Shown: positions 1 through 26,574 of the stretch, piece by piece | Layout of the letters: the number at the start of each line of letters is the position of its first letter | Numbering within the stretch: position 1 is the stretch's first letter | DNA from: Candidatus Heimdallarchaeota archaeon | Lineage (GTDB): Archaea > Asgardarchaeota > Heimdallarchaeia > Heimdallarchaeales > Kariarchaeaceae | Direction of reading: 5' to 3' | Assembly (NCBI GenBank): GCA_030149205.1 | Contig: JASBSB010000011.1 | Coordinates: forward strand, 1-26,574 | Length of the DNA: 26,574 nucleotides | Notes under the pieces: generated by a model | The model's input: only the letters and a program-made list of their open reading frames with translations | Databases searched by the model: none | Told to the model about the DNA's origin: nothing | Position numbers and translations under genes: made by a program

Positions 1-515
1 CCAAACGAGGCATTAAACTGCCCTTTTTTGTTGCAATCGTGCTAGAACCCTTTTAGGGATTGAAACTTATTCTTTCCAAACGAGGCATTAAACTGCCCTT
101 TTTTGTTGCAATCGTGCTAGAACCCTTTTAGGGATTGAAACTTTATGTGTATATGAACTATTAAGATAGTTGTTAATCTGTTGCAATCGTGCTAGAACCC
201 TTTTAGGGATTGAAACTATCAACTTGCTTTGATATTTTTGGCTCTTGAAAGGAGGTTGCAATCGTGCTAGAACCCTTTTAGGGATTGAAACAACCAGAGA
301 TAACAAACAGAAAAGAAACAATAACTGCGTTGCAATCGTGCTAGAACCCTTTTAGGGATTGAAACTATTTTTCTTGTCCCTCGCTATTTCCTCGTTCATG
401 GTCGTTGTAATCGTGCTAGAACCCTTTTAGGGATTGAAACGATTTTGAGCCTCGAATTTTTCTGTATCCTCATCTAATGTTGCAATCGTGCTAGAACCCT
501 TTTAGGGATTGAAAC
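1..515 (+). CRISPR. CRISPR array (continues left of window); 37-bp repeat GTTGCAATCGTGCTAGAACCCTTTTAGGGATTGAAAC
   Basis: Repeats at 30-66, 105-141, 180-216, 255-291, 329-365, 404-440 (C5>T) and 479-515; spacers are 37-38 bp. A CCCT-TTT-AGGG hairpin is followed by ATTGAAAC, the typical 8-nt Cas6 5' handle, which implies + strand transcription with the leader outside the window to the left. Confidence 0.99.
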
Positions 516-533
516 ATTACCATATATGAGAAC

Positions 534-818
534 CTAAGTAGTAGATGTAATATATTTTCTTAATCCATCATAGTGTTCAAATTGGATCCAGGCATACTTC
601 TGTGATTTCCCCTTTGAAAACATTATTGAAATATCTGGTTCTTCTGGCCCGTAATGTGCTAAATTTTCTATTCCATCGTAATAATCTAAAAAAAGTGACA
701 GATCATCAATTATAACTTCTCTTGGTGGTTCAGACCAATTTAATTTCTCCCTTAAGTATTTTTTAGCAGCCTCGACAATCTGTTCTTCAGCATATTCTTC
801 AAGTAACCTATTTCTCAT
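534..818 (-). CDS. Small hypothetical protein, paralog A (about 94 aa, starts MRNRLLEEY)
   Basis: ORF track gives 534..842. The start is revised to ATG 818 because homology with 1980..2282 begins at MRNRLLE and a TATA-like box is centred about 26 nt upstream. Confidence 0.85.
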   Translation of the reverse strand: MRNRLLEEYAEEQIVEAAKKYLREKLNWSEPPREVIIDDLSLFLDYYDGIENLAHYGPEEPDISIMFSKGKSQKYAWIQFEHYDGLRKYITSTT

Positions 819-840
819 AAACATAATATTCTTCACACCC

Positions 841-860
841 AATATAATTGTTTCGCCCCC
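841..860 (-). promoter_or_regulatory. Archaeal BRE-TATA promoter of paralog A
   Basis: Minus strand reads GGGGGCGAAACAATTATATT; the last C of CGAAAC (850) is 32 nt from ATG 818. Confidence 0.65.
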
Positions 861-965
861 TGATTTTTTTGGTCAAAGAGTGTGGACCATAACCATATTT
901 TTGATCACTTTGAGAGTATACGAAGACTCATAACAGGTGTATATTTCAAAACTTCAAATAATTTG

Positions 966-1232
966 TCAAAGAAAGTTTAAAAGTAATTCTGGAGAATAAA
1001 TATTCACCACAGCAATATCTCCATTTTTTGTTTCACTGTACGCAAACTCCTCTCCATCAGGAAAAATGTATTGCTCCATCCCACGTCCGTTACTTTTTCC
1101 AAAAATCAAAAGAATATTTAGGTCTCCAATCCTAATTTCCTTCAACTCTGGGATGTCTCCGAAAGTCTCTCGAAGCATTTTTAACGCAGCAATACTTATC
1201 TGCCTGTTTTTCAATTTCAAGATACTTGACAC
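966..1232 (-). CDS. Small hypothetical protein, paralog B (88 aa, GTG start), distant member of the A family
   Basis: Gapless 13/34 identity to paralog A (QI..AA.K.LRE...E..I.DL...L), similar C-terminal hydrophobic pattern, same upstream motif. Confidence 0.75.
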   Translation of the reverse strand: MSSILKLKNRQISIAALKMLRETFGDIPELKEIRIGDLNILLIFGKSNGRGMEQYIFPDGEEFAYSETKNGDIAVVNIYSPELLLNFL

Positions 1233-1254
1233 AAATAAATTATCTTTAATCTGT

Positions 1255-1274
1255 CATATAACTGTTTCGACCAT
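1255..1274 (-). promoter_or_regulatory. Archaeal BRE-TATA promoter of paralog B
   Basis: Minus strand reads ATGGTCGAAACAGTTATATG; the last C of CGAAAC (1264) is 32 nt from GTG 1232. Confidence 0.65.
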
Positions 1275-1291
1275 CAGATATTTTTGTTTGA

Positions 1292-1564
1292 AAAACGGGA
1301 AGGAAACTTGCTACAAATACCATCAGAACATTAGTGAAAAAGTATGCTGCTAGTGCAGAGGTAAAGGCAAGCGGACACAAAACAGAGGTCACTCCTGTAA
1401 CTCTCCGTCACAGCTACGCCACTCATTTTACGGGCCTTGGAGTATCACCAATTGTCTTAGGTGAATTGATGGGTAATCCAACAGCAGTAAATAGGTACGC
1501 CCACCCAACTAAAGAGGCAAAACAAAGAGCTGCAAGGCTCATGGAGCCCACACAAAATGACTAA
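1292..1564 (+). pseudogene. C-terminal remnant of a tyrosine recombinase (XerC/D-like integrase)
   Basis: The frame of ORF 1334..1564 is open back to 1292: KTGRKLATNTIRTLVKKYA...VTPVTLRHSYATHF..LG...IVLGELMGN...NRYAH, matching box II (LRHS, LG[H], catalytic Y). An in-frame TGA lies at 1289-1291, no N-terminal half is present, and the HxxR His and GH His are substituted. Confidence 0.8.
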
Positions 1565-1997
1565 AAAAATTCGCAAAATAGGGGTTGGTTCTCAGAAAAA
1601 CCATATTTATAGAAAAATAATCGATAGAAAATTGAAACCTAAAAGAGATCAGCATCCAACAGTTGAATTCAGAATAAATATTGAATATCAAGGAGTCAAA
1701 AAAATTAAAGAGCTTGCTGAATTAGAACGAGTTACAATCAGTAGAAAAACACTTGAGAAACTATCAATGAAAAAAGGGCATTTATCTGTAAATGAAATAA
1801 GAGATGTACTTAAAGACCCAGACGGAATTTATTATAAACAAAATGGAAAGGAGGAAGTTTGGTTTTTTGTCAATGAGATGTCCAATACCAAGAAAGTGGT
1901 CGTAGTGATAGAACGAATGAATAAAAAACATAGGATAAGCACGGCTCACATATTAAAAAACAAATTTTTAAGCAAAAGATTAAGTGATTGGAATTGA
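1557..1997 (+). CDS. Putative BECR-fold (RelE/DUF4258/PBECR-like) nuclease or toxin, 146 aa
   Basis: Pattern ...KKGHLSVNEIRDVLKDPDGIYY...VWFFV...KKVVVVIE...RISTAHIL resembles the H-helix, P-x-x-hydrophobic, beta-meander and TA[HY] layout of BECR RNases. It overlaps the integrase remnant by 8 nt. By-eye call only. Confidence 0.5.
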   Translation: MTKKIRKIGVGSQKNHIYRKIIDRKLKPKRDQHPTVEFRINIEYQGVKKIKELAELERVTISRKTLEKLSMKKGHLSVNEIRDVLKDPDGIYYKQNGKEEVWFFVNEMSNTKKVVVVIERMNKKHRISTAHILKNKFLSKRLSDWN

Positions 1998-2282
1998 TTT
2001 GGGGGAAATAAACCTTTTAAGTCCATCATACCTGTCAAACTCAACCCAACAAAATCTTTTTTTGTTTCCTCTGACCCATACCAATTCAATCCCTTCCTCA
2101 TCTAATCCACCATCTACAACATCTTCTCCATCCCGTTCATAGATGAACAATGCAGAATCGGTGTCAATAAGGATATCAATGGGGATATCATTTAAATTTA
2201 GCTTTAATTTGAGGAATTTTTTAGCTGCTTCTATCACTTGATCCTCAGAGTAATTTTCCAATAAACGGTTCCTCATGATCAT
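1980..2282 (-). CDS. Small hypothetical protein, paralog A' (100 aa)
   Basis: 19/27 identity to paralog A at the N-terminus, plus a shared C-terminal W..F..YDGL..[YF]I motif. Confidence 0.85.
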   Translation of the reverse strand: MIMRNRLLENYSEDQVIEAAKKFLKLKLNLNDIPIDILIDTDSALFIYERDGEDVVDGGLDEEGIELVWVRGNKKRFCWVEFDRYDGLKRFISPKSIPIT

Positions 2283-2304
2283 AATTAATACTTCTATGTT
2301 CTCC

Positions 2305-2324
2305 TAATTAATTGTTTCGACCCT
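2305..2324 (-). promoter_or_regulatory. Archaeal BRE-TATA promoter of paralog A'
   Basis: Minus strand reads GAGGGTCGAAACAATTAATT; the last C of CGAAAC (2314) is 32 nt from ATG 2282. Confidence 0.65.
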
Positions 2325-2402
2325 CAATTATTTCTTAAGAATAGTATAGCTCATAAACACATTCTGTATTTTTGAGAGAGTATGTGCAGTATTCTACATT
2401 CC

Positions 2403-2513
2403 GTTTCAATATTGTTAGAACCCTTTTAGGGATCGAAGAAACTCGTAAAATTTCCCTTTATTCAATACTGTTCTTGGTTGGAACCAAGTTAGAACCTCTG
2501 CAAAAATTGATAC
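2403..2513 (+). CRISPR. Degenerate repeat-spacer-repeat mini-array
   Basis: 2403-2439 matches the array repeat at 30/37 with the hairpin intact; 2477-2513 matches at 24/37 with the hairpin broken. Both alignments are ungapped, and the copies are separated by a 37-bp spacer (2440-2476). Confidence 0.85.
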
Positions 2514-2535
2514 TCATAAGAATTGAAAAAATAAA

Positions 2536-3921
2536 TCAGAAGATATAGGAGGTGTAGTATATTTTACAGGTTGATCCTGGATATTTTATTCCCAGGGCAT
2601 ACTGGTGGCTTGAGTTTAAGATTTCTGTGGAGGTGATTTGAATCTGAGGTGGTGAGGACGGATTATATGGGAATTTAAACCACCTACCTGTCAAATGAAC
2701 ATCAACGTTATCTACAGTCAAGGAAATGTTGGTTAAGCACGCTAGCGGTAAAATTATATTGTTTTCAATCTGAATAGGGATGAGTGTATTAAATAACACA
2801 ACAGATAGTCCTGTAACATTCCAGGGAAAATCATAAAGTATTTCTCCGCTTAATACATTCTGGTTAAGTTTCTGGTTCACAAAATAATTTCCACTCTTTG
2901 CGGGGGAGTTAATGTAGTGTGTCTCATTAAATGCAATCAAATGCAGGCTGAGGCTGACTATTAGAAACAGGAGCAAGAAAAGTCTCAATCCAAAATATAT
3001 CCGGTTTAAGTTAAACTGAGGCCATCTTGATACTATCCCTCCTAAAATAATCCCTCCAGTTAACAAAAGGAGAATATTGAGGGGATAAGTAAGATTCTCT
3101 ATTCCTCGATTTATTGAGACTGTAAGATACACTGGCATGAGAAAGATTGTCACAGCACCCAAAACAAAGGTAAGAATTAGTTTTGTTTTAGCTCTGGTTG
3201 ATTTGTGGTTTAGACACCCTAACACAACAAGGTAAAAGCTGGCAAATATCAAAAATCCAAAGCCAAGGAGCTCAAAAACCGGTATAAATTTATGAGGTTC
3301 AAGTGGATAAAACCGTATAATAAGTATTCCTGTGTACACTAGCATAAAATCAATTATTAGGTCAACCAGAGACAATCTATGCACATACTTTTTCTTTAGC
3401 AATAAAAAGCTCTCACCAAAAATCACTGGGATCAGTATTAAAAATGAGATTAATGTAAGCTGCAAATAAATATTAGATAAGGGGATATACAACACAGTTG
3501 GGTAATCAAAGGTTAGAATAGCAAAAATTATAACAACATCTACCTCTAAAACAAAAATCCTAAAATAGTACATGGCTAACAAAATCAGTGCAAGACGGGA
3601 AAAATAGGGTGTGATCTTCCTGGGTTCATCTTTGTAATAAGATATAAGCACCCATAGCAGAAAAAGTAAAGTTGGTAAGAGAAGTATGCCAAAGTTGATT
3701 GATACCTGATCATTGACGATCTGGTAATCCTTGATAATGTATCCATTGATACGGTTTTCTTTGACATAGACAAGTCTGTATCTGAATCTCCAGAATATTG
3801 AGAAAATGATCAAGGAGACTAATGTGGAAATAAGACCTAACTGCTTTGATTTCTGTCTAATAAAACCTCTCTCCATGACCCCAAATAAAGAGCAGTTTTT
3901 TAAAGAAGGTGATATTTTCAC
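2536..3921 (-). CDS. Polytopic membrane protein (461 aa) with a C-terminal soluble domain
   Basis: Many hydrophobic segments; the C-terminal approx. 125 aa are hydrophilic and beta-rich with NxS/T sequons and two Cys. Confidence 0.8.
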   Translation of the reverse strand: MKISPSLKNCSLFGVMERGFIRQKSKQLGLISTLVSLIIFSIFWRFRYRLVYVKENRINGYIIKDYQIVNDQVSINFGILLLPTLLFLLWVLISYYKDEPRKITPYFSRLALILLAMYYFRIFVLEVDVVIIFAILTFDYPTVLYIPLSNIYLQLTLISFLILIPVIFGESFLLLKKKYVHRLSLVDLIIDFMLVYTGILIIRFYPLEPHKFIPVFELLGFGFLIFASFYLVVLGCLNHKSTRAKTKLILTFVLGAVTIFLMPVYLTVSINRGIENLTYPLNILLLLTGGIILGGIVSRWPQFNLNRIYFGLRLFLLLFLIVSLSLHLIAFNETHYINSPAKSGNYFVNQKLNQNVLSGEILYDFPWNVTGLSVVLFNTLIPIQIENNIILPLACLTNISLTVDNVDVHLTGRWFKFPYNPSSPPQIQITSTEILNSSHQYALGIKYPGSTCKIYYTSYIF

Positions 3922-4099
3922 ACAATTTCACACTGCAAAAAAACATATAAGTTCAAAATTAAATTAGTGTTGAAAATTTATTTGTTAACAATTCCGAAAA
4001 GAGTCAACAATTGAAATTGTTATGTAGGTCAGAATTTTCGACAACTCATACACATAATGATATCAAAATAAATTTAAGCCATCTATTTATAGTTGCAAA

Positions 4100-4534
4100 A
4101 TGAGCGACAAGGCAGAACGACCAAAAATTTATTCTCTTGAGCCCGTCTTACAGGTTAACAATTTACCAGAGACCCTGAGGTATTATGAGGAGACCCTCTG
4201 CTTCCACATCGACTGGGTCTGGCCAGATGATGACAAGCGAGACACAGCTGATCATGCTTCAGTCTCTTTGGGGCAGCAAGAGGGTGAGGAAGAGGAGCAT
4301 TCACACCATCACTCACATATACAGCTGAGCCAGGCAGATAAGACCCCTGTGGCAAACTCTGGCTGGCTGTACTTTAGGGTTGAGTCAGACATAGATGAAC
4401 TTTATGAGTTATTTAAAAGGGGAGGAGCAAGCATAAGCTCTGAGATAAACAGCTATCCCTGGGGTATGAGAGAATTTGATATTCGTGAGAACAATGGTCA
4501 TGTCTTCCGCTTTGGAAAGCCTGTGGAACAATAG
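4100..4534 (+). CDS. VOC/glyoxalase (bleomycin-resistance-like) family protein
   Basis: PVLQVNNLPETLRYYEETLCF at the N-terminus and LYFRVESDIDELYE...YPWGMREFDIRENNGHVFRFG at the C-terminus; acidic/His-rich insertion EEEEHSHHHSH. Confidence 0.9.
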   Translation: MSDKAERPKIYSLEPVLQVNNLPETLRYYEETLCFHIDWVWPDDDKRDTADHASVSLGQQEGEEEEHSHHHSHIQLSQADKTPVANSGWLYFRVESDIDELYELFKRGGASISSEINSYPWGMREFDIRENNGHVFRFGKPVEQ

Positions 4535-4577
4535 TCACAACACCAAAAATTAAAAGTCACATATTCATCCTGCAAGT

Positions 4578-5567
4578 ATGAAGGTTGTTTTTCAATATCA
4601 GGGTCTGATATCTGACGAATACAAGCGAACATTGGAGGAAAACCTTCCAGAAGATGTTCAGTTGGTCTTTATGGAGAACAACGAAGAGGAGGGGCTGCTC
4701 AGAGAGATAACCGACGCAGAGGTGTTTGTGGGTTACAAGCTTACTAAACCACTCATTGATACAGCCAAAAAGCTACGACACATCCAGATTCCTTGGACTG
4801 GTTTTAATGATCTTGGTGCTGAGTTCCTAGAGGGAAGGGATGATATCACTGTCTCCAACTCTCATGCCAACTCTCAGGCAATTGCTGAGCATGCGGTCGC
4901 ACTTCTTCTCGCTGCTTCCAAGCTTCTTACTCAGAGAGATCGAGGGATGAGATCTGGTGACTGGTCCACAAGGTATGAGGATGTCAACTCTGTATGGCTC
5001 ACTGATCGAACCACTGCAATTATTGGATATGGTGCGATTGGGAAAAAGGTTGCAAGAATGATGAAGCATGGATTCAACAACAGAATCCTGGCTATAAAGC
5101 GTACACCTCTCAAATCTGATGATCTTGCGGAGTTTGTGGGTGGTATGGAGGATCTAGACTCAGTGTTACCTCAGGCAGACTTTGTTGTTGTCGCTGTTCC
5201 ACTTACAAACGAGACACGGAGGTTAATCACAGCCAAACAATTTGAGCTGATGCGTGAAAATACTGTTATTGTGAATATCGCCAGAGGTGAGGTTATAGAT
5301 GAGGAGGCATTATATAGTGCACTCAAGGAGAGAAAGATTCATTCAGCTGGTATCGATGTCTGGTATAACTATCCAAGGGGAGAACAGCGAGTTGTAAAGC
5401 AAAATTACCCATTTGAGGAGCTTGATAATATTGTCATGACCCCTCACAGTGCGTTCAAGGTTGAAAAGAGAGAGAGGGTGTTTCTCTCTGACATTGTTAC
5501 CAACCTTCAAAGGTTGTATGAGGGAAAGGAACCAATAAACAGGGTGTATTTGGAACTTGGGTATTAG
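4578..5567 (+). CDS. D-isomer-specific 2-hydroxyacid dehydrogenase (PGDH-like)
   Basis: AIAEHAVALLLA, Rossmann motif IIGYGAIG, NIARGEVIDEEAL, GIDVW and catalytic MTPH. Confidence 0.95.
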   Translation: MKVVFQYQGLISDEYKRTLEENLPEDVQLVFMENNEEEGLLREITDAEVFVGYKLTKPLIDTAKKLRHIQIPWTGFNDLGAEFLEGRDDITVSNSHANSQAIAEHAVALLLAASKLLTQRDRGMRSGDWSTRYEDVNSVWLTDRTTAIIGYGAIGKKVARMMKHGFNNRILAIKRTPLKSDDLAEFVGGMEDLDSVLPQADFVVVAVPLTNETRRLITAKQFELMRENTVIVNIARGEVIDEEALYSALKERKIHSAGIDVWYNYPRGEQRVVKQNYPFEELDNIVMTPHSAFKVEKRERVFLSDIVTNLQRLYEGKEPINRVYLELGY

Positions 5568-5589
5568 AAAAAAATACAATTACATAATA

Positions 5590-6414
5590 TTACACCAATG
5601 TAATAAATTGAGATTGAAAGAGATGGTTAATAATATCAAATCTTCCTAAACCCACGGTTCTTCCTCTCCCCACCCCTGTAAAAAATCCTAATAAAAATAG
5701 GCTATTTATGAAATCAACATATTTTTCATGTACTCCATAGGTTACTTGGCCTACCCAGCCTTGGTGTATTATCTTTCTATTTATTCTAACCGTGCTCAAC
5801 CTTCCTTTAGCTTTTTCAATCCAAATTTTATTTTGAAGATCGATCACTTCTAAAGAATTCTCGTTAGTCCATTTTTTCCATAATGAAATTAGGTTGGTTA
5901 TTAAATTCGTAGGTTCTGGCCATTTGAAGTACTGCTTCCCTTGAGTAAAAGACAAAGGTGATTTAAAGTTTAATTGAAAGATTGAGTTTTCAATTATTGA
6001 GTCAGATAGATCGAATGATTTCATATTAATTTGATATGGTGAGAACTTTAGACCATAGGCACTTACAATTTGAATAGATTGTAAAAACATAGGAAACAAC
6101 CTAATTAATTCTAAGTTTGAGGTTATTACATCGAAAAATACCATTTCACCTTTCACAAGTGATTTTGATTTTAAATAATCTATTGGGGAGTTTTTACAGG
6201 TATTGCATTTCCATCTGTAAATTTGTGATATTGATAAATCTAATACTCCTCTTGACATTCGAAAAGAATCAAAAAGGCTTTTGCTTTTCTCTCTCAACAG
6301 GTCAAAAAATAACTTGTTTGCTATTTGACCAGAAAAATATGGAGTTCTTTTGGAACTCTGAGCAATTAGAAACACCCTGAAAAATTTTATATTTATGAAA
6401 TAGCTTCTACTCAT
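5590..6414 (-). CDS. cas6: CRISPR-associated endoribonuclease Cas6
   Basis: C-terminal G-rich loop GFFTGVGRGRTVGLGRF; FKSPLSF..G....WPEP..L..NL...W motif; ATGA overlap with cas3. Confidence 0.9.
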   Translation of the reverse strand: MSRSYFINIKFFRVFLIAQSSKRTPYFSGQIANKLFFDLLREKSKSLFDSFRMSRGVLDLSISQIYRWKCNTCKNSPIDYLKSKSLVKGEMVFFDVITSNLELIRLFPMFLQSIQIVSAYGLKFSPYQINMKSFDLSDSIIENSIFQLNFKSPLSFTQGKQYFKWPEPTNLITNLISLWKKWTNENSLEVIDLQNKIWIEKAKGRLSTVRINRKIIHQGWVGQVTYGVHEKYVDFINSLFLLGFFTGVGRGRTVGLGRFDIINHLFQSQFITLV

Positions 6415-9035
6415 GTTGCATCAAATTTAGGATTAAACCCTCCTAAAGGGGAATACTGGGTGAATTCGCTTTCCTTAACCAAGTATAACTCTACACCAGG
6501 GTATTTTAATTTATTATAGTTGGTGATTTGATTCAATAACTTGCTTGAAATTCCTATCATATATAAATTCAATAATTTCAATGAAGATTTTTTGGTTATA
6601 TCAAATTTATTGAGTAAATTATCGGGTAAAATTGCAAGACTTTTGTCGTAAGTCTCTTCAATTAATTTAAAATCTGAAAAGAGCTTACCCAAATTCGAGG
6701 TATCTAGTAAATCTGTTAACTCTGAAGTAATTTTCCTCATTTTTATTTTTTCATAAAATTTAGGTATCAATGACCTGAGTTTAATTTCATCCAAGTTATT
6801 TTCCTTTAATAAGAGCTCGTTTGTTATTTCTAAGGTGACTAAATCATATAAGTTCGCATATGGTTTGCCTTCATCATTCACAAGGTTGAATAAAGTTATA
6901 ACTCCTCTATCATTTCGATTATTTCTGTTACATCTTCCTGCAACTTGAATTATTGAATCTAATGGTGCCATATCTCTGTAAACTCTAGAAAAATCTAAAT
7001 CAATTCCTGCTTCAATCACCTGTGTTGTCACTAAAATCACTGGTTTGTTCTTGGCTAAAAGGTTTTCAACTTCCTGTATAGTGTTCTTTCGATCTATAGG
7101 TCTTACCCAGGTTGAGAGTAGAAAAGTTGAATAATTTTTGAATTCAGAATCAACAAAATCATAAACATCTCTGCAAGACTTTTTTGTATTTAAAACAATT
7201 AAAATTTGGTTGTTTTTATTCACCTCAATATTGTTTTTGAAGTATTCTATTAAATCTTCCATACCTATTTCACTGAGGTCTTCAAGGAAATTTATCTCAT
7301 ATCTATTGATTTGATCTAATATATCCCTTGGTAAATTTAATGTTGGTCTCACAATTGATTTCACTGAATTTACCAAGGGGCGAGGATTGGTGGCAGAACC
7401 AATAATAAAGTCAATATTCAGATATTCGATCATAAAATTAATTGTTTTTGATAATATTTTCCAATATTTTGGAGGCAAAGATTGAACCTCATCTAAAATA
7501 ATTATCGAACCAATTAATCTATGAAATCTTAAAATTGCCTTTTTCTTGCCTGAAAAAATTAGATTCAAGAAAGATACAAATGTTGTAACAATGAATTGGT
7601 TGTGCCATAATCTTGTTGAATAAGATGCTTTTCCAACAATTATTTCATCTACACTTTCAACAAAATTCTCTCCTTTAACAATAAATTGAGGTAGATCAGA
7701 GAAGCTATGATGGATAGTTAAAAGCTCCTTTTTGCCCAATTTATTTAGACTCAGGATTTCATCAACTACATTTCCAACCTGATCAGTTATAGAAATAAAG
7801 GGTAAAGCATAAATTATTCTTCGAAATTTTTTGGTTTGAATAGGATGTTTGTTTGCTAATCTGACAGCTAAATTTATCATGGCATATGTTTTTGCAGAAC
7901 CTGTTGGTGCTTCAATAATGTAGGCTGATGGTTTATCTGATAAATCATTAGAATCTAACACATTGAACAAAATATTTCTTAACCTGTTTAACTGACTAAG
8001 AGTTGTATTTCCGTTTGGTTTGAATTTTAAATTTATTGTTTTTTTAACAGTATCTAAAGGAATTTTTCCAGTGTACGACCAATCAAATTCATCGGAATGG
8101 GAATCTGTGTTTTGGATAAATGTTCTGGCATCCCACTCATCTAGGTCACATAGCATAGAATGAAGAGTTAGATAAAAAGGTAAAAATGATGATAAATTTT
8201 TTGCATTATTCCAATCATCCGTAATATCCTCTATTAAGTCTTCAAACTCATCTGATACTATTTCTTTCTTTATTGGTTTCAAATAATTATCCAAATTACT
8301 AACTTTATATCTGACTATTTCTCCAAGTTGATCTAATGATTTTTTAATAATGTCTTTTCGATCTCCAGTGAATTTTTCACTAAAATCACAAGAAATCAAA
8401 ATCAAATCGTCTATATATCCAATTTGTTTATTTTGTCCTGGAATTCCTATTTCAAACTTTTTGCAAAATACATGTGTCTTCATTAGTGATATTGTTGAAA
8501 GTGTATCTACCTTTGCCTCTTTTAAATATTCTAACAAATTATGTTTTATTAGAGGAGAATGATGGCTGGCAATGGAATAAGGGATAAGAATCTTGAATAA
8601 TGAGATAAAGTTATCTGTAAGGTCTCCTAACGAGTTCTTTATTTCATTTTTTTCAATAGCAAAATAATTTTCTAACAGCAAATATGAGAAAATAGAGCTA
8701 GTTTTTGTATGATAACTTAGTGGGTTTATTGTGGCTTTAACCTTATTTTGTCTTATTTTGTATTGAAACACTGGTGAAATTTTTCCAAAATCATGACAAA
8801 CCACTAAAATTTTCATAAGGTCTTCAACAATATATTCTGATATTTTTAATTTTGTTGAATCTGGGGCTTCTCCAAAACTTCTGAGAGAATCTTTTGCAAG
8901 TTCAAAAAACGGTAATCTAAATTTTAAATCAAATAATTTTTTTCTTAAGTTCGATAAATGATGTTCTAGTGGTTGCCCGGGTCTAGCTAATAACCGATTA
9001 TAAGATGAAAATTTTTCTTCAATTGATTTCGTCAT
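6411..9035 (-). CDS. cas3: Cas3 HD nuclease-helicase
   Basis: LEHHL, CHDFGK, ASHH and LCDLD (HD domain); APTGSAKT, LDEVQ, GSAT, TQVIEAGIDLDF and QVAGRCNR (helicase motifs). Confidence 0.97.
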   Translation of the reverse strand: MTKSIEEKFSSYNRLLARPGQPLEHHLSNLRKKLFDLKFRLPFFELAKDSLRSFGEAPDSTKLKISEYIVEDLMKILVVCHDFGKISPVFQYKIRQNKVKATINPLSYHTKTSSIFSYLLLENYFAIEKNEIKNSLGDLTDNFISLFKILIPYSIASHHSPLIKHNLLEYLKEAKVDTLSTISLMKTHVFCKKFEIGIPGQNKQIGYIDDLILISCDFSEKFTGDRKDIIKKSLDQLGEIVRYKVSNLDNYLKPIKKEIVSDEFEDLIEDITDDWNNAKNLSSFLPFYLTLHSMLCDLDEWDARTFIQNTDSHSDEFDWSYTGKIPLDTVKKTINLKFKPNGNTTLSQLNRLRNILFNVLDSNDLSDKPSAYIIEAPTGSAKTYAMINLAVRLANKHPIQTKKFRRIIYALPFISITDQVGNVVDEILSLNKLGKKELLTIHHSFSDLPQFIVKGENFVESVDEIIVGKASYSTRLWHNQFIVTTFVSFLNLIFSGKKKAILRFHRLIGSIIILDEVQSLPPKYWKILSKTINFMIEYLNIDFIIGSATNPRPLVNSVKSIVRPTLNLPRDILDQINRYEINFLEDLSEIGMEDLIEYFKNNIEVNKNNQILIVLNTKKSCRDVYDFVDSEFKNYSTFLLSTWVRPIDRKNTIQEVENLLAKNKPVILVTTQVIEAGIDLDFSRVYRDMAPLDSIIQVAGRCNRNNRNDRGVITLFNLVNDEGKPYANLYDLVTLEITNELLLKENNLDEIKLRSLIPKFYEKIKMRKITSELTDLLDTSNLGKLFSDFKLIEETYDKSLAILPDNLLNKFDITKKSSLKLLNLYMIGISSKLLNQITNYNKLKYPGVELYLVKESEFTQYSPLGGFNPKFDAT

Positions 9036-9045
9036 ACCTTGCTTC

Positions 9046-9900
9046 CTAAAGAAATGTAATTGTTTTATTTAACTTTTTAATTTCTACCCCTTTTTCTGAT
9101 TCTAGTTTAGCCTTAAATTCATCCTCTGGTCTGACCAAAAATACAGATTCAAGTCTTTTTGCTATGATATTCCATAATGACAATTTAGTCTTATCATCTG
9201 CTTTTTTCATTGCCATAGGTATATTCAACAAGGTTGGTGTGCTTAAGAGAGAAAGAGGTATTTCCTTCATAAATTCTGAGTCAATTGCAGAGTAAGGGAC
9301 AATTGTATTTACTTTATAAATTATATCTGTACTGATTTTTGTCCCCTCAAACTCTCCTACATATTCTACCCTCGCTAATAAGTTTGCATGACCTAAATAT
9401 GGTGGATAATAATACTTTTTATTTTCTAACCTATCCTTGAGCTTCGTATATATTTCTAAATTTTCGGTGTGAATATACAACTGATAACTTGCATCTTCAA
9501 TCAGATCGAGTTTTGTTGGGGCATTCATGCCTCTGCTATATTTAGCTCCTCTGTACCTACGTGCAAAATCCTTGGCATTTAATTCAATTAACTCTGCACC
9601 AAATGGGTCTTCAGGTATCAAAATTTTGGAATTTTGGATTGTGATGGTTTCCTTAACTCTAATATAATTAACTTTAAGAGAATTTCTCTTAATCGGATTT
9701 AAAATTTCCACGGCAATATTTAGTGAGCTTAACGGATTTTTTACATCCCAATATTGATTTCTAGGCTCTCCTAAAATCGCACCTAATAACCCAAGTACTG
9801 CGGTACGTGGTGGAAAAGGGTAACTCAAGTTTTCTCTTGTTGTTTCGGGGATTCTAAAATGAGCGAAATCTCCTTCTAACTTTACAACCAAAACCTTCAT
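9046..9900 (-). CDS. cas5: Cas5, type I-B (Cas5h)
   Basis: GDFAHFRIPET...SYPFPPRTAVLGLLGAILG; YYPPYLGHA. Confidence 0.95.
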   Translation of the reverse strand: MKVLVVKLEGDFAHFRIPETTRENLSYPFPPRTAVLGLLGAILGEPRNQYWDVKNPLSSLNIAVEILNPIKRNSLKVNYIRVKETITIQNSKILIPEDPFGAELIELNAKDFARRYRGAKYSRGMNAPTKLDLIEDASYQLYIHTENLEIYTKLKDRLENKKYYYPPYLGHANLLARVEYVGEFEGTKISTDIIYKVNTIVPYSAIDSEFMKEIPLSLLSTPTLLNIPMAMKKADDKTKLSLWNIIAKRLESVFLVRPEDEFKAKLESEKGVEIKKLNKTITFL

Positions 9901-9909
9901 ATGCTATCC

Positions 9910-10845
9910 TCATATATCTTCTAAAGCAAAATCACTTAAGAAATCTTTCAAGCTGTTACTTGATTCTTTTCCATCTGTAAATGTTAATCCTCTATCCTCT
10001 TTAATCTCGATGAAATCAATTTGATCTGAGAATTTTTTTATCCTTTCGAGAAATCCACTGATATTTACTCTAGCATCTTCTGATCCTTTTAAATTTAACT
10101 CATTTTCAAGAACAAACCCTTTATCTAAATCTCCTATTTGGAAATCATTTTCTTTTGAAGCTACAGAAAGTAGTAATCTTGGAAGATGGTTAGTTTTACT
10201 ACGAGTGTTAATTCTTTTGGTACCATTCCATAAGCCATCATAGACATATTTTAGGTCGTCCTCAGTAAATCCAACCTCTTTAGCATTATGTTCACAAGCA
10301 ATCCCATGAAACTTAATTAAAGAGTAATCAAGAACATGGAATTCTCCAATTGACCCCTGTCCCTTTCCTTCCTCGGAGGCAATAGTTGAAGAAATGGTAA
10401 AAGAATTGATATTTGGTTTGTTCATTGATCTTGCAATTGAAAATTGAACTGGGCCTGTTAAGGCGACATTAGCATCTTTAACAGTACCAACAACACCAAA
10501 AGACCTGACATCAATAAATTTTTCAGGCAATGATTTTCGGATAAGTTCACGAGTATCTCCTTTCACCACTCCTATTTCTAACTCTTGTTTAATTAATTCT
10601 TTCATGGAGAGGACATTTCCTTTGTTTTCTCCTTCATCAGATTTAACAACTCTTCGAATGAGCACCTTGTTGTTTTCAGTTTCCCTTGTAAGCCAATAAT
10701 CTCTTATTGTGCGTTTTAACCTTAGATCAGTGACTATATTGTAATCATTCTCATCCATTCTAGGTCTGTTTTCATCATCGGGATCTCCATTAGGATTAGA
10801 GTCCCGTACATCATAAATAAATACTATTTCTCTTCTTTGTTTCAT
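9910..10845 (-). CDS. cas7: Cas7, type I-B (Csh2)
   Basis: SNPNGDPDDENRPRMD, VTDLRLKRTIRDY, FIDVRSFG, TGPVQFS and RSKTNHLPRLLL. Confidence 0.96.
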   Translation of the reverse strand: MKQRREIVFIYDVRDSNPNGDPDDENRPRMDENDYNIVTDLRLKRTIRDYWLTRETENNKVLIRRVVKSDEGENKGNVLSMKELIKQELEIGVVKGDTRELIRKSLPEKFIDVRSFGVVGTVKDANVALTGPVQFSIARSMNKPNINSFTISSTIASEEGKGQGSIGEFHVLDYSLIKFHGIACEHNAKEVGFTEDDLKYVYDGLWNGTKRINTRSKTNHLPRLLLSVASKENDFQIGDLDKGFVLENELNLKGSEDARVNISGFLERIKKFSDQIDFIEIKEDRGLTFTDGKESSNSLKDFLSDFALEDI

Positions 10846-11354
10846 ATTTGTTCCTCCATATCTTCCGTTTCAGAAGGTTCATTTTCTTCTTCTTCAGATG
10901 GATTTAGTTGTGCCAATGAGCTATCAAATCCCATTTGGAATGAAATACCAAGATCATATTGATTCTCTTTAAACTCATTGATATCTTTTAATAAGTCAGA
11001 AATTCTGTTTCTAAGATCAGATTTCATAACGTACGTACTTTTTTCTTTAGAAGCAATTTTTTGTAATACTGAGTTACAATTGTTAATCATAATTTTGAGT
11101 TTCGTTTCATCTATTCGTCTAGTTAAGTTAGGAAGGTTCTTTATTAGACTAGATGTTTTAAGCATTTTTTTCTGAAGAAAAGAACTGATAGAATAATATC
11201 TTCCAACAAGATAGCTTATCTGTCTTTCTGGCTTATTATTGAAATATTCTGTCTTAAAGATTTCATCAAGAAATCTGTTATCCTCTATTAATTTCTGTTT
11301 GAAATTTTCTTTTTTATTGATTTTTTCTAGATTTTCCTCTGACATATTGTTCAC
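10842..11354 (-). CDS. cas11: Stand-alone Cas11b small subunit (equivalent to the Cas8b C-terminal domain); true start may be ATG 11345
   Basis: Helical 170-aa protein between cas8b and cas7. SYLVGRYYSISSFLQKK and ISFQMGF match the FLxG..L...Q and F..G motifs of the Csh1/TM1802 C-terminus. GTGA overlap with cas8b. Confidence 0.75.
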   Translation of the reverse strand: MNNMSEENLEKINKKENFKQKLIEDNRFLDEIFKTEYFNNKPERQISYLVGRYYSISSFLQKKMLKTSSLIKNLPNLTRRIDETKLKIMINNCNSVLQKIASKEKSTYVMKSDLRNRISDLLKDINEFKENQYDLGISFQMGFDSSLAQLNPSEEEENEPSETEDMEEQI

Positions 11355-12880
11355 TCCCTAAATAAATTTAACTGGCACATTAGTTCATATAAAACTAAAA
11401 ATGTGTTGAGCATTCTACGATATTCATACTTTTTGATGAGAGTTTGTTTTTTCAAACCACCGTTATAAACTAAAAACGGATCTTTTAGGTTTGAAATTGC
11501 ATTTTTTGAGAATTCCCTATTTGAGACCTTTTTACCTGTAAGTAATGAATTTCGAATTAGATCTGCTTCTTTTATTGAAAAAAGAGAATATAGATCTTTA
11601 AATTCAAATCTATACACATTTTTATTTAATAAAAATTCTTTCTGATTGAACTTATTTTCAATAGATTCTAGAACTTCTAAAAATTTTTGTAGTTTATTGA
11701 CATTTACAAAAGTTGTATCCATAAAGACAATTTTTGTATTGCTAACTCCTGTTCGCTCATTTGTATAAAATAAGTCTAAATACGAAATTCCTCTTTTCGC
11801 GAATTCTTTTAATAAGGTACGTTCATCAATTTTTGAGTTGGTAGTTATATCTTCCTTGTTTTTCTTAGTTGTTTTCACAATTTTATTTTTAGCAGACCTT
11901 ACTATTTTTTTATTAACTCTTTCTAAATTTTCCTTTAAATTTTCAGCTTCATTTCTTTTGGTTGTTGTTTGTGATTGAATGTTCTTTAATTGAATAATTC
12001 TCGAAATAATTTCATTTAATTTTTGCAGATCAAAGACTAAAGGAAGTAGGATGTGATTTACAAATAAATTATTTCTGGAGTTTATTGGCTTAATATAACT
12101 TGGGAACGACAATTCGTTAACCATCAGATTTAAACCTTGTTGAATATCATTTTGGCAGTCGTAACACAAATTGAGTTGATGTGTTTTTTTTGCGTCAAAT
12201 CCCATTACAAAATTGTTTAAATCAAGGGAAAAGAATTCAAAAACAGCTTTGTTAATTTTTGAAACAGGTATGAGGTTAACAAACTTTCCACAGGCATAGC
12301 AAATTCCATTTATTGAATCTTTATCCTTAGATACTTTCGCTGACGATAAGTATACTTTTATGAATTCATCAATTTCTCCAGGATACTTAAAACTTTCACC
12401 ATCATGCACTTTGAAAACTAATAGTGTTGGACATTTACTCTTATTTACTTTGTTTTTTTTCTTGTCAAAAAAATTATCCTTAATCTTTAGCTTTATTTCA
12501 TCTTCGACACTATTTTTATTTTGTTCTAGCCATTCGATTAGTTGAGGATAAATTACTAACTCATCCTTATTTTCACTTTCCAACACAGAAGCTGGGAATT
12601 TTGCAAAATTGATTATTCTTCCTGTTTTGTTTAGTTCATCAGGTTTTATGTTTAAAACAGGGGATAAGTTACTGCTATTTCCCCCTTGGATTCCCCTTAG
12701 GTAGGTAATTTCTTTATTTTCGCTATATTCCTCAATATTTACTTGAAAGGTATTTTTGTTTGGGTCGACTTCAATGACAAACAAATGATCTTTCTTGTAT
12801 TTACTTTGTTCTTTTATTAATGAAACTAAAATATCATCCGAATTGATTTCACCGATTTTTTTGACAAGTGATAATAACAA
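11351..12880 (-). CDS. cas8b: Cas8b large subunit (Csh1/TM1802-like) lacking the C-terminal Cas11 part
   Basis: First gene of the cas7/cas5 operon; CYACG and LCYDCQ zinc-site motifs, FFSLD, HILLPLV; TTG start with upstream GGGAG. Confidence 0.85.
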   Translation of the reverse strand: MLLSLVKKIGEINSDDILVSLIKEQSKYKKDHLFVIEVDPNKNTFQVNIEEYSENKEITYLRGIQGGNSSNLSPVLNIKPDELNKTGRIINFAKFPASVLESENKDELVIYPQLIEWLEQNKNSVEDEIKLKIKDNFFDKKKNKVNKSKCPTLLVFKVHDGESFKYPGEIDEFIKVYLSSAKVSKDKDSINGICYACGKFVNLIPVSKINKAVFEFFSLDLNNFVMGFDAKKTHQLNLCYDCQNDIQQGLNLMVNELSFPSYIKPINSRNNLFVNHILLPLVFDLQKLNEIISRIIQLKNIQSQTTTKRNEAENLKENLERVNKKIVRSAKNKIVKTTKKNKEDITTNSKIDERTLLKEFAKRGISYLDLFYTNERTGVSNTKIVFMDTTFVNVNKLQKFLEVLESIENKFNQKEFLLNKNVYRFEFKDLYSLFSIKEADLIRNSLLTGKKVSNREFSKNAISNLKDPFLVYNGGLKKQTLIKKYEYRRMLNTFLVLYELMCQLNLFRE

Positions 12881-12977
12881 CTTTCTACAATCTCCCGAGT
12901 TTCCCCTCAGAACTAATGTAAATATGAATTAATTCTAAATAAAGTTTGTTCTTTCAATATGGAAAACTGGTATAAAA

Positions 12978-12990
12978 GTTTATGATAAAG
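12978..12990. promoter_or_regulatory. Candidate operator GTTTAT-G-ATAAAG upstream of cas8b
   Basis: Differs from the palindrome at 15657-15669 by one arm base and the central base; lies about 100 bp upstream of the cas8b start. Confidence 0.35.
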
Positions 12991-13276
12991 ATAATATTAA
13001 AACAATATTTAATCTAGGTAACCAAATATCGACTTCTTACATAAGGTTGCGACTTAAGTTCCAAAATTTAATCAAATCTTTAGATTACATATGGAGAAAA
13101 TGTCAAACAAAATAATAAACTTAAAGCTCGCTTTTAGTATCTTAATTTAACAAAACTTTGTTCACAACTGTTTTTCTATTCTCCTTTAAAAAATATGATT
13201 TAGAAGATTTGAGGTTTCATACTTTAAACCCTGTTTTATTTCTTAACCTTCTTTAGTTCTGACTCCTATTGAAATT

Positions 13277-13474
13277 ATGGATGGTACAAAGCGAAGCTCA
13301 ATAGCAATTGGTGCAAAGGTGGCAATTGTTGAGAAGCATAATCAGAGGACTGGAGAGTTAACCTATGGTGAGGTCAAAGACATCCTGACCAACAAATCGT
13401 CACACCCCCATGGTATCAAGGTCAGGTTGTCAAATGGAAAAGTTGGAAGGGTTAAGCAGATTAACCCCCAGTAA
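13277..13474 (+). CDS. ywbE: YwbE (DUF2196) family protein
   Basis: MDG.KR..I..G..V.IV.K..QRTG.LT.G.VKDILT....HPHGIKVRL..G.VGRV signature. Confidence 0.93.
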   Translation: MDGTKRSSIAIGAKVAIVEKHNQRTGELTYGEVKDILTNKSSHPHGIKVRLSNGKVGRVKQINPQ

Positions 13475-13647
13475 TACCTTTTACAAGTAGTTTGTTTATA
13501 GTCAAAAGAAAAACAAACTTTAATGAATCAAGTTTAGCTCTACATCTGTATAATTCGTCCTAAGCCTTTATCAGCACAAAAAACAGGTATACAGCTGTTA
13601 CAAAGTTATCAAAAATTATTCTAGTAGAAACCCCAGAAAGGAAATTA

Positions 13648-14868
13648 CTATTCCTTTACCCACCTCTGGATCTCAGCCTCCAGGTTACTCAGATCTTTTC
13701 TTCCGAACACCTTGACAGATCTATCCACTAGGTAATCTCTGACCTCGTTCTCCAATGCACTTTTGTTATCCGAGAGACATACCAACCCAAAGTATGTCTT
13801 CCAGCCAGCAATCTGTGTGGAGCGGATCATGACCTCAAATATCTTTTTCTTCAGCTCAGATTTTCCACCTCTCTTTGAATCTGAGACTGTGGAGACAGAA
13901 ACCACATACACCCGGTTTTTAACCAAAAACACCATGTCTAGCTCAAATTCAGGATCTTTGCTAGAGATGTTGGTTTTGAAGTCATCAATCACTCCTAACC
14001 TTGTAAGGTTTGAAAGTGCATCTGCTACGCGACTCTCGAGCCAGAACCCATCAAACCATTCTACAAGCTTCTTAATCCTCCTGAACTGAAGCTGTTTGGT
14101 TAGATCTGCGAGTCTGACCTTTTGGTTATTTGGATGTATCAGTTGCTTTAGCTCAGGGATATCAGCAAATGAAATTTCAATTCCATGTAACTCGGTCTCA
14201 GGTTTAACTTTCCTGTTTTTTTTCTTGTAAGCCTTTCTCAACTGTTTAGATTTGAAATTGAGCCACCTCTTATCATTCTCTTGTTTGCTTAGCAACTTGA
14301 TTAATGCATCGACCACCTTTCTTTGCTCATTTTTCAAAGGGACAGTTGGATCAAACTTTGTGTCCTGATGAAGTGATATAACCTCAGAAACTGTGAATGG
14401 AAGATTGATCTCCTCTTCATGAGTTTCAAGGCTTGGTACCTTAGTGATGATGAGACTCCAGGGTTTTCCCCGTATGTAAGAGATGACAAAATCTGCGTTT
14501 ATTCTCTGTAGATAAAAGAGTGTTGCCATTAACATTGGCTTGGTACCACCGGTGGAATCAAAATGGACATAAGGTTTTTGTGGGTGATTAAATACCGGAT
14601 CAAGTGACATTTTGAGTTCTTTCAGAATCTCCCCTTGATCAAATGGTGGGACTTCAATTCCAAGGATCTGTTGTTCCTTTCCCCTCTGATCTCTCTTCTC
14701 CTGAAAATTTCTTTTCCATTGTAATATCCTTGAAAAGATCGGCTCATTAGCCTTGGTGTACAGAATAAAGACATGGGGGGTGTCAGAGAAGAGTTTGATA
14801 ACTGTGACAGGAACAATTGGATTGGATCCTAAAAGGGTGATGAGTACACTTGGTTTCTTAAGTGTCAA
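13648..14868 (-). CDS. CARF + DUF1887 (PD-(D/E)xK-like) nuclease, Card1/Can2-like
   Basis: N-terminal CARF motifs LITLLGSNP and FDSTGGTKPM; C-terminal FDGFWLE...ELDMVF....VYVVSVST...KKKIFE...RSTQIAG...GLVC. Confidence 0.8.
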   Translation of the reverse strand: MTLKKPSVLITLLGSNPIVPVTVIKLFSDTPHVFILYTKANEPIFSRILQWKRNFQEKRDQRGKEQQILGIEVPPFDQGEILKELKMSLDPVFNHPQKPYVHFDSTGGTKPMLMATLFYLQRINADFVISYIRGKPWSLIITKVPSLETHEEEINLPFTVSEVISLHQDTKFDPTVPLKNEQRKVVDALIKLLSKQENDKRWLNFKSKQLRKAYKKKNRKVKPETELHGIEISFADIPELKQLIHPNNQKVRLADLTKQLQFRRIKKLVEWFDGFWLESRVADALSNLTRLGVIDDFKTNISSKDPEFELDMVFLVKNRVYVVSVSTVSDSKRGGKSELKKKIFEVMIRSTQIAGWKTYFGLVCLSDNKSALENEVRDYLVDRSVKVFGRKDLSNLEAEIQRWVKE

Positions 14869-14961
14869 TTGTAAATGATTATTCGCTGTATGGTTATATA
14901 GTTGAGGACTTCTAGATAGTTATTTCAATATTCCTTAGATGAAACCTCTCAAATACCTGTG

Positions 14962-15621
14962 TTAATTTTCCATTAGAGCAACCAGAACCTTTCCTGTATC
15001 TGTCAGAGAGACGAGCCTTTCCTTTCCCTGATAGTCAGATTCAATCAGGTCCTGGTTCTCAAATTCTTTGATATATCTTGTCATTGATTGAACAGTTCTA
15101 AGCCCAGTTTCCTTTTTGAGTAGGGAGAGGGAAATGGGTCTGTTAATCTCTCCCAATGTTTTAATAATTTTCAGGCGGGTGTCTCTGAAATCTCTGGTAG
15201 ACACTCGGGGCATAGGTACCCAAATAAGCTCTCCTATACCATCGTCCTCACGAAGTTTTTTGAGATAAAAAACAGGACTTGCGGTCATATATCCAACGAG
15301 AAGAAGTGCTGAGGTCATTATTTTTGTCCCTCCAGTCATATTTAGTGTGATCTTCAGCTTGGGGTCACTCTGGTATTTTTTACGAACCTTCTTGATTCCT
15401 TCAATCATGTTAAGAAGGCAGTTCATAAGATCAAATTTATCTATAATATGATTGTAGACCTTAATACGTAGTGGGTCATTCTCATAAAACTTCTTTATGG
15501 ATGCCAGTTCTGGAGAGTCATCAGAATCAGTGAACAGATGGATTTCATCCATCGGAACATGCCTAAGGGCATTGAGCACCACATCTGGTGACTTCCCTAG
15601 ACTGGCAAATTGTACTCTCAT
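14962..15621 (-). CDS. csa3: Csa3-like CARF-wHTH transcriptional regulator
   Basis: CARF motifs FASLG and LNMTGGTKIM; C-terminal winged helix SLSLLKKETG...QSMTRYIKEFENQDLIE...GKERLVSLTDTG. Confidence 0.85.
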   Translation of the reverse strand: MRVQFASLGKSPDVVLNALRHVPMDEIHLFTDSDDSPELASIKKFYENDPLRIKVYNHIIDKFDLMNCLLNMIEGIKKVRKKYQSDPKLKITLNMTGGTKIMTSALLLVGYMTASPVFYLKKLREDDGIGELIWVPMPRVSTRDFRDTRLKIIKTLGEINRPISLSLLKKETGLRTVQSMTRYIKEFENQDLIESDYQGKERLVSLTDTGKVLVALMEN

Positions 15622-15642
15622 AAGTAAATAAATCCAGTAAGG

Positions 15643-15705
15643 TTATTTAATTTGTTGTTTATTATAAACTGATTTTGTTTAATGTCTGCATAATGTATTT
15701 AATAT
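15643..15705. promoter_or_regulatory. Divergent csa3/viperin promoter region with central palindrome GTTTAT-T-ATAAAC (15657-15669)
   Basis: TATA-like TTAAATAA (minus strand, 15650-15643) about 25 nt from csa3 ATG 15621; TTTAATAT (plus strand, 15698-15705) about 25 nt from viperin ATG 15726; a 6-bp inverted repeat lies between them. Confidence 0.5.
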
Positions 15706-15725
15706 ATTGCTGTCAGTTTATTGTT

Positions 15726-16649
15726 ATGAGTAACAGCTCAAACCAACCAGAAATCATTCCAAAACCCCCCGTCATTGAACTCATCCCTAAAAACATCCCT
15801 ATCATCGACTATAAACCAGAAATCAAACTTTCTCGAGATTTAATCTCAGTGAATTATCACATCATCAAAGCCTGTAATTACCGTTGCGTCTTCTGCTTTG
15901 CAAAATTTAATCAGGTGTCAAGAAACTATCTCTCCTTGGAAGATTCTAAGAGTATTATTCAAGAATTACATCTATTTGGGACTGAGAAGATCACTTTTGT
16001 TGGAGGTGAACCTACCCTGGTACCTCATCTTCCAGAACTTGTTAGCTATGCCAAATCACTAGGATTGACTACAATGATAGTAACAAACGGAACCAAACTA
16101 TCTGAGGAATATTTGAAAAGGTTTAACGGGAATCTAGACTGGGTTGGTCTGAGTATCGACAGTGGAAAGGAAGACATAAACAGAGAGTTAGGACGAGGAA
16201 ACGGTTCTCATGTGTCGCAAACATTGAAAAATGTAAAACTTTTAAGGGAGTTTGGTATTAAAATTAAAATAAATTCTGTGATTAACCTGTTAAATTGGCA
16301 GGAGGATATGTCTTGGTTAATTGAAAGCATTAACCCATTCAGATGGAAGGTCTTTAAGCTGTTACCTATCGAAGGAGAAAATGATGAATCAAAGCATCTG
16401 GAAATCTCTGATGAACAGTATTTTTCGTTTATTCAAAACCACAGGCATCTGAATCCCGTTGTTGAGACCAACGATGCGATGACAGACAGCTATGTGATGA
16501 TTGATCCAAATGGCTGCTTTTTCAATAACTCAAATGGGAGGTTGAATCATGGGCCACCGATTTTAGCAGTTGGTGTCGAAAAAGCCTTTAGCCTTTCAAA
16601 CTTTCAAAAAGAAAAATTTGAGGCAAGAGGAGGTGTGTATAAATGGTAG
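15726..16649 (+). CDS. pVip: Prokaryotic viperin (RSAD2-like radical SAM, ddhNTP synthase); likely start ATG 15726 rather than TTG 15675
   Basis: SVNYHIIKACNYRCVFCF (CX3CX2C), KITFVGGEP, TNG, DWVGLSIDS, KINSV, RWKVFK.L..EGEN and SYVMIDPNG.F are viperin-type motifs. Confidence 0.92.
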   Translation: MSNSSNQPEIIPKPPVIELIPKNIPIIDYKPEIKLSRDLISVNYHIIKACNYRCVFCFAKFNQVSRNYLSLEDSKSIIQELHLFGTEKITFVGGEPTLVPHLPELVSYAKSLGLTTMIVTNGTKLSEEYLKRFNGNLDWVGLSIDSGKEDINRELGRGNGSHVSQTLKNVKLLREFGIKIKINSVINLLNWQEDMSWLIESINPFRWKVFKLLPIEGENDESKHLEISDEQYFSFIQNHRHLNPVVETNDAMTDSYVMIDPNGCFFNNSNGRLNHGPPILAVGVEKAFSLSNFQKEKFEARGGVYKW

Positions 16650-17365
16650 ATGTCAAACTTTCGAAAATTGTTATCAAGTATGGTGGAAGTCAGTTGTATG
16701 ATGAATCAGGAACAATTCTGCCAGAAAGATTTAAACTTCTTGCAGAACTTATTATAAGGCTTTGTGACACAGGCATCTCTACCTATGTGGTTTTAGGCGG
16801 GGGGAAACCAACGAGGGATATTGTTCAAAAATTCTCCCGATCCCTCGTAAATTCTAAGTTTGGACTTAATGCAACACAACTTGACCATATTTCCATTGAG
16901 GTGACAAGGATTCATTCTCAGTTGTTAAGATTCATGTTATCAGGTAAAATGGAAACAAGGTTTGTAACTAGGTATGAGGAATTATTTGATGAGGTTCTTC
17001 CCTCTACAGTTACAGTGGCTGGAGGTCTCTTTCCTGGTCAATCAACTAATGGAACAGCTGCGTTGGTGTCAGAAGCAGTAGAAGCTGATCTGTTAGTCAA
17101 TTTTTTTGGATTTGACAATATTCACTCAGAAGACCCAACCACAAATAGGAAAGGTAAAACTCTGACATCACTGTCATATGAAGACCTCAACAAATTAATT
17201 AGTGGGTTTAAGCAAGAGCCAGGCCATTATGAGCTGTTTGATCTCTTGGCATTGAACTACGTAAAGAGGTCAAAGATTCCGGTTTTATTTCTTAATGGGA
17301 ATAATCCTCTTAAGCTTAAAGAATATCTCTCTGGAACGAAATTGGGGACGTTGGTTAAAGCATGA
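16643..17365 (+). CDS. Archaeal-type uridylate kinase (PyrH, amino-acid-kinase fold) homolog, diverged
   Basis: KIVIKYGGS, VVLGGGK.TR, VAGGLFPGQST...AAL..E...ADLL, EDP and final GTLV; overlaps viperin by 7 nt. Confidence 0.88.
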   Translation: MVDVKLSKIVIKYGGSQLYDESGTILPERFKLLAELIIRLCDTGISTYVVLGGGKPTRDIVQKFSRSLVNSKFGLNATQLDHISIEVTRIHSQLLRFMLSGKMETRFVTRYEELFDEVLPSTVTVAGGLFPGQSTNGTAALVSEAVEADLLVNFFGFDNIHSEDPTTNRKGKTLTSLSYEDLNKLISGFKQEPGHYELFDLLALNYVKRSKIPVLFLNGNNPLKLKEYLSGTKLGTLVKA

Positions 17366-17547
17366 ATGAAAATAAACTACCAACCTGTTCATCTGTATAT
17401 GTTCAGAATATAGCTCATTTAAATGACAGCATTCTTTTTTATTTAACAATTTTTCACATTGGAACAAGAAATCTTTTGAACTGTAAGTTTAAATTGGTCT
17501 TAGGATTTATTTTTCCTGAGTATTTGGTAAGGAGGGTGAAAAAATGA
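17362..17547 (+). CDS. 61-aa ORF bridging the kinase and helicase genes; may not be a true protein gene
   Basis: ATGA start/stop overlaps at both ends (17362-17365 and 17544-17547); no recognisable motif. Confidence 0.3.
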   Translation: MNENKLPTCSSVYVQNIAHLNDSILFYLTIFHIGTRNLLNCKFKLVLGFIFPEYLVRRVKK

Positions 17548-20354
17548 GTTCCAACCTATATTACAGAAATCTACCAGAAGTACCTAGTGACAAAGCTGCA
17601 CGAGCAATTAAAATAAGTACAGATAAAACTCTTACCCCTTTTTTTAATTATTATCTTACCTATAGAAAGCATGAGACTGAGAAAGTCTTTGAGGTAACCT
17701 TGAAGCTTATTGAATGGAATGAATTTTTTGTAAAATATGATCTAAACAATCGAAAAAATCAATTAGAATCAAAACTCAAAACTTACGGTAAAGTACCTCA
17801 AGAATTGAGAGAAATTAGAAAATTCATCGAGTATAGAAACACCAATAATTTGGGATTATACATGATTGATATAACTGATGAAACAGTCGATGATGAAAAA
17901 GCATTAAGGGAAATAACTGGAAGAGATACAATTCTTTCTCTAAGTCGGTCTGTGAGGACAGAGAGCAAACTAAACTATGAACATATCTCAAGAAGATATG
18001 ATGTCATAGTCATGAAGATTTTTTATAATAAGAAGGGAGGTAACGAAGGATCATCAGTCAGAATTCCCAGAGAATCAATCAAGGTTTACTATAAACCTAA
18101 TGTCAAGGTTCTAAACTTACTTATTAATGCACTGGAAAAACTTCAAAATACTCCTGCAGTACACAACCGACCTCTTTTAAAATTATTCGAAAACAGGTCA
18201 AGGGTACGTTTTGAAATCCCTGTGAAAGCAACAATTAGAGATAATGAATGGTTATTTCTAACGGATCAAAGTAGATCTGGGAATGATTTACAACGTGAAT
18301 TTGTAAAAATGGCTATTGAAACCCCTGATTTTGCTATTCTGGACGGACCACCTGGATCAGGGAAGACTACAACTATATTAGAATTAATTTATCAACTTGT
18401 GATTCGGGGTCAGAAGATACTTATGGTAGGATCAACTCATGCGGCGGTGGATAATGTAATAGAGAAATTAATGGACCCAGACTTCTCATATAGAGAAGCA
18501 CTAGATGACTTAGTTTTACCTATTCGGATTGGAAATCCTGAATATCATTCTATATCTGATTTTGCTGCAGATTATACAGAAGGTGAGTTATGGAAGACAA
18601 AAAGGGCTGAACAACTGGAATGGTTGGCTTCAATTCAGAATAAGACAGAATCACAGGAAGAGTTTGAACAAATGCTACTAAACAAAAAGGACTCTAGTAT
18701 CTTGAAATTTTCTGTTTTACGTTCCACATCACTTACCTGTGCAACAACTGCTGGGATAACCAATCATTCAATGATCAGAGCGAATTCTAATGGAACTTCA
18801 ACCAACAAACCCTTTTTTGATTTTTTGATCCTAGATGAGGCCAGTAAAACCACATTTCAAGAATTTTTAATTCCTGCCCTTTACGCAAAAAAATTTATTA
18901 TAATTGGTGACGTTTTACAATTATCTCCATTTGTTGATGAGGATGGCTTATCATCAAATATAGGTAGCGTATTAGATTTTTCTGAGGAACAGAGGTATTG
19001 GGCTACTGTCGTCAATAATTTTTTCCAGATCAATGCTTCACCAAAACGAGCGTTAATACTTTATGACCACAAAGAATCTAATTTAATTTATGATGCTTTC
19101 AGGGGTTCTAAGTACAATATAGCCCCTCTTACCACCAAGAATCAAGATTATGTGTTTGCGGATATAATTTTCGCTACAAAATCTGATTTAAAAAAATATC
19201 ACGATCTACTTCCTTCAACACTAACACTTTTTTTGGACGCAAGAACATCTGAAGGTAAAAGCTTTTTTGTTCGAGATTCAAAATTCATCCCAATCACGAA
19301 CAACTTAAGTCATTTTCCCATCCTATATCAATATCGAATAAACTTTGTTCAACAGAAAAACAAAGAGAGGAAAAAGTCGTTAACATCAATACTTCATATA
19401 AGATCCCAAGATGATACATGGGCTGATGCTCTAAGTTGGAGGTTAATTCGGTTGAACGAAATTGAAAAAAACCCAACAAACTCTAATGAGTATCAGAACA
19501 GGCTATTAAACAGCATCATAAATCTTTTGCCGAAGGATGACAAAATTAGAAAAAAAATAGAAAACGAGATTGGAGACATGTATGAAATTGCCCTTCCTTC
19601 AATTCTTAAGCTCTTACAGGAAGGTTTAGGTGAGACCAAATTTAGACCAAAATCTGATATAACAACGACACTATCTTCAGGGTTACCAGAAGAAGCATTA
19701 AAAGCAAGGTATGTTCGATTAACCCATCAAAATCGCATGCATCCAGACATAAGTAAATTTGCCCGAGAAACATTCTATGAGAATCAAGCATTGCATGATT
19801 CAAATCGCCTAAATAGAGGTCTCCCCCTTTATCCTCTATATAACAATAAACGGATGGTATGGATTGATGTTGTTAACAAAACCCAAAGTGATCCAACTGT
19901 AAATAAACAAGAGATCAATCGTGTCTTCAAGGAACTTATTCAGTTATTAAAATACTTACAGAGATTTTCTGACCAGAATTGGAGTATTGCAGTATTGACG
20001 TTTTACAAGCGACAACGTCGTGAATTACTTAATGAATTTGATAAGAATCCAGAATTTAAGAAATTCAAATCCAAAAACTTCTACCCCAAAAATCAAAAGA
20101 ATATTCAAATTAAGATTGATGTAGTTGACTCATTCCAAGGACAGGAGGCGGATTTTGTGTTTCTATCTATGGTTCGAACGTTTGGGATTGGATTTCTTGA
20201 CAATCCGAATCGGTTAAATGTTGCTCTAACCAGGGCTAAATATCAACTCGTAATACTGGGTGATAATAAGCATTTCAAGAAACAAACCAGATCAGCTCAT
20301 CTTAAAAAGCTGGCTGAAATACCATCAGAAAGAGGAATAACTTATGATAATTAG
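17544..20354 (+). CDS. Upf1/DNA2-NAM7-like superfamily 1B helicase (936 aa)
   Basis: DGPPGSGKTT, STHAAVDNV, LDEASK, IGDVLQLSP, RMHPDI, VLTFYKRQ, VDSFQGQEAD and NRLNVALTRAK; SD-like GGAGGGTGA upstream. Confidence 0.95.
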   Translation: MSSNLYYRNLPEVPSDKAARAIKISTDKTLTPFFNYYLTYRKHETEKVFEVTLKLIEWNEFFVKYDLNNRKNQLESKLKTYGKVPQELREIRKFIEYRNTNNLGLYMIDITDETVDDEKALREITGRDTILSLSRSVRTESKLNYEHISRRYDVIVMKIFYNKKGGNEGSSVRIPRESIKVYYKPNVKVLNLLINALEKLQNTPAVHNRPLLKLFENRSRVRFEIPVKATIRDNEWLFLTDQSRSGNDLQREFVKMAIETPDFAILDGPPGSGKTTTILELIYQLVIRGQKILMVGSTHAAVDNVIEKLMDPDFSYREALDDLVLPIRIGNPEYHSISDFAADYTEGELWKTKRAEQLEWLASIQNKTESQEEFEQMLLNKKDSSILKFSVLRSTSLTCATTAGITNHSMIRANSNGTSTNKPFFDFLILDEASKTTFQEFLIPALYAKKFIIIGDVLQLSPFVDEDGLSSNIGSVLDFSEEQRYWATVVNNFFQINASPKRALILYDHKESNLIYDAFRGSKYNIAPLTTKNQDYVFADIIFATKSDLKKYHDLLPSTLTLFLDARTSEGKSFFVRDSKFIPITNNLSHFPILYQYRINFVQQKNKERKKSLTSILHIRSQDDTWADALSWRLIRLNEIEKNPTNSNEYQNRLLNSIINLLPKDDKIRKKIENEIGDMYEIALPSILKLLQEGLGETKFRPKSDITTTLSSGLPEEALKARYVRLTHQNRMHPDISKFARETFYENQALHDSNRLNRGLPLYPLYNNKRMVWIDVVNKTQSDPTVNKQEINRVFKELIQLLKYLQRFSDQNWSIAVLTFYKRQRRELLNEFDKNPEFKKFKSKNFYPKNQKNIQIKIDVVDSFQGQEADFVFLSMVRTFGIGFLDNPNRLNVALTRAKYQLVILGDNKHFKKQTRSAHLKKLAEIPSERGITYDN

Positions 20355-21396
20355 CTTTACAACATCCTTTACTACATATAAAATTGCAGCTCTTGCTGAA
20401 ATTGGTGTGGAAGGTGAGGATAAAGGGTATATGGTCTATCTCAAAGCCATAAAAGAGGCTCAAGGATCAGATCCGATGAAATACCTAAAAGAAAACCTAT
20501 TGAAAAAATTTCCAAAAACAACATCATATAATGTAATAACAGAGCTGCAAGCATTACAGTTAGTTGATGAATATGGAAAAATAACAAGTGTTGGAGAAGA
20601 TGCACTTCAAACTGAAACAATTTACTTCCCAAGCAGGGGTATCTTTAATTTCGAATTTGTTAAAAATACTCCCATGAAATCTTCTGTTATTGATATTACA
20701 GAAAACCGTTCCAAATTAATTAAAGAGGTTAATGTTTCGGACGAAATTGATATAGACCAAGGGCAAAGATTCAAGTTATTGGATGGGAGAAATATAGTAG
20801 TATTAAGTTTAGAAGAAAAGGGACAAAAGGTAAAAGAAAATTCTACCAGATCAAAAATTGTTTGTGAATTTGTTCATGATGGTGGATGGAGCCTTTGGGT
20901 CAGAACGAACAGCAATGACAAGATAAAAGTAGAATTATCAGATGAATTTATACAGCTTAACATCCATGAACGGATATTCGAATATTACAAGAAAAACCCC
21001 TATGACGACGACTCGATCCTGGTAAAGTTTGATGAGCTTAATGAAAAAGAGCTTCAAACCTTTAAAGGAAACAGAGTAGTCAAAGATTTAAAAATTCCAG
21101 AGTATAACCTTAGTGTAAATTTACAAATTGAGGATATAAAATTGTTTCCAGCCAACTCTCAAGAAGCAATTAAGTGGGCACTAAAACTCTTCACATCAAA
21201 TTACATGGGCTCATATTTAACACAGTCAGAGTGTGTGAATCTTTGGCAAGAAATGGTAAAAGAAATTCCTGAGTTTCAGGTTTATCCAGACCTGTATAAT
21301 ATTAGCTTTGAGACAATGTTAAAAGAAATTTTAGATACCTCAAAAAGCAAATTTTTGGTGGCACCTATAGATTTTAGATTGGAGGGTCTGGTGTGA
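20344..21396 (+). CDS. Hypothetical protein (350 aa), possible N-terminal winged helix
   Basis: Overlaps both neighbours (11 nt and 4 nt); ELQALQLVDEYGKITSVGEDAL resembles a wHTH wing motif. Confidence 0.7.
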   Translation: MIISFTTSFTTYKIAALAEIGVEGEDKGYMVYLKAIKEAQGSDPMKYLKENLLKKFPKTTSYNVITELQALQLVDEYGKITSVGEDALQTETIYFPSRGIFNFEFVKNTPMKSSVIDITENRSKLIKEVNVSDEIDIDQGQRFKLLDGRNIVVLSLEEKGQKVKENSTRSKIVCEFVHDGGWSLWVRTNSNDKIKVELSDEFIQLNIHERIFEYYKKNPYDDDSILVKFDELNEKELQTFKGNRVVKDLKIPEYNLSVNLQIEDIKLFPANSQEAIKWALKLFTSNYMGSYLTQSECVNLWQEMVKEIPEFQVYPDLYNISFETMLKEILDTSKSKFLVAPIDFRLEGLV

Positions 21397-22910
21397 TACC
21401 AACAAAGACGATTTCTAAAACCATTATCAATCACAAAGTCTTAAAAGGATTTTGGGAGATAAAAGAAAAAGACATTAACAATAGGAGCAAAGATAATGTA
21501 ATTCAAATGGGATTTGGAGATACAACAGTTAAAAAATTAATTTTGGAGTATATTACAAATGCCAAGGAGCATATCTTCCTTGCAAGTTTCATCCTTAGTG
21601 ATGATGAAATTGTAAAAGCTCTTCAGAACTCAACCAGTCGAGGTGTTAGATTTTATGTTTTGACCTCTAACGAGGCTCTTTTGGAGAAAGAGAGAAGGAC
21701 AGACAACTCAGAATTCACTGAATCTGTGGTGAACCATCATAAAAGTATCATTAAAAAATTGGAAAAGAGTGGATTGGTTAGAGGTTCACCGTTCCTTCAT
21801 GCAAAGTTCGTATTGGTTGATGTATTCTCAAACCCTAGAGGAGTCATGCTAACCTCTAATATCACTACAGAGGCTCTTACGAGAAATCCTGAGCTAGCAA
21901 TGATATTGCAAAAAGATCAAGTGAGTGAGCTGTTTAACATTTATCGATATGTTTTCTGGTCTCAAGCAGATCAGGAGCTAGCCAATCAAAAATGGGGCAA
22001 ATTCGAAAAGAGAAATGTACCACTTAAGTACTCTACTAAAATCATCACAACAATCAAAGGAAAAAACACATTGGAGAGGGATTTAATTAACTTACTTAAG
22101 CGATCTAATGGTAAGGTATACGTTGGCTCTTACAAACTCACAAAAAGCACAGACTTTTTTAAGGCTCTACTTGATTACGGTGAATCCAATGAGGTTGTCC
22201 TTTTTACAAGATTGCATCCTGCAAACCAAGAAGTCTATGATATTTTAACAGGCAAACCTAACTTTTCTCTTTACGCAGCAAAATATTTTCATGCAAAATT
22301 TGTTGTAACAAATATCGAGGGATTAATTATGACAGCAAACTTAAATGAACAATCTTTTGATGATGGATTTGAGGTAGCAGTAAAAATAGGATCAACAAAA
22401 GCATTTTCAGATATTGCAGATGAATGGATCAAATCACTGGAATATGAATTCATCCATCAAAAAGAGGTCTCTAAAATTAACTCTAAGCATGTGAAGATTT
22501 ACGACAAGCAAAAGTCGTCTTTCAATCAATTAGAGATTACTGAAAAGAATTTTTATGAAAACAAAGTTACAGAATCTATTGAAGAGTATCTACAAATGGA
22601 TGAAAATAGTATAAGAATCCCAACGTTAAACTATCAGAAATCAATTACAGTTACTTATAATGTAGAACCACCTAAGCTTCCTAAAGATGCTACAGAGATA
22701 AAGAAAAAAAGTGACCTAAAAAATCCAAAAATTCTGAAAGAATTTGAAGAGCTACTCTTTGACAAAAAAGATAGAAGTATTGTTCCACTTTATTTCTACA
22801 AGAATAAACTTTATTCTCCAGTAAAAGATATCAAAGCCTACGAAAAAACAAAGAAGAATACAACAAACATAACATCAGAGATGTTTAGTGTTGTAAGTGA
22901 AAGGATTTAG
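21393..22910 (+). CDS. Tandem phospholipase D (HKD) superfamily protein, probable nuclease
   Basis: HAKFVLVD...LTSN and HAKFVVTN...MTAN; HIFLASF motif; GTGA overlap with the upstream gene. Confidence 0.88.
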   Translation: MIPTKTISKTIINHKVLKGFWEIKEKDINNRSKDNVIQMGFGDTTVKKLILEYITNAKEHIFLASFILSDDEIVKALQNSTSRGVRFYVLTSNEALLEKERRTDNSEFTESVVNHHKSIIKKLEKSGLVRGSPFLHAKFVLVDVFSNPRGVMLTSNITTEALTRNPELAMILQKDQVSELFNIYRYVFWSQADQELANQKWGKFEKRNVPLKYSTKIITTIKGKNTLERDLINLLKRSNGKVYVGSYKLTKSTDFFKALLDYGESNEVVLFTRLHPANQEVYDILTGKPNFSLYAAKYFHAKFVVTNIEGLIMTANLNEQSFDDGFEVAVKIGSTKAFSDIADEWIKSLEYEFIHQKEVSKINSKHVKIYDKQKSSFNQLEITEKNFYENKVTESIEEYLQMDENSIRIPTLNYQKSITVTYNVEPPKLPKDATEIKKKSDLKNPKILKEFEELLFDKKDRSIVPLYFYKNKLYSPVKDIKAYEKTKKNTTNITSEMFSVVSERI

Positions 22911-22977
22911 TATTTGCTTCTTATTTTTACTTCTTCACCTTGGTAGTAATTAGAAAGTGTTTTTCAGGAGAATTACA

Positions 22978-23262
22978 ATGAAAAAACAATTAATGATTGA
23001 ATAAGCTAACAAATCTGAAGATAAACATATTATCCATTCAAAATTGCTTATATCCTTTTTTGCGCTAAGTGTGCTAATGTTTCTTCTAAAACCGCAAACG
23101 TCTGGGTACTATTTTTGGATTTCATTAAAATCTGAACAAGTAACTGCAGGGATGTATACAGGATAATCGACACATGGTTATACTGAAACATTAGTTTCAG
23201 ATCCAAGTTGGCTTAGAATAAAAACTTGGACAAATTCTCAATTTGATTATTCTTGGGTCTAA
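22978..23262 (+). pseudogene. Possible decayed gene for a secreted protein
   Basis: AGGAG SD then ATG 22978; a single frame with in-frame TAA at 23002 and 23164 and a signal-peptide-like stretch KLLISFFALSVLMFLLKPQTSG. Confidence 0.3.
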
Positions 23263-23372
23263 ATTTGTTTTCATTGTAATTCAAAATTTAAAAACAAATC
23301 TTAGAACACCAATAGAACCATGAGGGAAAAAACAGGGTTAATGTAACTTAAGACTGGATTTATACTACAATT

Positions 23373-24092
23373 TCATATACTTGATACTTTAGTTCCACAG
23401 TAAGAACAAAACACATCACCATCTGCTAAATTTTTACCACAAGCATGACAGGCCTGTATCTTTACAGGGTTGCTTGAATTATACTTATATGATGATTGTA
23501 TGGGTTTTGCTGGTTTATTTGGCAAATATTCTGACTGAGTGTCAACTTCATATGAATTTTTGTATATATCCTGCCGATAACCTTCTTTTTGAGATGGAAC
23601 AATCTGCTGGTCTTCATATTTTGATGAGTTAGGTGGTACAGGGATGGGATATCTAATCAATAAGTAAATCATGAACAAGGTGTAAAGAACGTAAAAATAA
23701 TTGACAGATGATATTTGCAAACTGTTTGGGTTAAAAGAAAATGAAAGGATAAGATTTGCCAGCAGTGTCGGATAAATAAACTGATGAAAGGGAGGTTTAT
23801 TATTGAAATATCCATACCAGGTCAATATTCCACCGACAAAGACTATAATGAACAAACTACCTGCTAATATATCCACTTTTCTTCCACCAGCAATCACAAT
23901 CCCCAGTACCACAGCACTCCATATTTGAAATACTACAAAGATAGATAACGCTGTTAAAAACAGCTTCTGTGGTGGGTTGAGGAACAAAAAGTTTTGGAAA
24001 AAATTATTTTGAGGTTCACTATTCTTGGAAGTAATTTTGTCTGCTTGTGTATTTTTGGTTTTCTTTGCTTTTTTAGACAAGTAACTGATCAA
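23373..24092 (-). CDS. Membrane protein with C-terminal zinc ribbon
   Basis: About four hydrophobic segments, a low-complexity linker and CHACG...FCSYCG. The start codon is uncertain (TTG 24092 or 24080). Confidence 0.85.
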   Translation of the reverse strand: MISYLSKKAKKTKNTQADKITSKNSEPQNNFFQNFLFLNPPQKLFLTALSIFVVFQIWSAVVLGIVIAGGRKVDILAGSLFIIVFVGGILTWYGYFNNKPPFHQFIYPTLLANLILSFSFNPNSLQISSVNYFYVLYTLFMIYLLIRYPIPVPPNSSKYEDQQIVPSQKEGYRQDIYKNSYEVDTQSEYLPNKPAKPIQSSYKYNSSNPVKIQACHACGKNLADGDVFCSYCGTKVSSI

Positions 24093-24693
24093 AATAATAT
24101 AATGCTTAAAATTTTTATATTCAATCCCATGGATTATATCAAAAATTCTTTTCTACTACCCTGTGTTTCTCAACCCATTCATTATAACACGAAGTAGTCT
24201 TTGAAGATCTAGTTCAATAAGTGATTTTTCATGTGGATCGACTGTAGAATCTTTGCCCCAAAGCATATACCTGTATACTAAACTCTCCAAATACTGGCTG
24301 GTATATGGTTGGAAAGATGATATAACCACAATTAAAGGAAAAGCGTCATGGTGTTGAAGTGGTGGCATGTTTTTCTTTGATGATAATGCATGGATGTTTA
24401 GAAAAAGAGACCTAGTTGGTGAGAGACTTGGTAAATTTGTCAGAGAACATGGAATCCTCATAATGGCGTGTGTTCAATGTGCAAACATCAGGTCACTTAC
24501 TAAGAAAGTATTAGACAGTATGATTCTGTTGATATGATAGAAGGTGTACAAATGGGCTGTTTCCCGGATTTGTATGCGTCACTCAGCACTAATATGCCTG
24601 ACCAAATCATAACCTTATTGTCTGAATGAAAATTAGGGAACAAACCATCTCAATATTTATTAGTCTCAGATATTAATTTTTCTTTTTTTAAAA

Positions 24694-26232
24694 TTAATAG
24701 CTATAAGGTACGCAAACCCCATTGAGCATTCTTGCCAATTGAATTGACTGGTTGTGCAGGACTATTATTGATTCATTAACGGTAATTTTCAACCAAAGTC
24801 TATCTGTGGGCTGATAGGCCTCATAGAATATACTTGACTCAAAATTACTAATCGAGATAAAAGATGTATTGCTTGCAACCTTTGTGACATTATAGCATTT
24901 ATCCACCACGATGGAGTTTGGGGTCTTTCTTATAAGAACAATATTCGAAAAGGAAACATAACCAGAATACTCCTGTGAACCAGAGATGTACCCTTCAATG
25001 TTCGTCCCATTTACTGAGGTAGTATTAAAGTATCTTTGATACTCTACCTGGAATTGATTTGTGTTTATTGCAGCAAGCATTGATCCCCCCATTATTGCGA
25101 AAATCAGGGACATTATAGTTAAGCATCCAATTACAGTTAGCTTGTTCCCATTCATCCTAAAAAGTCTGAGATTTATTCTCTTGAAAATAAACGTTGCTAA
25201 TATTGCTAAAACTAATAGAACACTGAATTGAATAACTTGGTTTCCTAGATTTATCAAAAATGTGTAAATAGATTGATCTGGGGTGTAAAAAATTGCTCCA
25301 AACAGTATTATCGCTACAAAGAACTGTGAATAGACTAGTATGAACTTTAAAGCCTTGTCAGTGTAAGGTTTTTTTAACTTGAGTTTGGCCATTATTTTAG
25401 TATGAATTTTGTTGGTCACCTCATTCTCAAAAAAGTATGAAAAGGAGAGTAATATTAAAAACAAAAGCAACTGATCTAGAAAAAGTTTGACCTGATCAAA
25501 TGTTTTCCCTAACTCTGGAAATCCAATGAGAATATAAAGAAGGGTAAAATCTATATTTGCAGCAGCAACCAGAAGAAGCAGATAAAATTCAACCAAAGAA
25601 CCTTTGCTCTGCTGTGTTGGAAATTTAGCTATTTCTTCAATTACCTCTGGATAGGTCTTAAGCTTTATGGCGTTCTTCTGTTTTGAGAGCTTATGAATAA
25701 AAATTCCGATGTATACAATAATTAAGCCTAAAAGAGAAACAAGGATTGAATATTCTAATATCAAAACAGCTTTACTCTGTAGCTGGATTATGATTTTGGA
25801 AGTTATATTCGAACTTGAATGGTTAAAAGTGAGCAAATACCCTAAAGATCTTAGCATACTATAAGAAAAACTCCGAATTGAATTTTGAACAAACAATATT
25901 AAAACTGCTAATGGATAGTACAGATACTCGAATGACGGTGCATTGTTTATTTTCTTATGTCCATATATGATACGCCCTATCCCGTACAAACAAAACCCAA
26001 TAATAATATAGGAAATTTCAGAAAATTTTGGAATCACAGTTGTGTTAGTTTTTAGTAGGTATATGTTTGGATGTAAGTATTCATAGTAAAAGATACTCCC
26101 CTGAAACCTGAAATCAATAAATGAGGCAAGAATAATTAGAAGATAAAACACGGTCTCCAATATGTAAACCTGCTGAATCTTTCTAATTGATCTAATCCTC
26201 ACCAATATTTTTTTCAATAGTTTTTTTTTCAC
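24694..26232 (-). CDS. Polytopic membrane protein (512 aa) with a C-terminal soluble domain
   Basis: Many hydrophobic segments; the C-terminal domain is rich in NxS/T sequons and has two Cys. Confidence 0.8.
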   Translation of the reverse strand: MKKKLLKKILVRIRSIRKIQQVYILETVFYLLIILASFIDFRFQGSIFYYEYLHPNIYLLKTNTTVIPKFSEISYIIIGFCLYGIGRIIYGHKKINNAPSFEYLYYPLAVLILFVQNSIRSFSYSMLRSLGYLLTFNHSSSNITSKIIIQLQSKAVLILEYSILVSLLGLIIVYIGIFIHKLSKQKNAIKLKTYPEVIEEIAKFPTQQSKGSLVEFYLLLLVAAANIDFTLLYILIGFPELGKTFDQVKLFLDQLLLFLILLSFSYFFENEVTNKIHTKIMAKLKLKKPYTDKALKFILVYSQFFVAIILFGAIFYTPDQSIYTFLINLGNQVIQFSVLLVLAILATFIFKRINLRLFRMNGNKLTVIGCLTIMSLIFAIMGGSMLAAINTNQFQVEYQRYFNTTSVNGTNIEGYISGSQEYSGYVSFSNIVLIRKTPNSIVVDKCYNVTKVASNTSFISISNFESSIFYEAYQPTDRLWLKITVNESIIVLHNQSIQLARMLNGVCVPYSY

Positions 26233-26410
26233 TTCTACTTTAATAAAAATATCTTAAGCCAGATGTATATTGTTTGCTTCGGAGTTTAAGAGATAACAAG
26301 AATAAATGTTGTAATTACATAAAGGTTGAAATTTACTTGAATAGATCCAAAAAATTTTGCTGTTTTGCGTCATAAAAATTTTTCATTTTGTTAAATTATC
26401 AAGTAGAAGG

Positions 26411-26426
26411 TTTATGAGTTCATAAA
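26411..26426. promoter_or_regulatory. Inverted repeat TTTATGA-GT-TCATAAA, candidate XRE operator
   Basis: Perfect 7-bp arms ending 20 nt before ATG 26447. Confidence 0.4.
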
Positions 26427-26446
26427 TTAAGCAATTAATTGTAGGT

Positions 26447-26574
26447 ATGATAGACTCTGTAGTTAATCCAAAAATATTGACATGGAGTCGTCTTAAAATG
26501 GGGTGGGATATAGATAAGGCAGCAAAGAAAATTGGAGTTAAACCAGAAAAGTTAGAGCAGGTTGAGGAGGGTAA
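26447..26574 (+). CDS. 5' end of an XRE-family HTH protein, cut by the window edge; this N-terminus is typical of XRE-ImmA/IrrE peptidase fusions
   Basis: Absent from the ORF track. Manual translation: MIDSVVNPKILTWSRLKMGWDIDKAAKKIGVKPEKLEQVEEG, open to the window end. Confidence 0.8.
   Translation, partial: MIDSVVNPKILTWSRLKMGWDIDKAAKKIGVKPEKLEQVEEG

Follow-up and report, generated by a model that had tools for sequence, protein, structure and literature searches.

The window, meaning the whole 26,574-nt stretch of DNA that was analysed, opens with a CRISPR array, and two degenerate copies of the array's repeat (psiR1 and psiR2) follow it at a distance, framing a single spacer. We conclude that an integrative element probably entered the trailer of this array and then decayed, and that the stranded psiR1-spacer-psiR2 stub is probably a relic, not a gene. 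The case is real, though fairly ordinary. The features concerned are as follows.

30 to 515, + strand: live CRISPR array (array A), trailer-side part; 7 repeats of 37 nt and 6 full spacers.
516 to 533, no strand: left junction, the 18 nt of sequence between the last perfect repeat and the orfA stop codon.
534 to 842, - strand: orfA, 102 aa, acidic, pI 5.0; an orfE paralogue without a neighbouring orfD.
843 to 965, - strand: upstream region of orfA; homologous to what lies upstream of orfE in the element.
966 to 1232, - strand: orfB, 88 aa, acidic, pI 5.05; assigned to the orfE family as a distant member.
1268 to 1564, + strand: tyrosine-integrase pseudogene, C-terminal part, 95 codons, from alignment to the integrase of the element copy G007:C22.
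1557 to 1997, + strand: orfD, 146 aa, basic, pI 10.2; putatively BECR-fold (Barnase-EndoU-colicin E5/D-RelE) nuclease-like, a candidate toxin.
1980 to 2282, - strand: orfE, 100 aa, acidic, pI 4.7; candidate antitoxin or immunity partner.
2283 to 2402, - strand: orfE upstream region, homologous as far as about 2402-2410 to the element intergenic region of other genomes.
2403 to 2439, + strand: psiR1, degenerate repeat; 30/37 to array A, 31/37 to the repeat on contig C4, hairpin kept.
2440 to 2476, + strand: mini-spacer of 37 nt between psiR1 and psiR2.
2477 to 2513, + strand: psiR2, degenerate repeat; 24/37 to array A, hairpin lost.
5590 to 12880, - strand: type I-B effector operon (cas8b, a 170-aa gene, cas7b, cas5b, cas3, and cas6).

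Array A carries the repeat GTTGCAATCGTGCTAGAACCCTTTTAGGGATTGAAAC in seven copies within 30-515, the copy at 404-440 with one change, and the last perfect repeat ends at 515, exactly as the original prediction had it. The array is open at the contig start, where the first spacer-repeat unit is present twice (duplicated). A second contig contains 27 further units with an identical repeat (C8:9-1981, - strand) and a leader adjoining cas4. Because this same-repeat array has its leader and cas4 at the opposite end, position 515 is the trailer side and the + strand is the transcribed strand; the window array was presumably contiguous with the C8 array, although the two lie on separate contigs in the assembly. 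The operon at 5590-12880 would be the machinery that uses any crRNA of this repeat (PADLOC E-values: Cas8b, 1.2e-22; Cas7b, 1.2e-62; Cas5b, 1e-37; Cas3b, 7.6e-128). The nearest Cas6 within the genus is 34% identical, and the array A repeat type was absent from the 47 genomes of the order and the JGI metagenome contigs searched. No genome searched contained an uninterrupted array of this type, leaving the pre-insertion state unobserved, and no viral contig carried a copy of the repeat core.

The coordinates and match counts predicted for the two degenerate copies proved exact, as did the intact hairpin of the first and the lost hairpin of the second. psiR1 differs from the array A repeat at positions 4, 9, 10, 13, 32, 36, and 37; its last eight nucleotides are ATCGAAGA (5/8 match), its central 21 nt are intact, and it retains the hairpin CCCU-UUU-AGGG (-5.4 kcal/mol). 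psiR2 has 13 mismatches, a fold of 0 kcal/mol (i.e., it is unstructured), and ATTGATAC as its 3' eight nucleotides (7/8 match). We scanned both strands of the 3.3-Mb genome, ungapped, at 6.6 million positions, and the results revealed eight sites matching the repeat at 24/37, two at 25, one at 27, and one at 30, several of them being pseudo-repeats themselves, on C4 and C12. On these counts, a same-strand 24/37 copy at spacer distance from a 30/37 copy is expected about 1e-5 times, so that the predicted array orientation and normal 37-nt spacer of the pair lie far beyond chance. Besides this stub, the genome has several decayed repeat relics, on C4 and C12.

The mini-array has the features of a trailer end, namely the array's strand, spacer-length spacing, and a degeneracy that grows away from the leader, rising from 7 to 13 mismatches with distance from the live array as had been proposed. 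It is not contiguous with array A, from which 1,887 nt of element-derived DNA separate it. In a same-genus genome, the repeats of a normal trailer have just one or two changes; the stub has therefore decayed far beyond an in-place terminal repeat. The C13>T change ascribed to both copies was upheld in part: T13 is found in both, but it is not a shared new mutation: T is the normal base at this position both for sister array B (C8:9225-12399) and for the near-perfect repeat of the mini-array on C4. The seven mismatches of psiR1 spare a central block of 18-21 nt, with a probability of about 0.3-0.5% by chance, and this mismatch-free centre could reflect selection on the Cas6 hairpin.

All five ORFs predicted in 516-2402 exist, and the one at 1334-1564 is the open part of the integrase pseudogene. 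Positions 1268-1552 correspond to residues 196-290 of the 290-aa G007:C22 tyrosine integrase (64% identity); codon 7 is followed by an in-frame stop, and the N-terminal 195 residues are gone. The match to Pfam Phage_integrase (E 3.6e-4) is below the cut-off. orfD and orfE converge and share an 18-nt overlap. The proteins of orfA and orfE are 42% identical, whereas their DNA similarity is gone, which identifies both as real genes. The place of orfB in the family is distant (19% identity), and its match to the family profile, at 5.4e-28, was obtained with orfB itself included in the profile. A BRE/TATA-like motif, GGGCGAAACAATTATAT (+ strand 846-858, AATTGTTTCGCCC), lies approximately 25 nt ahead of the orfA start codon; orfB has the same upstream motif at 1260-1272, and a BRE/TATA-like motif also lies upstream of orfE at 2310-2322. 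The left junction retains half a spacer at most, and some of this sequence could be a leftover orfD 3' end.

The gene order integrase-orfD-orfE recurs with a full-length integrase (290 aa) at G007:C22 and L060/L061; at L031 and G007 C75/C271 the integrase is truncated and the module lies between ftsZ and a DUF2461 gene. This homology supports the earlier proposal that a mobile element or gene island had inserted near the old trailer end. At L029/L030, a copy of the module lies beside four decayed repeats, whose type makes up true arrays in G003 and G002, genomes of the same genus, and their position and orientation relative to orfE are as in the window. The island is a remnant of mosaic structure, derived from an integrative element family of related Heimdallarchaeia. 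Comprising a tyrosine integrase, a toxin-like protein putatively of BECR fold, and an acidic partner without a family assignment, the module appears to represent a small, previously undescribed element whose members so far lie almost entirely within one Heimdallarchaeial family.

The stub might instead be a separate older array or a duplicated terminal unit that was never contiguous with array A, the element remnant merely lying between two arrays and the relic next to the cas operon. Consistent with such an origin, psiR1 is about equally near the C4 repeat and the array A repeat, shares T13 with array B and C4, and ends in ATCGAAG, as does the first repeat of the C4 mini-array; further isolated relics with leader-like flanks are also present in the genome. 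Nevertheless, the unit has the strand and polarity of array A, the sequence upstream of it (2283-2402) is element sequence and not leader-like, and the gap to the live array consists entirely of element-derived DNA. We consider this origin unlikely and favour insertion into the trailer, under which the stub would formerly have adjoined array A.

At the right of the island, homology to the element intergenic region extends across 2283-2402 right up to psiR1. Neither junction is an element end: the left is cut beside the 3' end of orfA, where orfD is expected, and the right falls inside the element's intergenic region. A simple one-step insertion is therefore insufficient to explain the structure. 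No att-type direct repeats flank the island except the CRISPR repeats, and both junctions fall within sequence homologous to the element. In the order of events that we favour, an element of the small Heimdallarchaeial family would have entered the trailer part of the type I-B array, possibly more than once, by its integrase or by recombination at short homology to the repeat, carrying the integrase, the BECR-fold toxin-like orfD, its acidic partner orfE, and further genes. Decay by deletion would have left the integrase stub, the intact orfD/orfE pair, and two orphan partner-like genes, each with a short archaeal promoter of its own. The last two repeat units, severed from the transcribed, homogenised array, would then have drifted, to 30/37 and, farther out, to 24/37.

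The junctions lie within 18 nt (left) and about 10 nt (right) of a repeat boundary, so that almost no spacer is left, which is unexpected under random insertion and deletion. This proximity would fit an entry directed by the repeats, in which the element carries a repeat-like sequence by orfE and recombines with CRISPR repeats; psiR1 would be a hybrid with its 5' end from the element and the rest from the array, and the element would routinely settle in array trailers, its toxin/partner pair making deletion of the insertion difficult. At the right junction, GTTTCAAT of psiR1 aligns with the conserved ATTTAAAT/ATTTATAT of the element, position 4 of psiR1 being the element's base. Twelve nucleotides of the G002-type repeat exactly match the element's intergenic motif GATTCTAGTCTA (per-test p of about 0.005-0.02). 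These similarity tests, however, were made post hoc and are weak once multiple testing is taken into account, and none was significant for the A-type repeat. Two other module copies, L029/L030 and G007:C29, lie beside CRISPR repeats; with the window left out, as it was chosen for its array, about seven loci remain, of which these two lie near arrays, and by a rough estimate less than 1% of a genome is that close to an array. However, the sample is tiny and the loci are related, and mobile elements and defence islands co-locate regardless. The module at G007:C29 lies 1.2 kb from its array, on the leader side and beyond another gene. The L029 junction is approximately 45-60 nt farther from orfE than that of the window; a common crossover point is therefore absent. 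The intact copies (G007:C22 and L060) have no mini-array, and the search of viral contigs for the repeat core was negative. On balance, repeat-directed entry seems rather unlikely to us. It is quite improbable that the module preferentially lodges in or next to Heimdallarchaeial array trailers through recombination at its short repeat-like intergenic sequence, with the toxin-partner pair hindering deletion of the insertion and the adjacent array segment, and/or that psiR1 has been kept for Cas6 binding, as its untouched central 21 nt and the variant ATCGAAG end in common with a second pseudo-array, on contig C4, might suggest. If the association of the module with arrays is real, addiction modules would interact with CRISPR arrays in a new manner.

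The other option in the original prediction was a retained CreA/CreR-like RNA. Cas6 would cut psiR1, and the mini-spacer RNA would direct the type I-B Cascade to repress a promoter that it matches in part, possibly that of the neighbouring toxin-like cargo. Two repeat-like units around a spacer-like unit are present without a leader, the upstream 120 nt being element sequence, and such a leaderless psiR-psiS-psiR near a type I-B operon with toxin/antitoxin-like cargo agrees with described cases (PMC8501985; bioRxiv 10.1101/2023.03.03.530964). The unchanged centre and hairpin of psiR1 also fit, and the distal repeat is often degenerate in regulatory mini-arrays (10.1101/2023.03.03.530964). In creA genes, the handle-forming parts of both psiRs are better kept than the discarded parts (PMC8501985). 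The stub exhibits the reverse: the last 8 nt of psiR1, which would form the 5' handle, match at 5/8, and the first 29 nt of psiR2, which would form the 3' handle, match at 17/29 and have no hairpin for Cas6, whereas the would-be discarded parts match at 25/29 (psiR1) and 7/8 (psiR2). Comparing the conservation of the parts of the two pseudo-repeats provides a simple sequence test that separates creA-type genes from decaying stubs.

Across the window, the mini-spacer reached a seed run of 10 at best, within coding sequence and within the range of 7-13 given by 30 shuffled spacers. The genome-wide search for partial matches that had been suggested as a check yielded 26/37, 16/20, and 13/14 at best, which we read as only the tail of the score distribution. 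No seed of at least 10 bp to the cas8, cas6, or cargo promoter was found, and inspection by eye revealed no convincing TATA box upstream of the mini-array on the + strand. The mini-array lies 3 kb from cas6, outside the cas operon, and three unrelated genes, one an ORFan, separate the two. With its conservation pattern reversed, no target found, no hairpin in psiR2, and this distance from cas6, the regulatory RNA was not borne out, and we consider it very improbable. The locus as a decayed insertion shows how isolated pseudo-repeats, thought to be raw material for regulatory crRNA-like genes, can originate.

Viruses and plasmids carry mini-CRISPR arrays and solitary repeat units (summarised in 10.1101/2023.03.03.530964). 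Similar to these, the present locus ties one or two host-type repeats to mobile DNA, but its repeats are decayed, intact copies of the element lack the mini-array, and no viral contig has the repeat core. Heimdall-group (Asgard) archaea are the archaeal group closest to eukaryotes, and the locus is a worked example of mobile DNA remodelling their CRISPR arrays. E. coli CRISPR-I contains IS elements and a hok/sok module, with terminal degenerate repeats as 'anchor' units (PMC3903273). Both loci combine mobile DNA and an addiction-type module with degenerate trailer-end repeats; however, the insert here is a decayed tyrosine-integrase element and not an IS, and it lies within the repeat series, stranding two units decayed far past a normal terminal repeat. 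Haloarchaeal type I-B CreTA and two-psiR creA (PMC8501985; PMC9458426) share the leaderless psiR-psiS-psiR near a I-B operon and the divergent repeat degeneration. In contrast to creA, the handle-forming parts are the least conserved here, no partly matching, PAM-flanked promoter was found, and the unit lies outside the cas operon; no small RNA toxin such as creT was noticed beside it, the toxin-like gene next to it coding instead for a protein. Standalone regulatory mini-arrays also have two repeats, the distal one degenerate, with adjoining toxin-antitoxin-like cargo, and lie in a gene-shuffling hotspot of type I loci that the present locus shares; the pipeline that identified them used conservation in related loci as its criterion (Shmakov et al., bioRxiv 10.1101/2023.03.03.530964). 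They differ from the present locus, in which the mini-spacer lacks a seed match of at least 10 bp to the cas8, cas6, or cargo promoter.

Three concordant lines suggest, weakly, that orfD has a BECR nuclease fold. Its Pfam matches are PBECR3 (7.5e-5; 23.1 bits, cut-off 30) and PBECR2 (2.4e-4; 21.7 bits, cut-off 27.1), both below the cut-off. The predicted model (pLDDT 73.7) matched five structures by VIA-align, namely CdiA-CT 5i4q_A (Z 6.5, rmsd 3.9 A, 87 aligned), 7vd7_A (Z 6.4, 3.9 A, 88), BrnT 3u97_A (Z 5.7, 3.2 A, 75), colicin D 5znm_B (Z 5.4, 2.8 A, 80), and 8ey4_A (Z 5.1, 2.4 A, 72); all are BECR toxins, yet every Z is below 8, and Foldseek returned nothing at E <= 0.001. The third line is a score of 0.88 against the Atlas PBECR clusters. 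As in BECR toxin pairs (PBECR2/3, BrnT-BrnA, RelE-type, CdiA-CT/CdiI, and colicin D), orfD is basic, with approximately 90 core residues in what appears to be the alpha/beta BECR arrangement, and it overlaps the gene of a small, acidic partner; the pair lies on a mobile element next to the integrase. It departs from them in its sub-cut-off Pfam matches, Z values of only 5-6.5, and an extra basic N-terminal segment of approximately 50 residues, and in that orfD and orfE are convergent and not co-transcribed.

The partner family has no match in Pfam, NCBIfam, or PADLOC and comprises only 11 members among 5.8 billion proteins. The charge of orfD is opposite to that of the acidic orfA, orfB, and orfE. 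Prediction of the orfD-orfE complex gave a score of 0.43 against 0.00 for the best control. Of 80 solved complexes, 58 reached that mark, as did 2 of 110 mismatched pairs; at 0.60 or under, however, it was reached by only 7 of the 80 and by both of those mismatched pairs. The runs share at least 89% of contacts, and the pLDDT of the partner is at least 81. The prediction hints that orfD may bind orfE, and the two may act as a toxin-antitoxin pair. They are adjacent at about six independent loci; at G007:C29 orfD is a pseudogene, and L035 has orfE without orfD.

The 37-nt repeat GTTGCAATCGTGCTAGAACCCTTTTAGGGATTGAAAC was found in seven copies between positions 30 and 515 of the window, a complete 26.6-kb contig of a 3.3-Mb genome with a GC content of 35%, and the final copy ended at position 515. 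The feature named in the original prediction proved to be real and correctly described, and its two degenerate repeats were located as claimed: psiR1 (2403-2439) matched the repeat at 30 of 37 positions and psiR2 (2477-2513) at 24 of 37, on the same strand and 37 nt apart. Scoring every one of 6.6 million positions, over both genome strands, against the repeat revealed 24/37 at only 8 positions, 25 at 2, 27 at 1, and 30 at 1, and several of these top-scoring positions (24-30/37) were other pseudo-repeats. Because so few sites reach 24/37 or more, a 24/37 copy at spacer distance from a 30/37 copy would be expected in approximately 1 in 1e5 trials. The CCCU-UUU-AGGG hairpin was retained in psiR1, and psiR2 had no predicted structure. 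A near-palindrome, CTTGGTTGGAACCAAG (2473-2488; 7-bp arms and a 2-nt centre), lies across the junction of psiR2 with the mini-spacer (2440-2476) and is created by 4 of the 13 psiR2 mismatches; it could be a chance occurrence or a protein-binding or recombination site. Within the live array (array A), the repeat at 404-440 carried a single change, C5>T, and the first spacer-repeat unit was exactly duplicated (1-68 = 76-143), a duplication that may have caused the assembly to break here.

A further 27 units with the array A repeat occupied the minus strand at the start of another contig of the genome, C8; a 190-nt leader and cas4 came next. This arrangement identifies the plus strand of the window as the transcribed strand and position 515 as the trailer side, as had been assumed. 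We infer that the two stretches of array are joined; the contigs do not abut. A sister array on C8 (array B; C8:9225-12399, 43 repeats) has T13 as its normal base, and so has the near-perfect repeat in an array of three units on contig C4; the C13>T substitution of psiR1 and psiR2 is thus not a shared new change. At C8:2176-9235, the two long arrays, A and B, flank the adaptation genes, and the leaders of both face them. The sequence after psiR2 showed no homology to the trailers of array B and the C4 mini-array. In a normal trailer from one genome of the same genus, the repeats carry just one or two changes; the two degenerate units (the stub) have therefore diverged far more, which fits units severed from their array.

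The interval between the live array and the stub (the island, 516-2402) contained the five reading frames originally reported, three of which were preceded by a common motif:

534-842, minus strand: orfA, acidic protein
966-1232, minus strand: orfB, distant member of the orfE family (19% identity)
1334-1564: open frame of the integrase pseudogene
1557-1997, plus strand: orfD, in convergent overlap with orfE
1980-2282, minus strand: orfE, acidic protein
846-858, 1260-1272, and 2310-2322 (plus-strand coordinates): upstream motif before orfA, orfB, and orfE, respectively

The orfA and orfE proteins shared 42% identity with no detectable DNA similarity, which indicates that both are real genes under selection. 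The motif, GG(G/T)CGAAACA(A/G)TTAT, stands approximately 25 nt before the start of each of the three genes on the gene's own strand and was conserved in homologues; it is probably the BRE/TATA promoter of leaderless genes. The integrase remnant (1268-1552) could be aligned, at 64% identity, with residues 196-290 of a 290-aa integrase; a stop interrupts it after codon 7, and residues 1-195 have no counterpart. An origin of orfB as the antisense of decayed integrase was ruled out by the absence of integrase homology left of 1268.

The predicted pI of orfD was basic (10.2), and those of orfA, orfB, and orfE were acidic (4.7-5.05). Three lines of evidence agree, each weakly, in suggesting a BECR-type nuclease fold for orfD. 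Its Pfam matches were PBECR3, PBECR2, DUF4258, and BrnT, every one below the cut-off; the five top structural matches of its model (pLDDT 73.7) were all BECR toxins (CdiA-CT, a Salmonella TA toxin, BrnT, colicin D, and a second CdiA-CT; Z 6.5 to 5.1); and Atlas clusters with PBECR families scored 0.88. A Foldseek search of orfD against the PDB returned nothing at E <= 0.001. The complex predicted for orfD and orfE scored 0.43 against 0.00 for the best control. Of 80 solved complexes 58 attained this mark, as did 2 of 110 mismatches, but at scores of 0.60 or less only 7 of the 80 and both mismatches did so. The runs agreed in at least 89% of contacts with a partner pLDDT of at least 81, and the prediction lends weak support to complex formation. 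The Atlas held no usable match for assigning the orfE family, NCBIfam and PADLOC gave none for the island proteins, and Rfam found nothing over window 1-6000 at E <= 1.

Homologues of orfD were nearly confined to the Heimdallarchaeial family of genomes to which the window genome belongs, and the orfE family had 11 members among 5.8 billion proteins. The gene order integrase-orfD-orfE (the module) occurred with a complete 290-aa integrase and further genes in 'Candidatus Heimdallarchaeota archaeon M2_metabat1_scaf2bin.168' (G007:C22) and on contigs L060/L061. At L031 and on G007 contigs C75/C271 the integrase was truncated, and the module stood between ftsZ and a DUF2461 gene; orfD-orfE without integrase was found at L032-L034. 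Scans of genomes and metagenomes with orfD profiles revealed no module loci beyond these and the repeat-adjoining copies described below. The recurring order indicates that the module is cargo of an integrative element, and the island is a decayed copy of the module together with two orphan partner genes. Another C-terminal piece of an integrase (residues ~212-290, frameshifted) was observed at C4:558859-559094, minus strand, with no adjoining orfD or orfE.

On the right of the island, 2283-2402 was homologous to the intergenic region of the element all the way to psiR1, and the element's conserved ATTTAAAT/ATTTATAT aligned with the first eight bases of psiR1, GTTTCAAT. On the left, the gap between the repeat and the orfA stop is just 18 nt, at a point where intact modules carry orfD. 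The best explanation of these findings is that the end of the CRISPR array was cut off by a now-decayed integrative element: an element carrying a candidate toxin/partner pair would have stranded the old end of the array and since decayed. Insertion of a mobile element near the old trailer end, one of the two readings first proposed, is supported by the element origin of the island, the trailer polarity, and the rising degeneracy. The structure does not amount to a clean insertion: neither junction coincides with an end of the element, flanking att repeats were not found, and almost no spacer sequence remains at either side; later deletions or short-homology recombination with the repeat must therefore be invoked. 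The position of the junctions at repeat boundaries prompted us to consider a giant 'spacer' acquired by Cas1-Cas2, which we rejected as unsupported because the island is an internally rearranged mosaic of element pieces and no Cas1-Cas2 reaction is known to handle 1.9 kb.

Two other module copies adjoin CRISPR repeats, which raises the alternative that the element recombines with such repeats. In L029 (7574-7820; ENA ERZ27249683 k141_565586) and L030, four decayed repeats come immediately past the orfE promoter, in the position and orientation relative to orfE seen in the window; repeats of this type form real arrays in two genomes of the same genus, G003 and G002, and degeneracy in L029 increases away from the module. 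On G007:C29 (L051), 1.2 kb separates the end of an array (14-272; four repeats, GTTTCAATCCCTAGAAGGGTACAATCGCATCTGCGAC) from a decayed module (1513-2700; orfE intact, orfD with stops, integrase pseudogene) situated on the leader side of the array. With the window left out, these are 2 of ~7 module loci, which exceeds chance placement; however, the sample is small, and mobile DNA and defence loci cluster in general. The psiR1 mismatches also spare the central 21 nt, a stretch in which psiR1 and the C4 repeat do not differ, and the ATCGAAG end of psiR1 is common to the first repeat of the C4 mini-array. A motif conserved in the intergenic regions of the element, GATTCTAGTCTA (L031 ~7815-7826, L013 ~1085-1096, and L020), equals 12 nt of the G002-type repeat, a weak match tested post hoc, and a nearby TATA-like region is similar to the repeat's 3' half (p ~0.01 by shuffling, also post hoc). 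The array A repeat and psiR1 showed no significant similarity to the intergenic regions, the weak matches being only with the G002-type repeat. We regard recombination between the element and repeats as improbable. No uninterrupted array came to light in relatives: in 46 other genomes of the order, a degenerate pattern allowing <=3 mismatches detected no array A-type repeat; JGI metagenome contigs had no match to a pattern wide enough to include psiR1, the C4 repeat, and array A; and viral contigs lacked the repeat core.

The second reading first proposed, a CreA-like regulatory RNA, was unsupported. In creA genes, the mature RNA takes its handles from the last 8 nt of psiR1 and the first 22 nt of psiR2; these are usually the better-kept parts, and the spacer partially matches a PAM-flanked promoter of a neighbour (PMC8501985); mini-arrays with toxin-antitoxin cargo have been described (bioRxiv 10.1101/2023.03.03.530964). 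In contrast, the would-be handles of the stub (5/8 in psiR1; 17/29 and unstructured in psiR2) are worse kept than the would-be discarded parts (25/29 and 7/8, respectively). No convincing target of the mini-spacer was found: a seed-rule scan of the window gave a best run of 10, within coding sequence, and 30 shuffled spacers gave 7-13. The best genome-wide matches (26/37, 16/20, and 13/14 in ungapped and seed scans) were read as the tail of the score distribution. A blastn-short search of all 77 spacers against the genome returned chance-level matches only, with no other genome spacer targeting the island, and the 22-nt core of the mini-spacer was absent from viral contigs. The stub lies 3 kb from cas6 (5590-6414), separated by an ORFan membrane protein, a glyoxalase-family gene, and a dehydrogenase. 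On present evidence, the stub is not a new regulatory system. An array probably cut off by a decayed element adds a new case to a known kind of event; the lineage is an interesting one, and the small element family involved is undescribed.

A second pseudo-array was observed at C4:552104-554061 (L009 4105-6062), 5 kb from the C4 integrase fragment. It begins with a solitary degenerate repeat; next come a gene of secreted type (376 aa), a leader with homology to that of array A, and three repeats (27/37, 35/37, and 24/37), the first of which ends ATCGAAGT, as does psiR1. On sequence grounds, a crRNA-like RNA would be more plausible for this unit than for the stub. On contig C12 (L010), inverted solitary pseudo-repeats (3237-3273, plus; 3997-4033, minus; 25/37 each) flank approximately 720 nt with a 64-aa ORF, and leader-like sequence precedes the first.

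PADLOC identified the effector as type I-B (Cas8b 1.2e-22, plus Cas7b, Cas5b, and Cas3b). The cas genes had no close orthologues, the nearest Cas6 in the genus sharing only 34% identity. The position of a 170-aa gene without family match between cas8b and cas7b (10842-11354, minus) suggests a separate Cas11-like small subunit of the type I-B operon. A search of the family and of 5.8 billion proteins found no homologue of the 461-aa polytopic membrane protein (2536-3921, minus) directly after psiR2. Past the cas operon, a defence island (13648-15621, minus; 17544-22910, plus) encodes two CARF proteins, one a CARF-PDDEXK protein of Csx1 type (PADLOC 3.8e-51) and the other CARF-only. It also encodes a Mokosh-like MkoA helicase (2.3e-81), after which come a 350-aa gene and a gene for a PLD-domain protein.

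Follow-up and report, generated by a model that had tools for sequence, protein, structure and literature searches.

The window, a 26,574-nt stretch of DNA from Candidatus Heimdallarchaeota archaeon, opens with a CRISPR array followed by three small minus-strand genes, A, B and A′, which raises the question of whether these genes are part of the CRISPR system or have some other function. The first-pass annotation had described them as diverged paralogs and had offered three options: immunity or antitoxin proteins, anti-defence (Acr-like) proteins of a mobile element, or a new CRISPR-associated family. All three ORFs were present on the minus strand at the positions given in that annotation (Table 1).

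Table 1. Features at the left end of the window (positions are those of the window).
Feature	Position	Strand	Description
CRISPR array	1-515	+	Seven 37-nt repeats (30-66 to 479-515); runs off contig, continues on contig C8
A	534-818	-	94 aa, acidic, pI 4.9; family member without toxin partner
Block upstream of A	819-945	-	Non-coding, conserved; BRE/TATA-like motif 842-858
Inverted repeat AGAGTA-N7-ACTC	~913-931	-	Inside block upstream of A
B	966-1232	-	88 aa, GTG start; divergent subfamily, without toxin partner
Motif before B, GGTCGAAACAGTTATAT	1256-1272	-	Sited exactly where integrase homology starts
Tyrosine integrase remnant	1268-1552	+	Residues 196-290 of 290-aa relative; in-frame stop near 1289
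T	1557-1997	+	33-aa Lys/Arg-rich tail, then predicted BECR-fold RNase domain, PBECR2/3 type
A′	1980-2282	-	100 aa (98 aa from second ATG); convergent with T, 18-nt overlap
LELIWGK* remnant	1988-2011	+	Out-of-frame piece of T conserved C-terminus; homologs end ..LIWK
Block upstream of A′	2283-2411	-	Conserved; motif 2309-2322, inverted repeat ~2377-2395; homologous module ends here
Two degenerate CRISPR repeats	2402-2438, 2477-2513	+	30/37 and ~22/37 matches, respectively

The proposed relationship among the three genes held, with A and A′ close and B distant. BLASTP aligned A with A′ at 39 identities over 95 residues (41%, E 3e-22), spanning the N-terminal MRNRLLE..Y.E.Q..EAAKK and C-terminal W..F..YDGL..[YF]I blocks. 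The ungapped 13/34 match between A and B was reproduced (E 4e-4 as a single comparison), and direct pairwise comparison of B with A′ gave no match. Failure of B in profile-profile alignment had been named beforehand as an outcome that would speak against its membership; hhalign instead matched B to a 7-member A profile over 69 columns (probability 87.7%, E 3.4e-6). In addition, an exhaustive profile search of 1.84 billion proteins built from A-type members only recovered protein P0017 (E 1.2e-5), which shares 44% identity with B across 87 residues (E 9e-23). Because of the hhalign match, the recovery of P0017 and an upstream DNA motif common to the three genes, we conclude from sequence comparison that B is a distant member of the A family.

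This family is rare and undescribed. The 1.84 billion proteins yielded only 14 real cluster representatives, and a word-indexed homolog search returned A itself only when A was the query, and 7 unnamed proteins when the family alignment was used. Querying for related loci with A and A′ together identified one Heimdallarchaeota contig and none among viral contigs. As the first-pass annotation had suspected, the family is unrecognized, with no match in Pfam, NCBIfam, PHROGs or PADLOC. Since homologs differ by a dN of only 0.25-0.51 despite saturated synonymous sites, the genes look real.

The position of the genes relative to the array was examined from the repeats. Another 27 copies of the array repeat, on the opposite strand, open contig C8, which puts the leader side left of the window. 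The two degenerate repeats thus place the island 516-2401 inside the trailer end of the array, 3 kb from cas6-cas3-cas5-cas7-cas8b. The integrase remnant within this island is 64% identical to the intact integrase of a related locus, L013 (tblastn, E 1e-36); the Pfam Phage_integrase model matched the remnant weakly and the intact gene at E 3.3e-21. Positions 1367-2401 are collinear with the integrase-T-A module of another locus, L055 (65.7% over 1062 nt). We also considered a split integrase of the SSV type, with attP inside the integrase gene, and dropped it because the N-terminal half was absent from the other end of the island. A single DNA sequencing run contains the stretch, and its contig agrees exactly with positions 488-3000 and has no alternative joint, so that no empty site was seen. 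No RNA run containing the stretch was listed among the sequencing runs.

Between the integrase remnant and A′ lies T, previously called nuclease-like, a description that can now be narrowed to a BECR-fold domain of the PBECR2/3 type on the basis of sub-cutoff profile matches and predicted shape. T matched PBECR3 (PF18812) with an E of 7.5e-5 and 23.1 bits, below the Pfam gathering cutoff of 30, and four of five T members matched PBECR3 below cutoff. Matches to PBECR2 (PF18810; 21.7 bits against a cutoff of 27.1), DUF4258 (E 0.0016-0.039) and BrnT were weaker, all of them below cutoff. In Atlas shape comparisons T resembled PBECR2/3 clusters (TM 0.66-0.74 over 110-114 residues) whose members are fusions with MuF, portal or minor capsid proteins. 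BECR toxins also headed its PDB fold list at Z 5.0-6.8 (7vd7_A, 6.8; BrnT, 6.0; CdiA-CT, 5.9; colicin D, 5.8; colicin E5, 5.6), scores of 5-7 being in a range that the search tool terms middling. The conserved residues of T are K64, H75, H125 and T129. Iyer et al. 2017 (PMC5512222) gives a His within the N-terminal helix together with a C-terminal Thr as the PBECR signature, and T carries both. A 1-nt frameshift removes the last strand of the T of the window, and an independent Logan contig was identical at the frameshift site. A weak match on contig C12 in the searches of this genome for T and DUF2283 was a CN-hydrolase-like gene. Because the genome has a single T gene, A and B are partnerless.

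The neighborhoods of other family members were then compared. Of 15 readable loci, spanning 15-60% protein identity, 11 had T or a T remnant as the convergent, 3′-overlapping partner of the family gene, which was encoded directly beside the putative C-terminal toxin domain. The overlap was 6-39 nt and the genes were convergent in every paired locus, an arrangement at odds with co-transcription in one operon. The loci lacking T were those of A and B in the window, together with L023 and L025. In Heimdall-group Asgard genomes T is free-standing and directly behind a tyrosine integrase, the intact integrase-T-A order being seen in L013, whereas in tailed-virus contigs a MuF head protein carries it as its C-terminal domain. 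L024 encodes a fusion of Phage_Mu_F (E 6.6e-23), HTH and T, with an XkdF-type protease encoded on the far side of the family gene, and in L053 a Peptidase_S78 gene adjoins the family gene of a MuF-T pair. The co-directional 93-aa neighbor of a distant member, P0018, was not T-like (hhalign probability 3%). The family gene was intact beside a decayed T in the window, L014 and L054, and orphan family copies exist, including A and B near the T locus of the window itself. Immunity genes usually persist in this way after decay of the toxin.

This tally bears directly on the two CRISPR-related options. If the family were a Cas accessory family working with the adjoining array, as its location inside the array of the window and the position of the L014 gene, 1.2 kb away from an array whose repeat is related, might suggest, arrays should recur beside it. 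Of 13 loci, only the window and L014 had an array in the available flank; the eleven others, which instead showed integrases or virus head genes, had neither an array nor a cas gene in 0.5-10 kb of flank, and no cas gene was found among the called neighbors of loci other than these two. Moreover, the L014 gene is on the leader side of its array, not the trailer side, with a housekeeping PP-loop gene in between, and the island of the window is collinear with the integrase module of L055, which has an unrelated context. The tally therefore largely refutes this option, and we regard it as extremely improbable. It is also very unlikely that the proteins are Acr-like, acting against the type I-B or type III CRISPR-Cas system of the host. 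Such a function would fit small genes on mobile elements that encode acidic proteins from promoters of their own, have diversified orphan copies and, in the window, lie inside an array and close to cas genes. Arguing against it, T is the sole recurrent neighbor while cas genes and arrays are not (2/13 loci), no Aca-type HTH gene adjoins in the window, and the AcrID1 (6exp) hits of the fold search were insignificant (E 0.28). Nor did any of the 74 spacers from the three arrays of the genome match the island or related loci beyond chance matches of 16-17 nt. No positive evidence for the Acr-like option emerged. Since the nearly constant neighbor is T and not CRISPR, the family members are likely immunity proteins rather than CRISPR parts.

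A structural model of A (AF2; pLDDT 88, pTM 0.81) predicts that the family fold consists of one helix, a five-stranded sheet and a short C-terminal helix. Searches for a solved relative of this fold gave nothing significant (Foldseek best E 0.1; VIA-align best Z 3.5), so the designation inhibitor rests on context and modeling. Sequence-profile and fold searches of the PDB likewise revealed no homology to solved immunity proteins. The PDB sequence-profile search did match a nucleolin RRM over GK.KKYAWIEFE (E 1.2e-7), and Pfam RRM_1 scored E 0.04-0.06 against the family. As the AF2 topology, a helix followed by five strands, and the fold searches disagree with an RRM identity, we treated this match as a short-motif resemblance. 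The best protein-atlas feature match, the HI1450 dsDNA-mimic family (0.80), was under the level that the tool considers meaningful.

The partners carry opposite charge, with family pI values mostly 4.2-5.7 and a T pI of 10.2. We modeled the complex of the intact L013 pair. The ipSAE was 0.63 (runs 0.55, 0.63 and 0.66) against 0.00 for the best control; 58 of 80 solved complexes clear the pass mark used, as do 2 of 110 mismatched pairs. The partners had pLDDT values of at least 84, and at least 81% of contacts were common between runs. The predicted interface on T comprises residues 34, 37-41, 92-95 and 97-100, corresponding to the conserved K, GH, R-L-A-T and Y, such that the small acidic protein is placed over the conserved His/Lys/Thr face. 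The model supports binding of the L013 T by its neighboring family protein.

These results favor the immunity or antitoxin option, through both the T pairing in 11 of 15 loci and a complex model that passes its controls, and count against a new CRISPR-associated family. We consider it probable that T and A′ are a toxin-immunity pair within a degraded integrase element at the trailer end of the array and that A and B are orphan immunity cassettes. According to this model, A, A′ and B would be protein inhibitors of T, a PBECR-type BECR-fold endoRNase. The sheet and a variable acidic loop of the inhibitor would cover the conserved Lys/His/His-Arg/Thr face of T and thereby block RNA access. The inhibitor gene would oppose T, with overlapping 3′ ends and a promoter of its own, allowing the inhibitor to be made independently of T. 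The int′-T-A′ segment (1268-2411) would be a decaying module in which the integrase is truncated and the last strand of T is lost; A′ would be the cognate partner of T, and A and B would be cassettes that derive from related modules, either left behind by them or captured from them. The entire 1.9-kb island sits in the trailer end of the array. We infer the RNase activity and toxicity of T and its neutralization by A-family proteins; homology, pairing, fold class and the predicted interface were computed.

The family proteins could alternatively be virion-assembly helpers, chaperones or packaging adaptors that keep a MuF-borne RNase folded and silent until capsid loading, with chromosomal copies as leftovers. 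In L024 and L053 the gene has the MuF-T gene on one side and the prohead protease gene on the other, and a predicted tight complex suits a chaperone as well as an inhibitor. Nevertheless, the pair is kept in integrase modules without capsid genes (L012, L013, L015, L055 and the window), and the gene, which has its own promoter, runs antisense to the late operon. We judge this explanation quite unlikely; it also overlaps with the immunity reading, since binding over the active-site face would imply inhibition in any case.

The DNA upstream of the family genes was compared as well. The first-pass annotation had assigned each gene its own promoter, and a BRE/TATA-like motif, GG[GT]CGAAACA[AG]TTA, does occur 37-38 nt before all three start codons. 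The 3.3-Mb genome contains only three copies of this motif, exactly at A, B and A′. The block upstream of A is kept in L012, L013, L018, L054 and L055 despite synonymous saturation; the immunity reading by itself does not account for this strong conservation. Neither the island nor related loci gave a relevant result in Rfam and tRNA scans.

A further explanation is that the family members are DNA-binding regulators of the mobile element, either excision activators or anti-activators like FseA, a DUF2283 protein, or autorepressors, with T as a passenger. Their binding site would be the conserved inverted repeat that precedes their own genes, and the 135-nt block with AGAGTA-N7-TACTCT is indeed conserved beyond synonymous saturation. 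An integrase adjoins the family gene in 5 loci. In addition, the nearest Atlas shapes to the A model are archaeal clusters, one of them with 69% DUF2283 members (TM 0.66, rmsd 2.4 over 79 residues, predicted on both sides); two unnamed archaeal clusters scored similarly. The DUF2283 proteins FseA and QseM regulate excision of integrative and conjugative elements (PMC4755241). Sequence gave no tie to DUF2283: the Pfam model (PF10049) did not match any of 7 members up to E 1, and hhalign of a 17-member family alignment against 14 same-phylum DUF2283 proteins returned a probability of ~1%. No DUF2283 gene was found in the genome of the window. The proteins are acidic, no RHH, HTH, AbrB or Phd domain was detected in the family by Pfam, and the model has no known DNA-binding motif. 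Virus-borne members, whose head modules have neither an integrase nor the upstream motif, still keep T as partner. We therefore regard a purely regulatory role as unlikely, and it is in any event compatible with an antitoxin function; many antitoxins also autoregulate.

The T/A arrangement shares features with several known systems. PBECR RNase domains occur widely in the head and polyvalent proteins of phages, and a small gene beside the toxin end is where an immunity gene is expected. MuF toxin-immunity pairs are known (for example, PMC12226406), and L024 resembles MuF polymorphic toxins and phage polyvalent proteins with PBECR domains (PMC5512222, PMC12226406) in that its T domain is C-terminal on a Phage_Mu_F protein in a head module. 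Unlike these, the contigs here come from archaeal or Asgard-associated settings, the Heimdall T stands alone behind an integrase and has a basic N-terminal tail, and the putative immunity gene converges on and overlaps the toxin gene instead of following it in the same direction, and belongs to no described immunity family. In the available part of Iyer et al. 2017 (PMC5512222), no inhibitor family is named for PBECR1-5; for the related MuF-fused DUF6883/BECR-Tox3 domains, DUF4926 is the partner proposed in a 2026 preprint. The putative type II pair of DUF4258, a BECR toxin, and DUF2283 is echoed by the weak DUF4258 matches of T and the DUF2283-rich cluster near the A model in shape. DUF2283 genes in the same phylum adjoin or fuse to genes starting FT.HA..RM..R, which we take to be DUF4258-like. 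Our family differs in having an extra N-terminal helix, about 25 more residues, no sequence relation to DUF2283 and a convergent order instead of an operon. The tRNases colicin D, colicin E5 and CdiA-CT, with ImmD, ImmE5 and CdiI, share their toxin fold class with T, a small acidic inhibitor predicted over the active-site face and an accumulation of orphan immunity genes near the toxin locus. They are delivered as bacteriocins or by contact-dependent secretion, here by a virion or mobile element, and the family has no homology to any solved immunity protein. Like BrnT-BrnA and RelE-type systems, the locus pairs a BECR RNase with an adjoining small partner on mobile DNA and the toxin decays while the partner persists, but the A-family partner lacks a detectable RHH, HTH or Phd-like domain and the genes are convergent with separate promoters.

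If the A family is the cognate inhibitor of a PBECR2/3-type domain, it would provide a handle for expressing and assaying such toxins, extend MuF-type toxin-immunity to archaeal viruses and Heimdall-group Asgard archaea, and enlarge the range of RNase inhibitors by a fold for which no relative has been solved. The adjacency of A, A′ and B to the array would then have arisen because a mobile element landed there, a warning that genes in or beside arrays are not automatically CRISPR-associated.

Cleavage of crRNA or pre-crRNA by PBECR domains was floated by Iyer et al. 2017 (PMC5512222). One could accordingly imagine an integrase-T-A element that homes to CRISPR arrays, with the RNase cutting pre-crRNA or crRNA and the A family as off-switch. 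In that scenario, which we consider highly improbable, the genome-unique 17-nt motif and the 135-nt block would be a recombination site that stacks immunity cassettes.

The constant neighbor of genes of the A, B and A' family was not CRISPR but T, the gene for a BECR-fold RNase-like protein, in the 15 loci with enough flanking sequence to be read. A convergent T-domain gene, its 3′ end overlapping that of the family gene by 6-39 nt, was found in nine of these (window A' and the homologous loci L012, L013, L015, L016, L019, L024, L053 and L055 from other genomes, metagenomes or virus contigs). A broken T occupied the same place in L014 and L054, and T was absent from four loci (window A, window B, L023 and L025). 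Immunity or antitoxin proteins and a new CRISPR-associated family were among the explanations offered by the first-pass annotation. The former gained support from the intact or broken T partner in 11 of 15 loci, whereas the latter was not borne out, an array being within reach in only 2 of 13 loci. One of these is the window; in the other, L014, the family gene and the array are separated by a housekeeping gene, on the leader side. Inhibition of a PBECR-type RNase is the most likely role of the family proteins.

In L024, T is C-terminal in a protein that also carries a Phage_Mu_F domain (E 6.6e-23) and an HTH, and an XkdF-type protease gene lies on the other side of the family gene; in L053 that other neighbor is a Peptidase_S78 prohead protease gene. 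In both of these virus head modules the family gene is antisense, with the MuF gene to one side and the protease gene to the other. In viruses, the family protein would act as the immunity protein for a virion-borne MuF-T effector. Immediately upstream of T, a whole or remnant integrase gene was found in the window, L012, L013, L014 and L055, and in such integrase-borne modules the family protein would be the antitoxin-like part of an addiction or defense pair.

The assignment of T to the BECR class was examined with profiles and models. Sub-threshold matches to PBECR3 were present in four of five T proteins, some of which also matched PBECR2, DUF4258 or BrnT. The AF2 model of the intact L013 T domain (pLDDT 76) matched ESM-Atlas clusters annotated as PBECR2/PBECR3, in which the domain is joined to a MuF, portal or minor capsid protein, with TM 0.66-0.74 over 110-114 residues. 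When compared against all PDB representatives, its first ten places were taken by BECR toxins, including a Salmonella TA toxin (Z 6.8), BrnT (6.0), CdiA-CT (5.9), colicin D (5.8), colicin E5 (5.6) and RelE (4.9); the tool rates each of these Z values as middling, and the weight lies in the consistency of the list. The conserved T residues K64, H75, H125 and T129 are consistent with the PBECR configuration described by Iyer et al. (PMC5512222), a His in the N-terminal helix with a C-terminal Thr/Ser, and with the Lys-His plus beta4-His arrangement of colicin-like BECR RNases (bioRxiv 10.64898/2026.08.28.747851). Iyer et al. also raise the possibility that some PBECR domains attack crRNA.

Our model predicted that the family protein would contact T directly. 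The complex of the intact L013 pair, modeled with family alignments, scored 0.63 (0.55, 0.63 and 0.66 in three runs), the best of three controls scoring 0.00; partner pLDDT was at least 84 and at least 81% of contacts were common to the runs. For calibration, 58 of 80 solved complexes attained the score mark, as did 2 of 110 mismatched pairs; these figures are rough here, where own alignments were used. We found no solved complex of this type of pair, so it is unlikely that the model passed by reproducing memorised structures, though this is less certain for the T side. Confident modeled contacts on the T domain comprised residues 28-41, 63-67, 78-85, 92-100 and 103-107, among them the conserved Lys, the Gly-His that opens the helix and, past the second His, the strand Arg-Leu-Ala-Thr-Ala-Tyr; those on the family protein fell in the variable acidic loop 48-56 and neighboring strands. 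The model lends support to a putative binding of the family protein over the active-site face of T. The opposite isoelectric points, mostly 4.2-5.7 for family members versus 10.2 for T, agree with the predicted complex.

The strongest rival explanation is that the family is a DUF2283/FseA-like regulator, a reading that would also suit an antitoxin with an autoregulatory function. The confident AF2 model of A (pLDDT 88, pTM 0.81) shows a helix over residues 11-26 and five strands, with a second, short helix at the C-terminus, and resembled no solved structure (Foldseek best E 0.1; VIA-align best Z 3.5). Its closest predicted shapes were three small archaeal clusters (TM 0.61-0.66), in one of which 69% of members carry DUF2283, and this modeled likeness is suggestive. 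In this phylum, DUF2283 genes also adjoin genes for proteins beginning FT.HA..RM..R, or are fused with them; we take these to be DUF4258-like. Despite the shape likeness, the family proved unrelated to DUF2283 in sequence, and filing the family under DUF2283 was therefore rejected. As a separate observation, L032, a DUF2283 locus (contig C22 of genome G105, 1444-1911), holds a single 155-aa ORF with a DUF4258-like N-terminal half and a DUF2283 C-terminal half that looks like a toxin-antitoxin fusion, and at several other loci of this phylum a DUF2283 gene directly adjoins a 77-89-aa DUF4258-like gene; the DUF4258 assignments in all of these loci are presumptive, made by eye.

The proposed kinship of the three paralogs held up. 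A and A' shared 41% identity along their whole length (E 3e-22), and B aligned with A at 13 identities over 34 residues (E 4e-4), with no match to A' in a single comparison. A profile of seven A-type sequences aligned with B over 69 columns (hhalign probability 87.7%, E 3.4e-6) and, when all 1.84 billion cluster representatives were read, recovered the B-like protein P0017 at E 1.2e-5, which is 44% identical to B (E 9e-23). These results, together with the presence of the family's upstream DNA motif before B, place B in the family. Only 14 real representatives were found in this exhaustive search, so the family is rare. As the first-pass annotation had stated, it is unrecognised: no member matched Pfam, NCBIfam, PHROG or PADLOC or was named in its source. 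Between homologs dN was 0.25-0.51 with synonymous sites saturated, as would be expected of real genes under constraint.

The earlier claim that each gene has its own promoter proved stronger than stated, as GG[GT]CGAAACA[AG]TTA lies 37-38 nt before all three start codons and has no other copy in the 3.3-Mb genome. It reads as a putative BRE followed by a TATA box. The motif is nearly invariant upstream of homologs in L012-L015, L018, L054 and L055, within a non-coding block of ~135 nt that includes the inverted repeat AGAGTA-N7-TACTCT, ends in TCTATTTAWAT and is more conserved than the adjoining coding sequence. This block may be a promoter only, an operator or a recombination site. Given an own promoter and antisense placement, the inhibitor would be made independently of T.

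Features of the window
Feature	Position	Strand	Remarks
CRISPR array	1-515		seven perfect 37-nt repeats
A	534-818	minus	
B	966-1232	minus	
Tyrosine integrase remnant	1268-1552	plus	last 95 codons, in-frame stop; 64% identity to residues 196-290 of intact 290-aa relative
ORF T	1557-1997	plus	
A'	1980-2282	minus	
Degenerate CRISPR repeats	2402-2438 and 2477-2513		two
cas operon, type I-B-like	5590-12880		cas6, cas3, cas5, cas7, small subunit, cas8b
CARF-domain gene	14962-15621		Cas_APE2256 and Card1-CARF matches
Further large ORFs	13648-22910		past cas operon

The window is an entire contig of 26.6 kb. Contig C8 of the same genome starts with 27 more copies of the 37-nt repeat on the opposite strand, indicating that the array extends leftward with its leader on the left, and the degenerate repeats beyond A' indicate that the 1.9 kb of 516-2401 lies within the array's trailer end. 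None of the genome's 74 spacers matched this island. The integrase remnant, T and A' are collinear with L055 (65.7% identity over 1062 nt), the homology ending at 2401, right at a degenerate repeat; judged from their sequences, the three form one module. This module is decaying. The first 195 codons of the integrase are gone, as is the last strand of T: window T terminates ..KRLSDWN* and its homologs ..LIWK, and LELIWGK* can be read at 1988-2011, one frame over, which points to a 1-nt frameshift. An independent assembly of the only run holding this stretch showed no difference at that site. T, which carries a 33-residue Lys/Arg-rich tail, is the only T gene in the genome, and A and B have no partner T. 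We read A and B as probable orphan immunity cassettes, which would be kept for possible protection from T variants that related viruses or elements bring in.

A retains its full upstream block (819-945), and that of B is cut at about 1268-1272, exactly at the start of the integrase remnant, which begins inside the B motif (..TGTTTCGACCATCAG.., 1256-1275). The integrase truncation point is thus the edge of a cassette; either microhomology or site-specific recombination may be responsible.

Several further observations were made. L014 (contig C29 of genome G043; 4-422, 1663-2856), the second near-array locus, has a related 37-nt repeat, a frameshifted T, integrase fragments only (..SKGHRSRLVEI..) and an intact family gene. 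In L013, also from G043, a 25-nt direct repeat (AGGATTTGAGTGACAGGTGA..) at 4352-4376 and 6928-6952 bounds ~2.5 kb adjoining the family gene's upstream block; a 20-nt copy occurs in L012 and a similar stretch in L018, and the repeats may be the ends of a larger element. T proteins begin with a Lys/Arg-rich motif, M[GA][KR]K[IV]RK[IL]G.. (window 1557-1655; L012 190-290; L013 7790-7890), also N-terminal in a 264-aa protein of unknown function (L012 1171-1398; L013 6106-6900), whose gene is divergent from the family gene in both G043 copies and frameshifted in L012; the two kinds of protein may share a tail for targeting or for binding nucleic acid. Array regions span 1-1981 and 9225-12399 of C8, the second with 43 variant repeats, and a solitary near-repeat lies on contig C4 (553951-553987). 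The window's first partial spacer (1-29) matches the end of the following spacer (67-104) exactly, which reflects either duplication of a repeat-spacer unit or an artefact of assembly where the contig ends.

What the first reader, a model, noticed from the sequence alone, without database searches (positions are those of the whole stretch)
12978..15705. Shared palindrome suggests Csa3 co-regulates the viperin operon and the cas operon
Seen: csa3 and viperin are head-to-head, about 104 bp apart, with GTTTAT-T-ATAAAC between their two TATA-like boxes. A near copy, GTTTAT-G-ATAAAG, lies in the cas8b upstream region. Both are roughly 30-35 bp upstream of a plausible TATA box. Established: Csa3 proteins are dimeric, cA4-binding regulators of cas genes that recognise palindromes. 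Inference: a second-messenger-controlled regulon linking CRISPR to viperin, which I do not know to be described. Caveat: the motif is short, AT-rich and was noticed post hoc.
Basis: partly seen in the sequence, partly recalled or inferred. Interest (0 to 1): 0.72.

Follow-up and report, generated by a model that had tools for sequence, protein, structure and literature searches.

The report
Operator of a viperin-controlling Csa3-like regulator
In a Heimdall-group Asgard archaeon, the palindrome between a CRISPR-type signal sensor gene (Csa3-like) and the antiviral viperin operon is a conserved control site, most likely the sensor's own docking site, but its look-alike in front of the neighbouring CRISPR genes is found in this genome only and may be chance.

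Summary
GTTTATTATAAAC (15657-15669) lies in the 104-bp gap between a Csa3-like CARF+wHTH gene and viperin. GTTTATGATAAAG (12978-12990) lies 98 bp upstream of cas8b.

The first site is real regulatory DNA. The regulator|viperin divergent pair recurs in 11 loci across three families of the class. A palindrome sits 34-45 nt upstream of the regulator's start in most of them. It is GTTTAYNRTAAAC in close relatives, including a symmetric T·A to C·G change, and has other clade-specific sequences in distant ones. The controlled operon is viperin, a PyrH-like kinase, an MkoA-like helicase, an unknown gene and a PLD nuclease. The genome also holds a type III locus whose Cas10 has a GGDD motif, so a cyclic-oligoadenylate source is plausible.

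The cas link is weak. The cas8b copy is a single site with a different promoter geometry. It is absent upstream of cas8b orthologues and at cas loci of other regulator-bearing genomes. Its chance probability is 0.01-0.10. One exact copy lies 262 bp upstream of a second I-B locus, which is suggestive but ambiguous.

No paper in the held library links Csa3/CARF to viperin. This scan had already found the pVip/csa3 operator on other DNA (e1-905832).

The parts
15657..15669 (.). Operator O1: perfect palindrome GTTTAT-T-ATAAAC. It ends 6 nt from the csa3 TATA-like box and 28 nt from the viperin TATA-like box.
   Evidence: It is conserved at the same place in L036, L038 and L020/G008.
15677..15689 (.). 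Second (half-)site O2, GTTTAATGTCTGC. It is 7 nt from O1, and only its GTTTAA/TTAAAC half is conserved. It ends 8 nt before the viperin TATA-like box.
   Evidence: Alignment of five orthologous intergenic regions. Distant loci carry two full palindromes 20 bp apart.
15698..15707 (+). Viperin TATA-like box TTTAATATAT, 18 nt before ATG 15726, which suggests a leaderless or near-leaderless mRNA (inference).
   Evidence: It lies in the 12-nt block TATTTAATATAT (15696-15707), of which 11 positions are invariant in all five orthologous regions.
15643..15650 (-). csa3 TATA-like box (TTAAATAA on the minus strand), 21 nt before the csa3 ATG at 15621.
   Evidence: the TTAAA core is conserved.
14962..15621 (-). 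[quoted passage not shown]
   Evidence: Pfam Cas_APE2256 36.9 bits. PADLOC CARF3 86.9 bits. AF2 model pLDDT 89.8, with Csa3 structures 6WXQ/2WTE/6W11 as best PDB matches at TM 0.63-0.72. Homodimer model 0.61 against controls 0.00.
13648..14868 (-). Card1/Can2-type CARF + PD-(D/E)xK nuclease, 406 aa, directly downstream of csa3 and probably co-transcribed (inference).
   Evidence: PADLOC CARF4--CARF_PDDEXK 172.5 bits. Present beside the regulator in L035 and L038 too.
15726..16649 (+). Prokaryotic viperin (radical SAM, CNYRCVFC cluster motif).
   Evidence: NF038283 303 bits against a cut-off of 180. PADLOC pVip 296 bits.
16643..17365 (+). PyrH-type (amino-acid-kinase fold) UMP-kinase-like gene, overlapping the viperin stop.
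   Evidence: PF00696 62 bits and TIGR02076 135 bits, below that model's cut-off.
17544..20354 (+). SF1 helicase, MkoA-like (Mokosh).
   Evidence: AAA_11/AAA_12. PADLOC MkoA 272.6 bits. Conserved after viperin in L035, L036, L038 and G015.
20344..21396 (+). 350-aa protein without a family match, conserved between the helicase and the PLD gene.
   Evidence: no match. A gene of 345-423 aa sits in the same place in L035, L036, L038 and G015.
21393..22910 (+). PLD-family nuclease (DrmC-like), last gene of the conserved cassette.
   Evidence: PLDc_2 68.7 bits. PADLOC DrmC 59.5 bits.
12978..12990 (.). Near copy GTTTATGATAAAG (CTTTATCATAAAC in the cas8b direction), 98 nt upstream of the cas8b TTG. A candidate extra target, not established.
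   Evidence: It is not conserved upstream of cas8b orthologues. Chance probability 0.01-0.10.
12936..12943 (-). Likely cas8b TATA box (TTTATTTA), followed by a GGGGAAAC..GGAG leader shared with orthologous cas8b promoters.
5590..12880 (-). Type I-B interference operon: cas8b, a 170-aa gene, cas7, cas5, cas3, cas6. No cas1, cas2 or cas4 on the contig.
   Evidence: PADLOC Cas8b 78.7 bits. One orthologue (P0010) carries PF09484.
18084..18096 (.). Exact match GTTTACTATAAAC inside the helicase gene. It is probably chance, because no exact match to the pattern was found outside the intergenic operator in the four orthologous loci.

Best explanation
The palindrome at 15657-15669, together with the half-site at 15677-15689, is the operator of the adjacent Csa3-like CARF+wHTH regulator. 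A dimer (or two dimers) bound there sits against the BRE/TATA elements of both divergent promoters. It thereby controls its own csa3-card1 transcript and the viperin, PyrH-like kinase, MkoA-like helicase, unknown gene, PLD operon. My preferred mode, by inference, is repression at rest. Release would come when the CARF domain binds a cyclic oligoadenylate made by the genome's type III CRISPR-Cas system, so that potentially self-toxic effectors are made only on infection. The conserved regulon is this cassette. The look-alike upstream of cas8b is not part of the conserved design. It is either chance or a recent recruitment specific to this genome.

Shown here: gene identities, fold, conserved adjacency, the conserved and symmetrically varying palindrome, and the presence of a Cas10 with GGDD. 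Inferred: who binds the site, the ligand, and the sign of regulation.
For: Fold: the best PDB matches of a confident model are Csa3 structures over both domains. The CARF motif N-x-T-G-G-T-K is present, with T96, G97, G98 and T99 invariant across homologues. A homodimer model scores 0.61 against a best control of 0.00; the mark was reached by 20 of 30 solved homo-pairs and 1 of 23 single chains. Runs agreed in at least 100% of contacts and partner pLDDT was at least 86. Like complexes are solved, so this shows likeness only.

Adjacency: the regulator is divergent from viperin in the window, L035, L036/L037, L038 and G008 (59-68% identity). The same holds in G004, G007, G012, G015, G054 and G056 (28-31% identity, families f1, f2 and f6).

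Operator: GTTTATTATAAAC (L036), GTTTATTGTAAAC (L038) and GTTTACAGTAAAC (G008) occur at the same distance from the regulator's start. TTGTATTATACAA occurs in G012 and G015. Two TTTTATNATAAAA sites 20 bp apart occur in G054, and imperfect pairs at the same spacing occur in G004 and G056. Of six exact GTTTAYNRTAAAC sites in the genome, only this one is outside long ORFs.

Signal source: a type III locus with five RAMP genes and a Cas10 carrying GGDD.

Precedent: Csa3b binds two palindromic sites in a promoter and represses (PMC5389559). Csa3 binds cA4, and cA4 rearranges its wHTH domains (PMC8844856). The CAPPa palindrome lies 12 bp upstream of BRE/TATA (PMC8699464).
Against: No binding, ligand or expression data exist, and no RNA run holds this DNA. 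The protein scores far below the curated Csa3 model (22.3 against 60.2 bits). The closest homologue's locus (L035, 68% identity) lacks the 13-mer and instead carries a wider inverted repeat, my reading of the sequence printed. The palindrome is itself TATA-like and AT-rich. Orthologous loci are related, so conservation partly reflects shared descent. Published Csa3 DNA binding in vitro was independent of cA4 or nonspecific (PMC8844856, PMC8699464), so the ligand switch is uncertain even for the founding members. The sign of regulation cannot be read from position alone. Against the 'cas copy is incidental' part: two of the few motif matches in this genome lie near type I-B operons.
Confidence: 0.6

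Rival explanations
1. One reading: the same Csa3-like dimer also binds the near copy upstream of cas8b, and perhaps the exact copy beside the second I-B locus on contig C4. One second-messenger-controlled regulon would then switch the viperin cassette and type I-B interference genes together.
For: The cas8b copy differs only at one outermost base and keeps one perfect ATAAAC half. It lies 34 nt upstream of the probable cas8b TATA box, similar to the 28 nt from O1 to the viperin TATA box. Only 13 matches with at most one mismatch lie in about 400 kb of non-ORF DNA, which gives P about 0.01 for that upstream region. Three of the 11 GTTTAYNRTAAAS sites of the genome lie in this 26.6-kb contig. 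An exact GTTTATTGTAAAC, identical to the L038 operator, lies 262 bp upstream of cas6 of a complete second I-B locus. By my rough arithmetic, two matches with at most one mismatch within 300 bp of three cas operon starts has P about 1e-4 to 1e-3 before allowing for post hoc choices. Csa3a and Csa3b regulate type I cas genes in Sulfolobales (PMC4333418, PMC5389559).
Against: It is a single site without the second half-site, and its distance to the TATA box differs from the 6-8 nt seen at the two conserved promoters. There is no motif upstream of cas8b orthologues (42-45% identity; two of them are same-genus genomes in which the regulator was not found). There is none at the cas loci of G008. In G015 and G012 the only exact clade-specific operator copy outside the csa3-viperin gap lies inside a coding ORF far from any cas7 gene. 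No cas genes lie in the flank held for four close orthologous cassettes. The C4 copy lies inside the longest reading of a divergent 550-aa ORF and far from the cas6 promoter, and it is absent from the same-genus orthologous region. P rises to 0.10 if any intergenic DNA of the window counts. The motif was noticed post hoc.
Confidence: 0.27
2. The palindrome is a core-promoter feature or the site of another factor, not of the Csa3-like protein. For example, it could be a symmetric TATA/BRE-like element of the bidirectional promoter bound by TBP/TFB, or the target of one of the other wHTH proteins of the genome.
For: TTTATTATAAA resembles an archaeal TATA box in both directions (consensus recalled from general knowledge). 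Perfect palindromes arise in 8-20% of shuffled AT-rich intergenic regions. Earlier scan notes report other CARF-wHTH regulators in the genome. The bacterial-type promoter scan is irrelevant in an archaeon.
Against: Separate TATA-like boxes at the right distance from both start codons are conserved beside it. The symmetric T·A to C·G change in G008 keeps dyad symmetry but weakens any TATA character. The palindrome sequence changes by clade along with the regulator's recognition helix (QSMTRY, QLISYH and QNASYH in alignment A1), while the viperin TATA block stays the same. The site follows the regulator gene in 11 loci. The second viperin of this genome (contig C5), which has no regulator beside it, has no such site.
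Confidence: 0.1
3. Both sites are chance AT-rich sequence without function.
For: The motif is short, AT-rich (non-ORF DNA is 29% GC) and not enriched genome-wide against a reversed control.
Against: Positional conservation across 7 or more loci and three families.
Confidence: 0.03

Closest known systems
Csa3b and its two palindromic operator sites in the type I-A interference promoter of Sulfolobus islandicus (PMC5389559)
   Same: A CARF+wHTH factor, two neighbouring palindromic sites inside a promoter region, and a defence operon held under transcriptional control.
   Different: Here the conserved target is a viperin, kinase, Mokosh-like helicase/PLD cassette and not cas genes. The protein is only about 17% identical to solved Csa3 and fails the curated Csa3 model. 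No Cascade co-repressor is implied. The organism is a mesophile-type Asgard archaeon, not a crenarchaeon.
Csa3a and the CAPPa palindrome of Sulfolobales; Csa3-cA4 structures 6W11 and 6WXQ (PMC8699464, PMC8844856, PMC4333418)
   Same: The fold (best structural matches), a dimer, a palindrome just upstream of BRE/TATA, and proposed cross-talk from type III cOA signalling to other defence genes.
   Different: CAPPa is an 18-bp motif in front of adaptation genes and CRISPR leaders. Here a 13-bp palindrome plus a half-site sits in front of viperin. The ligand of this protein is unknown.
Prokaryotic and Asgard viperins, often with a neighbouring nucleotide kinase (10.1101/2023.09.13.557418; 10.1101/2023.09.13.557551)
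   Same: The viperin passes the curated prokaryotic viperin model and is followed by a kinase.
   Different: On term searches of their main texts, those studies do not mention any regulator, CARF or Csa3 neighbour, nor a helicase-PLD extension of the viperin operon.
Interferon-induced RSAD2 (viperin) in vertebrates
   Same: By function only: an infection signal switches on viperin transcription.
   Different: The signal, receptor and transcription machinery are unrelated. This is an analogy, not homology of the control circuit.

Membership tests
Csa3 family (CARF + wHTH transcription factors) | N-terminal CARF (Rossmann-like) domain with the cOA-binding motif | tested here: met
   PF09651 36.9 bits against a cut-off of 24.8. 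N-x-T-G-G-T-K is present, with T96, G97, G98 and T99 invariant (the motif definition is recalled from the CARF literature). Fold matches to CARF proteins.
Csa3 family (CARF + wHTH transcription factors) | [quoted passage not shown] | tested here: met
   The model has three helices and a beta-hairpin wing at 147-217. 6WXQ, 2WTE and 6W11 are the best full-length matches, with TM 0.63-0.72 over about 230 columns.
Csa3 family (CARF + wHTH transcription factors) | Scores above the curated family model (TIGR01884 cas_HTH) | tested here: not met
   22.3 bits against a cut-off of 60.2. The PADLOC Csa3 model gives 24.5 bits, while CARF3--CARF gives 86.9 bits. It works like a Csa3 but belongs to a distinct subfamily.
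Csa3 family (CARF + wHTH transcription factors) | Homodimer | tested here: inconclusive
   The complex model scores 0.61 against a best control of 0.00. The mark was reached by 20 of 30 solved homo-pairs and 1 of 23 single chains. Like complexes are solved, so the pass may reflect memory.
Csa3 family (CARF + wHTH transcription factors) | Binds cA4 (or another cOA) | not testable with these tools
   Only the conserved CARF motif and a Cas10 with GGDD in the genome.
Csa3 family (CARF + wHTH transcription factors) | Encoded in a cas locus and regulates cas genes | tested here: not met
   It lies 2 kb from a I-B operon in this window. No cas gene lies in the flank held for four close orthologous loci (up to 10 kb in three; a 3.9-kb contig for G008). 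The conserved neighbour is viperin.
Prokaryotic viperin (pVip) | Passes the curated viperin model and carries the radical-SAM CxxxCxxC motif | tested here: met
   NF038283 303.4 bits against 180. CNYRCVFC is read from the sequence.
Type I-B CRISPR-Cas | cas8b, cas7, cas5, cas3 and cas6 present | tested here: met
   The orthologue P0010 carries PF09484. A CRISPR array lies at 1-515. Adaptation genes are not on this contig.
Card1/Can2 (CARF + PD-(D/E)xK nuclease) | Full-length match to CARF_PDDEXK models | tested here: met
   PDLC01883 172.5 bits over residues 7-406. A weak Can2 sequence match, 7BDV.
Mokosh (MkoA helicase with PLD nuclease) | MkoA-type SF1 helicase together with a PLD nuclease partner | tested here: inconclusive
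   MkoA 272.6 bits, but covering only part of the model. The PLD gene matches DrmC models, not Mko models. An extra 350-aa gene lies between them.

The most novel reading that the evidence does not exclude
One cyclic-oligoadenylate-sensing Csa3-like factor forms a regulon in this Asgard archaeon that joins three arms of immunity. Type III CRISPR sensing would switch on viperin and a Mokosh-like helicase/PLD module. Through the copies at 12978 and at C4:11720, it would also tune two type I-B CRISPR loci. [quoted passage not shown]
Probability: 0.25. Interest if true: 0.78.

Novelty: new variant of a known kind. Interest (0 to 1): 0.55.

Why it matters
Viperin is the textbook interferon-induced antiviral gene of animals, and Asgard viperins are argued to be its ancestors. 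How prokaryotic viperins are switched on is not described in the papers I could search. A conserved CARF+wHTH regulator with a conserved operator in front of viperin gives a concrete, testable circuit. In that circuit a CRISPR type III alarm molecule induces a chain-terminator-producing enzyme and a helicase-nuclease module. It would also extend Csa3-type factors from regulators of cas genes to regulators of non-CRISPR defence. The specific claim of joint control with the type I-B operon would add coordinated innate and adaptive control, but it rests on this one genome.

Tried and rejected
1. Conservation of the cas8b copy. The upstream regions of cas8b orthologues L042, L043 and L045 contain no match even with two mismatches. 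Only the TATA/leader part aligns.

2. Operator copies at cas loci of other regulator-bearing genomes. There is none upstream of the G008 cas8b-like gene. One 1-mismatch match on a G008 cas contig lies inside a 562-aa ORF. In G015 the only other exact copy lies inside a membrane-protein ORF.

3. TTTTATNATAAAA in family f6 genomes is too common to be informative.

4. Other exact matches in G008 (C20, C39, C547) are all inside ORFs.

5. RNA evidence: no RNA holder is listed for this DNA. Laying contigs of three metagenomes gave only short fragments. One fragment covers 15410-15694 with 3 differing letters, and nothing was usable for the cas8b promoter.

6. Rfam: no family matches in the window.

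7. The sigma-70 promoter scan is not meaningful for an archaeon.

8. The second viperin of the genome (contig C5) has no regulator and no motif.

9. The start codon of the 550-aa ORF that holds the C4 copy could not be settled. Homologues align only from residue 70 onward, and it has no Pfam family.

10. Sequence-only search of the PDB did not retrieve Csa3 itself; only the fold search did.
Full report
**What is there.**
- The window is the whole 26,574-bp contig C11 of a 3.31-Mb, 35% GC genome. The closest homologue of the regulator is annotated as coming from a Candidatus Heimdallarchaeota MAG.
- On the minus strand lies a type I-B interference operon: cas8b 11351-12880, a 170-aa gene, cas7, cas5, cas3 and cas6.
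- A DUF2196 gene lies at 13277-13474 on the plus strand.
- On the minus strand follow a Card1/Can2-type CARF-nuclease (13648-14868; PADLOC CARF_PDDEXK 172.5 bits) and a 219-aa CARF+wHTH protein (14962-15621).
- Divergent from the latter is an operon of viperin (15726-16649; NF038283 303 bits against a cut-off of 180), a PyrH-like kinase, an MkoA-like SF1 helicase, a 350-aa unknown and a PLD nuclease.

**Observation.**
- GTTTATTATAAAC is at 15657-15669 in the 104-bp gap. GTTTATGATAAAG is at 12978-12990, 98 nt upstream of the cas8b TTG.
- GTTTATNATAAAS occurs three times in the genome, twice here. The perfect palindrome is unique.

**The regulator.**
- An AlphaFold model built on nine homologues has mean pLDDT 89.8.
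- Its best PDB matches are full-length Csa3 structures (6WXQ, 2WTE, 6W11; TM 0.63-0.72), ahead of other CARF proteins that match only the N-terminal domain.
- The CARF motif N-x-T-G-G-T-K is present, with T96, G97, G98 and T99 invariant.
- A homodimer model scores 0.61 against a best control of 0.00. The mark was reached by 20 of 30 solved homo-pairs and 1 of 23 single chains. Runs agreed in at least 100% of contacts and partner pLDDT was at least 86. Csa3 dimers are solved, so this shows likeness only.
- It fails the curated Csa3 model (22.3 against 60.2 bits). I therefore call it Csa3-like, a separate subfamily.

**Conserved gene pair.**
- Four close homologues (59-68% identity) all sit divergent from a viperin that is followed by the same helicase, unknown gene and PLD. 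A kinase is present in two of them. The Card1-like gene sits on the other side in L035 and L038.
- Among 60 relatives, homologues of 28-31% identity are again divergent neighbours of viperin in G004, G007, G012, G015, G054 and G056, from three families.
- G015 again shows viperin-helicase-unknown-PLD.
The adjacency is the most conserved feature of this regulator.

**Conserved operator.**
- In the orthologous gaps, the palindrome is at the same place, 34-37 nt before the regulator's start. It reads GTTTATTATAAAC (L036), GTTTATTGTAAAC (L038) and GTTTACAGTAAAC (G008). The last is a symmetric T·A to C·G change that keeps the dyad.
- The alignment shows four conserved blocks: the viperin TATA block, a half-site WWTAAAC, the palindrome 7 nt further on, and the csa3 TATA-like TTAAA.
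- In window coordinates the half-site is GTTTAATGTCTGC at 15677-15689.
- Distant loci have clade-specific palindromes at the equivalent place. G012 and G015 have TTGTATTATACAA. G054 has two TTTTATNATAAAA sites 20 bp apart. G004 and G056 have imperfect pairs at the same spacing.
- The regulator's recognition helix differs between these clades.
- L035 lacks the 13-mer and has a wider inverted repeat instead; this is my reading of the sequence printed.
- A single perfect palindrome is not rare in such AT-rich DNA (8-20% of shuffles). The argument rests on position and recurrence, and related loci are not independent.

**Signal source.** Contig C8 carries a type III locus: cas6, a 496-aa Cas10-like protein with palm2 and GGDD, and five RAMP genes. 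A cyclic-oligoadenylate source for the two CARF proteins is therefore plausible, although none lies in the window.

**Mechanism (inference).**
- O1 ends 6 nt from the csa3 TATA box and O2 ends 8 nt from the viperin TATA box, so both abut the BRE position. Both genes look leaderless.
- I favour repression at rest and release by cOA. Three points support this. cA4 rearranges the wHTH domains of Csa3 (PMC8844856). Csa3b represses through two palindromic sites (PMC5389559). The effectors could be self-toxic.
- Activation, as for Csa3a at CAPPa 12 bp upstream of BRE (PMC8699464), remains possible. I put the split at roughly 55:35.

**The cas link.** Points in favour:
- The cas8b copy has one perfect half-site and a one-base change in the other.
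- Only 13 matches with at most one mismatch lie in about 400 kb of non-ORF DNA. That gives P about 0.01 for this 396-bp region, 0.05 for about 2 kb of nearby promoters and 0.10 for all intergenic DNA of the window.
- Three of the genome's 11 relaxed matches lie on this contig.
- An exact GTTTATTGTAAAC lies at C4:11720. This is 262 bp upstream of cas6 of a complete second I-B locus that has a CRISPR array of more than 30 repeats.

Points against:
- The cas8b copy has no second half-site and a different spacing to its TATA box.
- cas8b orthologues (42-45% identity) lack it. Two of them are from same-genus genomes in which the regulator was not found.
- G008, G012 and G015 show no operator copy at cas promoters.
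- No cas genes lie in the flank held for four close orthologous cassettes.
- The C4 copy lies within the longest reading of a divergent 550-aa ORF. It is far from the cas6 promoter and is absent from the same-genus region.
- I rate joint control of cas at about one in four.

**Known or new.**
- In the held library, one paper contains both 'viperin' and 'Csa3', and there Csa3 appears only in its reference list.
- On term searches of their main texts, the two Asgard/viperin evolution studies name no regulator, CARF or helicase-PLD neighbour.
- This scan had already reported a palindrome at a pVip/csa3 divergent promoter in another genome and noted its recurrence in Heimdallarchaeota (e1-905832). 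My independent checks agree with that report.

**Verdict.** The operator reading is well supported. The cas co-regulation is not established.

Noticed in passing
window 1-515: A CRISPR array runs off the contig start (37-nt repeat, period about 75, roughly 5 repeats in two runs). It lies 5 kb from cas6, with unrelated genes between. The I-B operon on this contig has no cas1, cas2 or cas4.
   Followed up: partly
G000:C4:1-11458 and 11720-11732 (locus L079): A second, complete type I-B locus (cas6-cas8b-cas7-cas5-cas3-cas4-cas1-cas2 plus an array of more than 30 repeats). An exact GTTTATTGTAAAC lies 262 bp upstream of cas6, inside the 5' end of a divergent 550-aa ORF with no family. That ORF has weak homologues in same-genus G001 and G002; the G002 one lies beside the same cas operon.
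   Followed up: partly
G000:C8:12526-19812 (locus L049 4526-11812): A type III CRISPR-Cas operon with an unusually short Cas10-like protein (496 aa: palm2 domain, GGDD, weak mCpol match), five RAMP genes and cas6. An LRR protein gene lies next to it.
   Followed up: partly
window 18084-18096: An exact GTTTACTATAAAC lies inside the MkoA-like helicase gene of the regulated operon. No exact match to the pattern was found at that place in the four orthologous loci. Together with the other two sites it makes three of the genome's 11 relaxed matches on one 26.6-kb contig.
   Followed up: partly
window 17544-22910 and loci L035, L036, L038, L087: Viperin is consistently followed by an MkoA-like SF1 helicase, an unknown 345-423-aa protein and a PLD nuclease. 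This is a fixed viperin plus Mokosh-like cassette. In L036 and L038 a 37-56-codon ORF replaces the kinase.
   Followed up: partly
G000:C5:723-1583 (locus L078): A second viperin gene in the same genome, without a Csa3-like neighbour and without the palindrome.
   Followed up: partly
G000:C12:66416-67975 (locus L050 8416-9975): Another CARF-domain protein (519-aa ORF, PF09651 28.9 bits) elsewhere in the genome. It was not characterised.
   Followed up: no
locus L035 9930-9960: The closest homologue's locus has lost the 13-bp palindrome but carries a perfect 9-bp inverted repeat with a 9-nt spacer (GATATTAAG ... CTTAATATC) at the same place. This suggests the operator can be remodelled.
   Followed up: no
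window 12881-13276: An unusually long (396-bp) gap between cas8b and a DUF2196 gene. Only the last 110 bp or so look like the cas8b promoter and leader, and the rest is unexplained.
   Followed up: no

Follow-up and report, generated by a model that had tools for sequence, protein, structure and literature searches.

The block at 13648-22910 of the window, by which we mean the whole analyzed stretch of 26,574 nt, probably represents a single composite antiviral unit under the control of a sensor in Heimdall-group Asgard archaea, the group to which its host belongs. For this block, we established what the genes are, that their motifs are intact, that they are translationally coupled, that the layout recurs as a whole, and that operator-like sites are conserved. 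We found the combination of a viperin, a kinase, a helicase-adaptor-nuclease trio, and a CARF regulator and nuclease in no paper, but it is assembled from known kinds of parts.

Open reading frames and family profile matches returned the same gene set and coordinates as the preliminary description (Table 1). That description had also proposed two divergent units with one short common control region and an overlap at every junction of the right-hand unit. Both features were recovered, with a spacer of 104 nt (15622-15725) between the units and measured overlaps of 7, 4, 4, 11, and 4 nt at the five right-hand junctions.

Table 1. Features of the block, with positions in the window.
Feature	Position	Strand	Basis or remark
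CARF + PD-(D/E)xK-type nuclease (DUF1887, Card1/Can2 family)	13648-14868	-	406 aa; PADLOC CARF4--CARF_PDDEXK
Csa3-like CARF-wHTH transcription regulator	14962-15621	-	219 aa; PADLOC CARF3; divergent from viperin operon
Shared control region, two divergent promoters	15622-15725	.	104 nt; read directly
Candidate operator site 1, perfect palindrome GTTTATTATAAAC	15657-15669	.	Conserved in orthologous spacers
Candidate second site GTTTAATGTCTGC, half-related to site 1	15677-15689	.	Conserved block in spacer alignment
TATA-like box TTTAATATAT	15698-15707	+	Nearly invariant among orthologous spacers
Prokaryotic viperin (pVip), radical SAM	15726-16649	+	NF038283, PADLOC pVip
PyrH-like kinase (UMP-kinase-type, amino-acid-kinase fold)	16643-17365	+	PF00696, TIGR02076
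61-aa ORF, probably mere spacer	17362-17547	+	No family match
Upf1-like SF1 helicase, MkoA-like	17544-20354	+	AAA_11, AAA_12, PADLOC MkoA
350-aa adaptor, unnamed family, winged helix in beta-rich body	20344-21396	+	AF2 model
Two-lobed PLD-family nuclease with C-terminal extension	21393-22910	+	PLDc_2

Among 400 Asgard genomes sampled for synteny, 27 carried viperin, and 11 of these 27 had a Csa3-like CARF-wHTH gene opposite a series of viperin, in some cases the kinase, the Upf1-like helicase, the 350-aa protein, and the PLD nuclease. Wherever the contig allowed, the linked loci had the adaptor and PLD genes downstream and the divergent CARF-wHTH gene in front; the regulator of L040 has an inverted domain order, with the wHTH before the CARF domain. 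These loci span four Asgard families (f1, f3, f5, and f7) at 41-65% viperin identity and 32-51% helicase identity, and one metagenome contig has the identical six-gene layout. In a collection of 185,579 species genomes, the linked layout was seen, within the 80 top-scoring viperin loci, only in the 10 that come from Asgard records. The modules are nonetheless separable: 16 of 17 further Asgard trio loci lack viperin, as does one metagenome contig that carries the trio, L036 has viperin and kinase without the trio, the host's second viperin is a solitary gene, and solo viperins occur in bacteria. Linked viperins fell into at least three clades in a weakly resolved tree, and their join to the trio may have arisen, or been lost, repeatedly. 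The integrated system inferred in the preliminary description is supported in this respect: the regulator, viperin, helicase, adaptor, and PLD genes recur in four Asgard families as one unit and did not merely accumulate.

No gene of the block is better conserved than the regulator, which has 59-68% identity in L034, L188, and L189 and matched PADLOC CARF3 at 4.4e-25. Its AF2 model (pLDDT 89.8) has an N-terminal CARF domain and a C-terminal winged helix in one chain, and the top PDB matches of this model were 6wxq (with cA4; E 3e-9, TM 0.63/0.65), 2wte, and 6w11, all of them Csa3 (Csa3a/Csa3b) CARF-wHTH transcription factors of Sulfolobales. Across the Csa3 structures, TM values of 0.63-0.67 over 225-231 columns went with a sequence identity of just 16-18%, and on TIGR01884 the regulator scored 22.3 bits, under the cut-off of 60.2. 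We consider it Csa3-like by architecture rather than an equivalog. Like Csa3, it belongs to the PADLOC CARF3 group, has the common two-domain chain, and lies divergent from its presumed target genes, but it is attached to a viperin/Mokosh-like operon instead of cas genes. G9 and T96-G97-x-T99 are invariant among nine orthologues.

In alignments of orthologous spacers, the core was conserved and the flanks had diverged. The palindrome of site 1 occupies the same position in L034, L056, L038, and L189, and families f3 and f7 have lineage-specific palindromes at that position. The exact pattern GTTTAYNRTAAAC occurs in 6 copies in the 3.3 Mb genome, of which only the copy at 15657-15669 lies outside an ORF. 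Site 2, ~20 nt from site 1 when measured centre to centre, falls in the conserved block TTTGTTTAwTGTC (spacer alignment A3), and a paired second site is present in families f3 and f7 as well. The paired palindrome-like sites lie directly upstream of the viperin TATA-like box, a putative promoter element by the archaeal promoter consensus. Since this box precedes the viperin ATG by ~24 nt, the mRNA would be leaderless or near-leaderless and start near 15726. The palindromes at 15657-15689 are a candidate operator compatible with Csa3-type binding: a dimeric Csa3-like regulator would bind both sites, which abut its own promoter, and would alter transcription of the translationally coupled operon once its CARF pocket is occupied by a small signal molecule. 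We infer both the ligand and the direction of this regulation.

The CARF nuclease behind the regulator matched PADLOC CARF4--CARF_PDDEXK over its full length (3.8e-51, residues 7-406), its relatives are named DUF1887 or Card1_endonuc, and its nuclease half had a weak match to Can2 7bdv. Can2 and Card1 (PDB 7bdv and 6wxw) are cA4-activated nucleases with CARF and PD-(D/E)xK domains. The protein resembles them in its domain order, a single CARF domain and then a restriction-endonuclease-like domain, in its length of ~400 aa, and in belonging to the DUF1887 family. Its family-invariant residues comprise the CARF loop T106 G107 G108 T109 K110 and E278, E309, D311, S324, K340, and E345. In contrast with Can2/Card1, the canonical ExK is absent throughout its Asgard subfamily, where S-x-S/T and this other conserved residue set are found instead; E-x-D is kept (E309, D311), and the position aligned with the Can2 ExK reads S-V-S, with an invariant serine. 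It also differs in being encoded with a viperin operon, outside a type III cas locus. Its two closest homologues, with identities of 45% (L188) and 40% (L189), are likewise encoded behind the regulator in two further assemblies, which bears out the earlier claim that a CARF sensor/nuclease pair and the viperin operon, back-to-back, form a linked set. In four other loci, the gene attached to the block is a CARF gene that stands alone and is coupled to a gene of 348-371 aa; it lies either beside the regulator (L049, L050, and L040) or downstream of PLD (L056); the 348-371 aa partner gave a PIN score in one case. We regard the CARF nuclease as a putative ligand-activated effector, which could act as a post-translational second arm responding to the same kind of signal.

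The viperin scored 303.4 bits on NF038283 (cut-off 180; residues 57-319 of a 324-aa ORF) and matched PADLOC pVip at 9e-89. Among 11 linked orthologues, 56 columns were invariant, including C50, C54, and C57 of its radical SAM CxxxCxxC motif (CNYRCVFC, residues 50-57). As the first function of the operon, it would make a 3'-deoxy-3',4'-didehydro-nucleotide chain terminator. The next gene encodes a kinase with a PF00696 (AA_kinase) match at 7e-17 and 135 bits on TIGR02076, under the cut-off of 158. A housekeeping pyrH lies elsewhere in the genome (C2:575796; 219 bits on TIGR02076) and is 33% identical to the operon kinase, and the two share invariant motifs (K12-x-G-G-S, G52-G-G, R58, D81, G127-G-x-x-P-G-Q-S-x-N, and D158). 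The best PDB match was the archaeal UMP kinase 2j4j, and the kinase stands beside viperin in L034, L035, L036, L038, L056, and L188 as well. We conclude that it is a PyrH paralogue dedicated to viperin, whose pyrimidine-nucleotide supply it would feed.

Linkage of viperin with a nucleotide kinase is a known theme (Shomar et al., bioRxiv 10.1101/2023.09.13.557418), and the kinases known as partners belong to the CMPK2 family of P-loop NMP kinases. Assignment of the present kinase to the CMPK2/NMP-kinase fold was ruled out by its AA_kinase and archaeal PyrH-like profile matches. The block therefore shares with known prokaryotic viperins and the animal RSAD2-CMPK2 pair a viperin radical SAM enzyme with a kinase gene immediately downstream, but its partner is an amino-acid-kinase-fold PyrH paralogue, and thus the likeness to CMPK2 is convergent. 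Because the fold differs, the parallel with RSAD2-CMPK2 drawn in the preliminary description holds by analogy only: the pairing stands, while homology to CMPK2 does not. This viperin also differs from known viperin-kinase pairs in being translationally coupled to the helicase-adaptor-PLD trio, under a CARF regulator.

The 61-aa ORF that follows had no family match in Pfam, PADLOC, or NCBIfam, was unique in the genome, and was conserved in none of the related loci; in L034, L035, and L188, the helicase gene follows directly on the kinase gene, and such an ORF is missing. It is probably only a spacer that holds the helicase ribosome-binding site GGAGGGTG.

The helicase (936 aa) matched AAA_11 (7e-33), AAA_12 (4.5e-38), and PADLOC MkoA (2.3e-81), and its ATPase motifs are intact, with Walker A GPPGSGKT at 268 and DEAS at 431. 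No Ser/Thr-kinase domain was among its Pfam matches, and residues 1-240 were without a match. It adjoins every member of the 350-aa adaptor family found in Asgard genomes. This adaptor had no Pfam, NCBIfam, or PADLOC match; its AF2 model (pLDDT 82.5) has a winged helix at residues 25-92 (wHTH at Z 9.3), and its C-terminal tail is conserved. The family has 857 cluster representatives at E<=1e-3, and its shape is also found in bacterial "hypothetical" clusters (TM 0.72-0.79). The last gene product matched PLDc_2 at 6e-19 and had no MkoB model match at E<=0.01 in PADLOC, where its top matches were DrmC-type models; both HxK motifs are present, and H136, K138, D143, and N156 as well as H300, K302, and N316 are invariant among 11 orthologues.

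Complex prediction for the adaptor and PLD gave a score of 0.83, compared with 0.00 for the best of three controls; of 80 solved complexes, 58 scored as high, and of 110 mismatched pairs, 2 did, rates that are rough because our own alignments were used. The runs agreed on at least 96% of contacts with a partner pLDDT of at least 82, and the predicted interface includes invariant residues from both proteins, A340 and D343 on the adaptor side and R86, Y88, F188, and W189 on the PLD side. Adaptor residues 336-350 are thus predicted to bind the PLD nuclease. As the second function of the operon, the Upf1-like helicase would engage invader nucleic acid, and the two-lobed PLD nuclease, held by the winged-helix adaptor, would degrade that nucleic acid.

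Mokosh type I is a two-gene system of the helicase MkoA, whose protein carries a Ser/Thr-kinase domain, and the PLD nuclease MkoB (Millman et al., bioRxiv 10.1101/2022.05.11.491447). The trio resembles it in placing a COG1112/Upf1-like SF1 helicase beside a PLD-family nuclease, with Walker A/B and HxK motifs intact. It differs in having three genes, since every locus encodes the 350-aa winged-helix adaptor, apparently obligatory, between the helicase and PLD genes, in lacking a detected Ser/Thr-kinase domain in the helicase, and in being accompanied by CARF regulators and, in Heimdall-group archaea, headed by viperin. We conclude that the trio is a Mokosh-like, adaptor-containing three-gene relative, which the PADLOC models scanned do not call.

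The leading candidate for the signal is cyclic tetra- or hexa-adenylate, which the host's type III CRISPR system would make; cyclic oligoadenylate as the trigger, as in the preliminary description, is a proposal only. In the host genome, the Cas10 of a type III locus contains GGDD, which argues for such a ligand, as do the invariant CARF loop of the regulator, the closeness of its whole-chain fold to cA4-bound Csa3, and the presence in many loci of a second CARF protein with a nuclease, as in type III signaling. However, no match to the Cas10 palm domain was found in 6 of 10 other carriers, G074 (99% complete) included, although most carrier genomes are incomplete MAGs; a cyclic oligoadenylate of type III origin can thus not serve as the signal in all carriers. 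It is accordingly a serious possibility, if one that we lean against, that the regulator senses no CRISPR-made cyclic oligoadenylate and instead has another ligand, such as a compound that the enzymes of the operon make as product or by-product, or a different nucleotide signal, or is a ligand-independent autoregulator. That alternative is consistent with the CARF genes that 9 of 17 Asgard loci without viperin have beside the trio, counted regardless of CRISPR context, and with the regulator's score of just 22 bits on the Csa3 model TIGR01884 (cut-off 60).

A chance neighborhood, in which unrelated defense genes piled up in an island beside CRISPR-Cas, is very improbable for the block. Clustering of defense genes is common, and the adjoining cas genes, which are of type I-B (Cas8b, Cas7b, Cas5b, Cas3b, and Cas6), and the CRISPR array, also next to the block, do not recur at the other loci whose flanks were read. 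The integrated system had been described as next to type I-B CRISPR, which the typing of the cas genes confirmed; this neighborhood lies outside the unit. For 13648-22910 itself, a chance reading is contradicted by synteny and holds only for the CRISPR-Cas neighbor: the layout is shared by 13 or more independent loci, with viperin identities of 41-65% and with overlapping junctions and operator sites conserved too, so the earlier alternative of independent modules accumulated in one island falls away. It is less improbable, though still rather unlikely in our view, that viperin (with its kinase) and the Mokosh-like trio are co-regulated yet mechanistically independent defenses with no biochemical hand-over, their shared operon and CARF regulator having been selected only for common timing and joint transfer. 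That each module is known alone and that linked viperins do not group as a single clade in the tree would fit such independence, whereas the 4-11 nt overlaps and the constant gene order over deep divergence in four families speak against it. Persistent order need not mean biochemical coupling, and this alternative therefore differs from our best explanation, a composite unit under one sensor, only in its last step, the presumed cross-talk between viperin product and trio. Also counting against that best explanation are the separability of the modules, the missing ExK of the CARF nuclease, and the lack of an MkoB match for PLD. The fullest form of that explanation is an "interferon-like" inducible program of the Heimdall group, in which a second-messenger-sensing factor would control one mRNA for viperin, its feeding kinase, and the helicase/PLD machine, and the arms would cooperate, the helicase-adaptor-PLD complex destroying chain-terminated or stalled viral nucleic acids that arise from the viperin product; we hold this version to be speculative and unlikely as a whole.

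Viperin is among the few immune enzymes argued to have moved from Asgard archaea to eukaryotes, and animal viperin is signal-induced and kinase-paired. The block places viperin under a dedicated, putatively small-molecule-sensing regulator in close archaeal relatives of eukaryotes, and its own kinase is of unrelated fold and therefore a convergent solution. It also joins viperin to a helicase/PLD machine with domains reminiscent of Upf1/MOV10L1 and Zucchini, and it defines an adaptor-containing Mokosh relative missed by the PADLOC models scanned. With a candidate operator, a regulator, and candidate ligands, the block offers a compact system in which inducible innate immunity of archaea can be tested directly, and the interferon-like reading, if true, would make it a forerunner, among prokaryotes, of antiviral gene expression that is induced by a signal and coupled with RNA surveillance.

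To ask how widely the layout viperin-helicase-adaptor-PLD recurs, we searched 400 genomes of the host phylum for viperin, which 27 of them encode, and compared 20 viperin loci, each with as much as 10 kb of flank on either side, against all proteins of the window. The helicase directly follows viperin in 10 other genomes (G047, G053, G052, G051, G074, G015, G011, G018, G082 and G081), which cover families f1, f3, f5 and f7; a ~366-aa gene and PLD come next wherever the contig extends, and a divergent CARF-wHTH gene stands in front. The preliminary description had proposed a synteny search for csa3-like genes divergent from viperin, and this arrangement did recur, both in these 10 genomes and in a JGI metagenome contig that carries the same six genes. 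At the viperin-helicase loci, identity to the window proteins was 41-65% for viperin and 32-51% for the helicase, indicating old synteny rather than recent copying. The regulator of G074 has the domain order reversed (wHTH then CARF) and thus fills the same role by a separately acquired design. At a G011 locus (L044), a gene for a 163-aa Zc3h12a/NYN-type RNase lies between regulator and viperin on the viperin strand (10459-10950) and is a further optional member of the block. Another viperin of the host, with 57% identity, is encoded on a contig of 9.2 kb with no partner genes nearby (G000 C5:729-1559, L037). An exact-match look-up of the window viperin gave no record.

For the reverse test, a viperin alignment was compared with one genome per species (185,579 species) and the best 80 loci were kept. 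Among these 80 loci, helicase/PLD adjoins viperin only in the 10 Asgard records. The operon was found neither in the bacterial loci among the 80 (Myxococcota, Bacteroidota, Cyanobacteriota, Planctomycetota and others) nor in the non-Asgard archaeal ones, with one Poseidoniaceae locus of this set having only a partial helicase match, ~6 kb off and on the opposite strand. In a viperin tree built by quick search, the backbone was weak, and viperin and the trio may have been joined once or several times.

The window is an entire contig of 26,574 bp (C11) from a 3.3-Mb genome in 12 contigs that is 93.5% complete with 2.8% contamination and has an archaeal SSU rRNA (1198 bits). The host is a Heimdall-group Asgard archaeon, the setting in which the preliminary description had considered the block notable. 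Its gene positions were reproduced exactly, and the junctions of the right-hand unit, all of which it had described as overlapping, overlap by 7, 4, 4, 11 and 4 nt. The viperin CxxxCxxC motif is intact, as are GPPGSGKT and DEAS in the helicase, and the PLD nuclease has two HxK half-sites (H136/K138/D143/N156 and H300/K302/N316) that are invariant across 11 orthologues. A weak match was also obtained to an NCBIfam helicase model named "PLuB system", for which our literature search found no paper. We rejected the 61-aa ORF as a system gene because it is missing from all related loci.

Features of the divergent block and its control region, with positions in the window
Feature	Position	Strand	Remarks
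CARF + restriction-endonuclease-like protein, 406 aa	13648-14868	-	PADLOC CARF4--CARF_PDDEXK 3.8e-51, full length
CARF + winged-helix protein (regulator), 219 aa	14962-15621	-	PADLOC CARF3 4e-25
Spacer, 104 nt	15622-15725		between minus-strand and plus-strand units
Perfect 13-nt palindrome GTTTATTATAAAC	15657-15669		candidate operator site
Half-related site	15677-15689		second candidate operator site
TATA-like TTTAATATAT	15698-15707		~24 nt before ATG at 15726
Viperin	15726-16649	+	NF038283 303 bits vs cut-off 180
Amino-acid-kinase-fold protein	16643-17365	+	nearest archaeal UMP kinase
61-aa ORF	17362-17547	+	
Upf1-like SF1 helicase, 936 aa	17544-20354	+	PADLOC MkoA 2.3e-81
350-aa protein (adaptor)	20344-21396	+	without assigned family
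PLD nuclease, 505 aa	21393-22910	+	

Helicase, adaptor and PLD form a trio that stands as a separate unit. At E<=1e-3 the adaptor family has 857 cluster representatives, of which nearly all are ~370 aa long, and the ESM Atlas holds bacterial "hypothetical" clusters of the adaptor's shape (TM 0.72-0.79). Within the same 400 Asgard genomes, 28 encode the adaptor. When 17 further adaptor loci were fetched, the helicase adjoined the adaptor in all 17 and PLD in 14, CARF genes were detected in 9 with a profile of the regulator, and viperin was present in only one (G142), 2.4 kb off and divergent. A metagenome contig carries CARF-wHTH, DUF559, helicase, adaptor and PLD, with viperin absent. Judged by its domains, the trio most resembles Mokosh type I, from which it differs in having a third, obligatory gene, in showing no recognised Ser/Thr-kinase domain, in a PLD that does not match MkoB models, and in being accompanied by CARF partners. 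One distant member of the adaptor family, P0100 (L059, 323-4393), lies outside a helicase and PLD context, next to a second ~368-aa gene, a 132-aa gene and an AAA+ (sigma-54-activator-type) ATPase; the metagenome contigs of P0060 and P0140 were too short to be informative on gene context.

In the adaptor model (pLDDT 82.5), residues 25-92 form a winged helix that resembles MarR-type domains (Z 9.3). Foldseek against the PDB returned nothing at E<=0.001, and profile-based searching of PDB sequences yielded nothing beyond ribosomal matches at chance level. Since a wide structural search likewise matched the winged helix alone, the fold of the beta-rich body cannot be named, nor do we claim it as new. 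The predicted adaptor-PLD complex scored 0.83, compared to 0.00 for the best of three controls; this is a mark that 58 of 80 solved complexes attain, against 2 of 110 mismatched pairs, and the calibration applies here only approximately because the prediction used alignments of our own. At least 96% of contacts were common to the runs, with partner pLDDT of at least 82. The predicted contact joins the conserved C-terminal tail of the adaptor (336-350), with invariant A340 and D343, to a surface of PLD containing the invariant residues R86, Y88, F188 and W189. This model supports binding of PLD by the adaptor tail.

The PyrH-type kinase paralogue follows viperin in the family f1 loci, L056 and L188, and also in L036, where viperin has no trio behind it; the kinase therefore belongs to viperin and not to the trio. 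The L036 viperin itself (G045, 2248-3927) is 559 aa long, with an N-terminal extension of ~280 aa, and is followed by the PyrH-type kinase with no helicase. The host has its housekeeping pyrH on contig C2 (219 bits, above the cut-off), to which the window kinase (135 bits, below the cut-off) is 33% identical while retaining the UMP-kinase motifs. A search for related loci with the window kinase as sole query recovered no relatives. Kinases reported in the literature as viperin partners belong to the P-loop NMP kinases and are relatives of CMPK2; the survey behind this covered that superfamily only, and beyond that study we found no paper on a PyrH or UMP-kinase partner of viperin. The parallel drawn earlier with animal RSAD2-CMPK2 is one of functional analogy, because this kinase is PyrH-type and has a different fold from CMPK2.

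On the other side of the spacer, no homologue of the 406-aa CARF nuclease was found in the 20 compared viperin loci. Our first impression that this gene was a passenger was overturned by relatives in the same slot elsewhere. The nearest relatives in a protein search were all Heimdallarchaeota "DUF1887 family" proteins, and the two that we located (45% and 40% identity) lie directly behind a Csa3-like gene, divergent from viperin-(kinase)-helicase-adaptor-PLD, in L188 (GCA_026702845.1, 866-kb contig), where the block has the kinase, and L189 (GCA_024278115.1), where it does not. In four other loci the block is joined by a CARF protein that stands alone (162-194 aa) and whose gene overlaps one of 348-371 aa; this pair lies next to the regulator in L049, L050 and L040 and 3' of PLD in L056, and in one of the four cases the 348-371 aa partner scored as PIN above the Pfam cut-off. 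The slot next to the regulator is empty in L043 and L044. The occupied slots and the four CARF pairs indicate that the block includes a place for a CARF sensor and a nuclease in which effectors can be exchanged, and they bear out the pairing of sensor and nuclease in the preliminary description. Where Can2/Card1 have the canonical ExK, the CARF nuclease subfamily has S-x-S/T throughout, so its nuclease activity is only putative, and it keeps another invariant set (E278, E309, D311, S324, K340 and E345).

The same comparison separated the block from the type I-B CRISPR-Cas genes upstream of it (Cas8b, Cas7b, Cas5b, Cas3b and Cas6). The preliminary description had placed its candidate system next to these; the neighbourhood does not recur at the related loci whose flanks were read, and we therefore place it outside the unit. 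Seven 37-nt repeats (GTTGCAATCGTGCTAGAACCCTTTTAGGGATTGAAAC) make up a CRISPR array that runs into the contig start (1-517); its first two repeat-spacer units are identical (duplicated spacer), and a degenerate eighth repeat lies ~1.9 kb away at 2403-2440. No cas1, cas2 or cas4 was recognised within the window. ORFs of 512 (24694-26232), 461 (2536-3921) and 170 aa (10842-11354) had no Pfam or PADLOC match; the 512-aa ORF had no NCBIfam match either, and the 170-aa ORF lies between cas8b and cas7b, the expected small-subunit position.

In the control region, the spacing between TATA box and ATG favours this start over an upstream TTG and, as far as sequence can indicate, favours a leaderless viperin mRNA. 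Orthologous spacers keep the core while their flanks have diverged: GTTTAyNrTAAAC-like sites are kept in family f1 loci and L189, and the corresponding position in families f3 and f7 is occupied by palindrome pairs of their own (TTGTATAATACAA, TTTTATnATAAAA), with TTTTAATAT again following. The exact pattern GTTTAYNRTAAAC has six copies in the host genome, two of them on this 26.6-kb contig, and the spacer copy is the only one outside ORFs. With mismatches allowed, the window showed no enrichment of the pattern (9 found vs 7.5 expected), so that the case for an operator is carried by its position and conservation and not by counts. The helicase gene contains a second exact copy of the operator-type palindrome, GTTTACTATAAAC, at 18084-18096, which may have arisen by chance or may serve as a regulatory site within the gene.

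The regulator is the best conserved of the block genes (59-68% identity), and the T-G-G-T of its CARF loop is invariant. Over the whole chain, cA4-bound Csa3 is the best match to the regulator model (E 3e-9, TM ~0.65). The candidate sites lie just upstream of the TATA box and also abut the regulator's own promoter. This position would fit an activator; the regulator may activate or repress the operon and may also regulate its own gene.

A source of cyclic oligoadenylate exists in the host, as its contig C8 carries a type III (III-D-like) cas locus (G000 C8:12500-20000; L003 4527-11813) with a Cas10 that has GGDD. This Cas10 is unusually short (496 aa), and no HD domain was recognised in it; several Csm3-like genes, a Csm2-like gene and Cas6 accompany it. 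A serious rival to a type III signal is that the regulators of the block respond to another ligand. Among the 10 other genomes with the viperin-helicase link, a Cas10 palm domain was found in three (G015, G011 and G052) and not in G074 (99% complete), G047 (94%), G081 (90%), G018, G051 or G082, although the incompleteness of these MAGs weakens such absences, and the host itself carries a GGDD Cas10. The type III signal thus cannot be assumed for the whole block family.

Asgard viperins and Mokosh are both known from the literature, each on its own. The main paper on Asgard defence makes no mention of a kinase, operon, neighbour or CARF, and viperin with a TPR partner is the only archaea-specific type listed in a 2026 archaeal survey. 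A literature search of incomplete coverage found no description of the viperin-helicase-PLD join or of its CARF control, no paper treating viperin and Csa3 together in a meaningful sense, none on CARF, Csa3, PLD and helicase together, and only reviews for pVip with CARF. The ligand, the regulatory sign, the viperin product, the nucleic-acid target and any hand-over between the two arms are inferred. Taken together, the catalytic parts all come from known families, whereas for the combination and its control we found no description, and the new points are the PyrH-type viperin kinase, the Can2/Card1-type nuclease recurring in the effector slot, the conserved paired candidate operator with its TATA box, the Cas10 census and the predicted contact between adaptor tail and PLD.

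What the first reader, a model, noticed from the sequence alone, without database searches (positions are those of the whole stretch)
15726..17365. Viperin translationally coupled to a diverged PyrH-type (amino-acid-kinase fold) UMP kinase
Seen: 7-nt overlap between the genes. The kinase departs from housekeeping archaeal PyrH motifs as I recall them: GHTTD becomes GQSTN, TNVDGVY becomes FGFDNIH, and D.IGI becomes DHISI. Established: viperins convert NTPs to ddhNTP chain terminators; vertebrate RSAD2 sits beside CMPK2, and some pVips neighbour nucleotide kinases. To my knowledge those kinases are P-loop NMP kinases, so a PyrH-fold partner would be a convergent recruitment. Inference: it may boost UTP/CTP supply free of feedback, or re-phosphorylate ddhNMP; it hints at ddhUTP as the product.
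Basis: partly seen in the sequence, partly recalled or inferred. Interest (0 to 1): 0.75.

Follow-up and report, generated by a model that had tools for sequence, protein, structure and literature searches.

The report
Viperin with dedicated PyrH-type kinase
In a Heimdall-group Asgard archaeon the antiviral enzyme viperin is followed, with overlapping genes, by a fast-evolving second copy of the archaeal UMP kinase that is found nowhere except behind viperin genes, an apparently independent re-invention, with an unrelated protein fold, of the viperin-plus-nucleotide-kinase partnership known from vertebrates (RSAD2-CMPK2).

Summary
A bona fide prokaryotic viperin (15726-16649) overlaps by 7 nt (ATGGTAG) a 240-aa amino-acid-kinase-fold protein (16643-17365). 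That protein is a diverged archaeal PyrH: 135 bits against a 158-bit cut-off, with an AF2 model closest to Sulfolobus and Pyrococcus UMP kinases. A normal housekeeping pyrH lies on another contig.

The kinase belongs to a small clade of about 9 clusters among 1.84 billion representatives. All 14 distinct loci I could read have a viperin gene directly upstream. The clade keeps every family-invariant catalytic and acceptor-site residue. It has fixed changes beside the base pocket (G84S, N91H) and a decayed adenine-recognition motif (T155F, DGVY lost).

- GQSTN is not a departure, because Asgard housekeeping PyrH has it too.
- The viperin has the generic "promiscuous" Asn pocket, so nothing points specifically to ddhUTP.
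- The pair is usually part of a cassette: CARF-wHTH regulator | viperin-(kinase)-SF1 helicase-unknown-PLD. The kinase is optional there, since the closest cassettes lack it.

Most likely it is a co-expressed pyrimidine-NMP kinase feeding viperin. I rate it a new variant of a known kind. The held literature does not mention it. The scan noted this stretch before only on this same window.

The parts
14962..15621 (-). Divergently transcribed CARF-wHTH (Csa3-like) regulator. It is context: the presumed controller of the viperin promoter.
   Evidence: Hits to Pfam Cas_APE2256, CARF_Card1 and a DUF6293 wHTH, and to PADLOC CARF3 at 86.9 bits. It sits in the same divergent position in L011, L012, L015, L017, L048, L063, L071, L072, L073, L080, L085 and L086.
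15657..15669 (.). Palindrome GTTTAT-T-ATAAAC in the shared control region, a candidate operator.
   Evidence: Found. The same GTTTA(N3)TAAAC palindrome occurs in the equivalent intergenic region of L071 and L072, and variants occur in L073, L048 and L063. Its function is inferred.
15697..15707 (+). TATA-like ATTTAATATAT about 24 nt before ATG 15726. It fits a leaderless or short-leader archaeal mRNA.
   Evidence: Read. Similar ATTTAATATA boxes occur in L011 and L072. Inference only.
15726..16649 (+). Prokaryotic viperin (pVip), a radical-SAM ddhNTP synthase of 307 aa.
   Evidence: NF038283 at 303.7 bits (cut-off 180) and PADLOC pVip at 295.6 bits. CxxxCxxC at C50/C54/C57 and GGE at 93-95 are invariant in alignment A2. 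It scores about 175 bits against mouse viperin 5VSL/6Q2P, with Asn at the Cys314 position.
16629..16635 (+). Shine-Dalgarno-like GGAGGTG inside the viperin 3' end, 7 nt before the kinase start.
   Evidence: Read. With the ATGGTAG overlap it is consistent with coupled translation (inference).
16643..17365 (+). Viperin-linked PyrH-like kinase of 240 aa, with the amino-acid-kinase fold; a diverged second UMP-kinase paralogue.
   Evidence: PF00696 at 62 bits; TIGR02076 at 135.3 bits, below its cut-off of 158. AF2 model pLDDT 94.7. The top Foldseek hits are 2J4J and 2BMU UMP kinases with TM 0.83-0.90. It is 34% identical to the genome's own PyrH. Its clade has 100/99 support, and every member follows a pVip.
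17366..17543 (+). AT-rich 178-nt spacer. It holds a T-run, a TTTATTTTTCC motif and a strong SD (GGAGGGTG) for the helicase, and may be an internal terminator/promoter. The 61-aa ORF here (17362-17547) has no homologue.
   Evidence: no tblastn match for the 61-aa ORF in any related locus. An ATTATTTTTCCT-like motif is shared with the L071 spacer. A contig from an independent metagenome bridges 17149-17724.
17544..22910 (+). Context: SF1 Upf1-like helicase (17544-20354), unknown 350-aa protein (20344-21396) and PLD-family protein (21393-22910).
   Evidence: AAA_11/AAA_12 domains and PADLOC MkoA at 272 bits for the helicase; PLDc_2 and DrmC-like hits for the third gene. The trio follows the viperin, with or without the kinase, in at least 17 loci. 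It also occurs without viperin behind a cmr operon (L067) and behind a CARF regulator (L068).

Best explanation
The two genes form one expression unit: a viperin plus a private nucleotide kinase. The viperin converts NTPs into 3'-deoxy-3',4'-didehydro-NTP chain terminators; this is the established chemistry of the family, and here the pocket is of the promiscuous Asn type.

The kinase is a paralogue of archaeal UMP kinase. It was captured once at the base of one Heimdall-group viperin clade and has since evolved fast. It keeps the whole phosphoryl-transfer and NMP-acceptor scaffold. It most likely still phosphorylates a pyrimidine nucleoside monophosphate (UMP to UDP). Made in step with the viperin, it would raise the flux UMP -> UDP -> UTP (-> CTP through the genome's NDK and PyrG) so the viperin does not run out of substrate during infection. 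This is the role CMPK2 plays beside vertebrate RSAD2, performed by a non-homologous fold.

It is an accessory booster, not a core part. Sister cassettes work without it, and the pair can move on its own.

Shown here: the identity of both proteins, the exclusivity and recurrence of the linkage, the retention of the catalytic residues, and the second housekeeping copy. Inferred: enzymatic activity, the substrate, the effect on ddhNTP levels, and induction through the CARF-wHTH regulator.
For: (1) Identity. pVip scores 303.7 bits, above its cut-off. The kinase has the archaeal UMPK fold, with pLDDT 94.7 and all top 50 Foldseek hits being UMP kinases.

(2) The housekeeping pyrH is elsewhere, beside aTrm56, at 218.6 bits. 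The four other genomes carrying the paralogue also have two copies.

(3) Exclusivity. An exhaustive HMMER search of 1.84e9 representatives finds only about 9 clusters above the gap to ordinary PyrH. All 14 distinct loci have pVip directly upstream.

(4) The kinase clade is monophyletic at 100/99 with long tips. All kinase-linked viperins fall in one 100/100 clade.

(5) Residues K12, G14-15, G52-54, R58, D81, G127-128, P131-T135, E144, N153, D158, Y196, D200, R209 and S210 are conserved in 13 clade members that are only about 40% identical to each other. Nine of the 11 strain differences that one search lists inside the ORF (192 further differences across the whole stretch were not shown) are at third codon positions.

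(6) In G045 the viperin-kinase pair sits alone in a type I R-M locus, without regulator or helicase trio. In two genomes (G312, G185) the trio occurs without viperin, and neither has a second PyrH copy. The kinase therefore goes with the viperin.

(7) Viperin-P-loop-kinase fusions and neighbours are common and published, which shows the selective logic.

(8) NDK, PyrG and Cmk are present elsewhere in the genome.
Against: No biochemical or expression data exist.

The kinase scores below the PyrH equivalog cut-off.

The donor-site adenine motif DgvyxxDP is degenerate. T155F is fixed, Y161 is relaxed and the ribose-binding Asp164 is D/N/F/L across the clade.

G84S and N91H lie next to the uracil-stacking residue and to the UMP alpha-phosphate loop. 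Both acceptor and donor preference may therefore have shifted away from UMP/ATP.

The closest cassettes lack the kinase, so any benefit is conditional.

The viperin pocket does not differ between kinase-linked and kinase-less forms.
Confidence: 0.55

Rival explanations
1. Neofunctionalised salvage kinase. The paralogue re-phosphorylates ddhUMP/ddhCMP, or phosphorylates CMP rather than UMP, and may use donors other than ATP. It would maintain the pool of the antiviral product rather than the substrate.
For: Clade-specific fixed changes sit beside the base pocket and the alpha-phosphate loop (G84S, N91H, A137G, aromatic residue at 130). The adenine-recognition motif is lost (T155F, Y161 relaxed, D164 variable). 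Terminal branches are long, as expected after a change of function. The score is below the equivalog cut-off.
Against: All residues that contact the UMP phosphate, ribose 2'-OH and base backbone in solved UMPKs are retained. The only ribose contact reported for the acceptor in the UMPK description I read (T. thermophilus) is to the 2'-OH. An ordinary PyrH might therefore already accept ddhUMP, and no special paralogue would be required. There is no direct evidence for any substrate.
Confidence: 0.25
2. The kinase serves the downstream helicase-X-PLD module or the cassette as a whole, for example in nucleotide signalling or in phosphorylating a nucleic-acid-derived product. It would not serve the viperin.
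For: In most loci it lies between the viperin and the helicase in one co-directional gene string.
Against: It always abuts or overlaps the viperin stop. It is absent from the two trios read that lack a viperin (L067, L068) and from many viperin-trio cassettes. In G045 it travels with the viperin alone. In the window a 178-nt AT-rich spacer separates it from the helicase.
Confidence: 0.07
3. Catalytically dead or regulatory PyrH-like protein: a nucleotide-sensing subunit, scaffold or decoy that modulates the viperin, or that senses viral interference with pyrimidine metabolism.
For: The donor-site motif has decayed and evolution is fast. PyrH proteins are oligomeric, nucleotide-regulated enzymes (established knowledge).
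Against: The catalytic Lys12, the Gly loops, R58, D81, T135 and D200 are invariant across the clade. That is not expected of a pseudo-enzyme.
Confidence: 0.08
4. Chance neighbour, or simply a redundant housekeeping pyrH copy.
For: Both genes are in a variable, island-like region, and duplicated metabolic genes do occur in such regions.
Against: 14 of 14 loci are linked, mostly by overlap. The clade is monophyletic and found nowhere else in 1.84e9 representatives. A separate housekeeping pyrH is present.
Confidence: 0.02

Closest known systems
Viperin with a linked P-loop nucleotide kinase: vertebrate RSAD2-CMPK2, fungal viperin-CMPK1, and bacterial pVip adjacent or fused to thymidylate-kinase-family (PF02223) domains
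   Same: A ddhNTP synthase is genetically coupled to a pyrimidine nucleotide kinase, in the same order and tight linkage. The presumed logic is the same: supplying the NTP substrate.
   Different: The kinase here has the amino-acid-kinase (PyrH) fold and is not a P-loop NMPK. It gets no hit in PADLOC, and the NMPK-profile search used by Shomar et al. would probably miss it (my inference). No viperin-PyrH fusion was found. The partnership arose separately within one Heimdall-group viperin clade.
Archaeal UMP kinase PyrH (TIGR02076; S. solfataricus 2J4J, P. furiosus 2BMU)
   Same: The fold matches (TM 0.83-0.90). So do the K-x-GGS, GGG-x3-R, D81, GG-x-PGQST(N) and Y-x-LFD motifs and the length.
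   Different: It scores 135 bits against a 158-bit cut-off and is 34% identical to the genome's own PyrH. G84S, N91H, A137G and T155F are fixed, and the DGVY adenine motif is lost. It is a second, accessory copy in a defence cassette, with long branches.
Mokosh type I (MkoA SF1 helicase + MkoB PLD nuclease) and DISARM DrmC. This applies to the downstream trio only.
   Same: An Upf1-like SF1 helicase followed by a PLD-family protein. PADLOC MkoA scores 272 bits and DrmC-like 59 bits.
   Different: There is no MkoB hit. An extra conserved 350-aa protein of no family lies between helicase and PLD. The trio is linked to CARF regulators, to viperin and, in one genome, to a cmr operon.
Csa3-type CARF-wHTH regulators and CARF accessory modules of type III CRISPR-Cas
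   Same: A divergent CARF-wHTH gene with a conserved palindrome lies in the shared promoter region, with a Card1/Can2-like CARF nuclease next door.
   Different: The controlled operon would be a viperin cassette rather than cas genes. Ligand and regulation are untested. The only Cas10-like gene found in the genome is on another contig.

Membership tests
Prokaryotic viperin (pVip; NF038283) | Score above the curated family cut-off | tested here: met
   303.7 bits against a cut-off of 180. PADLOC pVip models score 290-296 bits.
Prokaryotic viperin (pVip; NF038283) | Radical-SAM CxxxCxxC cluster motif and GGE SAM motif | tested here: met
   C50, C54, C57 and G93-G94-E95 are invariant in the 78-sequence alignment A2.
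Prokaryotic viperin (pVip; NF038283) | Viperin C-terminal extension with the beta8 nucleobase loop | tested here: met
   It aligns end to end with mouse viperin 5VSL. It has Asn at the Cys314 position and Leu at the Lys319 position, which is the 'promiscuous' pocket type.
Prokaryotic viperin (pVip; NF038283) | Makes ddhNTP and protects against viruses | not testable with these tools
   Needs LC-MS and infection assays.
UMP kinase PyrH, archaeal type (TIGR02076 equivalog) | Score above the equivalog cut-off | tested here: not met
   135.3 bits against 158.05. The genome's other copy scores 218.6 bits.
UMP kinase PyrH, archaeal type (TIGR02076 equivalog) | Amino-acid-kinase fold closest to solved UMP kinases | tested here: met
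   AF2 pLDDT 94.7. 2J4J has TM 0.83/0.88, and the top 50 hits are all UMPKs.
UMP kinase PyrH, archaeal type (TIGR02076 equivalog) | Acceptor-site and catalytic residues: Lys of K-x-GGS, the GGG loop, Arg, Asp (ribose 2'-OH), and GG-x-PG-x-ST | tested here: met
   K12, G52-54, R58, D81, G127-128 and P131-T135 are conserved in 13 of 13 (T135 in 12 of 13) clade members.
UMP kinase PyrH, archaeal type (TIGR02076 equivalog) | Donor-site motif N-x-T-x-V-DGVY-xx-DP, which recognises the adenine and ribose of ATP | tested here: not met
   The window has N-F-F-G-F-D-N-I-H-S-E-D-P. T155F is fixed, Y161 is relaxed (93% Y in housekeeping copies) and D164 is D/N/F/L across the clade.
UMP kinase PyrH, archaeal type (TIGR02076 equivalog) | UMP + ATP -> UDP + ADP activity | not testable with these tools
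   Needs an enzyme assay.
Viperin-nucleotide-kinase partnership (RSAD2-CMPK2 type) | Conserved tight genetic linkage of the viperin and a nucleotide kinase | tested here: met
   14 of 14 loci are linked, and 9 of the 12 with gene calls have overlapping genes.
Viperin-nucleotide-kinase partnership (RSAD2-CMPK2 type) | The kinase belongs to the P-loop NMP kinase superfamily (CMPK2/TMPK/CMPK1) | tested here: not met
   Only PF00696 (AA_kinase) is hit. There are no P-loop families and no PADLOC model. It works like this partnership but is not homologous to it.
Viperin-nucleotide-kinase partnership (RSAD2-CMPK2 type) | The kinase raises ddhNTP output | not testable with these tools
   Needs co-expression and LC-MS.
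Mokosh type I (downstream genes only) | MkoA helicase plus MkoB PLD nuclease | tested here: inconclusive
   The MkoA model scores 272 bits but covers only the C-terminal helicase part. The PLD protein hits DrmC models and no MkoB model. An extra unknown gene lies between them.

The most novel reading that the evidence does not exclude
The PyrH-like protein is no longer a plain UMP kinase. On this reading it is a dedicated ddh-nucleotide or CMP kinase with relaxed donor specificity, and it keeps the antiviral ddhNTP pool charged. The pair would be the metabolic arm of a cyclic-oligoadenylate-inducible programme: a CARF-wHTH regulator switches on viperin, kinase and a Upf1-like helicase/PLD module. 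That would tie type III CRISPR signalling to viperin immunity in the archaeal relatives of eukaryotes.
Probability: 0.2. Interest if true: 0.85.

Novelty: new variant of a known kind. Interest (0 to 1): 0.6.

Why it matters
Viperin is one of the few immune enzymes shared by archaea, bacteria and animals. Its linkage to a nucleotide kinase has been treated as an inherited trait of one P-loop kinase family. Here the same partnership has been built a second time from an unrelated fold, in the Heimdall-group archaea closest to eukaryotes. That is independent evidence that substrate supply (or product salvage) limits viperin immunity.

It also shows that profile searches restricted to NMP kinases undercount such partners. 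In the sample of 400 Asgard genomes, 5 of 30 viperin matches carry this kinase. No P-loop kinase was detected beside the loci whose flanks were read.

The clade's altered base pocket and donor motif make it a cheap and well-defined target for finding a kinase that may handle ddh-nucleotides.

The surrounding cassette (CARF regulator, viperin, Upf1-like helicase, PLD) suggests that viperin can be one arm of a larger, signal-controlled response.

Tried and rejected
- Complex prediction, viperin + kinase with alignments A2 and A1: no verdict, score 0.00. This is no evidence either way.
- RNA evidence: no RNA holder was listed for the stretch, so co-transcription could not be checked. Contigs from two other metagenomes cover only parts of it.
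- Rosetta-stone test: among longer viperin homologues there is no fusion to an AA_kinase domain, only to PF02223 P-loop kinases, SNF2, a RING-like domain and others. That search is word-limited, so absence is weak evidence.
- P-loop kinase near Asgard viperins: tblastn with the kinase halves of seven viperin-kinase fusions found nothing in the flanks of 19 further loci. Sensitivity is limited.
- Remnant of a deleted kinase in the ~200-nt viperin-helicase spacers of L071 and L072: none found.
- The 61-aa ORF at 17362-17547 has no homologue in any related locus, so I treat it as non-coding spacer.
- P0017, a 2118-aa 'hit' to the kinase, is low-complexity junk.
- The sigma-70 promoter and intrinsic-terminator scan does not apply to an archaeon.
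- The first structure job failed and was rerun.
- Bernheim et al. 2021 could not be read; the id I tried is not held. Its supplementary neighbourhood tables remain unchecked.
- Pfam at E<=1 gives only a sub-threshold wHTH signal for the 350-aa protein.
- A difference in the viperin pocket between kinase-linked and kinase-less forms: none seen.
Full report
WHAT IS THERE

The window is a whole 26.6-kb contig (C11) of a 3.3-Mb Asgard genome. Its closest homologues are named Candidatus Heimdallarchaeota.

On the + strand an ORF from ATG 15726 to TAG 16649 encodes a 307-aa radical-SAM protein. It scores 303.7 bits against NCBIfam 'viperin family antiviral radical SAM protein' (cut-off 180) and 290-296 bits against the PADLOC pVip models. 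It has CxxxCxxC (C50/54/57) and GGE (93-95), and it aligns end to end with mouse viperin.

The next ORF runs from ATG 16643 to TGA 17365 and starts inside the viperin stop region. ATGGTAG gives a 7-nt overlap, and GGAGGTG lies 7 nt upstream of the ATG. It encodes a 240-aa protein whose only Pfam family is AA_kinase, PF00696. Its best NCBIfam model is archaeal pyrH, at 135.3 bits, below the equivalog cut-off of 158.

An AlphaFold2 model built on 81 sequences is confident (pLDDT 94.7, pTM 0.91). Its 50 best Foldseek matches in the PDB are all UMP kinases. The best are Sulfolobus solfataricus 2J4J and Pyrococcus furiosus 2BMU, with TM 0.83-0.90.

IS IT THE GENOME'S PyrH?

No. A canonical pyrH lies on contig C2 next to aTrm56 and scores 218.6 bits. 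It is only 34% identical to the viperin-linked copy. NDK, PyrG and an archaeal CMP kinase are also encoded elsewhere.

IS THE PAIRING RECURRENT?

Yes, and it is exclusive.

- Among 400 genomes of the phylum nearly all have one PyrH. A second, closer copy (162-186 bits against at most 145 bits for housekeeping copies) exists only in five genomes of the window's own family, in five different genera.
- An exhaustive HMMER search of 1.84 billion representative proteins finds only about nine 50%-identity clusters above the gap to ordinary PyrH.
- I read 14 distinct loci, some from assemblies and some from metagenome contigs. Every one has a viperin gene, or on short contigs its C-terminal end, directly upstream.
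- In nine of the twelve with gene calls the two genes overlap by 1, 4 or 7 nt.
- The kinases form one clade with 100/99 support and long terminal branches of 0.4-1.1 substitutions per site. It is separate from all Asgard housekeeping PyrH, including this genome's own.
- All kinase-linked viperins fall in one 100/100 clade.
- A 577-nt contig from an unrelated hydrothermal-vent metagenome, about 91% identical, bridges the kinase 3' end, the spacer and the helicase start. Nine of the 11 differences that one search lists inside the kinase ORF (192 further differences across the whole stretch were not shown) are at third codon positions.

WHAT HAS CHANGED IN THE KINASE?

I compared 13 clade members with 96 housekeeping sequences.

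Conserved: K12, G14-G15, G52-G54, R58, D81, G127-G128, P131-G132-Q133-S134-T135, E144, N153, D158, Y196, L198, D200, R209 and S210. In solved UMP kinases these form the catalytic centre, the UMP alpha-phosphate loop, the contact to the ribose 2'-OH and the base-binding hairpin (PMC12404492; PMC3082897).

Asgard housekeeping PyrH has PGQSTN as well, and Sulfolobus has PGQSTA.

The real, clade-fixed differences are these:
- G84S. It sits directly before the residue that stacks on the uracil.
- N91H. This replaces the Asn that braces the glycine loop.
- A137G.
- A preference for an aromatic residue at position 130.
- On the donor side, T155F, together with loss of the DgvyxxDP motif that recognises adenine. 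Y161 is 93% Tyr in housekeeping copies and variable here. The ribose-binding Asp164 is D/N/F/L across the clade.

The chemistry is therefore very probably retained. Both acceptor and donor preference may have shifted.

THE VIPERIN'S SUBSTRATE

Aligned to mouse viperin, the window has Asn at the Cys314 position and Leu at the Lys319 position. Shomar et al. associate this pocket with promiscuous ddhCTP/ddhUTP/ddhGTP synthesis in prokaryotic and Asgard viperins, and not with the fungal UTP-selective Arg pocket. The loop does not differ between kinase-linked and kinase-less relatives. The hint at ddhUTP therefore rests only on the partner's family.

THE WIDER ANATOMY

The pair is normally part of a conserved cassette. 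A divergent CARF-wHTH (Csa3-like) gene comes first. Then follow viperin, kinase, a 870-936-aa Upf1-like SF1 helicase (AAA_11/AAA_12, MkoA-like), a 345-423-aa protein of no family, and a 490-517-aa PLD-family protein.

The kinase is optional in this cassette. The cassettes most similar to the window's are L071 and L072, with 51-53% identity in the helicase and 63-67% in the regulator. They go straight from viperin to helicase across a ~200-nt spacer with no kinase remnant. A species of the window's own genus (G053) also lacks the kinase, as do G011, G015, G018, G074, G081 and G082.

On the viperin tree the simplest history is one gain of the kinase followed by at least two or three losses.

In G045 the viperin-kinase pair alone sits in a type I restriction-modification locus. 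There the viperin is fused in frame to an HsdR C-terminal fragment, and there is neither a regulator nor a trio. The helicase-X-PLD trio without viperin follows a cmr3-cmr6 operon in G312 and a CARF-MarR gene in G185, and neither genome has a second PyrH copy. The kinase therefore belongs with the viperin, not with the trio.

Census: 27 of 400 Asgard genomes have a viperin, giving 30 matches. Twelve of these sit in the helicase cassette or its pair form, and five of those carry the kinase. No P-loop kinase was detected beside the viperin in any locus whose flanks I read.

REGULATION (inference)

A palindrome, GTTTAT-T-ATAAAC, lies at 15657-15669 between the regulator and the viperin. It recurs in L071 and L072, and as variants in L073, L048 and L063. 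A TATA-like box lies about 24 nt before ATG 15726. The genome has a Cas10-palm2 protein with a RAMP protein and Cas6 on contig C8, which could make a cyclic-oligoadenylate signal. None of this has been tested.

MECHANISM

Best supported (0.55): a co-expressed pyrimidine-NMP kinase raises the flux UMP -> UDP -> UTP/CTP for the viperin. It is functionally analogous to CMPK2 but non-homologous to it.

Main rival (0.25): the altered pockets reflect a new preference for ddhNMP or CMP, or a non-ATP donor.

Minor rivals: it serves the helicase/PLD module (0.07); it is a pseudo-enzyme or regulator (0.08); it is a chance neighbour (0.02).

COMPARISON WITH WHAT IS KNOWN, AND NOVELTY

Viperin-kinase linkage is well known: RSAD2-CMPK2, fungal CMPK1, bacterial neighbours and fusions. 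Shomar et al. found 484 such kinases using an NMPK profile, and report them for 5% of archaeal viperins. The fusions I found carry PF02223.

The PyrH-like partner has no PADLOC model. No paper in the held library links viperin with uridylate kinase, pyrH or the amino-acid-kinase family. Bernheim et al. 2021 and its supplements could not be read.

I rate it a new variant of a known kind, with interest 0.6.

Other notes of this scan on different DNA describe divergent UMP kinases beside other nucleotide-modifying radical-SAM enzymes. I did not check them. They suggest the theme may be wider.

Noticed in passing
L067 (G312:C1:865500-878000), 1575-10303: The helicase / unknown / PLD trio directly follows, with an overlap, a type III-B cmr3-cmr4-cmr5-cmr6 operon in another Asgard genome, and there is no viperin. 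In L068 (G185) the trio follows a CARF-MarR regulator and two unknown genes. The trio looks like a CRISPR type III / CARF-associated accessory module.
   Followed up: partly
window 15657-15669; L071, L072, L073, L048, L063 intergenic regions: The palindrome GTTTA(N3)TAAAC between the CARF-wHTH gene and the viperin is conserved in cassettes whose regulators are only 30-67% identical. It is a likely operator of the Csa3-like protein.
   Followed up: partly
G000:C8:~15800-19400 (L069): A 496-aa protein with a Cas10/Cmr2 second palm domain (mCpol-like) lies next to a RAMP protein and Cas6. It is a possible source of cyclic oligoadenylate for the two CARF proteins in the window, which itself carries only a type I-B system.
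   Followed up: partly
G000:C5:723-1583 (L007): A second viperin in the same genome, 57% identical, has no kinase, regulator or helicase next to it. It lies at a contig start, with a PEP-utilising-domain gene upstream and an epimerase gene downstream. It belongs to a 'solo' subclade nested among the kinase-linked viperins.
   Followed up: partly
L095 (G045:C70:2248-4610): A 559-aa ORF fuses a type I restriction HsdR C-terminal domain (T1RH-like_C) in frame to a complete viperin, and the PyrH-like kinase follows. The locus also has an hsdM fragment and a GIY-YIG/DUF4357 gene. It is either a real fusion or an insertion of the pair into a decayed hsdR.
   Followed up: partly
L012 (GCA_037928875.1 contig), 212-2684, minus strand: Just upstream of one viperin-kinase cassette lies another nucleotide-flavoured trio: a 387-aa radical-SAM protein, a uracil phosphoribosyltransferase and a small P-loop AAA_17/AAA_18 kinase-like protein.
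   Followed up: no
window 17366-17543: A 178-nt AT-rich spacer between the kinase and the helicase holds a T-run and a motif (ATTTATTTTTCC) that is shared with the viperin-helicase spacer of L071. It may be an internal terminator and promoter, so the helicase trio may also be transcribed on its own.
   Followed up: no
window 13648-14868, minus strand: A CARF-PD-(D/E)xK protein of the Card1/Can2 type (PADLOC Csx1 / CARF4-PDDEXK, 170 bits) accompanies the regulator here and in L011, L015 and L072. It is not in all cassettes.
   Followed up: no
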